NCBI GenBank assembly: GCA_003990765.1
Contig: RBNJ01000151.1
Span: 1-39,138, forward strand
Origin: Jimgerdemannia flammicorona
Taxonomy: Eukaryota
Length of the DNA stretch: 39,138 bases
Direction: 5' to 3'
In this document: positions 1-39,138 of the stretch, piece by piece
Layout of the letters: each line of letters starts with the position of its first letter
How positions within the stretch are numbered: the first letter of the stretch is position 1
Notes under the pieces: model-generated
Told to the model about the DNA's origin: nothing
Database searches by the model: none
What the model saw: only the letters and a program-made list of their open reading frames with translations
Made by a program: the position numbers and the translations under genes

Positions 1-1
1 T

Positions 2-3000
2 GTGATCCCCACCACAATGATCAATCGAAACACACCTCAGCCAAAAGCTATAGAGCAACAAAAGAACAGTGACTCTATGGAGGAACTCACCAAAAGGTTT
101 GCTGAAATGACTGCCCACCTGGGAGATGTGGTAAAGGAAATCTGAGGAAGAGATCACCACCCTGTTCAGAAGTTTGCTGCCACCTCAGATAAGAAAAAAG
201 GTACCTGCTATAGCTGCGGAGAAGAAGGCCACTACTCCTACGAATGTATAAGTGAAACTAAATACAAGGCTCAACCAAGCAATGCCACATGAAACAAGAA
301 GCAGGCCAATACAATCACCTTTGAAAAAATCGGAGAATCCAATGAAGAGGAATAGGAGGCCTATCCTGCTCAGACCACCAAGAAGGATGCTCACAAAGAA
401 CCCTACAAGAGACCACCAAGAAGACCCAAGAAGAACCCAGTGGAAAAGTGGATGGAAACTGCTACAGAAAGCCAAGCCGAAGAGATGGACCAAGATATCG
501 AGCTGGAGCAAGCAGTTCAAGATATCATCCAAGGAACCACTCCAACCAGTGAAGGAGAAAAAGTAAAGAAGCTTTACAAGACCAAGACCTTCAAGTATGA
601 TATCTTCAAGGATCTCAGTCAACAAAAGGTCAATGCAACCTTTGGTCAGCTTACAGAAATCTCAACATTCAGACAGCAAATGAGGTTTGGACTTGCCAAA
701 ACAACCAAGGAACAAGGATGGAAGATAACTGAGGCCAATAATGTTCAAGAGGACTCAGGAGAAGAAAGTGAGGACAATCACAAAACCTCTGCTTATGTAA
801 CATGCCAAATTGAAGATAGAACCTTTGAAGCCATCATTGATATGAGAGCAGGAGAATGTCTTCTCAGTAAGAAGGCAGCAGACTGCCTAGGTTGGGATGT
901 GGAAGAAGCAACTAAGCTAGTATTCATCACAGCTGATAGTACAAGAGCCACACCTCTGGGAAAGATCCGAGATGTTTCCATCAAGATCGGAGGAGCAACA
1001 ATCTCAGTAGATGTAATTGTAACCAATGCCACCAACTATGATATCCTCATTGGCAATCAATGGCTTCACAAAGCCAAGGCGGTAATCGATCTCAATGCTC
1101 AGAAGATGCAGATCACCTACTGGGAACAGAAGATATGAATTCCCATCAATGTCAACAAAGGAGTCCTGCCTGATATGGAGGAAGAAGAGAGTGAGCAAGA
1201 GGAAGCTTATATGGTGACTACTCCTAAGAAGAAGAAAGTTGGATGGATGAGTGAAGAAGAATGGTGCAAGAAGATTGCAGAAGGTTATGCCCCACAAGGA
1301 GTCTGTCCTCATGGGATCAAGATGTACTGTATGGAGCATGTCAATGATTGCTACCAGTGCACCATCAGAACCAAGAAGATCTACCAGGAAAGAAGGCAGA
1401 AAGCTCTCGAAAAACAGATCAGGGAAGAAGAGAAGGAGGAAGATGATGAACCACCAGCCCTCCTGGAGGACAGTGATGATGAAGAAGAAATCAAGGTCAA
1501 GATTCAAAAGATCCACCCTGATGCAGTTTTGCCAGAATATAAGTCAGAAAACACAGCCAGAATGGACATCGCTACAGTAGAAGAAACTGTACTTGAACCC
1601 CAGACAACCACCCTACTCGCAACTGGACTAGAGATGACTATCCCAAAGAATCATGTTGGGATTCTCAAGACAAGAAGCAGCCTGGCTAGAAGCGAAATCA
1701 CAATCGAAGGAGGAGTCATTGATTCAGACTATACTGGAGAAATTCTACTCATTGCTAGGAACCACAATCCTACAATTCCATACCCAGTCAAGAAGAAGGA
1801 CTAATTGGCACAGATGCTGATCTTCCCAATCATACAGCTAAGGATCATAGAAGTCAAGAATCTGGAGAAAATGAAAAGAGGAAAGAAAGGATTTGGATCC
1901 ACAGGAAGAGAAGTATTCGCCAGCACCAAGATCACTGAACTCAAGCATAAGAAGGACAAAAACATGAGCAAGCACAGTTACACCATTGGAGACGAATTTC
2001 CACTCAAAGAGGAACTCAAGAAAATACTCCACAAATTTAAGGATATCCTTACCATAGATTTCAAGAATATCAAGAGAAAGACCCCATACTACTATCACAA
2101 GGTAGATACTGGAGACACCAAACCAATTTATCAGAAGGCAAGACCTGTCCTGCCAGCCTACCGAGAATGGCTCAGAGAAGAAATCAAGCAGATGGAAGAA
2201 GCCAGCATCATCAAAGAAGCCAGCAGCCCCTGGTCTTCACCAGTTGTACTAGCCCCGAAAAAAGAAAGCAAACCTGGAGAATTTGCCCCAAGGCTCTATG
2301 TCGACTACAGAAAGCTCAATGCAGTTACCAAGAAGGATCACCAACCACTGCCACTCATCAGTAATATCCTTATAATACTGGAAGATGAAGCAGAGTACTA
2401 CAGCACCTTGGACTTATACTCAGGATTTCACCAAATTGGACTCACAGAGATGGCAAGTGAAAAGTCAGCCTTCATCACCCCAGATGAAACCTATATCTAC
2501 CTACAAATGCCATTCGGAATGTACAATGCACCAGCAAGCTTTCAGCAAATGATGAACAAAATCTTCCGCTATGATATGGGAAGATAGATGATGGTCTATG
2601 TCGATGATGTAATCATCTACAGCAAGACACCTGAGGAACATCTGTAGCACATACAGCAGATAATGGAGAAAATAAGACAACATGGCCTTTATATCAAACC
2701 CAAGAAGTGCAAGTTTGCAGAAATTGAGATCTCCTATCTTAGCCATATTATCAATCGAGATGGAATACACATGGACCCCCTCAAAATACAAGCAGTAGCA
2801 GCATACCCAAGGCCCACTACTGTTACAGAAGGCTAAGCCTTCATGGGACTTGCCTCCTACTATTGCAGATTTATTAGAGGATTCTCTAACATCACAGGTC
2901 TAATCTACGAACTCAACAAGAAGGATACCAAGTTCCAGTAGACTGGCAGACAACAAAAAGCATTTGATGAACTCAAGATCAGACTAACTCAGACATCCAT

Positions 3001-3427
3001 CCTCAGACGACCCAATTGGACCCAAGAATTTATCCTTCAGATGGATGCAAGTGCACAGGGACTAGGAGCAGTCCTAGCTCAAAAAGAAGACAAAAAAGAG
3101 TATGTCATTGCATATCTTAGCCATAGAACCTAAGGGGCTGAAAAAGAATACAAGTCCTACAAGTTGGAATGCTTTGCAGTCATCTGGGCTGTGGAAAAGT
3201 TCCACTACTATCTGGCCGGAAGACATTTCACCATCCAGACAGACCACTCAGCTCTCACCTGGCTACTGACAACTGGACAACTCAAGGGAATCTATGCCAG
3301 ATGGATAATGAAGTTACAAGCCTATGATGTAACCATCATACACCGCCCTGGAAGAACAAATTCCAATGCAGATGCTCTCTCACGGATATCTCGAACTACC
3401 TCCAACCAACAAATCAATCATAAATAA
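2..3427 (+). pseudogene. gag-pol polyprotein (NC, aspartic protease, Cys/His module, dUTPase, RT, RNase H), broken by in-frame stops
   Basis: ORF pieces at 440, 1175, 1805 and 3164 and the zinc knuckle share one frame, separated by TGA/TAG/TAA. The protease site is degraded to IIDMRA. RT motifs SPWSSPVVLAPKK, DYRKLN, MPFG and YVDD, and the RH end NADALSR, are present. Confidence 0.92.
1490..1904 (+). other. trimeric dUTPase domain between protease and RT
   Basis: Motifs ARMDI, RSSLA, GGVIDSDYTGEI, (*)LAQML and RGKKGFGSTG are in the canonical I-V order. Confidence 0.92.
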
Positions 3428-4600
3428 GGAGCTCTACTATAGAATTATCACATACCTGGGACAGTGAAAGATGCCCCAACATCTGGAAGAATGGATATAA
3501 ATGATTATCAACAGGACATGGAAATAATTTGAAACTGACAGAGAAATACTGAAGAAAGGAAAACTACTGGTCATACCAGAATATAAGAAGGAGCAAGCGA
3601 TGAAATCAGTACATGAACTTGGCCATCTAGGAGGAACGAATACATATGACAAGGCAAGAAGAACAATATGGTGGCCAGGGATGGAGGAAGATATCAGACA
3701 ATTTGTCAAGACATGCAACAAATACCAGAAACAGAAACAAGACCAATGGAATCAAGCCCCAGGATCAGCACACATAGAACCAGTACCATTTGCCCATATA
3801 GCAATGGATGTAATCGGCCCTCTACCCTTGACCCTGACTGGTAACTGATACATCATTGTCATCGTAGACCTTTTTACGAAGTGGATAGAAGCAGGACCCC
3901 TCAAGGAAGCCAATGCACAGTCAATTGCTAATTTCTTCCACAAGTAAATCATCTGCCGGTTCAAGACCCCAACATAAGTAACTACAGATAGAGGAACAGA
4001 ATTCATGAACCAGCTCTTTGAGGTTCTCTACAAGAAGTACAAGATCCAGCACATTCGGACCACAGCCTATCACCCCCAAGGAAACGAACAAGTAGAAAGA
4101 ACCAACAAAACTCTCAAGAATGTTATCATCAAGATCTGTGATAACCATGAGAACTGGGATCACTATCTGCCAATAGCATTATCTGCTCTCTGGGATATCC
4201 GATCACAAAGCACCCACTTTACCCCTTGAGAAATGCTGTTCAGAGAAGAATGTTCTCAAGAAACCCTATCATCCAATGGAGATGCTGTATGGAAACATAT
4301 GGACATGGAAATACGGAGACTACACCAAATCAGGAAGAAGGCTGAGGATTACATAACCAAGGCACAGACACTATAACAGAGGAATACGGAAAAGACCCAC
4401 AAGCCCTTGGAGATTATCAAGATAGGAGACAAGGTCCTGGTGTATTGGAACATGGTAGAAGCTTCATGGTCACAAAAACTGGAGCCTAAGTGGGAAGGAC
4501 CTTACCTTGTACAAGATATAAAAGGGACCACCTTTTGGCTACGAAAACCCTCAGACACAATAATCTCCACCACCATTCACTAAAACTGATTCAAGAAATA
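3420..4600 (+). pseudogene. retroviral-type integrase (HHCC, DDE core, GPY/F tail), disrupted
   Basis: HELGHLGG...WWPGMEEDIRQFVKTC, AMDVIGPLP, TDRGTEF, YHPQGNEQVERTN and KLEPKWEGPY; no chromodomain seen. Confidence 0.9.
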
Positions 4601-4602
4601 TC

Positions 4603-5064
4603 ATGGCCAGTAACAAAAGTACTGCGATGGCACTCAAGATTACTAGTGCTGCCCAAAGAGCCATCGAAAGACAATGGCACACTACCGAGCCTCCGACCAT
4701 AGAGACATACTATGAGGATATTCAGAGTATTGTGCAGACTCATCTCTCTTGGATCTCACACTTTAGAGCCTATCAATATCGGGCAGAATTCCAAGAGTAC
4801 TTCAAGCTTGGACAAGTACTCAATTAGGATCCAGCAAAGACCAAAGAGGACTGGATCGCCAAGTATCAACTCTCCCACTCACAGATTACTATCGCCAAAA
4901 GGATCCACAAGTTATTCTGAGAAGATGAACTAGTGATAGACCACCTGAGAGGAGTAACCCCAACTGACTTCGAGAAAGTGAGAAGACATCATTGGGAAAC
5001 AGTCATACAGCAAATTGCACAGTACAAGACCATACAGATGGTTGAAGCATGGGAGTTTGAATAG
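4603..5064 (+). pseudogene. additional ~153-aa ORF between integrase and PPT, unknown function
   Basis: ATG at 4603; the frame reads on through only two stops (TAG 4825, TGA 4918) to TAG 5062. Confidence 0.65.
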
Positions 5065-5091
5065 ATGCCTCAGAGACGAGACCATCTATTC

Positions 5092-5100
5092 AGGAGGAAG
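5092..5100 (+). other. polypurine tract of element 1
   Basis: AGGAGGAAG, 1 nt before the LTR TG. Confidence 0.75.
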
Positions 5101-5101
5101 T

Positions 5102-5579
5102 TGTGATAGTATAGCCGAATTAAGAAGAAGGAAATAGGGAATAGATACTTGATCGCATCCAGTCCCAAAGTAGTATAGCCTTATAGTTAGTAGTCCTCGA
5201 TTTCAACATTGTCTAAATTCTTAGATATTGTCTAAATTCTTAGACATTATCCAAATCGAATGTCTCGATTTAGTATAGCATTTAGACATTGTCCAAATAT
5301 TTTGACAAAGTCCAAATGACTCATCTATTACTTAGTCACCCTCTCATAGCTAGCAAACTTGTATAAATAACCTAATATCTTCGAGTGAATAAACCTCAGA
5401 TTGAAATAGTTCAAAGCAAAGAGATAGCAAAGGAACTAGTAAGCCTGTGGGCAGATACACTTCGAACTCACCCACCCTTCCCTACAACTTCAAGAAGACT
5501 CTGTGAGAGTCAGAACGGTCAAGTTTTCAAGATACAGAAATCTGACATACTTTCAAGAGTAAGCATCTGCTACGTTACA
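5102..5579 (+). repeat. 3' LTR of element 1 (478 bp)
   Basis: TGTGATAGTA...TACGTTACA ends, TATAAATA near 5362, AATAAA at 5388; similarity to the copy at 38931 starts exactly at the TG. Confidence 0.85.
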
Positions 5580-5886
5580 ATATAGATAATTGTAGAGTTG
5601 TTCTTATTTATGGATTTTTTTTTAATAACTATCTAAGAATAGTATTAAAAAAGTAGACAGCTTATATTTTATTTACAATCTATTATTATTGACTATATTT
5701 TACTTCTATAGTATTTAGGAAGAATTTCCAGTCTTATAGTAAATACTTCAAGATCTTCTTTTCTATTATTATAGAATTATAGATTCTTAAACTTAATTCT
5801 GGCTTTAGTAATATAGGCAGAGCTACAGAACTATTGAATAATTAGCTTCTTTAGATCTATAGTAGCTGAGTAGACTTTATAGTTAG

Positions 5887-7937
5887 TATAAGAGGGTTAC
5901 TTTTTAGGGTAACCATTACATAGTTCTGGAAGAGTTTTTGGAAGTTCTGGGTATTCTGGAAGACTGTTTTCTTATGGTCAAGATCAATTTTGTATGGAGT
6001 ACGTCCTCTACGCTTATTGATTTCAAGATCAGGTTGATATCTCAACCAAAGTCCTTTTTTGGACTAGTTCTGGATGTTCAGGATTTTCCATATTTCAAGA
6101 AGTTCAAGAAACTAAGACCAGCTTAGTTGAATTGGCGTATTGCTGCAGACAATACCCAATTAGGCAATTTCGTGATGGGGTTAGGAGTAGGACCTAACAG
6201 GAAGCAGATTTACTTAAGAGTGGTTTGTGGGTTATAGAATAGGTTTATTTGCTATTCATGATATTGCTATACTAGGAGTATTTGTGTGAAGAGATATTGT
6301 GGGGAGGTATTCAGGAATGTTTGAGTCTGAGATTCTGAGGTCTGGGGGAGGGGATATTTATACTAGTAAGGGGCTATCTGAACTATACTAGATATGGATG
6401 TAGCACTAAGTGCCTTGCTGAGTCGGAATGCAGTCACATAGTACAAGTGTGATCTAATATATCAAGAGATCATCTGCCTGCTGAGTCAGTTCACAGTCAC
6501 GTCGTACAAGGCTAATCTAACTATATTATGACTACTAGGCTATTTATGGGTTTTAGGCGCTGTCTGGGTAATCTTCGATGATATCACCATTGATTGCATC
6601 ATCTCTGATGAAGTAGTTGTCTAGGAATAATGGTTCGCGGATTACTTCTCCTTGTTTGCTGAGGTAATAATACATTGGAACTTCGTCTCTGTCCCACAGG
6701 ATAGCATCGTCTGTCTCGTATGCTGGATAAGGTATTGGTGGGCAAAGGATGGGTGTATTGTCTTCACTTTCATTGGATTCACTATCTGCATACCTTCTAT
6801 AGGTTACAGCACTATGAGTCGCAGGGTTATAGTAAGCTGGTGGCTGTGGTTCATGTCGCTCATACTCAGGTAGTAGAGGGGTTGGTTTGATCTCGAGGGT
6901 TGTCTGGAGGTACAGGTTGTATTCTCCAGTCTCTTCATTGTAGTTGAAGTAATCGGGGGTAAATGCAGGTTGGTATTCATGCCAGTGGTCATTGTCCCAA
7001 TAAGTCTCGTATGCTGTTATGAATTGTTGTAAGTTCATTGATAAGGTTGGCAGAGTGATCAGGGTTGGCAGAGATCCTTGGCTAGAGGTCATGTCAGCAT
7101 CAGAGGGATCATTGTCTTCTGCTTCATCTTCATCAAAGTGGATTATATCGTAGATGTCCTTCATGGCATATCCAACTTGGGGCATTTGCAGGATATGATC
7201 ATTGGGGTGTGGGAAGGTTCTGTCTGTGGTTTCGACATACTTGAGGTACTTGTGATTGAGTTCTTGTATCATGTCATCGATTTGGCCATAGGACAGGGTA
7301 GCAACCATTTTACTGGTAGTAACTCGGAGGCAGGGAATAATGGTACTGTACTCATAGAAGAGTACTCGATGTTTGCAGGCAATGAGCTTCTGGTGTTGAG
7401 ACATCTGGATAAGTCTGTATCGTAGTGGTGATTGACTATATCTTCCAGGAGGCGGCTGATCTGATAGTAGCTTGAGATTTGTCTGATTCGGTGGGCCTCG
7501 CTAAGCATGTTCAGGGCATTCCATCGGGCTTCCACAAAGTAGAGGGGTATCAGACTATGGATATTCATGAGGGGCAGAGGGGGTGTGGCTTGGTTGACAA
7601 TAGTATTCCAAATGTCAGCATGGATACGGTTGTAGATCTCAGTGGTCATGTTTGTATATTTGGAAGTTGTGTTTGTTGTTTGTTTTGGTTCTCTGATTCA
7701 ACATGTCTCGGTGCTCAGTATATATGCATTTGGTCCTGATTGGTAAGATTCCGTTTGTGTAATTCTTGTGTTCTGTGACTTCGTATTGACTCAACTTTGT
7801 GCACTGTGACTTTGGTTTGACTCAGCTTCGTGATCAAGCAGGTGATTTCCAGTTTTGTTCAGAGGTCATGTGTGATTTCAGTGGCTTGTTCAGAGGGTGA
7901 TGTATAATTTCAGTGGCCTGGAGGTTGTGCGCTTACA
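5887..7937 (-). repeat. 3' LTR of element 2 (2051 bp)
   Basis: Colinear with 14172-16265; preceded on the minus strand by the PPT; TATAAATA at 6362-6355 and AATAAA at 6249-6244. Confidence 0.95.
6553..7649 (-). pseudogene. LTR (U3)-encoded orphan protein, ~365 aa, with a 1-bp deletion near 7410 in this copy
   Basis: The 126-aa ORF (from 7649) and the 283-aa ORF (from 7404) join in frame when the extra base seen in the other LTR is restored. Confidence 0.8.
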
Positions 7938-7938
7938 A

Positions 7939-7950
7939 CTCTCCCCTTCT
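7939..7950 (-). other. polypurine tract of element 2
   Basis: AGAAGGGGAGAG immediately before the 3' LTR on the minus strand. Confidence 0.85.
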
Positions 7951-8094
7951 TAGCTTTCGACATCCTCATCAGGGCCTTCTAATTTTGTTCCGCTGAGTTC
8001 TTGGTTTGGTTTGCAATAATTATAATATTTGGGAGGATAATATATAGTGTATATGGATAGGTGCAGAATATTTGGTTCTAGTTGTTCAAGGAAT

Positions 8095-8250
8095 TATATT
8101 CCTGAACTAGGTCAGTAGCATTCTGGAGATTGGTCTTGGGTTCTCAGATTGCATCGTGGATCAGATAACCTTTCCATTTGACAAGGTACTCAGGGTGGTT
8201 CTTGTTACTATGTTTGTTGTAGATTTGTTCAACTTCATACTCTTCTTGGT
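8095..8250 (-). other. integrase C-terminal chromodomain
   Basis: EEYEVEQIYNKH...EYLVKWKGYLIHDAI*EPKTNLQNA. Confidence 0.9.
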
Positions 8251-11200
8251 CATTAATGATGACAGGTGCAGGTGGTTTGGTGGTCCGGTTTGGAAATAGC
8301 TCATCATCATTCTCATTGTATCACTTGAGACATTGAACATTAAAGACTGGGTGAATCTTAATGGTGTCTGGTAGCGCCAGTTTGTAGGAGGTTGGAGAGA
8401 CTTGTGCAATAACTTCAAATGGTTCAATGAACTTGCTATTCAGCTTTGTAGATGGTCTGTGCTTGAGGTTGTCAACTCGGTATCCTCTGATATCTAGTAG
8501 GACTTTTTCTCCAATATCAAAAGTTTCTTCTCAGCAGTATTGGTTAACATACTGTAACTGTTGTTCTTGAGCTCGTGATAGATTTTCCATTGCAATCTGG
8601 CTTAGATTCCGCATTCGGAGTAGGAATTCTTCAACAGCTTCGACTGTAGAGAGTTCTTCAGTGGTCCGGATAAGTGTCAAAGGGGTGTTTGGGTTTTGTC
8701 CAGTATTAGCGAAGAATGGAGTCATTCCAAGAGAGACTTGCTTGCTATTGTTGTAGGCAAACTCAACTGTGATGAGGTGTTCATGCCAATCATCTTGTCT
8801 GTAGGAAACATAGTTCCTTAGCATTTGTTCCAGAGTTCAGTTCATTCTTTCAGTTTGGCCATCAGTTTCTGGGTAAAAGGCTGTGGATAGTGCAAGTTTT
8901 GTTCCAAGGTGTGCATGGAGGGCTTTCCAAAAGTGGCTGGTGAATTTCGGATCTCGGTCACTAACAATGATCTTAGGAAGACCATGATAGCAGAAGATGT
9001 TGTCAAACAAGAGTGTGGCTATGTCTGGTGCTGTTGCAGTAGTAGTAGTAGGCACAAAGTGGGCTTGTTTGCTGAGATAGTCCACAAAGACAACAATTGC
9101 ATCTTTCCTGTTCTTGGTTTGGGGTAGTTGTACAATGGAGTCTATAGAGGTTTGTTCCCAATTTGTAGATGGTACTGGGATAGGGTGGAGTGAGCCGGGT
9201 TTTGCTAGTGTTGAGGACTTGTTTTGTTGGCAGGCATCACAGGAAGTGATATAGATTTTGAGCTGATCTGTCATGTGGGGCCAATAGAAGTTTCGGGAGA
9301 TAACTTCATAGCATTTGTCAAATCCTAAATGTCCAGCTGTAGGGGCATCATGACATTCAAATAGGATAGTCCTTCAGAGGTCTTGGTTGTTTGGGACATA
9401 CAATCTGTTCTTGTAGTAGATAGTATTGTCCTTGAGTTGGTATTGATTGTACCGGGTATGCTTGTCAGCATCATCATTGTTCAGGATTTCTTGGAGTGCT
9501 TGAGCTTCCTTATCATCAACATATGCTGCAATGATTTGTTCCATGATAGTGTTGGTAACCAAGGTCAGAGTTTGGATAACCTCTTCGATTGGTGGTCTGG
9601 AGATTGCATTGGCAACAATATTTTCCTTGCCACAGCGGTACTGGATTTCGTAGTCAAAGTTGGTAAGGACTTTCATCCATCTGGCTTGCTTTCGAGAAAG
9701 GGTAGCCTATATCTTGATGTTGACTAGTGACTTGTGGTCAGTCAATACAGTGAAGTGTGCTCCTTCTAGATATGGTCACCATTTGATCAGAGTGTCTACG
9801 ATGGCTAGCATTTCCTTCTTGTGAGTTACATAGTTGATTTCGGTATCATTGAACTTGCGGGAGTGATAGGCCACAGGGTGTCCTTCTTGCATGAGCACTG
9901 CTCTAAGAGCTAGGTCAGAGGCATCAGTAGTGACTTCATATAGTAGGGCAGAGTTTGCTGCTTGAAGTACTAGAGTGGTTATCAAGGCATCCTTCAGTGC
10001 TTGAAAGGTGGTATCTTGCTTGGATCCCCAATTTACAAGATTGTTGAAGTCTTTCTCTTATTTCATGGTCTAGAGTTGTTCTTGTTTCTTGCTGTGCTTG
10101 GTCATTTGGGTGAGAGCAGTAGTGATTTTAGCAAAGTTGGCAACAAATTGCCTGTAATAGTTTGCTAATCTCAGAAATGACTGGAGGTCTTTCAGCTTCT
10201 TGGGTCTGGGCCAATCTTTGATTGCAGAGATTTTGCTGGGGTCCACTTTGATTCCATTTAGAGTGACAATGTGTCCAAGGAATTGAATTTCTTTTAGGAG
10301 AAATTCGCATTTGCTGAGTTTTGCAAAGAGTCAGTTTTCTCAGAGTTTCAGTAGTACTAGTTCAAGATGTTCAAGATGTTCTTCCAGGGTTTTGCTGAAG
10401 ACTAGGATGTCGTCAATGTAGACAACAATGAATTTGTCTAGGTATGGGTGCAGAATAGTATTCATCAGTGCCTGGAAGGTTGCTGGAGCATTAGTTAAGC
10501 CAAAGAGCATGACCAGGAACTCGAAGTATCCATAGCGAGTTTGGAAAGCTGTCTTGTAGATGTCTTCTTCTTTCATAGTAATTTGTCAGTAACCATTTTG
10601 CAGATCAAAAGAGCTCATAAATTGTGGGTTGGTGAGCCTATCAAATATTTCATCAATCCTCGGTAGTGGGCAATAGTTCTTGATGGTCTGCTCATTGAGA
10701 TCACAGTAGTCAATGCACATTTGCAGGTCTCCTCCTTTTTTGACAATAAAGAGGACTGGTGCACCATAGGGTGATATGCTGGGTCTGATGAATCCTTGTT
10801 CTAGGAGTTTGTCAATTTCCTTCTTAAGTGCATCAATTTCTCTCAGAGATATGTGGTAGATTGACTTGAAGGCTGGTTTGGCATCTGAGATAGTCTTGAT
10901 TGCATAGTCTACTGCTCATTTAGGAGATAGGCCTTTCGGGAGTTTCTTTGGGAATATGTCTCGGAATTTCTGGAGTAGTGGTCTGACATGGCTATCAACT
11001 TTGGAAAAATCTTCTTCAGAGTTCTCGGGTTCTCCTTTGGATGGTCAGATGGAGATGGCGAAGAGAGGCATTTCTTGGCCAATTTTTTGAGTTGTAGCTT
11101 GTTGATGTGGGTAATCTTTGGTCCAGGGTCACTAGAGTTGAGTGAGTCCTTTTCGCCTTATAGTTTGAAGTTGTGGTGTCCTTTCTTGATGGTCAGAGAA

Positions 11201-11736
11201 TGGTTTATCCAATCAATCATAGGGTTCTCTTACTTTAACCATGGAGTCCCAAGGATGATTTCATTGTCAGGAAGTGGTGTGATTTGGAGGGTAACATATA
11301 CTCGGTAGTTACCAATTTGGAAGGGTAGATTGCGGACTTCTTCACTAATAACATGTGAGGTTCCATCAGCTGTAGCAACTGCTTGAGTTTGCTGTACTGG
11401 AGAGGTGAAGACCTTGAGTCTGTTGGCTGTCTCTTTATTGATAAAGTTGCTTGAGGCACCACTGTCTATCATAATCTTGACAGGTGCTCCATTGACAAAA
11501 GCCTTAAGGGTGAGCAGTTTGTCTGATCCAATGGTGGTGATTTCAGTTATAAGAGCCTTTCTTCTGTTGGTTCTTCTTTGAGTCAGTTCGTTGATACAAG
11601 AGAAGCAATCATCAATTATTCGGGAAGAGTACATTCTAATACCATGAGGGCATCGGCCACTTGGTACATATCCATCTTCAATCTTCTTGTAGAATTGTTC
11701 TTCCTTACTCATGGTAGGTTGGGCTGGGGCCTTGTT

Positions 11737-12140
11737 TGATGAGCCAAATCCTTTAGATTCTCGGATGGTGGGTAGTAGTTTAGGGACTTCCTTGACTGTC
11801 AGGGTTGACTCAATTTTTTCGAATAGGATCTGGGTGATACAGAAGCCCATAGGGATCTTGAAGGGTGTCCAACTGTGGTTTCGAATGAGGACAATGATTT
11901 CGCCTGTGTAATCTTTGTCAATAACTCCTTCTTCTACTGAGAGTCCTTTCAATGCTAGACTGCTGTGACAGCATATTCTTCCAATATGTTCTTTGGGGAT
12001 TTGGATACTGATTCCCGTGTAGACTTGTTTGACTTCTTGGTTAGAAACTGTAGCTTCTTTGGCTGTATACAGGTCATATCCAGCTGCTTTTTGACTTCCT
12101 TTGGTTGGGGCCTTAGCAGTTTGTCTTAACTTGACAATAT
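11737..12140 (-). other. dUTPase domain between the zinc knuckle and protease
   Basis: AAGYDLY, HSSLA, GVIDKDYTGEI, ITQILF and RESKGFGSS. Confidence 0.92.
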
Positions 12141-14158
12141 CTAGTATTCTGGTGGTCAGGTTGTTGAGGTAGTGAAGAGTGGTAACAGTTGCTCATGTTG
12201 CTGTTTGGGGTTTTCGGTTAGGGCAGGCACTGGCCATATATCCTGTCTTTTGGCAATAGAAATATGCTCCACTTCTTCGAAGTTCATTCCTTTTGCCTTC
12301 AGTAAGTTTCTTGAAGGTACTGGGCTAGATGGGTTCAGGATTTCTGGGTGTCCAAGAGGTGGATGTGGAGGGAGCTCGAGATGCTTCATGCTTGGGTTTT
12401 TCTTTCTTGGTCCAAGTCCTTTCCTTGTTGTTAAATTGTCTTTAGGGCAGAATTGGTCCAGCTGTTAGGATTCACTTGAGCATGGTCTTGATTCTTGCCA
12501 GGCACCATTGTTGGTGATCACAACCAACTGGGCGGCCTTGTTCTCAGATTTTTCTAGTAAGCCATTCAGGCAGGGCATCAAATAAATGGTCTGCTCTTGT
12601 ACCATTTCATGCTTCATCATTGGTAATATATCCTAGGCCAATAGTGTTCAGGAGTGACTCGAGTTTTGTACAGAAGGTTTCAAATTCTTCCTTGCCATGT
12701 ACATCAAATTTGAGGTTGCGGAGCTTTACTCGAGATTCAGCAATCATTGTTTTACTGCGATATTGAGCAATCATGAGTTGTTTGAGTCCAGGGGCTGCAG
12801 GATGTATTTCATATCCTGGGGCATTGTTTGCTGCATTCTGAGCAACTACTGCAGATCGAGTATCCCATATGAGGGGTTTTTCAGAAAGGGTTCACCACCA
12901 TTCTTCAGCAGGTCCTCAGAAGAATGTAACAACTTGGCAGACATAGGCTGTAGTAGTAGCAAAGAGTTGTTCCAGGGTGTGATCTTGATTATTTGTCAGA
13001 ACACAGTCAGCAACTCGCTCATTAGTCCATTGATTGGCTTTGAAGTTGGTGTCAACTACACTAATGAAGCTTTGGACTTCTTATACAGTGCCATTGAAGG
13101 TAGATAGGCTCAGATTTTTGGTAGGTCGGGTCTGTTCAGCTAAGGCAGTGATAGTTGCTGCCATTATAGCTACTTGGGCTGTGAGATCAAGAATCTGTTG
13201 GTTCACTATGTTGATTGCTGGAGGCAGTTGGACTGCTGGTAGTGGTGTTACTGGTACTACTTGAGGTACTGGTGCAGAGTGTGATGGGGTTCTTTGGGTC
13301 TGTGTAAGTTGCTGGAGTAGTAGTTGTAGGTCTGGAGTGAGGGCTTTATAGATAGCTGTTTGTTGCTATGTAGGTATATTCTGTCCTGATGGACATGTGT
13401 CTCCTTCAGTAGTGTATCTGGGATCGAATTCGGTGAGATACTCCTCCTCTTCTTCGGTTTGGTCCCCGTGTAATTGGGTTTGCTCAGCGTCAAAGTAGAC
13501 AGAATCAGTTGTATATCTGATTTCAGACAGACTTAATTCAAAGTCAAGTTCAGGTTCGGTATTGGTTTCAGATTCAGGTAGGGCTGTAGTAGGGCCTGCT
13601 TCAGGTTTGGGATCAGGTAGTTGATGAAGAGTTTTTCTTGCTTCTTCTTTAAGAATATGGCGGGCCTTGCTGTTCTGGAATCGGTAGTATAATGCAGTCT
13701 TGGTCCTGGTATGGTGAAAGTCAGTAGAGTTGAGCAACTTGGCTACAGAGGCTTGGGCTTTGTGAGGAACTAAGGCTAGAAAGACTGCTGCTGGTTGTCC
13801 TAGGTCGCTCAGATTTGTGGAGCTGACAAAACTCTTGTTGAGAAGAGTAAAGAAGGCTTCAATAAGACCTTCTTCATCTTGACTTGCTGGGTGTAGTGCA
13901 AGGAGTTCGGTGAATAGGGTTTTACCTATTTGCTGGTTTAACCTGAGTACTTCTTTCTTTGAATGAAGTTTGTCCCACTTGTTGCAGGTGTGGAGGTCAA
14001 ATTGTCCTTGTACGTTAGGTTCAATTCTCTCCAGATTGTCAGATGGTTCAGGATAAATTCCAGTTCAGAGGTTGGGCTTTATACCAACTTGTAGGAATTC
14101 TTGGAAGAGTTTGTAGCAGGGTGAGGAAGTGTCTTGAAGCAGAATTGGATTGTAAACT

Positions 14159-14168
14159 GCTGCTACCA
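14159..14168 (-). other. primer-binding site, probably initiator tRNA-Met
   Basis: TGGTAGCAGC, 3 nt downstream of the 5' LTR end; complementary to a ...GCUACCA tRNA 3' end. Confidence 0.7.
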
Positions 14169-14171
14169 AGT

Positions 14172-16265
14172 TGTAAGAGGGTTACTTTTTAGAGTAACCA
14201 TTACATAGTTCTAGAAGGGTTTTCTGGAAGTTCTGAGTATTCTGGAAGACTGTTTTCTTATGGTCAAGATCAATTTCATATGGAGTACGTCCTCTATGCT
14301 TATTGATTTCAAGATCAGGTTGACGTCTCAACCAAAGTCCTTTTTTGGACTAGTTCTGGATATTCAGAATTTTCCATATTTCAGGAAGTTCAAGAAACTA
14401 AGACCAGCTTAGTTGAATTGGCGTATCGCTGCAGACAATACCCAATTAGGCAATTTCGTGACAGGGTTAGGAGTAGGACCTAACAGGAAGCGGATTTACT
14501 TAAGAGTGGTTTGTGGGTTATGGAATAGGTTTATTTGCTATTCATGATATTGCTATACTAGGAGTATTTGTATGAAGGGATATTGTGGGGAGGTATTCAG
14601 GAATGTTCTTATATGTTCGAGTCTGAGATTCTGAGGTCTGGAGGAGGGGGTATTTATACTAGTGAGGGGCTATCTGGACTATGCTAGATATGGATATAGC
14701 ACTAAGTGCCTTGCTGAGTTGGAATGCAGTTACGTAGTACAAGTGTGATCTGACATATCAAGAGATCGTCTGCCTGCTGAGTCAGTTCACAGTCACATTG
14801 TACAAGGCTAATCTAACTATATTATGACTGCTAGGCTATTAATGGGTTTTAGGCACTGTCTGGGTAATCTTCGATAACATCACCATCGATTGCATCATCT
14901 CTGATGAAGTAGTCATCTAGGAATAATGGTTTATGGATTACTTCTCCTTGTTTGCTAAGATAATAATACATTGGAACTTCGTCTCCGTCCCACAGAATAG
15001 CATTGTCTGTCTCGTATGCTGGATAAGGTGTTGGTGGGTAAAAGATGGGTGTATTGTCTTCACTTTCATCAGATTCACTGTCTGCATACTTTCTGTAGGT
15101 TATAGCACTATGAGTCACAGGGTTATAGTAAGCTGGTGGCTGTGGTTCATGTCGCTCATACTCAGGTGGTGGAGTGGTTGGTTCGATCTCGAGGATTGTC
15201 TGGAGGTACAGATTGTGTTCTTCAGTCTCTTCATTGTAGTTGAAGTAATCGGGAGTGAATGTAGGTTGGTATTCGTGCCAGTGGTCATTGTCCCAATAAG
15301 TCTCATATGCTGTTATGAACTTTTGTAAGTTCATTGGCAAGGTTGGCGGAGTGATCAGGGTTGATAGAGATCCTTGGCTAGAGGTCATGTTAGCATCAGA
15401 GGGATCATTGTCTTCTGCTTCATCTTCATCGAAGTGGATTATATTGTAGATATCCTTCATGGCATATCCAACTTGGGGCATTTGCAGGATATGATCATTG
15501 GGGTGTGGGAAGGTTCTGTCTGTGGTTTCGACATACTTGAGGTACTTGTGATTGAGTTCTTGTATCATGTCATCGATTTGGCCATAGGACAGGGTAGTAA
15601 CCATTTCGCTGATAGTAACTCGGAGACAGGGAATAATGGTACTGTACTCATAGAAGAGTTCTCGATGTTTGCGGGTGATGAGCTTCTGGTGTTGAGACAT
15701 CTAGGTAATGTCTGTATCGTGGTGGTAATTGACCATGTCTTCCAGGAGGCGGCCGATCTGGTAATAGCTTGAGATTTGTCTGATTCAGTGGGCCTCGCTA
15801 AGCATGTTCAGGGCGTTCCATCGGGCTTTCACAAAGTAGAGGGGTGCCAGACTATGGATATTCATGAGGGGCAGAGGGGGTATGGCTCAGTTGACAATGG
15901 CATTCTAAATGTTAGCGCGGATATGATTGTAGATCTCAGTGGTCATGTTTGTGTATTTGGAAGTTGTATTTGTTGTTTGTTTTGGTTCTCTGATTCGACA
16001 CATCTCGATACTCAGTATATATGCATTTGGTCCTGATTGGTAAGATTCCGTTTATATAATTCTTGTGTTCTGTGACTTTGTATTGACTCAGCTTTGTGTG
16101 CTGTGACTTTGGTTTGACTCAGCTTTGTGTGCTGTAACTTTGGTTTGACTCAGCTTCATGATCAAGCAGGTAATTTCCAGTTTTGTTCAGAGGTTGCATG
16201 TGATTTCAGTGGCTTATTCAGAGGGTGACGTATAATTTCAGTGGTCTGGAGGTTGTATACTTACA
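14172..16265 (-). repeat. 5' LTR of element 2 (2094 bp)
   Basis: Direct repeat of 5887-7937 with one extra 31-bp unit; followed by the PBS. Confidence 0.95.
14849..15946 (-). pseudogene. second copy of the LTR-encoded ~365-aa ORF (two premature TAG codons)
   Basis: 1098 nt = 366 codons from ATG 15946; TAG at 15907-15905 (TGG in the other LTR) and 15703-15701 (CAG in the other LTR). Confidence 0.8.
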
Positions 16266-16270
16266 GTTAG

Positions 16271-17640
16271 AGTGATTATCTTTTTTACTTATATTAATTT
16301 TAGCATGAGTTTTCCAGATGAGGAGGTATACTAGTAGATTGTACCACTACTGAGCAGCTGTATCTATAAAGTGTATAGTGACTTTTTCTATTTATAAGTC
16401 TATAGTTGTATAGAGATCTTTAATCTTATAATACTCATTATTATTAAGAGTACTATCTGAGTTCTGATTGTTATTTTAATCATTGATATAATAATTGATA
16501 TCAACTTGTTTTATAAATATTATTACTTAGTTTGCTTTACCTTTGAATAAAATAAGACAGAGGTCTTTTGTGAGTTTGTTTATTTCAATACTAAGATAAA
16601 GGACTTGAGTGAGTATAGCTATTTAGTTATATAATTAATACTGCTATCTTGTTATCTACTAATATTATTTTTCTATCTTTATTATCTATTTAGTAAGATA
16701 GTTGAGATTTTTCCTCTATTATTATAGTATATTGATTATAATTTAAGATTAATTCTTCTATAATATTACTAAGATAAGTGAGCTTATAAACTAGTAGTCT
16801 TAATAGAGTGGCTATTGGATCTGCTGCAATTTTTTGTAGACTTAATATTCTTAGTAGTAGTTCTATAATAGTACTAGAGTCATCAATATTGAGTTCAGAT
16901 ATTTTTTCAATTATTCTCCTAGGTTTAGATAATATAGTAGAGGCTTTACTAGATCTAGTAGCTTGTAGTTTCTATTACTGGATTATTCTTACTTATATAT
17001 AGAGAATTTAGTAATAGAAGTGAGATTTTTTTTTTTATAGATATAATATCTCTTATAGTTCAGAAAGGCCTTAACTTTGTAGTAGTAATCATTAAGGAGA
17101 AGATTTAGAAAATATTTACTTATAGTCTCAATAGATTCTCATATTCATTTTTTTTATAGAAGTAACTACTAATTAGCTTATTGAATTTTTTCTTAAATTT
17201 AAAAGTATAGAGAACTTTCTTATTGAATATGAGAAAAGTATTGAATACTTCTTATATTATTTCATTATCGAGTTTATCAAACTTCTCTTAGCTGATGTAA
17301 GTTTCAGTCTACTTGGTAATAATTTTATTAGATTCTTTAGCTTGAGTCTGAGGAGTATCCAGAGTGATGATATTTCTTAACTATCACTAACAATATTAGT
17401 AATATTGACTAATTCTGATTGTCTATAGTAGATTCTTGAAGAAAGATTACTTATGAGTAGAGAGTAACTTCTGCTAATACTAAATTATAATAAAACTATA
17501 TACTGATAGAATTAATATATTGCAGAGAGTCAAAGATAATTTTTGGTCTTACATTTTGAGTTCTTGAGAAAGTACTGAGTTTTAATTATCTATTATAACA
17601 GAGTTTAGATATTGTTTTCAGGTTCTAGTATTAGTGGTAA
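16271..17640 (-). mobile_element. ancient AT-shifted retroelement relic (gag-like) that element 2 inserted into; continues at 5580-5881
   Basis: Very AT/TpA-rich and nearly CpG-free; residual HFIDTAAQ*WYNL...IW resembles the Gag segment GPAEEWW...IW of element 2. Confidence 0.45.
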
Positions 17641-17934
17641 TACATACCATACTTATATCTTAAGTTAATTAGGCTTAGAATAATTAACAAGTTAGTTATG
17701 AGGATTCTATAATAAAAATACTTGTTTTATTTTTAAATTTAGAGAAAGTGGAGCTAAGGTTATAATATACTCAATACAAAGAGTATTTATATATATTTAA
17801 AAACTATAACTAAATATAATATACTGGATATATATATATATAGTTATACTACTTTAGATAACTATGACTACTAGTCAGAAATTCTGTAGGAATTTCTATG
17901 GAAATTTCTGTCAGAATTTCCATCAGAATTTTCA

Positions 17935-18340
17935 GAGACTTGTAGATATATGTGATAATTCATTATATATACTATCTAAGAAAAACTAATGCTAATTCAG
18001 ATATACTTTTATAAATACTCTGAAGGATATATATTCAGAATATAAATAAGAAGCTTTACTATAGAATTATTACTTATTTGAGACAATATAAGATATATAC
18101 TCTAATATCTGAAAAAATATATCTAATAATTATTAATAGAATCTGAGAACAATTCAAACCTGATAAAGAGATACTTAAGAAAGAAAAACTACTAGTTATA
18201 TCAGAATACAAGAAAGAGTAAGTAATGAAGTCAGTATATAAGCTCAGCTATTTAGGAGAAATAAATATCTAATAAGACTAAAAGAACAATATAATGGTCT
18301 GGAATAAAGAAAGATATCAGAAGATTTGTTAGGATCTATT
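17935..18340 (+). mobile_element. hypermutated relic of an element-1-like RNase H/integrase junction
   Basis: Aligns by eye with ~3310-3710 (e.g. aagctttactatagaattattacttat vs gagctctactatagaattatcacatac); differences are mostly G>A and C>T. Confidence 0.8.
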
Positions 18341-18837
18341 GAGATGGTAACTTGATATATCAGTATATGATTTTATACTATTCTATCAGTTTTACATCAT
18401 TCATTAAGTAATGAGTAAAATACATAACCTATACAAGTTCAATAAAGTACCTCCTTACTATAAAGATTATGAGCCCTGCTAGCACTGAGCAGCTATAACA
18501 CCTATTCTGATCAGGATGTGCGATAGGAAAGCTAATAATGGTATTTTATGTTCACCACTTCCTGACTTGGTTTGCAGAATCTAACAGGCCTTCGTCTTTA
18601 AGTTGGCATTCTCAAAAATTACCTCCGATTACTCATGCTGTAATCAGGCCTTTTCTCCGATCAACTTACGTTCGTTCCGCTCATCACCATCTTCAGTGTG
18701 CCCCGTACATGCTCCATTTTTCTAGATCCAGATACAGTGGCACGGTCCACAATGCCAAAAAGGTGGAGGAATGTTTAGCAGTGAAATAGCGCGAGTGGCC
18801 TGGCAAGTCCGTGGAAAATGGCGAGGGGGATGATGGA

Positions 18838-19200
18838 CTAGACGGTTTTCTGTATTACAGAGGTGTATTGGTAAACGAAATCCAAGGAATTTGGCAATGT
18901 TACAACTGCGTCGAGAACATGAGACAAGACAGGATTCTGAGGATAAATCATTAAGTATATACTCTTCCAACATATTCCTGCAGGCATTCCAAAATGGTCC
19001 GAACAGGATGGAGTCGCCATTTTCTTCATTTCCCTTTGAATGCGACGAATGTATTGATTCGTGACAAGCGAGGCGCCGATTGGATGAAAAAAATTCTCAA
19101 GCATCACAGGTTTGACTTTAATAGCAGGTAGGAAATCGTCGTAGCGCGAATACATTGTATCGAGTTGGATACTGAGCGAGGGTGAGACATATGAGCCCAT
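18838..19200 (-). CDS. hypothetical protein fragment
   Basis: 120-aa ATG-initiated ORF in CpG-retaining DNA; no family recognised. Confidence 0.25.
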   Translation of the reverse strand: MGSYVSPSLSIQLDTMYSRYDDFLPAIKVKPVMLENFFHPIGASLVTNQYIRRIQREMKKMATPSCSDHFGMPAGICWKSIYLMIYPQNPVLSHVLDAVVTLPNSLDFVYQYTSVIQKTV

Positions 19201-20441
19201 CGTAAGGCTGATATCATTTTAGGATATAATCGGTTTAAGGCGTACAGTTGGCTATGCGTTCGGTGCACCTTGTCAATGACTCCAGCGTTAGTATTTAAAT
19301 TTCAATCAGCTAACTGCCTTAAGTTTTTACTTTCTTTCTGATAACTGATCGCAGCACCTTGGTGCCTTGGTCATTGATTATGTCCCACTCTTTCAGGCTT
19401 GTATTCATTTCCTTACAAGAGCCAACATACTCACCAGTCTTCAAACTCGCGTAAGACTTTGTGCGCTGCCAGCGCTAAACTTTACTCTTTTTAGGCAAGG
19501 ACGAACCTTCTGAAATTAAAATCCACCGTTTGATGTCTGCAATTGGACACGTTATAATCTCAACTATGTCCAAGGCCTCTCAAATATGTATAATTTTTCG
19601 TCAAGCGTGCGCGTGTGATAATGTGAAAGTCGTCGGGTGATAATAAACTCCCTGATAGTCGACTTGTCTGCAACTCCCTCACTTAGGACAAACAGAAACA
19701 ACGTCGGCATAATTGCCATTCGCTTGCGCCAACACATCACTAAATCTCTGAGGCAAGTGCCTGCATAGAACCCTCACTTTCTCGCATCCTTTCGAATATC
19801 TGAAATGTTTCAGAACCCATCACGCCACTCCCATTTATGTACCGAACGCATTAACAGATAAAATGTTATCGGTGACTGTCAATCACAATTTCATAATCTG
19901 AGCTGCACAGAGATACGAAGAAACGGCGATAGGAACCAAGGCGTAAAAAAACAACGTTCGCTAGCACGCGGGACGGAGGAAGATAACACAAAATGACAAC
20001 CCGTCATCATAAGGGAGGATTACACAAACTTTCACAACTCCGACTCAGGCAGAAAGCCACCCCAAAAACGAGATAACGGTCCACTCCGGGACGAGGGCGG
20101 TGCAAGAGAAGGGACCCAATTTTCTCACGCTAAAATTCGAAGCCGTGCAGCGGAATGGCATAGGTGGACGGTCATCTGATTGAGATGATCGTTGATTGGC
20201 TGGTGCTCGGGGAGTGGGTGCAGTGAGTGCGGGTACAGTGGGTGCGGCGGTTCGGCTGGGTCGGAAAGGGTGATACGAGAAAGGCACGAGCAGAAATTTA
20301 AATAACAATAAGGAGGGCCACTAGAAGAACAAAGCCACAAAACAAAGACAGAAATCAAAGACAAGTCAAGCGTCCTTCAAAACAAACCCCAACCTCCAAA
20401 AAACCCAACCTCCAAAAAACCAACCTCAGCCTCATCTCGCC

Positions 20442-21544
20442 ATGGCCCCGCAAGAAATCCAACACCACGACCAATTCGACACACCAGCGCCGGCATCGCT
20501 ATCGGAGCTCGTGTCCGCGCTCAAAGAAGAGCTGGGTTCTGATGGCGGGCTCGACTCAGACCACGTCGACGTGAACCGGGTACTGTCCGTGATGGAGGCA
20601 TACAAGTCCAACGCCACGGACTGGCATAAGTATGCGCTGTTCGATCGTTCGAGGGCGTATACGAGGAACTTGGTCGACGACGGCAACGGCAAGGTAGGCT
20701 GAGTACTGATGAGCTGGAATCGGTGGGGAAGATCGTGTCGAATGGGTGCAACTGAATGGTTGTCGAGGTGGTGTACGTTAAGCTGAGCCAAAAATGAGTC
20801 TCCTCCAGTGGCTAACAAACTTGACCCATTCCATCGTCGCAGTTCAACCTCATCGTCCTAGCGTGGACAGAAGGCCAAGGTAGCCCTATTCACGACCATG
20901 CGGGGTCGCACTGTATCATGAAAGTACTGGACGGCGAGCTCAGCGAGACTATCTACGAGTGGCCCGAAACGGCCACGGAGGCCGGTGCCAAAGTCGTTGA
21001 GGACATCACCTCGAACCCTACCCCTATGAAAGGTGACGATCACCATGGCGAGCATGCGGGCCACTTGATGAACATCAAGCGGAGCACGACGTTGGGCACC
21101 GACGGCGTCACGTACATCCACGGTAAGGTTATCAACCAGCTGGAGAGAGGTCATTGTCGTATGTGCTGTAGAGTCTGAGGGGTTTGCTAATTTCGTGAGG
21201 TCTTCTATTTTCGGCATCCAGACAAGATCGGCCTCCACCGCATTGCCAACCCGTCGAGCTTCAAAGGCGCCGTCTCGCTTCATCTCTACACGCCCCCTTA
21301 CGACATGTGCAAGACGTTCAACGAGTCAACAGGCACGGCGCGATCGTCTGGTCGATGCGTCTTCTACTCAAAGGGCGGGTATCGTGTCGAGTCCTGCCCA
21401 AGCGTCACGCCCAAGCCAATCGCCATGTCCCTCGCCAGTAGCAGCATCGTTTCAGAATCACCATGCGGTGGCGGCAAGATTTCGTCGTTCGTCTCCAAGG
21501 AATGTGGTGCGCAGTATACTGGTGCTGAAGTTTGTACGGCGTGA
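20442..21544 (+). CDS. CDO1: cysteine dioxygenase (exons 20442-20693, 20843-21122, 21222-21544)
   Basis: YTRNLVDDGNGKFNL, SPIHDHAGSHCIMK, GLHRI and VSLHLYTPP; GT-AG introns preserve the frame. Confidence 0.95.
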
Positions 21545-21912
21545 GATGGCATCGGGTTTTTTTTGTGGGCTTTTATCCCAGCAAGGCCGCCGATCTAAGG
21601 GTAGGTGTACGCAATCAGAGGAGAAGGAAATGGTGAAATTTCCCGTGATCGTGCAGGTTGCTCCTGATTGGGTCCCGAAAATTTGTCACCCAGTGAACTC
21701 AAAAATATTTGTGATCATTTTAGTCGATATAAGACATTAATTAGTGCTTTTTTGGGGGGGGGAGTATATACAAAATATGTGTATGCTGTATGCGGATATT
21801 ATACGAATTATTCTATAGCGTGAGCGGACACTAATATCTGACCTTTTGAGCGGTTTCCTAAATGTCGACAACCAAGAGTGATATGTTGATGGCTATTATT
21901 TTCAATGTATAA

Positions 21913-22845
21913 CTACCATAATACTAAGTACACCCATTCCAGCATTACAATCAGCAATCCCAAAGAATCTTCACTCAAACGAACCCCATCTACTCCCCAA
22001 TGGTCAACATCCTCCTTTCCAAATGACATTAATCCATCGAGGAACACATCCATGGTAACGCCCACATCCTCATTGACGAGCACAAAAGTGACGCCCATAC
22101 GTGTGACCTCGGAGGTGCGCAACTCGTCGTCGAAGAAGATCATATCGGCATAGTCGATGTCTGTCTTCTCGGCGAGGGTGCGGAAATGGGCGCGCTTCGA
22201 ACTCGGGTAAATCTCGGCGTGCGCGATGGCGTCAGCGAAGGTCGTTAGGATCGGGTGGTCGGGTGTCGGCGGGAGGCGAAGGAGGGAGAAGACCTGCTTG
22301 GCCCTGGGGAAGGAGTTGGTTATTTGGTGGTCGCTGTCCCAATGCTTGAATCTATCAATCGATGCATTTAAGGCACTCACCAGTCGGGAGTATTGGTTCG
22401 CGATGCGACGCCAAACAGTGTATTGGGAAATTATCGAGTCATGTTAAAGATGTTGACGATGTCTACGAATGGGTTGATCTTGTTCCCGTTTCTGGAGATG
22501 TAGTGATGATATGAGTGTAAAAAGACAATGATCATGTAGCAATGCCAGTGCGTGTAAGGAGGAAAGCCAACGCACCGATCCAACACCAAGTTATCTTTTT
22601 CGTTGTATTTGAACGGAGGACCTGGAACAGAGTTAAGGATTAACATCCAGTCTCCATATTTGAATGGTGCTAACATGTACTGTAGATATGGGTATCAATC
22701 CTAGAGCCGGTTTGATGGAAGGGGGTTATTCGTCTTGGTAAGCAAAGGAGACGGCAGGCGAGACTGAAAATGACATACCACAATGGCCATATTGTGTAGT
22801 CCAGATCAAAGACGCGGGCAGAGCGTGTTGATCCCAGGTCGACAT
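21913..22845 (-). pseudogene. MDP1: magnesium-dependent phosphatase 1 (HAD family), with a frameshift and a nonsense codon
   Basis: VFDLDYTIWPLWIDTH, SPPFK, ASRT, IYPSSKRAHF and MIFFDDE over 5 exons. ATG 22845 is out of frame with DLDYT; in-frame TAA at 22433-22431. Confidence 0.85.
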
Positions 22846-23161
22846 GAGGGTGTGATCAGCTTGCGTAGAAAATTGGAGTTTGGTGATGTCGATGTGTTTG
22901 ATGCACTCGTCTTTCGATCGCTCGCGGTGTTCAATTCTCTCCGACAAATAGTTTATTCATTAGTCTATCTCGCTGCACGTCTTACGCTTATGCAAACCAC
23001 AAAAAATCTAATGCTATTCTTAATTCAAACGTCCAATCTACCTCTACGTTCGCTTCAGCTCGAACCCCTCATATCTACCCTATCATCCATTCTCCCCCAA
23101 CACCTGGTACGTTTCTCATATTTCTTACCCACGCTCGGAGAACGGTGCGACTACCCCTCCA

Positions 23162-24551
23162 TTACAACTTAGCCTGGCCCCCAGGATCTGCGACGGCAGG
23201 TGCACACACCTGCCCGCGCCACAGGCTCCTCACCACCCTGCCGCCGAGCACGTGGCGGTCGATGATGGCCTCCACGTGGCACGGACGCACGTTGCCATAC
23301 ATGTGGCCGCCGAGCGTGGGTGTGTGGATGATAACGTTGCCGGCGAATTTGTGGCCTAGTCGGTAGGGAAGAGTGTGAAAATATGATCGCGGTGCGGTGC
23401 TCAATAACGCTAATCATAATTGTAAATATGGAAACATGGATATAAGTCAAATACCTACCGCCAACGTGACTCGTCCCAAACACCTCAACTACCTTTCCCC
23501 CCGTGAGTTCGCGAGCCCTTTCCGCGCCCTCCCCCTCATCCTCTACAACCTCGGTACCACGGCAACCCAAAACCTCCTTCTTCGCCAACACCCTCTTAAA
23601 TTCCTGGATAATTAGCGGCCCGAGCACGCCGCACCTCTTATCGCGGCGGGTGTGCGTGCACACGAGGACGACGGCATGGGTCGTGGGGCGCAAGTCACGG
23701 TGCGGGAGGAACGCGGGGGCTTGCGATGTAGACGGGTTCAGGCTGCTCATCAGGATGGAGAAAGTGGAAGGCTTGGACGGGATGGTTAGGTGCGGCTCGA
23801 TATCGTAATAGAGTTTGAAGTCTGGGAAGAGGAGAATATCCGACGTGGGCCAGGTGGTGGTTGTGGGGTTGCGTTCTGACCGGATACGGTCGCACGCCGT
23901 GACAAAGAGGTTGTCGCCCGAATTTGTGGCTTCATGGCTTGATGCCATCTGAGAGTCCAAACCTTCCTTGCTCCCCACGCTCGACGTCTTGAACTCATCA
24001 ACCAGCGCCTTTATCGCGTTCTCGTCACTTTTCTTCGAATGAATAATGACCTCTCCCTCCCCCCTCCTCGTGGCCTCCCCCTCTCCCCTCTCGTGCTCAC
24101 TAAGCATCCACTCCCTCTTCACCTTCTGCACCGCCTCAATGACTCCTCCCTCGGCGGCTTCGACCTTCGCGCGCATCCACTCAGGCGCGTCCTCTCCGAC
24201 GCACGCGACGAGATGACGGCGGTAAGTCTTGGAAATCGCCATCGCGTCCGCTAGGTCGATCATGGCCCCGATCACTCCGGGGATCGGGTGCCGTTTGCAA
24301 GGGATGAAACCGTTGGGCTTGGCGGCAGAACAGCTCGCGGCATCACAGCAAGGGGAGAAGCGATCTAATGGAGGGAGATCGATATCGAAGGGCGGGAGGG
24401 TTTGGGGATTGGAGGTGGCGGTGTGTGTGGCCATGGAGAATGATGGATGTAGTATTTCGGGTAATGCAAAAAAACGTGTTTTTGACGGACTTGTGCAAAG
24501 AAGGGGACGCGGGAGGAGCCTGGCAAAGGGCATGATTCTTGTAGCAGCCAT
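23162..24551 (-). CDS. sucrase/ferredoxin-like (Apd1/Aim32 family) [2Fe-2S] protein; intron 23458-23356
   Basis: LVCTHTRRDKRCG (C-x8-C), SHVGG|HKFAGNVII, MYGNVRP and LWRG. Confidence 0.9.
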
Positions 24552-24689
24552 TCTGATCTGGATAGAGAGCTTCCATTTCTGACGACATTCGTTCGTCAGA
24601 CAACCCTTTCACGTGATGCCCTGACCAAGCCACCCGGAATTCGCTGGTTCGGCTACCCGCCAGCCACCATCCTCATCCCCTTGTCAGCC
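24552..24689. promoter_or_regulatory. compact bidirectional promoter with a TCACGTGA E-box
   Basis: 138 bp between divergent start codons; palindromic TCACGTGA at 24609-24616. Confidence 0.65.
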
Positions 24690-25730
24690 ATGACTAACCC
24701 GGAGCCCGCCCAAGAAGTTGCCCCCGTCACACACACCTCGCCGGCAGAGGAGATCGCAAGCTCGTCGGTGGACGCCAACCAAAACCATGCCGAGGTCCCC
24801 CAAGCTGAGGACGAGGAAGAGGAGTTCTTTGACGCACACGAGCAAGACCCTGTGGAAATCGAGGTAGTTTATTAATTCGAGGATGGTTGCGATATCATCT
24901 AAGTTACCTGCCGGCTTACATTACTATGAACCGCATTCATCTTGTATACCACCACCCTCCACGAAACCAGCGTCTACTATCGGAAGCCAATGAACACAAG
25001 AACGCCGGCAATCAATACTTCGCCACGGGACGGTATCAGGAGGCGATAAGCGAATACGAAGAGGCGTTGGGAATATGTCCCGAGGTTAAAGCGGAGGAGC
25101 GCGCGGTTTACTGGGGAAACATTGGCGCGTGTTACATGAAAATGGTGGGTATGCCGAAAAGAGTGTTCACAATATACCATAAACCTTGCAGAATATGTTC
25201 ACACTAACCCTTCCCACGACGGCCATGCTCCGCAGGAGGACTACAAGCAAGCTGAAGAAGCGTGCACCGAGTCGCTCACGCTTTCTCCACAGTACGCCAA
25301 ATCGCTTCTGCGGCGTGCGCAGGCTCGCGAGAAGCTGGGTACGTATTCTGCCATGTCGGACGCACTCGAGGACTACCGTGCGCTGCGGGATTTGAAGGAT
25401 ACGAACGACTACACGAGGCACGAATGCGAGAAGGCCGAGCGGAGGTTGCCCCCTCTGCTTAAAGAGAGGATGGAGAAGGAAAAGGAGGAAATGCTAGGTG
25501 AGTATGGTTGATGGATTTGGTGTGGACAGAGAGAGTGTGTGATGGGAGGGTGTCTAGGGTGATGCTTATTTATTTGGCCATCGGGAAACTAAACATTCGT
25601 AGGCAAACTCAAGGACTTGGGCAACACGCTACTCGGTAAGTTCGGTTTGTCGACGGACAACTTCCAGATGAAGCAGGATCCCGGGTCGGGGTCGTATAGC
25701 ATGAATTTTGTAAATAATCCCAAGAAGTGA
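24690..25730 (+). CDS. TTC1: TPR protein, TTC1-like (exons 24690-24863, 24971-25144, 25236-25497, 25603-25730)
   Basis: [24 protein letters not shown]-terminal [35 protein letters not shown]. Confidence 0.9.
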
Positions 25731-26384
25731 GTGTAATGGGCGCGCGTCCGTTCGCAGATATTTGTATAATATGAACAAATGCTTTATGATTGATATGATA
25801 CGGCAGTCTTCTGTGCTTGATTGGTATATCGTGAGCTTTAATGGCTATGGCGGTGCTGTGCCGTAGATACCATCACCGTAATGGAAACCAATGATATAGG
25901 GATCTGAGCAACAGATCTTTCTGAATTACTACATTTTTATATTGCGGCAGGCCACTGGCGTGAAGTTTCAGCGACAGCCAGACCCCATAGCCTACGTGAA
26001 GATCCGATCCGCGTCCTGCACATCATGAAATATCGATCCCCATGACCGTTCGACAATATTTCAAGTCTTTCATTGAAAAAGGCGACGACGAGCTCCTATT
26101 TTCATTTGAGACTATCTTTCATCGCCTAACGACGAGAAGTATAAGAAAATCAGTGAGGGTAGCAGCATAGCATCTCTCGAGTCTCCGCTAAATAATTGAA
26201 GGGTTATTGAGGGCCTCGATCAGAGAACCTAACGCTCCCGTACAATCAGGAAAGCGTGGGTGCCTTGTTTTGCGTGGGATTTTTCTGTCGCCTGCTCCTA
26301 TGATACTGTGTATCAAGAATTGGTCACGTGCAAGCACCCATATTGTCACGAAAGTAGAGAGCCTCCAACACCAACCAAGAAACA

Positions 26385-28069
26385 ATGAGTCTGGCTGCAA
26401 GAGGCTCCCGCGTCGTGTTCGTTGGAAACATCCCTTACGAGCTCACCGAGGAACAGCTCGTCGACGTTTTCAAGGAGGCGGGGCCCGTCGTCTCCTTTCG
26501 TCTGGTCTTTGACAGGGACACAGGGAGGCCAAAAGGATACGGCTTCTGCGAGTACCATGGTAAGTAGGCCATCCACCACTCGCCTTTCCTCTCCTTTCAA
26601 CGCGCGATTTGCAATTGAACGTCTATTTCTCTGCAGACGCCGAAACCGCCGCTAGCGCCGTCCGGAACCTGAACAATTACGATGTCGGCGGCCGCCAGCT
26701 CCGCGTCGACTACGCCGAGGCCGACCCCATGATCGAGGCTGCGCGTGCGCAGGAGCAGGCAGGGGTAAGCCTGTCTTTCCTCCTCTACCCTCTCATCTCG
26801 CTTTACTTCACCAATGCTAATCCCAGCTCCCCAACTCCCACAGTACGGCTCCTCAGGTCCATCTCAGCCGCGATCAGCTCAACCCGTCTACCAGCAGCAA
26901 CAGCAGCCGCAGCCACAACAGCAAGCGCCCCTACAACACCAGCCGGCACCGCAGGCCCTCCCGACGGCGGCGCCTCAGGTGCAGGGACAGTCGGCTATGG
27001 ACGCCATTACGAAGACTCTCGCAGCCATGAATCCGACGCAGCTATTTGAACTGATGACGCAGATGAAGGTGGGTTTTTTGGGCGGGCTCGGATGTGTACG
27101 GGACAAGGATGAAGAAGGCGATGAAAACCGTGTCCTAGGTAGCTTTGCTTATGACGTTCTTTTCATGTTGGATCTATGCAGGCTCTCGTGCAAAGCAATC
27201 CGGATCAAGCGCGCGGCCTTCTTGCAAGCCAGCCCCAGCTAGCCTACGCTCTGTTCCAGGCCATGACCATGATGGGCATTGTGGACCCCGCGGTCGTCCA
27301 GGTAACTGATATTTTTCCTTCTTCTCCCTCCAGTGTTTGAATTCCCTCCAACCCCCTCCAACCCCTTCCAACTTCCAACAGCGCATCCTCGCCCCGCAGA
27401 TCGCGGTCCTCCAGCCACTACCGCAACCCCCGCAACCCCCCCAACCCCCGCAGCCGCAGCTCATCCCGGCTGCTTACGCCGCTGCGTATCCCCCGCAGCC
27501 CACCGTCGTCGCCTCCACGCTGACCGCACCCGTGCAGCCGGCGCAGCCTATCATGCAGCCCCAGGCGCCGATGATGGCGGCGGCGGGGTTGAGTGAGTTT
27601 GTGTGGTTGGAGCTGAGTCTGTTTGGGAAAGGGGGTGGGGGTGGACTTGCGTGGTGTCATAATGGCTATTAGTTGTTTCAACAATATTTACTCCCTTTTG
27701 CTAATCTCGCAGCGGACGCGCAAGAGCAACAGAGGGTAAGAACAATTTTTCTATGCGCCTCCTCGTTATGTTTTTACTTTCAAAGTACCCGATGTCCTAC
27801 TTACCAACATCGCCCAATTCTCTCTCGCGCTCACCTGATCTCAGGCCTTGCTAATGCAAGTCCTGTCCCTGACGGACGCCCAGATCAACTCGCTACCGCC
27901 GGACCAACGCGCAAACGTCTTGCAGCTGGTATGTTTTGTCGTGGGGCATATGGAGGTGCATTGCCGGACTTGTGTTTAGCTTGGCGAAACGGCCCCCACT
28001 ATTGACTTGCCCTGTTTATTCTGCAATCGTGACCCACAGAAACAGCAAATCTTGATGAGCCAGACGTGA
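26385..28069 (+). CDS. CSTF2: cleavage stimulation factor 64-kDa subunit / RNA15 (multi-exon)
   Basis: [12 protein letters not shown]...[10 protein letters not shown], hinge NPDQARGLL...QLAYALFQA, and C-terminal [20 protein letters not shown]. Confidence 0.93.
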
Positions 28070-28285
28070 GCCACGCCGGACGTGATCGTTCGATGGCACT
28101 GCTCAGCGCCCGTGTTCCAATTGCGTTATAGGGCGACCGTGAGTTGGCGATTCGAGGTCCCTCGTAGATTTGGTGAACCTGGATGGGACGTTGCCCTTAT
28201 TTTCTCGCTTGGGCGATATTACTTGGTCGAGGGGCATTGTTGATGATGTACAGTAAAGGTTTTATGTTTTCAATTCCGCGTTTTG

Positions 28286-28288
<3 letters not shown>

Positions 28289-28338
<50 letters not shown>
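28289..28338. repeat. 50-nt poly(T) tract (poly(A) on the minus strand)
   Basis: Homopolymer seen directly, just beyond the 3' region of the Fanzor-like relic. Confidence 0.95.
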
Positions 28339-28339
<1 letters not shown>

Positions 28340-28549
28340 TTTTTTGATGGAACCCGGTTTAGATATACAATTCATGTACAGGATACGTAATCCAAATAAA
28401 TTTGGCTGATGTTCTCTCTGACTCAAAGTTGGGTCAATTATTCCCACCAGATGGGTCTAAGCGATCAACACTAGCTATCACTAATCAACACTAGTCAACT
28501 AATAAAAACACGTGCTTTTCACCCCGTACACTTATGTGCAGCAAAGCCT

Positions 28550-29110
28550 TCATTGAGATCCTTCGAGAAAGAGAACCCCCCTCAAAAAGATCCCTCGGGC
28601 GCCGTTGACATCCCTGTCAACCACTCATCTACAATTTCCACACTGGAAAACCTTCTGACCACCCAATCTATGATGAATCCACCCACACGTACTGTAGGTT
28701 TTCAATTTGTATGCCTCAGATATGGTCACAACCTTCTTACCCAGCTCCTCTGCCTTGCTGAGCAGCTGGTTGAGGAAACACCCATGACTCCAAGTCAACA
28801 TCTTGCAAACATTGCACCTGCTAAGCCACCTCTTGTTCTTTCTTACATTGATTATGAGTTGAATCATGAAATGATCACTATGTCAAATGTCCTCAGTAGT
28901 TACAGCACCACCTTCTTATGAACCTTGTCAACCAGGTTCTGTACCTGTTGGCACATATATGCTTGGGCATGATGGAACTTGCCACATCATCATGCTGGTG
29001 CCTTCTTTTCTGTATGTGAGATTATCAAGTACAAGCAACAACCAAACTATATATTGGATGTTATTTTCACCAAAGTAGTCATATTCTTATATGAGTAAAT
29101 ACCTGATGAA
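28550..29110 (-). pseudogene. Fanzor/TnpB-family RuvC nuclease, C-terminal half, decayed
   Basis: QNLVDKVHKK...FDIVII, MLTWSH, VVTISEAY (RuvC-II Glu), STCGWIHHRLGGQKVFQCGNC (Zn finger) and VDRDVNGARGIFLR (RuvC-III). Confidence 0.85.
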
Positions 29111-29877
29111 TAATGAATGATCAAGGTTAAAAGACTGTGATTCATCAATAATAAAAGAAAAATGAAATGTAAATGAAAAACAAAAAATGAAATATAAATA
29201 AAATATATGCAAATGAAAAATAAAATATAAAAAATTATTATGTCAAAAATGTGTGAACACTAGGATTGATGGTGTAGATATTGATCATATCTGCTTGATC
29301 TTCACAAACTAATACAACCTCTTTACTATATATCCAGATAAATATCTACTGTCTGAGCTACTGATTGTATGAAAGCTTAAAGTTTATCTCAATAAGCCCT
29401 TCTTCATTTGGCTAGTAGTAATTCTTTCACTGGTATTTGTAGTATAGTAGTGATTTTATTTTATAATGCAGATGTTCTGGATCTGTAGATATCAGCTCCT
29501 TGTTATGCAGCAGGTAAAGGTAGAATTAAAGGGATGTCCTACAGTACTAGATATAAATCATAATAGTCTGAACAAGATTTTTCTTAGTTATAAAACCAAG
29601 GCAGTATTGTGACTACTGTTCTGTCTTTATAAGGTTATCATTGTGTCAATACACCTCATCTGCCTAGATTGCTGATGTGATTATATAGTCTAGAACCTCA
29701 TATGTGACTATCTTTATAAAATACTAGTAATATATAATCCAGATCTCATATTTCAAGAGAATGTGGAAGAAGAACTGGTGGTTGCAATATTTTGTTTGCT
29801 GATAGTTGGCAATAACTATATTATATATAACTCTTTTTTAAAAAGAAAGAAAATATATTAATAACAAGTTTAGATAA

Positions 29878-29944
<67 letters not shown>

Positions 29945-31250
29945 TACCTAGTATATATAACCTATCTATTGTTTCATCAATAAACTCTACCTTGCATTTA
30001 AATATACCCCCATCTTTATTGATCTTATCACTGTATCTATTACTTGCCACTTCTTACAATAGTGTGATTTTTATTTGGGCTTACTACTACTATAGCTACT
30101 ACTATTACTTTCTAAGCCACTAATACTGTCTTATTCATCTATCTTGAAGCTAACAAATAAAAATAGTATTGATGGCCATGAGGTCTTCTATAAGTTCTTT
30201 GAAATTATCAGAGATATTATTTACTAAGAGAACTATAATTTTAGTTCTATTGAGTTGAAAGATATAACTGAGGAGGTCAAAGGTGAACTGATAGAGATAA
30301 TCTCTCTAGATAAGTATAATCTAATAATATTTAATGTATAATTTGGGTTTTTTTTTTTTTTTTAAAAAAAAAAAGTATTTTCAAATAAGAACTAGTAAAG
30401 TATTGGGAAAAGATGAAACAATTCCAAAAGTAAGTTAAAAGTTTTGATATTTTTCATCAGAAAAATAATACTACATATAATAATAAATGAATATTATATC
30501 TGCATACTGAGAGGATTCCTACTCACATTGCTACTAGAGAGAATTCATACAACTTATATTGCTAGAGAGAATTTATATCATCTATATTATTAGAGAGAAT
30601 TCATGCTATCTGTATTACTGGAGAGGTTTCCACATTATTAGAGAGGATTAATACTATCTGTATTGCTGGAGAGGATTCACACCTGTATTGCTAAAAGATT
30701 TAGAAAATTACTCACTTCTTTAATTAGTCTGTAATATGAGAGTTTTAGTAAGAAATACAATCCAGACCTCTTGAAGTTGATTCCACTCTCAATATCTGAG
30801 ATGAGCTTGTATTGGGGGTGTTTATTGAGGAGGAGTTGCTTTTGCTACTTGAGATTGACTTTCTGCTTAGCACTCAAGATATAGGTATAGATATAGTTTT
30901 TTGAGCTTGATAATGATAGAGTTCTGCTAGAGGATCTGAGAGAGATAGTAGAGGAGAAAGAGGAGGAGGAGGAAGAGGAGAGGGCAGTTTGTCTCTGTCC
31001 AGATTCCATGATACTAGTGACATCATAGAGTCAAACACCACTTAGAGATTGGAGTACAGTGATTTTGCCTTGATAATACCAGTAATGAAGAGTATATAAA
31101 GAGACACCAAGTTTTGAGGATACTTGAGTAGTAGTAAGAAGCATATTTTCATGTTAAAGAATAAAGAAACAAATGTGAAGAATACCTCTTTACTTGCTTA
31201 ATATATGTGGATTTTGTTTTTGTTTTTGTTCTCGCTATGGAAAAAGGACT
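29111..31250. mobile_element. AT-shifted, CpG-depleted relic DNA of unknown origin
   Basis: Virtually no CpG, long A/T homopolymers, residual Ser-rich coding pattern on the minus strand. Confidence 0.4.
30497..30700. repeat. degenerate ~27-bp tandem repeat
   Basis: About 8 imperfect copies of atctgtattgctggagaggattcatac. Confidence 0.7.
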
Positions 31251-31361
31251 ATTCAAGACTAGTCAAGTGATTTTAACAAATTCGCGGTATAATGCGCGTC
31301 ACGTGTGGTATAAAACGCTCCGTATATCTTGTTCCTTCGATCTGTTCTCTTGTCACAAACT

Positions 31362-34046
31362 ATGCAGCCCGTAGACTTCAAATCAGAGCAACCCGTGCGC
31401 ATCGGTTGCTACTCCGCCTTCTGGGGCGATTCCGTCGCGGCCGCCGAGCAGCTGGTTAAAAAGGAGGGCAAGAACCTCGACTATCTGGTCGCTGATTACC
31501 TCGCAGGTATGTCCGATACCGGCCAAGGACGGGTCGGGTTGTCGTGTCTTCTCGTCTTATTTCATCAACGAGTCTCTTCACATTCCACATCTGCACAGAG
31601 GTGACTATGGGCCTCCTTGCCCGCCGACGCACTTCGTCCTCTAAGGACCTCGGCGGCGCCGGCGCCGGCGGCTATGTAGCCGAATTCATCACCCTCGTCC
31701 TCTCGCGCCTCCTCCCTGACATCGCAAAGCATGGCATCAAAATCGTTACCAACGCTGGCGGCTTAGACCCGCTCGCCTGCAAAGATGCCATCGAATCCGC
31801 CCTCCGCGACGCCGGCATCCCTGACGGCCAAATTATCGTCGCTGCCGTCTCGGGCGACGACCTCCTAGGCGAGACCTTCACGCGCCTCCGATCTTCAAAT
31901 CAGGTCCTTGGCTTTAGCGGCGTAGACCATGGCGGCGTCCCGACGTCGTCTCCCCTTGCCGACTCTCTTCCGCCAGATTCCAAACCACCCGTCTCGCTCA
32001 ACGCGTACCTAGGAGCGATTCCCATCGCTCGCGCGCTCTCGGGTGGCGCGCACATCGTCGTGACTGGTCGCGTGGTTGACTCTGCGCTGGTTCTCGGACC
32101 ACTGATGCACGAGTATGGTTGGGACCCTAGCAAGGATTTCGACCGGCTTGCGGCGGGGTCGCTGGCGGGACATATTATCGAGTGCGGATGCCAAGCGACG
32201 GGCGGGAATTTCACAGATTGGGAGGCGAGCGCATTCTCGCCGTATGGTGGGTGGTCGAATATGGGGTACCCCGTTGTCGAATGTTTCGAGGATGGGAGTT
32301 TCGTTGTGACAAAACCAAAAGGAACGGGTGGGCTCGTTACGCCGGCCACGGTGGGGGAACAGATGGTGTATGAGGTGCTTGATCCGGGCGCCTACTTGTT
32401 ACCGGACGTGGTGTTGGATTTGAGATATGTGAAGTTGAGCCAGATCGGGAAGGATCGCGTGCTCGTGACGGGGGCGAGGGGAAGGAGGCCGACGAAGCTG
32501 GTCAAGTGCTCCGGGGTGTATGTCGATGGATATAAGATGTCGGGAGAGCTGGTGGTTGGTGGTATGGATGCTTATCAGAAGGTATAACTTTTATTTGAGT
32601 AATATTATTTGCATTTACATTGTCAGATGTGTTCAAGAATCGCCTCCGGATGAATTTTAACCACGACTTTCTTTCAATACCAAACTCCCTCCCAGTCCGT
32701 CGCCCTCGGTCAAGCCATCATTACTCGCTCTCAAAGCATGATCAAGCGCCTTGGCATGCCAAATTTCCGCGGCATTAACATCGAGCCACTGGGCGCAGAA
32801 TATATCTACGGGTAAGGCGCAGCACTCACGTTTCCCGCTCATTGCTGCCACCATCTTCATTCTGCGACTGATATATCATACCCGCCGATACGCACGCATG
32901 CAGCCCGAACTCAAGAGCCCGTGCGACGCGCGAGGTCGTGTTGAGGATCACGGCGCACCACGACAACAAGAAGGCTCTGGGTGTGTTTGGGATGGAGGTG
33001 GCGCCGGTGAGTGGGTGAATTGGAGTTGATGGCAGAGATCGAGGATAATCGCATTAGTCACCGATTGTTTCTTAGCCGGTACATTCGTCGTTGTCGATTC
33101 GTCTAGGCTGCCACGTGCATGGCGCCAGGTATCACAGGTTTGTACGGACGTGACGCTTTTGTGATACCTATTCTTTTCGCCATATCAGCGCATCTACTTT
33201 AAGTCCGTGCTCACATATTCTCCAATCTCACCCACCACCAGGCGGCGGCTCCGGCCGACCCCACCCCTCTCCTAACCTAGTTCACTTCTCCTGCCTGGTC
33301 CCAAAGTCCGCCGTCCCTGCCCGGTTGACCATTGGCGCCAGCGAGACCTGCGTCGTCGACTGGGAGGTCGAGGGTGCCGAGGGCCAACACGTTCCGCCAC
33401 CGCTTGAGCCCGAGGTCGGGGCTCCGCAAATCATCAGCGGTACCATGACCAATAGAGTGCCGCTCATCAAGGTCGCATACGGGAGGAGCGGGGATAAGGG
33501 TGATTGCTGCAATATTGGTATGCGTGGTTTTCGTCCGGCTATTCAATATTGGGTAAAATATGGTGGAGTAGGGCGAGGCTTCGCATTCGATATCTCTTAT
33601 GTCTTTTTGTGTCTCCAGGCATCATCGCCCGCAACCCCAAATACTACCCCTACCTCATACAAGCACTCACGGAACAGGTGAATACTCTGCTTTCAAACAG
33701 TCTTGTATGCCCATCGTTTTCGTTCTAACACCTAAACCCCGTTCCATCAGGTCGTCGCAGACTACATGGCGCATCTGTGCGAGGGCACCGTCAAGCGGTA
33801 CGAGCTCCCCGGTTCGAACGCGTTGAACTTCGTATTAACGAGGAGTTTGGGTACGTGTGTCCCATGTTTTGGGCCGATTGGGGTTCCTTTGTCAACGCGT
33901 CAATAACTACGTTTGGTTTACTTATATCAGGCGGCGGCGGCCTCAGCTCCCTCCGGGTCGATCGCCAGGGCAAGACGTACGCACAGATGCTGCTCTCCGG
34001 AATTATGGTCGAGATACCCGCGGAGATGGTAGCGGCCAAGCTATGA
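31362..34046 (+). CDS. AtuA / DUF1446 acyclic terpene utilization family protein (9 exons)
   Basis: [62 protein letters not shown] and [12 protein letters not shown]. Confidence 0.92.
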
Positions 34047-34270
34047 AGTGGTTGCACCTAGTGATAGTGAAGGATGTCATTGATATTGTGTAGTAGATGG
34101 TTGGCATTGTGTAATTTCGCGATAATTGTGTGAAACCACGTGTTTATAACAGTCACATAATTCAGGACGTGTCTCTCAGCTATTAGGCTATTAGAGCACT
34201 GTTGGCTTTTAGAGCACCAGACTCTGTTTGTCGGGAACCCTGAGATCCTCCACTCCTCCACCCCCATACC

Positions 34271-36018
34271 ATGCTCTCGCCAGCAACAGCGATAACTCTC
34301 GCCTCAACCGTCGTGGTCTCCCTGGCCGTCATAGTCAGCACCGCCCATGACCCCCTCACCGTCTCCGTGGGCTTTTCCGTCATCGCTGCCATAGCTACCT
34401 TCCGGATCATACCCCCGCTCAAGGATACCTTTATCGCTGCGAAAATAGTCGGCACTGATGTCCTCAAAAAAGAAAGGCCCGTCATGTAAGACTCTTCTCC
34501 GTTGTATGCAAGAACTGCCGAGAATAACAGACATTAATCCATCATCATTCCGCATATGCAGCCCGGAAACCATGGGTCTAGTCTGCGCGTTCGTCTACCT
34601 CACGGCCCTATTCCTCTTCATCCCCTTCCCCTTCATGGAATGGCTTAACGGTCACGGCACCGTGAAACATATCGACGTGTCCTCCATCCCAACCTTCCCC
34701 TATCACAAGGTGAGCGAGCGTGCGACCCGACCCCCCTTTACTTCTCATCTCGTTTCCTCACCTACACCCGGCATTCTCATATAGCTCGGCGAGATCCTAT
34801 CTGCGATTCTGGCTCTCCAGTCGATGATCCTGCTCGGCTTTGCTGATGACGTCTTCGACGTTCGTTGGCGACATAAGCTGTACCTCCCCGCCGTCGCGTC
34901 CATTCCCCTGCTCATCGTCTATTACGTCAACTTTGGCGTCACGCATGTCGTTGTGCCAATACCTTTTAGGCCCTGGCTTGGGCGTATCGTCGACTTGGGT
35001 ATTTCTTTGTCCTCTTTTTGGGCCGCTTATACAGGAGAAGGACCAGCTGGGGACTCCTTTACCCCTCCATAACTTCTTTCTTCCCATTGCATCTCTCGGC
35101 ACCTAGGACTGCTCTACTATGTGTACATGACAATGGTGGCCATCTTTTGCACGCACAGTATCAACATCCTGGCCGGGATCAACGGCGTTGAGGCTGGTCA
35201 GTCGCTCATCATCGCCATCTCCGTCGCTGCCAACGATCTTCTCTTCATCAACGGGACCGATCCGGCCAGCGTTGAAGCTCACCTTCTCAGCCTCTACTTC
35301 ATGCTACCGTTCATAGGGGTTACGGTGGGGCTGTTATGGCACAACTGGTGGGTGTTTTTTTTTTTTCTTTTTTTTCTTTTTACTTTTTTTATGGGGGAGG
35401 GGATTTTGCCAGGAAGGTAGTCGGTTCCGTACGCCAAACGATAGGCTTTAAATGCGACCACTCGTTGACCCTCATCTTCCAAACAATACCCACTCCCCCG
35501 TGCGTATTCATAGGTTTCCTGCGCGCGTCTTCGTCGGCGACACCTATTGCTACTTCGCGGGCATGACTTTTGCCGTGGTTGGGATTCTAGGCCATTTCAG
35601 CAAGACACTCCTCCTCTTCTTCTTGCCTCAGATCTTCAACTTCCTCTACTCTGCGCCGCAAGTCTTCCATCTAGTCGAGTGCCCTCGCCACCGGATGCCG
35701 CGGCTGAACGCCGACACCGGCCGGCTGGAATACTCGCGCGCGCCGCTGAAAAAGAAGCCCGTCGGCACGTTAGGAAGGCTGATCCTGTGGGTCTTCGAGA
35801 CCGTGGGGATTGCGGTGATTGAGAGAGATGAAGACGGGAGGGTAGTTGAGACGAATAATTTCACGCTTATTAATCTGTTACTTGTCAAGTTGGGTCCAAT
35901 GAGTGAGGGGAGAGTCACCGCCGCGGTGATGGTCGTGCAGGTTATGTGTAGCTTGTTGGCGTTCTTTGTGAGGTATAGATTGGTGAGGTTCGTATACGAT
36001 GGGGATGGTTTGGCGTGA
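34271..36018 (+). CDS. ALG7: UDP-GlcNAc:dolichyl-phosphate GlcNAc-1-phosphate transferase
   Basis: [53 protein letters not shown] and NNFTLIN. Confidence 0.96.
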
Positions 36019-37406
36019 TGAAATTTTTCTTTTTTGGGAGGAAAGGTTGTTGATTTCCAAATTAATACTTATGTGTGTCGTGTATTTAAATATTTTTATT
36101 TTTATTTTTATCTTAATACTAAGTAAAAGAGCGTATATTCGTTCACGAAACAAAAACGGCGAATCCACATCCCTTCTTCTCCATATCACGTTTCGAGATC
36201 ATATTTCACAGCAACCCAACTCCCGATTCAGAAATTTGACCAGCCTGAGCCTGATGAACCGGGCAGCAGACATAAAAGCTGATGATGAAACATTGCGAAG
36301 AGATCAAATTCCCTTCTGGGAAGGTGTAGCCTACTCGGGCCCTGAACTCAATGAATCGCTGGGAATTGCTCATGCGGATATAGGTGTGCGTGCTCCCCTA
36401 TAGCGGGATTGGGACGATCTCCAGTTTTCTATCGCATGCTGATACACTACTGTAGCAAAAAGGGTCCCAGGCCGGAAATATTACCTATTCATACCAGGTG
36501 GTATAAAATCATGATCTCGGGGTGGCATATGCAAACACATTCGGTGCCGACCCGAAACTAGTGTGTTACCCGACTCCTGCATATTGGAGTGATAAGTACG
36601 CCAATTCACCTGCTCATTAATTCCTCTTTGTCATTGGAGTCATTTGATGCAAACAATATGGCAAATGACATACTCGTGGTATGCGTCTCTGCGCAGTCGG
36701 CCCCTCTTATCAAGTCCTCAAAGGTGTTAGTTACGATCTGGAAAATCCCTCCGAATAATGTCCACCGTAATTAAGGCTAAGATAACGTCATTGAATTATT
36801 GATTATTGTTGTTGCCATGACCACGTCAGAGGCCAGGGCCCATCTGATTAGTGATACGCCATCACTGAGCCTTTTGCTTATCGCAACGTATCGTAGCCGA
36901 TAGTCTCCTCGTTCCTTGTTCTCATTATTTAATCCTCAGAGTGGTTTGGCCAGGCGATAAGCATGTGCGGGTCAATGCGTAGCTAAACAAAAGGTGCAGC
37001 TGAGGCGCTGCGGCTGTCGCGTCGCACGTTAGATATATTCCATCTTCAATAGATAATCTCTAGTCATGTACCACAGGATGGGCACGCGATCAGGGAGCCA
37101 GGGTCGCAGCAACGTGTGAATGTGAATTCGCTTTTTACAAACAACAATGTACCACCACAATACCCCGCGATCGGTCCTTAAAAGTAGGTTTGTTCGGAAT
37201 GACCTGTCAAACTTAACCTTAAGATCCTGTTCACCAGTTGTTACGTGATATGATTACACAATGCACTTGCAAAAATAGGCGCTGTGTCCTTTTTCCGTAC
37301 TGGGATTCCGCGCTGAGGCGCTGGCGGAGACAGCTATTTAAACTACTCTTTTTTTCGCTTGGCAACACTTTCATCTAATTTAGCCACAGAAAAGACCAGC
37401 AACGCC

Positions 37407-37942
37407 ATGACAAACAACTCCGTCAAAGACGCAAACACATTCGTGAAAAAGGACACAGCGTAGGTTTCATGGACATGTTCAATTTAGTCGTGCACGCCAT
37501 GCTAATGAAACATTTCCCCTGCTATGTCTATATTGCCCGCAGTTGGGATTTCCGAGCTTACTATCCTCAACAATGCGAGAAAATGAACGGCATTCCACAG
37601 TATCTGGATTCATCCCAGACCGAGCCATACGTGACCACTCCTCAAGCAATGAATGTCAGGGATGTCCCCGCATCCCCCATCCAGGTTCACAATGACTTCA
37701 GCGCAAACACGTCGCTACAGCATGTGAACGGTTGGCCGTCGCCAGCCTCTTCGACCTCCAGCGCCGATTCGTATTTCGGTGCTTTCTGTTCATCTCCCAA
37801 AAACCCCGAACTCCAGATCGTCTTGGAGACTGGGAAGCCGGGCAAGCAGCGCAAATTTACTGGACCCCGCGTGACCCAAGCCTGCACGTCGTGCAAGGCT
37901 GCCCACAGGAGGTGCGGCGGTGCGGCATGCGTGTACAGGTAG
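37407..37942 (+). CDS. Zn(II)2Cys6-like transcription factor, apparently truncated
   Basis: Probable first exon at 37407 and intron to 37542, then RVTQACTSCKAAHRRC; only four Cys before the stop, and downstream exons are unclear. Confidence 0.5.
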
Positions 37943-38409
37943 ATACTCTGATCGTGGTTGTTGCGGTATGTTGAATTTCTCGTGGCCTTTTATTGACGCA
38001 CTAGGATGATTGTCGCCTGCCGTTCGCTAATGGGATTCTTTTCTCTATACAGTCGCCGCTGTGGACTCAAATTCTTAGACGAACAAAGTGGTTCGGCGTT
38101 GAATGTGGTATGCTCTCTCCGATAGACATGGTTGAAAAGCAAGATTTTGTATGCGATCGTGCACGTTAATCGTAATGATGCCACGCTGGACGTGGTATAT
38201 ATATACATATATAATTATATATTGCTTCTTCCTCGCCAAATTCCAAACCCCCTATGAAAAGCTTCGGCTTAAGCACTGTTGTAATTTTTATGTAGTTGAA
38301 GAATATGCAAGCAAAACTATGTTATTGATATCGCTCCACACTTTTAAGCTCTCAGGAAAATAAAATAAAAAATTATATCACTCTCATTTGCGGCCGGTCC
38401 TTCATAACA

Positions 38410-38930
38410 ATCCTCCTTTTTATTTTTGGTACTGTTCTCAAAGTGCATCCATCCATGCTTCTTATATAGATGCTTATTCCTCTGATATTGTATATATACA
38501 AGATAAGGTCCTTCCCATTTGGGTCCTAGTTTGGTGATGAATCATACTTCTCAAACAAGGACTTGATATTCAATCTTGATCTCCTGATCTTTCTATTTTT
38601 GATTTCTGTTTTTTTTTTAGCCTTAATTATCTGAGCTCAAGTCTGGTTTTGCAACTGTTCTGCCTTATCAAGAAGTTCTCTGAGGTTCTTGTGATCAACA
38701 GTCCTGATTTTCTTAGTAAATATTATTTTGAATAATTTTTATTTAGTAGAGACAGTAGGGGTATTTCAAATTTTCTATAGAATCTCAGATAAGCAGAGAT
38801 CTTACATAGTTGATAAAATTGACTTAAGAAAGTTCTTTCTTAATGGTCTGATTTATTCATTCTGTCATTTTATTAATTTAGAGATAATGGTATATAGTTC
38901 TTTTTAGGTAAATCTTATAATAGTATATCT
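38410..38930 (-). mobile_element. decayed Ty3/Gypsy integrase C-terminus relic
   Basis: KLGPKWEGPYLV (~38535-38497), followed by purine tract AAAAAGGAGGA and TGTTATG. Confidence 0.65.
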
Positions 38931-39138
38931 TGTGATGGTACAGCCAGATTTGGAAGAAGGAAATAGGGAATAGACACTTGATCGCACCCATTCCCAAAGT
39001 AGTATAGCATTATAGTTAGCAGTCCTCGATTTCGACATTGTCTAATTTCTTAGACATTGTCTAAATTTTAGACATTATCCAAATCGAATACCCCGATTTA
39101 GTATAGCATTTAGACATTGTCCAAATGTTTCGACAAAG
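38931..39138 (+). repeat. second element-1-family LTR (truncated by window end)
   Basis: Closely matches 5102-5310; starts with TGTGAT and has no upstream PPT, so it is a 5' or solo LTR. Confidence 0.9.

Follow-up and report, generated by a model that had tools for sequence, protein, structure and literature searches.

A conserved Cys/His mini-domain between protease and dUTPase in two Ty3/Gypsy retrotransposons of Jimgerdemannia flammicorona

In the betaretroviral NC-dUTPase (Mason-Pfizer monkey virus p30-type), the dUTPase is flexibly linked to a small zinc-binding module and is encoded in the gag/pro region, beside the protease, according to the passages of two studies drawn on here (PMC1802613, PMC4531489). 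There, the zinc-binding partner is a strongly basic domain, the Gag CCHC nucleocapsid, positioned N-terminal to dUTPase; the fusion is trimeric, and its NC domains are reported to assume dUTPase's trimeric symmetry upon oligonucleotide binding (PMC1802613). An extra zinc knuckle has been described in the rotifer element Juno, in which dUTPase is located between the protease (PR) and the reverse transcriptase (RT) and is followed by the knuckle (PMC5408684). In fungal Gypsy elements, dUTPase has been described in three places, the Pol N terminus, the interval from PR to RT, and the C terminus, and in the portion of that text drawn on here, CCHC and HHCC are the only zinc motifs named and the word "zinc" is absent (PMC2864245). 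The same portion attributes retroelement dUTPases to several acquisitions and describes their role in retrotransposons as still unclear. A further Cys/His motif, CX2HX9CX3C, is the Gag signature of CsRn1-clade Gypsy elements of animals, where it replaces the Gag knuckle near the C terminus of Gag, as far as the sections drawn on here describe it (PMC2582038).

The stretch of DNA analyzed here, referred to as the window, comprises 39,138 nucleotides of Jimgerdemannia flammicorona (contig RBNJ01000151.1, positions 1 to 39,138). It contains two decayed Ty3/Gypsy LTR retrotransposons with dUTPase in the polyprotein, each of which encodes a small module between PR and dUTPase. Similar to NC-dUTPase, these elements combine dUTPase with a small, putatively zinc-binding module beside the protease. 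Unlike the nucleocapsid, the module has CHCC ligands with another spacing, is near-neutral, is predicted to be helical, and occurs in addition to the CCHC knuckle. As in the Juno description, the extra putative zinc motif is inside Pol and adjoins dUTPase between PR and RT, although the order in Juno, which is known to us by description only, is PR, dUTPase, knuckle, RT, whereas that of element 1 is PR, module, dUTPase, RT. From the part of PMC2864245 drawn on here, the PosPlaTy3-3, -4, and -5, Phanerochaete, and Tuber dUTPase elements are of the same kind as the two host elements, and two of the placements recorded there correspond to those seen in the window: the N terminus of Pol to element 2 and the PR-RT interval to element 1. 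The module shares its Cys-His-Cys-Cys ligand order with the CsRn1 Gag motif, likewise in a Ty3/Gypsy protein, but it was rejected as a CsRn1-type Gag CHCC because both spacing (C-x-H-x12-C-x2-C vs C-x2-H-x9-C-x3-C) and position are different: a Gag CCHC is present besides the module, which is located next to the protease. A literature search for a description of the motif found none; two 2008 primary papers on fungal dUTPase elements lay outside this search.

Two host elements with permuted domain order

Element 1 is encoded on the plus strand, and its 5′ end is lost at the window start. A six-frame regular expression search locates an intact Gag CCHC knuckle, C-x2-C-x4-H-x4-C, at 206..247, apart from the module. 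The retropepsin, upstream of the module at 761..1129 (residues 136-258 of ORF 356-1138), matches Pfam RVP_2 (E 1.3e-8) and gag-asp_proteas (E 2.5e-8). Between PR and the 54-residue module at 1247..1408 lie approximately 45 residues with an acidic stretch among them, and an acidic linker leads from the module to the dUTPase at 1490..1924 (Pfam dUTPase, E 3.2e-15). In translation, this dUTPase has an in-frame stop at 1802-1804, with the GFGSTG motif past the stop; the database relative P0004 has Q at the position of the stop. Downstream are part of the reverse transcriptase (2288..2569; RVT_1, E 2e-15) and the integrase zinc-binding domain (3528-3848; PF17921, E 4.2e-18).

Element 2 is encoded on the minus strand and is bounded by LTRs of about 2 kb each, the 5′ LTR at 14221..16265 and the 3′ LTR at 5935..7937, which were recognized from direct repeats D1-D4 (88-95% identity, ~8.3 kb apart). 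The LTR ORFs have a pN/pS of 0.38, yet 54 of 57 differences are transitions; because transitions alone are estimated to give a similar ratio without selection, this value was not taken as a sign of selection. A single ORF, 11230-12192, encodes dUTPase, module, and PR, and is followed by RT and integrase. The dUTPase (11737..12117, residues 26-152; Pfam dUTPase, E 3.4e-30) is directly upstream of the 55-residue module (11548..11712), and the stop-shortened PR (11233..11538, residues 231-320; gag-asp_proteas, E 4.8e-13) is directly downstream. Just upstream of dUTPase, translation reveals a decayed Gag knuckle, Y-x2-C-x4-Y-x4-C, at 12223..12264, a position at which the CCHC is intact in relatives P0008 and P0009; the order NC knuckle, dUTPase, module is common to these relatives and the decayed element 2. 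The integrase (8837..9373) comprises the HHCC finger and core (Integrase_H2C2, E 2.8e-19; rve, E 2.4e-7), and a chromodomain is encoded at 8147..8275 (Chromo, E 2e-7, 31.2 bits vs a cut-off of 25.1).

Pfam PR, dUTPase, RVT_1, Integrase_H2C2, and rve domains are present in both elements, and their RNase H regions align with each other; by these domains, in Gypsy order, both classify as Ty3/Gypsy LTR retrotransposons with dUTPase. Identity between the elements is 45% for the module, 38.5% for dUTPase, and 31-40% for RT, and the PR regions gave no tblastn match at E ≤ 1e-3; the module is the best-conserved stretch. The Pfam domain orders bear out the permutation noted in a preliminary description of this DNA, PR-module-dUTPase in element 1 and dUTPase-module-PR in element 2. 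That description had also contrasted a non-chromodomain element with a chromovirus. The Chromo match substantiates the latter assignment, and inspection of three frames by eye showed no chromodomain past the integrase of element 1. Its statement that each element has its own CCHC knuckle holds for element 1 and only in decayed form for element 2.

Homology, conservation, and predicted fold of the module

Translations of the window DNA agree with the peptides that had been quoted for the two modules: 1247-1410 on the plus strand encodes MSEEEWCKKIAEGYAPQGVCPHGIKMYCMEHVNDCYQC...RRQKAL, with the final complete codon ending at 1408, and 11548-11712 on the minus strand encodes MSKEEQFYKKIEDGYVPSGRCPHGIRMYSSRIIDDCFSC...RRKALI. 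The Cys/His core, located at 1304-1360 in element 1 and at 11596-11652 in element 2, has the same C-x-H-x12-C-x2-C spacing in both. A BLASTP comparison of the two host ORFs aligns the copies with 26 identities over 58 positions (45%, E 6e-14), confirming the proposed homology, and a tblastn search of the whole window with either module recovers below E 0.1 just the query itself and the other copy. The regular expression C.H.{10,14}C..C matches three times across the six frames of the window, including once in a stop-filled frame; the bare Cys/His pattern is thus not rare, and the observation rests on homology rather than on the motif by itself. An antisense ORF across the element 1 module (1004-1543, minus strand) was rejected as a gene because its F/L-rich translation mirrors the K/E richness of the coding strand.

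A two-copy profile, with the element 1 module as the first row (profile A1), gave 17 matches at E ≤ 1e-3 among 1.84e9 representative proteins: 14 true relatives and three internally repetitive false matches. A further search added P0003 and P0021, bringing the total to 16 database relatives. In an alignment of 15 modules, the four ligand columns are occupied by Cys (15/15), His (14/15), Cys (14/15), and Cys (15/15), the exceptions, one H→Y and one C→Y, coming from copies with signs of decay; in a second 15-row set, the three Cys are invariant and His is present in 14/15. These columns are the most conserved of an alignment whose sequences are only 24-53% identical. The four Cys/His positions are kept in relatives, with losses only in visibly decayed copies, which sustains the earlier reading of the segment as a conserved module. 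Flexible linkers flank the module on both sides; they are variable, low in complexity, and long.

Other collections contributed few relatives. Word-index protein searches with region 150-225 of the element 2 ORF, made in collections poor in transposon polyproteins, yielded one match among 11 candidates ("near" search) and none among 17 ("longer" search). Among metagenome contigs, four of 19 pattern matches passed tblastn, and only L001 and L002 are true relatives; the motif is absent from L003 and L004. The 25 pattern matches in IMG/VR viral contigs include no relatives. In prokaryote genomes, four of 23 pattern matches passed tblastn, but none of them shows the complete motif or an uninterrupted reading frame, and these loci are therefore regarded as chance matches to G-R-C-P-H-G-I. 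In the ESM Atlas, the element 1 module had a top feature score of 0.80 and the P0009 module had no usable match.

AlphaFold2 models of the element 2 copy, calculated from a 15-row alignment, have pLDDT values of 87.7 (60 aa) and 87.2 (47-aa core) and display a compact fold with the same secondary-structure elements: a helix, a hairpin with C-x-H in the turn, a short helix, and a helix with C-x-x-C in its first turn. By DSSP, C-x-H is flanked by two short strands in both models, and C-x-x-C occurs at the beginning of a helix. The net charge ranges from -1 to +6 for the module (47-64 residues) and from 0 to -3 for the Cys/His core, and the sole mildly basic part is the tail of the C-terminal helix. 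In treble-clef fingers, two ligands are provided by a β-hairpin knuckle and two by the first turn of a helix. The predicted placement of C-x-H in a hairpin and C-x-x-C at a helix start is similar in the module. The differences lie in the knuckle, C-x-H instead of C-x-x-C, and in the N-terminal helix and the short helix, which are predicted to pack additionally on this knuckle.

Searches of Pfam-A with the 15 members at E ≤ 10 showed no family above cut-off, by single-sequence hmmscan, which is less sensitive than profile-profile comparison. The most-shared family was DUF1451 (2/15, best E 0.046), other families had one member each, and zf-CCHC matched none of the 15. A sequence profile search of the PDB with the module returned no match at E ≤ 10, and Foldseek returned none at E ≤ 1e-3 for the models against the PDB and BFVD. 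VIA-align against 48,161 chains gave best Z scores of 3.6 (60-aa model) and 3.0 (47-aa core), where Z under 8 is noise; several top rows are homeodomains (Z 2.2-3.6, rmsd 2.8-4.9 Å), far below that level, and no treble-clef, zinc-ribbon, or knuckle structure is among the listed structural matches. Assignment to Gag zf-CCHC was rejected on spacing (C-x-H-x12-C-x2-C vs C-x2-C-x4-H-x4-C), and assignment to integrase HHCC (H-x3-4-H ... C-x2-C) was rejected since the PF17921 matches lie at 3528-3848 and 8837-9373 and not in the module. The view that the module is neither of these motifs, which lie elsewhere in each element, and has no named family is thereby upheld. The module is well supported as an independently folding mini-domain of ~45 residues in the Gag-Pol of a group of dUTPase-carrying Ty3/Gypsy elements, with four conserved Cys/His/Cys/Cys positions, that belongs to no named domain family; these four potential metal-ligand positions make the binding of a single zinc ion most likely.

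Association with dUTPase and protease

Of the 16 database relatives, 12 also carry dUTPase within the same protein, as do 7/8 matches of a "longer" search. Wherever both PR and dUTPase are visible (9/9 sequences; by Pfam in elements 1 and 2, P0003, P0007, P0012, and P0014, and by eye in P0009, P0021, and L001), the module lies between them, as had been proposed. No dUTPase is seen in P0016, a 63-aa fragment, or in P0010, P0011, and P0020. The latter three and L002, whose contigs measure 0.8-1.6 kb, lack dUTPase in the available residues upstream of the module, from 16 (P0011) up to about 110, and in none of the four is a PR visible close to it. Either the module can exist apart from a neighboring dUTPase or the short contigs hide one; the claim that it travels with dUTPase is sustained as an association and not as an exclusive one. 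In L002 and P0010, a different Cys motif, W-C-x-C-x-x-C, follows the module, and in L002, the stretch before the module passes the Pfam SCNM1_acidic cut-off (30.2 vs 27 bits). The distance from the final helix of the module to the first PR strand is about 8-10 residues in element 2 and P0003, and the module-PR linker is variable in P0007, P0009, and P0012 (25-45 residues).

In the dUTPase tree, which contains five PR-module-dUTPase and nine dUTPase-module(-PR) rows, one branch (88/82) parts the two domain orders. The module tree (18 rows, 45 columns) has strong support on 0/15 inner branches, so the dUTPase-less copies cannot be placed by it. Given the clean split of the dUTPase tree and the similar identities of module, dUTPase, and RT, co-inheritance with one rearrangement fits as well as transfer, and these results are no support for calling the module mobile. 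We infer that the module was co-inherited with dUTPase rather than moving alone, with PR-module-dUTPase and dUTPase-module-PR as sister architectures.

Possible roles and significance

The position of the module suggests a functional coupling to the dUTPase or the protease. Tentatively, the mini-domain, co-inherited with dUTPase, may stay on it as a single-zinc adaptor after processing. The adaptor role is proposed with low confidence, by analogy with the function presumed for the nucleocapsid knuckles of betaretroviral NC-dUTPase. The protease would cut at its own ends, and the module would stay joined to dUTPase, at its C terminus in one domain order and at its N terminus in the other. The retained module would hold the trimeric dUTPase in the reverse-transcription complex by binding nucleic acid or another Gag/Pol component. 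Several observations weigh against an adaptor: the module is not basic like nucleocapsid; 4/16 relatives and L002 show the module without dUTPase; the neighbor that retains the module after cleavage is a guess; and a module-dUTPase unit moved by simple translocation would keep its relative order, whereas the order differs. A complex prediction for P0009 with three dUTPase chains and one module chain, run without alignments and controls, had a score of 0.00 and carries no weight either way as to binding. A bolder and distinctly improbable reading is that the module is a new zinc-binding fold that evolved as an obligate partner of retroelement dUTPases, bridging the trimeric dUTPase to the dimeric protease or the reverse-transcription complex, which would account for its position between PR and dUTPase whichever way it is encoded.

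Rather doubtful is the explanation that the module is an independent zinc-stabilized domain that binds protein or nucleic acid, performs a separate function, such as recruiting a host factor or making a helix-turn-helix-like contact, and only hitch-hikes with dUTPase. The junctions flanking the protease would tolerate insertions, and module and dUTPase would have entered one ancestral element; plain co-inheritance agrees with the dUTPase tree, and the variable, low-complexity linkers at both module ends, the four copies without adjacent dUTPase, the second Cys motif of L002 and P0010, and the SCNM1_acidic-passing stretch of L002 all favor such independence. The top structural rows, mostly three-helix DNA-binding domains (homeodomains, a terminase DNA-binding domain), point the same way at Z values (2.2-3.6) within noise. 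However, dUTPase is on the same short protein in most relatives, the intermediate place held in both orders would be a coincidence under pure hitch-hiking, and the dUTPase-less cases all come from short contigs. The permuted order would be natural for a protease accessory that stays with retropepsin and could promote or delay dimerization and self-processing, a role that we consider unlikely. In the dimer interface of retropepsin, the N- and C-terminal strands are adjacent to each other, and a module fused at either end, N-terminal to PR in element 2 and C-terminal in element 1, would thus occupy the same place. The short module-PR distance in element 2 and P0003 is consistent with such an accessory, as is the conservation of the module beside PR regions that have no tblastn match to each other. 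It is opposed by the variable linker of P0007, P0009, and P0012, by the long, partly acidic spacer of element 1, by the lack of a visible PR near the module in L002, P0010, P0011, and P0020, and by the fact that most Ty3/Gypsy proteases function without a module of this type. That the region is a conserved linker or cleavage site with incidental Cys/His and no metal, or that the AlphaFold model is over-confident, is very improbable. The alignment is shallow (15 rows, all metagenome fragments), the fold is model-based, and in an ESMFold2 complex run the partner pLDDT was under 50 at least once; yet the ligand columns are the best conserved despite the low overall identity, ligands are lost only to Tyr in decayed-looking copies, and two independent AlphaFold2 runs concur (pLDDT 87).

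The module adds modestly but genuinely to the known components of these elements and overturns nothing known. Pfam and TE-annotation libraries could take it up as a candidate new family of domains, and it can serve to mark one group of fungal-type Gypsy elements. The echo of betaretroviral NC-dUTPase and the Juno knuckle hints that dUTPase may repeatedly need a small zinc domain as partner. If the bridging reading were true, the module would be a device devoted to assembly or targeting in the control of uracil during reverse transcription, of a sort not described for any retrovirus or retrotransposon. As a conserved, unannotated, putative zinc module at the dUTPase/protease boundary, it may provide a handle on how dUTPase is deployed in the particle.

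Two copies of the module and their host elements

The translations of 1247-1410(+) and 11548-11712(-) are identical to those in the preliminary description, the final whole codon of the first segment finishing at 1408, and the homology proposed there is borne out: in a BLASTP comparison of host ORF with host ORF, the two copies are identical at 45% of 58 aligned residues (E 6e-14) and have the same Cys/His spacing, C-x-H-x12-C-x2-C. Searches of the whole window with each module by tblastn returned nothing but the two copies below E 0.1. The bare Cys/His pattern, allowing a spacing of 10-14, has three six-frame matches in the window, of which one falls in a dead frame; the pattern by itself is not rare, and the observation exceeds chance because the copies are homologous.

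Both hosts are decayed Ty3/Gypsy LTR retrotransposons with polyproteins fragmented into short ORFs. Element 1 (plus strand), the 5' part of which is truncated by the window start, encodes a Gag CCHC knuckle (206-247), a retropepsin (PR; 761-1129) upstream of the module, and, past an acidic linker that follows the module, a dUTPase (1490-1924) interrupted by a single in-frame stop (1802-1804), at which the relative P0004 has Gln; RT and then an integrase with an HHCC finger lie 3' of the dUTPase, and no chromodomain was seen in three frames inspected by eye only. Element 2 (minus strand) is bounded by LTRs of ~2 kb each (5935-7937 and 14221-16265, 88-95% identical) and carries the dUTPase, module, and PR, in that order, in a single ORF (11230-12192). 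Beyond PR come RT and integrase, then a chromodomain recognized by Pfam (Chromo, E 2e-7). The permuted domain order and the two types of host had thus been described correctly. A separate CCHC had been ascribed to both elements, which is fully correct only for element 1; in element 2, the knuckle, encoded ahead of the dUTPase, has decayed to Y-x2-C-x4-Y-x4-C (12223-12264).

Decay is mostly of the transition type, Cys to Tyr, His to Tyr, and a stop in place of the Gln of P0004 (12223-12264(-), 1802-1804(+), and the relatives P0004, P0007, and P0016), and, together with AT-rich blocks of 24-35% GC at ~16-19 kb and 29-31 kb, fits a RIP-like or deamination process. Each LTR of element 2 contains an intact ORF of 283 aa on the element's strand (6553-7404(-) and 14849-15700(-)), unusual within an LTR and without a Pfam match, in an element with many stops throughout its internal polyprotein. 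Of the 852 bases of this ORF, 57 differ between the copies, all but three through transitions (54), with no indel or stop; their pN/pS of 0.38 is, by our own estimate, near the value from transitions alone without selection. Ordinary eukaryotic host genes occupy 21195-37942, at 50-56% GC versus ~43% in the elements, with Pfam matches to Acid_PPase (21913-22380(-)), the sucrase/ferredoxin-like family Suc_Fer-like (23169-24551(-)), AtuA (31544-32587(+)), and, weakly, Glycos_transf_4 (35452-36018(+)). Together with the literature on elements of this type, these genes suggest a fungal host. A 138-nt direct repeat (5101-5238 and 38930-39067; 90% identical, 33.8 kb apart) may be a fragment, either from the LTR of element 1 or from a different repeat family.

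Relatives, conservation, and predicted fold

Relatives were drawn from metagenome-derived protein sets. A two-module profile searched against 1.84 billion representative proteins matched 17 with E<=1e-3, including 7 with E<=1e-10. On reading, 14 of the 17 (P0004-P0016 and P0020) are true relatives; P0017-P0019, internally repetitive and matched in 4-8 weak stretches, were discarded. Word-index searches added P0003 and P0021, which brings the database relatives to 16, each a singleton or close to one, on metagenome contigs of 0.7-8.5 kb, and a metagenome contig scan added the loci L001, a decayed relative of element 2, and L002. The remaining loci of that scan and those of prokaryote genomes are chance pattern matches.

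Among 15 aligned modules, 24-53% identical to element 2, conservation is highest in the four putative ligand columns (C 15/15, H 14/15, C 14/15, C 15/15). The exceptions, CPYG in P0007 and D-Y in P0004, are C-to-Y and H-to-Y transition changes of the kind that the element 2 knuckle has also undergone in its decay; in a second alignment set, the three Cys are invariant and the His is present in 14/15. An extra Cys and His (M-Y-C-x-E-H) are not core ligands, because they occur only in a subset. Elsewhere, conservation is of aromatic or hydrophobic residues (W/F-Y, I/L, G-Y, P, G, M-Y), which seem to have a structural role. The AlphaFold2 models built with these alignments have pLDDT values of 87.7 (60 aa) and 87.2 (47-aa core) and comprise the same elements: an N-terminal helix, a short hairpin, a short helix, and a long helix. 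C-x-H is placed in the hairpin turn and C-x-x-C in the first turn of the long helix, a predicted ligand layout that may correspond to that of a treble-clef-like single-zinc site.

The preliminary description knew of no named family for the module, and this stands as far as the following searches reach. Pfam searches of 15 members at E<=10 yielded isolated matches in single members, with no family shared by more than 2/15; PDB sequences searched by profile yielded no match at E<=10, Foldseek none at E<=1e-3 against PDB and BFVD, and ESM Atlas no usable match. VIA-align against 48,161 chains reached a best Z of 3.6 (full model) or 3.0 (core), far under the tool's noise level, with mostly three-helix DNA-binding domains in the top rows. 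The Gag CCHC and the integrase HHCC were both ruled out as identities, as had been stated. The CsRn1-type CHCC, given as CX2HX9CX3C in the accessible part of PMC2582038, differs from C-x-H-x12-C-x2-C, and no motif of this kind appears in the available portions of the literature on dUTPases of fungi, rotifers, and retroviruses.

Association with dUTPase and protease

The module had been said to travel with dUTPase, and largely it does: dUTPase is on the same protein in 12 of the 16 database relatives (Pfam, E<=1e-3) and in 7/8 in the "longer" search, and the module lies between PR and dUTPase in 9/9 sequences showing both (six by Pfam, three by eye). The order dUTPase-module(-PR) is found in element 2, L001, P0003, P0005-P0009, P0012, and P0013, and (PR-)module-dUTPase in element 1, P0004, P0014, P0015, and P0021. 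The association is not exclusive. P0016, a 63-aa fragment, is without dUTPase, as are P0010, P0011, P0020, and L002 over the 16 (P0011) to ~110 residues upstream of the module; the contigs of these last four are just 0.8-1.6 kb long and may leave out a more distant dUTPase. In L002 (2-1120(+); one frame, two stops), the module is preceded by a G-W...W-x-R-D-E-N-I stretch matching Pfam SCNM1_acidic (30.2 versus a 27-bit cut-off, E 3.5e-7) and followed, as in P0010, by a W-C-x-C-x-x-C motif, past which lie more Cys-rich stretches. A similar G-W stretch occurs upstream of the P0015 module, at the N terminus, and again at the L002 3' end. This second context (L002, the P0015 N terminus, and the P0010 C terminus) may represent a Gag-side duplicate of the module. 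An acidic motif, P-A/E-L-x-x-D-S-D-D-E-E, is conserved in the module-dUTPase linker of the PR-module-dUTPase type (window 1421-1500(+), P0004, P0015, and P0021) and could be a processing or phosphorylation site.

Between the two elements, identity is 45% for the module, 38.5% for dUTPase, 31-40% for RT, 29-37% for RNase H, and 32% for integrase, with no PR match at E<=1e-3; because these identities are similar, the module and dUTPase have diverged about as far as the core enzymes. When 14 dUTPase domains were placed in a maximum-likelihood tree, one branch parted 5 PR-module-dUTPase from 9 dUTPase-module rows (support 88/82), with a single order change in 88% of bootstrap trees; the tree is without an outgroup, and partial rows span one half of the domain in one group and the other half in the other, which could favor the split, although the full-length rows agree. 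The module tree did not resolve. No result calls for separate movement of the module, which had been termed mobile: the identities and the dUTPase tree fit equally well with inheritance after one acquisition of dUTPase plus module and a later rearrangement around the protease.

Possible roles of the module

Alignments and models together show a conserved mini-domain, confidently folded in prediction, with four putative ligand positions and variable linkers on either side, between PR and dUTPase. By analogy, we tentatively favor a reading in which the module is left on dUTPase after PR self-cleavage, at the C terminus in one order and the N terminus in the other, and would act as an adaptor that keeps the trimeric dUTPase within the reverse-transcription complex. 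Precedents are the betaretroviral NC-dUTPase fusion (accessible part of PMC1802613) and the extra Zn knuckle adjoining the Juno dUTPase (accessible part of PMC5408684). Two observations count against the adaptor: the module's charge is close to neutral, in contrast to nucleocapsid, and a few relatives have it without dUTPase. A rival reading is an independent binding module that only hitch-hikes, which we consider somewhat unlikely. An accessory to PR, sited at its dimer-interface termini, is unlikely in our judgment. That the segment, with its nearly invariant Cys/His columns, is no metal-binding domain at all seems very improbable.

The preliminary observation is confirmed, and its interpretation is supported in part. 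The module genuinely exists, is conserved, bears no family name, and in most cases adjoins dUTPase. It would constitute a new domain family of a kind already known, the accessory zinc modules of retroelement polyproteins.

Follow-up and report, generated by a model that had tools for sequence, protein, structure and literature searches.

Retrotransposon long terminal repeats (LTRs) are treated as purely regulatory DNA and are masked by annotation pipelines, while surveys of extra open reading frames (ORFs) cover only the internal region of the elements. The stretch of 39,138 nt analysed here, which we refer to as the window, contains an element in which both LTRs harbor a long open frame, and raises the question of whether an LTR can itself carry a protein-coding gene.

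The element and its LTRs

The element, a complete but decayed LTR retrotransposon, is located on the minus strand at positions 5887-16265. Its LTR pair consists of direct repeats sharing 92.7% identity over 1956 aligned nt, with 12 gap positions in the LTR-to-LTR alignment, and the limits of both repeats were set by this alignment and a boundary search. The 3′ LTR (5887..7937, minus strand, sense 7937->5887) is 2051 nt in length and has TG...TA ends, of which the TA is a single transition away from CA. The 5′ LTR (14172..16265, minus strand, sense 16265->14172; 2094 nt) has TG...CA ends and includes a 31-nt tandem duplication near 16063-16156. A 5-bp target-site duplication (TSD), CTAAC, is found at 5882..5886, with its second copy at 16266-16270. 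The polypurine tract (PPT) AAGAAGGGGAGAG is situated at 7939..7951 on the minus strand, one base before the 3′ LTR, and a putative primer binding site (PBS), TGGTAGCAGCAG, occurs at 14157..14168 on the same strand, 3 nt after the 5′ LTR.

The internal region of 6.2 kb contains a minus-strand pol gene (8147..12192) which is broken by stops and frameshifts, and whose domains, each of them interrupted, were identified by Pfam matches on that strand. These are, in order, a dUTPase and protease (PR; 11230-12192), reverse transcriptase (RT; 10340-10585), RNase H (9776-10057), the zinc finger and core of an integrase (IN; 8837-9373), an SH3_Tf2-1 domain (8321-8530) and a chromodomain (PF00385; 8147-8320; E 4.1e-7; bit score 30.3, cutoff 25.1). 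As this order ends in a chromodomain C-terminal to the integrase, the element is classed as a chromovirus, with the LTR pair, TSD, PBS, PPT and the PR-RT-RNase H-IN order all in place. The same assignment had been made in a first-pass annotation of this DNA, and stands with the detection of the chromodomain at E 4e-7 and of the dUTPase, PR, RT, RNase H and IN domains. The dUTPase lies at the N-terminus of pol, while in a second element of the window, at 440-2587, it lies between PR and RT. dUTPase is reported in chromoviruses from basidiomycetes and from a single ascomycete (PMC2864245), and the neighbouring Suc_Fer-like and AtuA genes are consistent with a fungal host; such a host therefore fits both the neighbouring genes and the dUTPase. 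Rfam and tRNA scans of the 39,138-nt window returned no match.

The LTR-borne frame, its extension and its relatives

An intact frame of 283 codons is present in each LTR, on the minus strand and thus sense to pol, and is wholly contained within the repeat. The copy in the 3′ LTR (P0001; 6553..7404) ends in a TAA stop codon at 6555-6553 and the stop-to-stop span around it (6553-7500) comprises 315 codons. Its translated product shares 88% amino acid identity with that of the copy in the 5′ LTR (P0002; 14849..15700), and both products start with MSQHQ. The frame is preceded by an N-terminal extension, which in the 3′ LTR (7413..7649, minus strand) comprises 79 codons from an ATG at 7649 and is separated from the 283-codon body by a 1-bp gap at 7412/7413. 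The corresponding 82 codons of the 5′ LTR (15701..15946, minus strand) are in register with the body and contain four in-frame stops, namely TAG 15907, TGA 15889, TGA 15787 and TAG 15703. The first-pass annotation had held that each LTR breaks the ORF differently, which is correct for the first 82 codons and fails for the body, given that the latter is intact in both LTRs. Its 1-bp deletion near 7410 in the 3′ LTR is found again, at 7412/7413 as judged against the 5′ LTR, while its two TAG codons in the 5′ LTR represent only part of the four stops observed.

The base absent at 7412 in the 3′ LTR is present in its 5′ counterpart, in a single contig from each of the sequencing runs X1, X3 and X13, and in P0004, a natural database protein of 128 aa. 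P0004 reads uninterrupted from the extension straight into MSQHQKLI (MTTEIY...DTDITQ-MSQHQ...), and as it is unbroken across the junction, a long form of ~365 residues (82 + 283) occurs in nature. The combined frame of this length proposed earlier is thus borne out by a natural protein, and its assembly by hand from the two LTRs is unnecessary. In run X1, the extra base at 7412 accounts for only 2.3 of 479.4 depth units. As nearly all of this depth lacks it, the split form is perhaps commoner in at least one population, where the functional unit may be the 283-residue body or the 251-residue core from Met33 that is spanned by a second relative, P0003. This core, or the body, appears from the sequence comparisons to be the best-conserved part of the ~365-residue form.

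P0003 (247 aa; on a contig of 998 nt; 65% identical) and P0004 (on a contig of 1180 nt; 85-87% identical to the copies in the window) were the only protein relatives recovered in exhaustive searches, and both are located on contigs of ~1 kb. One of these searches yielded a single match among 141 candidates and another, of shorter proteins, one among seven, while P0004 used as a query retrieved only itself among six candidates. Each relative is the sole member of its cluster, and the collection does not contain the products encoded in the window itself. A HMMER search against 1.84 billion representatives returned five proteins at E <= 0.001, of which three (P0005, P0006 and P0007; E 8e-7 to 6e-6) were rejected as spurious, these being long tandem-repeat or bacterial surface proteins with scores summed over 6-10 repeats. 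No homolog outside these copies was found among ~15 billion proteins, and scans of metagenome_contigs, viral_contigs and genome_contigs revealed no related loci.

This absence of homologs beyond the copies themselves disfavours a recent capture from the host. Transduction by LTR retrotransposons is known (PMC7264820), and the frame could in principle be a host gene fragment that was passively captured by one element lineage and plays no role for the element. We regard such an origin as highly improbable, since no cellular homolog was found in the 5.8 billion clusters and 1.84 billion representatives searched, the composition of the frame is fully that of pol and unlike that of the neighbouring host genes, and the frame recurs across four runs as well as among copies with 15-35% divergence.

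Searched as DNA, the LTR proved to be highly repeated elsewhere, with part of it present in 17 of the 19 listed runs (best share 0.23). Contigs matching it at 80% likeness number 3863 in X1 and 458, 313 and 425 in the other three runs compared, and LTR copies at 80-99% identity are present in all four. The X1 contigs comprise 405 at >=99% identity, 1124 at 95-99%, 1752 at 90-95% and 582 below 90%. In X3, X13 and X17 the match of the contigs ends at 5889, and one X13 contig exits at the TG at 7937 into an unrelated flank; in those runs the LTR therefore behaves as one unit whose ends are the same as here. A contig of X3 furthermore runs beyond the LTR end into a string resembling the putative PBS. 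The frame itself is represented in both LTRs, in the two database proteins and in contigs of all four runs compared.

Coding potential and predicted product

Within the 852 positions of the frame, 57 differences separate the 5′ LTR of this element from its 3′ LTR. Of these, 54 are transitions, and codon positions 1, 2 and 3 contribute 22, 12 and 23, respectively. The naive dN/dS between the two frames is 0.35, while 23 synonymous differences were observed where the transition bias of the data leads one to expect 18.3 +/- 3.4 (P = 0.11), and the probability of both copies remaining open is 0.21. The two frames differ neutrally and selection is not visible in this particular element. Neutral differences between LTRs are what decay after insertion predicts, and they are therefore uninformative on the active ancestor, either way. 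Among the 40 listed of 567 variant rows, 14 fall within the frame (codon positions 9/2/3); being mostly private changes of this copy, they are silent on selection. Nor did the frame stand out clearly from non-frame sequence by the number of gaps in the 32 contig pieces listed.

Neutral differences of this kind are also what would be expected of a non-functional relic, open in both LTRs through a sense strand poor in T and G and through insufficient age. Such a reading would likewise accommodate the very few relatives, the lack of a fold or family match for the product and the disruption of the N-terminal part in both LTRs, but three lines of evidence run against it. The first is length. When the LTR was subjected to dinucleotide-preserving shuffling, the longest frame per shuffle had a mean length of 84 codons and was at most 200 codons in 2000 shuffles read on the sense strand, while the maximum in 500 shuffles read on both strands was 199 codons. 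The length of the 283-codon frame is far beyond chance.

The second is codon usage, which is specific to the frame and resembles that of pol. When scored with a codon model derived from the element's own pol (1156 in-frame codons), the two LTR copies reach +0.24 and +0.25 bits/codon in frame, whereas values range from -0.31 to -0.35 in the other sense frames and from -0.08 to -0.49 in antisense. Two segments of the LTR outside the ORF have negative scores in all three frames, and the N-terminal extension scores +0.09 in frame versus -0.20 off frame. The frequency of G at third positions is 0.12 in the LTR frame, as in pol, and 0.31 in a host gene.

The third is the comparison with P0003, which is identical to the window frame in 163 of 250 alignment columns (65%), with two 2-residue gaps and the same stop position, over an alignment spanning Met33 to the last-but-one residue. 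In a neutral simulation, the coding sequence of the window was mutated randomly to the same protein identity as P0003, using transition fractions of 0.33, 0.5, 0.67 and 0.95 with 3000 runs each (12000 in total). Only 0.5-2.7% of the simulated sequences were free of stops, although this argument carries a sampling bias, as P0003 sits in a protein database by virtue of being open. The argument from conservative replacements is free of that bias. BLOSUM62-positive replacements made up 0.29-0.33 (sd 0.05) of those simulated, with the highest of the 12000 runs reaching 0.524, while the proportion in P0003 is 43/83 (0.518), and 47/87 in comparison with the other LTR copy. No significant clustering was observed among the differences from P0003 (P = 0.19).

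As the frame, its stop position and the conservative character of its replacements are thus retained in a 65%-identical relative, we consider a relic unlikely. The frame has the appearance of a true coding sequence that diverged copies have retained, and we find it rather probable, judging from these sequence comparisons, that it represents a genuinely protein-coding, LTR-borne accessory gene of a fungal chromovirus family. The accessory function would follow from composition and position.

The predicted body has a mass of 33 kDa and a pI of 4.3, with 50 acidic versus 17 basic residues, 26 Tyr and 24 Pro. The protein is therefore acidic and rich in Tyr and Pro, and a hydropathy scan with 19-residue windows (maximum 0.6-1.0) detected no hydrophobic or membrane segment. 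Such a composition, acidic and rich in aromatic residues, is typically seen in activation or adaptor regions. Orphan status, as claimed in the first-pass annotation, was corroborated by profile and structure-database searches, in which Pfam at E up to 10 returned only RAMP (E 0.21), the best match of a PDB profile search reached only E 0.65 and the ESM Atlas contained no usable match or neighbour. AlphaFold predicts long helices for the ~130 N-terminal residues of the long form (mean pLDDT of the N-terminal 128 residues: 53.3), while the body (mean pLDDT: 30.6) is without confident structure. A PPxY motif (PPAY, residue 188), present in both LTR copies, was dropped from consideration as it is absent from P0003.

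Placement, expression and comparison with known systems

The long frame begins 288 nt inside the 3′ LTR, beyond the PPT. A candidate promoter for the genomic RNA, TATAAATA, is located at 6355..6362 (minus strand, 6362-6355) and is kept in both LTRs, as is the only AATAAA of the LTR, a candidate poly(A) signal at 6244..6249 on the same strand. The stop codon of the frame lies 191 nt upstream of TATAAATA and the AATAAA 113 nt downstream of it, and a spacing of this order between TATA and poly(A) signal is the usual retroelement layout. The coordinates thus agree with the earlier description of a frame sense to pol and upstream of both TATAAATA (6362) and AATAAA (6249), and this pair of motifs, one TATA-like and one AATAAA, would place the frame in U3.

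The 3′ LTR contains exactly two TATA[AT]A motifs. The second, TATATA at 7724-7719, is located 75 nt upstream of the ATG at 7649 and, together with a CCAAT at 7743-7739, forms a candidate second promoter (7719..7743, minus strand) which is identical in the 5′ LTR. Two TGAGTCA motifs, which may represent AP-1/Gcn4-type sites, lie upstream of the CCAAT at 7787..7824 on the minus strand; the 5′ LTR has three as a result of its 31-nt duplication. With a TATA-like motif and a CCAAT upstream of the ATG, the frame may have its own promoter or may be located in a very long R. In the latter arrangement the gene would be real and outside U3, with the genomic RNA starting at the upstream CCAAT/TATATA (~7690) and the frame forming the first cistron, before gag, within an R of ~1.4 kb. 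The conservation of the upstream TATA[AT]A, CCAAT and TGAGTCA repeats in the 5′ LTR is compatible with such a start, but the single AATAAA, which in the 5′ LTR would then follow the cap by 1.4 kb, would need to be ignored and gag would require reinitiation after a 365-codon frame, while it is the spacing of about 110 nt from TATAAATA to AATAAA that matches the usual layout. We consider the long-R arrangement decidedly unlikely.

Placement in U3, downstream of the PPT and upstream of the likely genomic promoter, would mean that reverse transcription copies the frame into both LTRs and that each solo LTR retains it. The layout favoured by the motifs is one in which an LTR-internal promoter would give rise to a monocistronic mRNA, starting at the CCAAT/TATATA in the 5′ part of U3 and ending at the single AATAAA, followed by one in which the frame would be expressed from a spliced subgenomic RNA representing the 3′-terminal part of the genomic transcript. 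Spliced RNAs of the latter type have been reported for other retroelement ORF3s (PMC5408684, PMC7264820). The product would be soluble, very acidic and rich in Tyr and Pro, with an N-terminal part predicted to be helical, and its composition and position would be compatible with a trans-acting helper, for example an acidic adaptor, an activator acting on the LTR, or a product that antagonizes host silencing or diverts it as a decoy.

No run recorded as RNA contained the sequence. A sharp drop in depth at 6306/6307 was evaluated as a mark of the start site and rejected, as the block of very high depth at 6004-6306 in runs X13 and X17 has elevated depth in X1, a DNA run, as well. X13 and X17, which are putative RNA runs, behave partly like DNA, with contigs that carry the termini of other inserted elements as loose ends. 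The frame is without cover at about 6610-6810 in both.

Protein frames inside an LTR are otherwise known mainly from a few retroviruses. The closest functional analogue would be the LTR ORF of the betaretrovirus MMTV (sag/naf), a complete sense frame of ~300 codons inside U3 that is hence present in both LTRs, as would hold for the present frame if its motif-based placement in U3 is right. Sag is a membrane glycoprotein, whereas the protein predicted here lacks a hydrophobic segment or membrane anchor, and Pfam, HMMER, PDB and ESM Atlas searches revealed no sequence or fold similarity between the two, which are also unlike in architecture. The present element furthermore resides in a probable fungal host and is without env. 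An extra promoter besides the main one is reported for sag within the MMTV LTR, and MMTV also carries a dUTPase (PMC9412291), as does the present element.

The lentiviral nef and foamy-virus bet genes start in the internal region and only overlap U3. They resemble the present frame in that accessory coding sequence extends into the 3′ LTR, but differ in that the latter is entirely beyond the PPT, with 288 nt of LTR sequence upstream of it. Among retrotransposons, the plant aORFs (PMC7264820) and bdelloid ORF3s (PMC5408684) are presented, in the sections available from these sources, as extra ORFs that follow pol and precede the 3′ LTR, within the internal region. As portrayed there, they share with the present frame a family-specific sense orientation 3′ of pol and are usually orphans without homologs outside the elements, but they are not located inside the LTR; because of its location the present frame, unlike these, is duplicated. 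An 'add. ORF' is also drawn for fungal chromoviruses in PMC2864245, as given in a figure legend. The dUTPase-bearing fungal chromoviruses covered in the available part of that paper, PosPlaTy3 of Postia placenta and those of Phanerochaete, are similar to the present element in combining a chromodomain Ty3/gypsy organization with a dUTPase, while an LTR-borne frame is not mentioned for them in that part. For LTR retrotransposons other than retroviruses, the literature searched, the coverage of which was limited, yielded no description of a complete frame within the LTR, leaving such absence unproven.

Tentatively, and as a possibility that falls short of being probable, we suggest that every LTR in this family is a self-contained gene, comprising enhancer-like repeats, CCAAT/TATA, the 365-codon frame, the promoter of the element and a poly(A) signal. 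Each insertion would then carry two copies and each solo LTR an expressible one, and the product, possibly acting in trans for the family, would represent the first LTR/U3-encoded protein outside retroviruses. If a conserved protein gene does lie inside the LTR, solo LTRs, which are usually counted as dead remnants, may still yield protein, and gene dosage would scale with the number of LTRs. The retroviral trick of a U3 accessory gene would furthermore have arisen independently in a fungal element, and the orphan protein would be one whose part in the contest between element and host is directly testable.

Divergence between the LTRs and an invariant tract

The 3′ LTR (5887-7937) and 5′ LTR (14172-16265) of the minus-strand chromovirus (5887-16265) differ predominantly by transitions, which account for 140/144 substitutions in the LTR-LTR alignment. 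At 29 of the 144 substituted sites an adjacent base differs as well, and examples of these adjacent differences include CA in one LTR aligned to TG in the other. Rather than random error, this pattern fits the decay of ancestral CpG sites through methylation or deamination. In the 5′ LTR, four stop codons have been gained among 25 substitutions in the 82-codon N-terminal extension (15701-15946) that lies upstream of the 283-codon sense frame found in each LTR, while 0.86 would be expected (P = 0.005).

Within the frame itself, a tract of 145 nt (7157-7301) shows zero differences between both LTRs (permutation P = 0.00015). This tract contains two CpG dinucleotides and corresponds to frame residues of approximately 35 to 83. 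Good conservation of these residues extends to P0003, a 247-amino acid database relative sharing 65% identity with the 3′ LTR product, P0001. The identity of the tract could reflect gene conversion, a mutational cold spot, given the CpG count, or constraint. The 5′ LTR alone furthermore carries a tandem duplication of 31 nt (16063-16156), which supplies a third TGAGTCA motif.

Read depth and contig joins over the LTR

A 300-nt block of the LTR (6004-6306), spanning the AATAAA signal and the start of U5, is covered at two to three times the depth of the remaining LTR in the DNA sequencing run X1. In runs X13 and X17, for which an RNA origin is only guessed, the same block is present in 100- to 1000-fold excess, with a sharp boundary at 6306/6307. 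This block may represent a module that is shared far more widely or has been amplified separately, or it may be the 5′ part of a transcript. In an additional run, X3, a single contig (depth 2) joins position 7888 to 6256, such that an LTR truncated just before AATAAA leads directly into a fresh LTR start. Insertion of one LTR into another, LTRs arranged in tandem or a chimeric assembly could account for this join.

Internal region, neighboring sequence and a second dUTPase-carrying element

The PBS is immediately followed by an open stretch of 232 codons (13366-14064, minus strand), which precedes the gag-like region and lacks both an ATG and a Pfam match, and no Retrotrans_gag domain was identified by Pfam search in the whole element. 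The sequence following the element, at 16-18 kb of the window, is AT-rich (26% GC). The GC-richer right half of the window harbors host-type genes of the Suc_Fer-like type (23169-24551, minus strand) and the AtuA family (31544-32587, plus strand). A 210-nt direct repeat (5101-5310 and 38930-39138, the latter at the window end; 90% identity) probably belongs to another repeat family.

A second, 5′-truncated gypsy-type element (440-2587, plus strand) also carries a dUTPase; a search of the window revealed no P0001-like frame elsewhere. The dUTPase of this truncated element (1175-1804) is located between PR (440-1138) and RT (1805-2587), whereas that of the chromovirus lies upstream of the protease. 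The placement of dUTPase is likewise variable in Postia placenta, according to a published account (PMC2864245).
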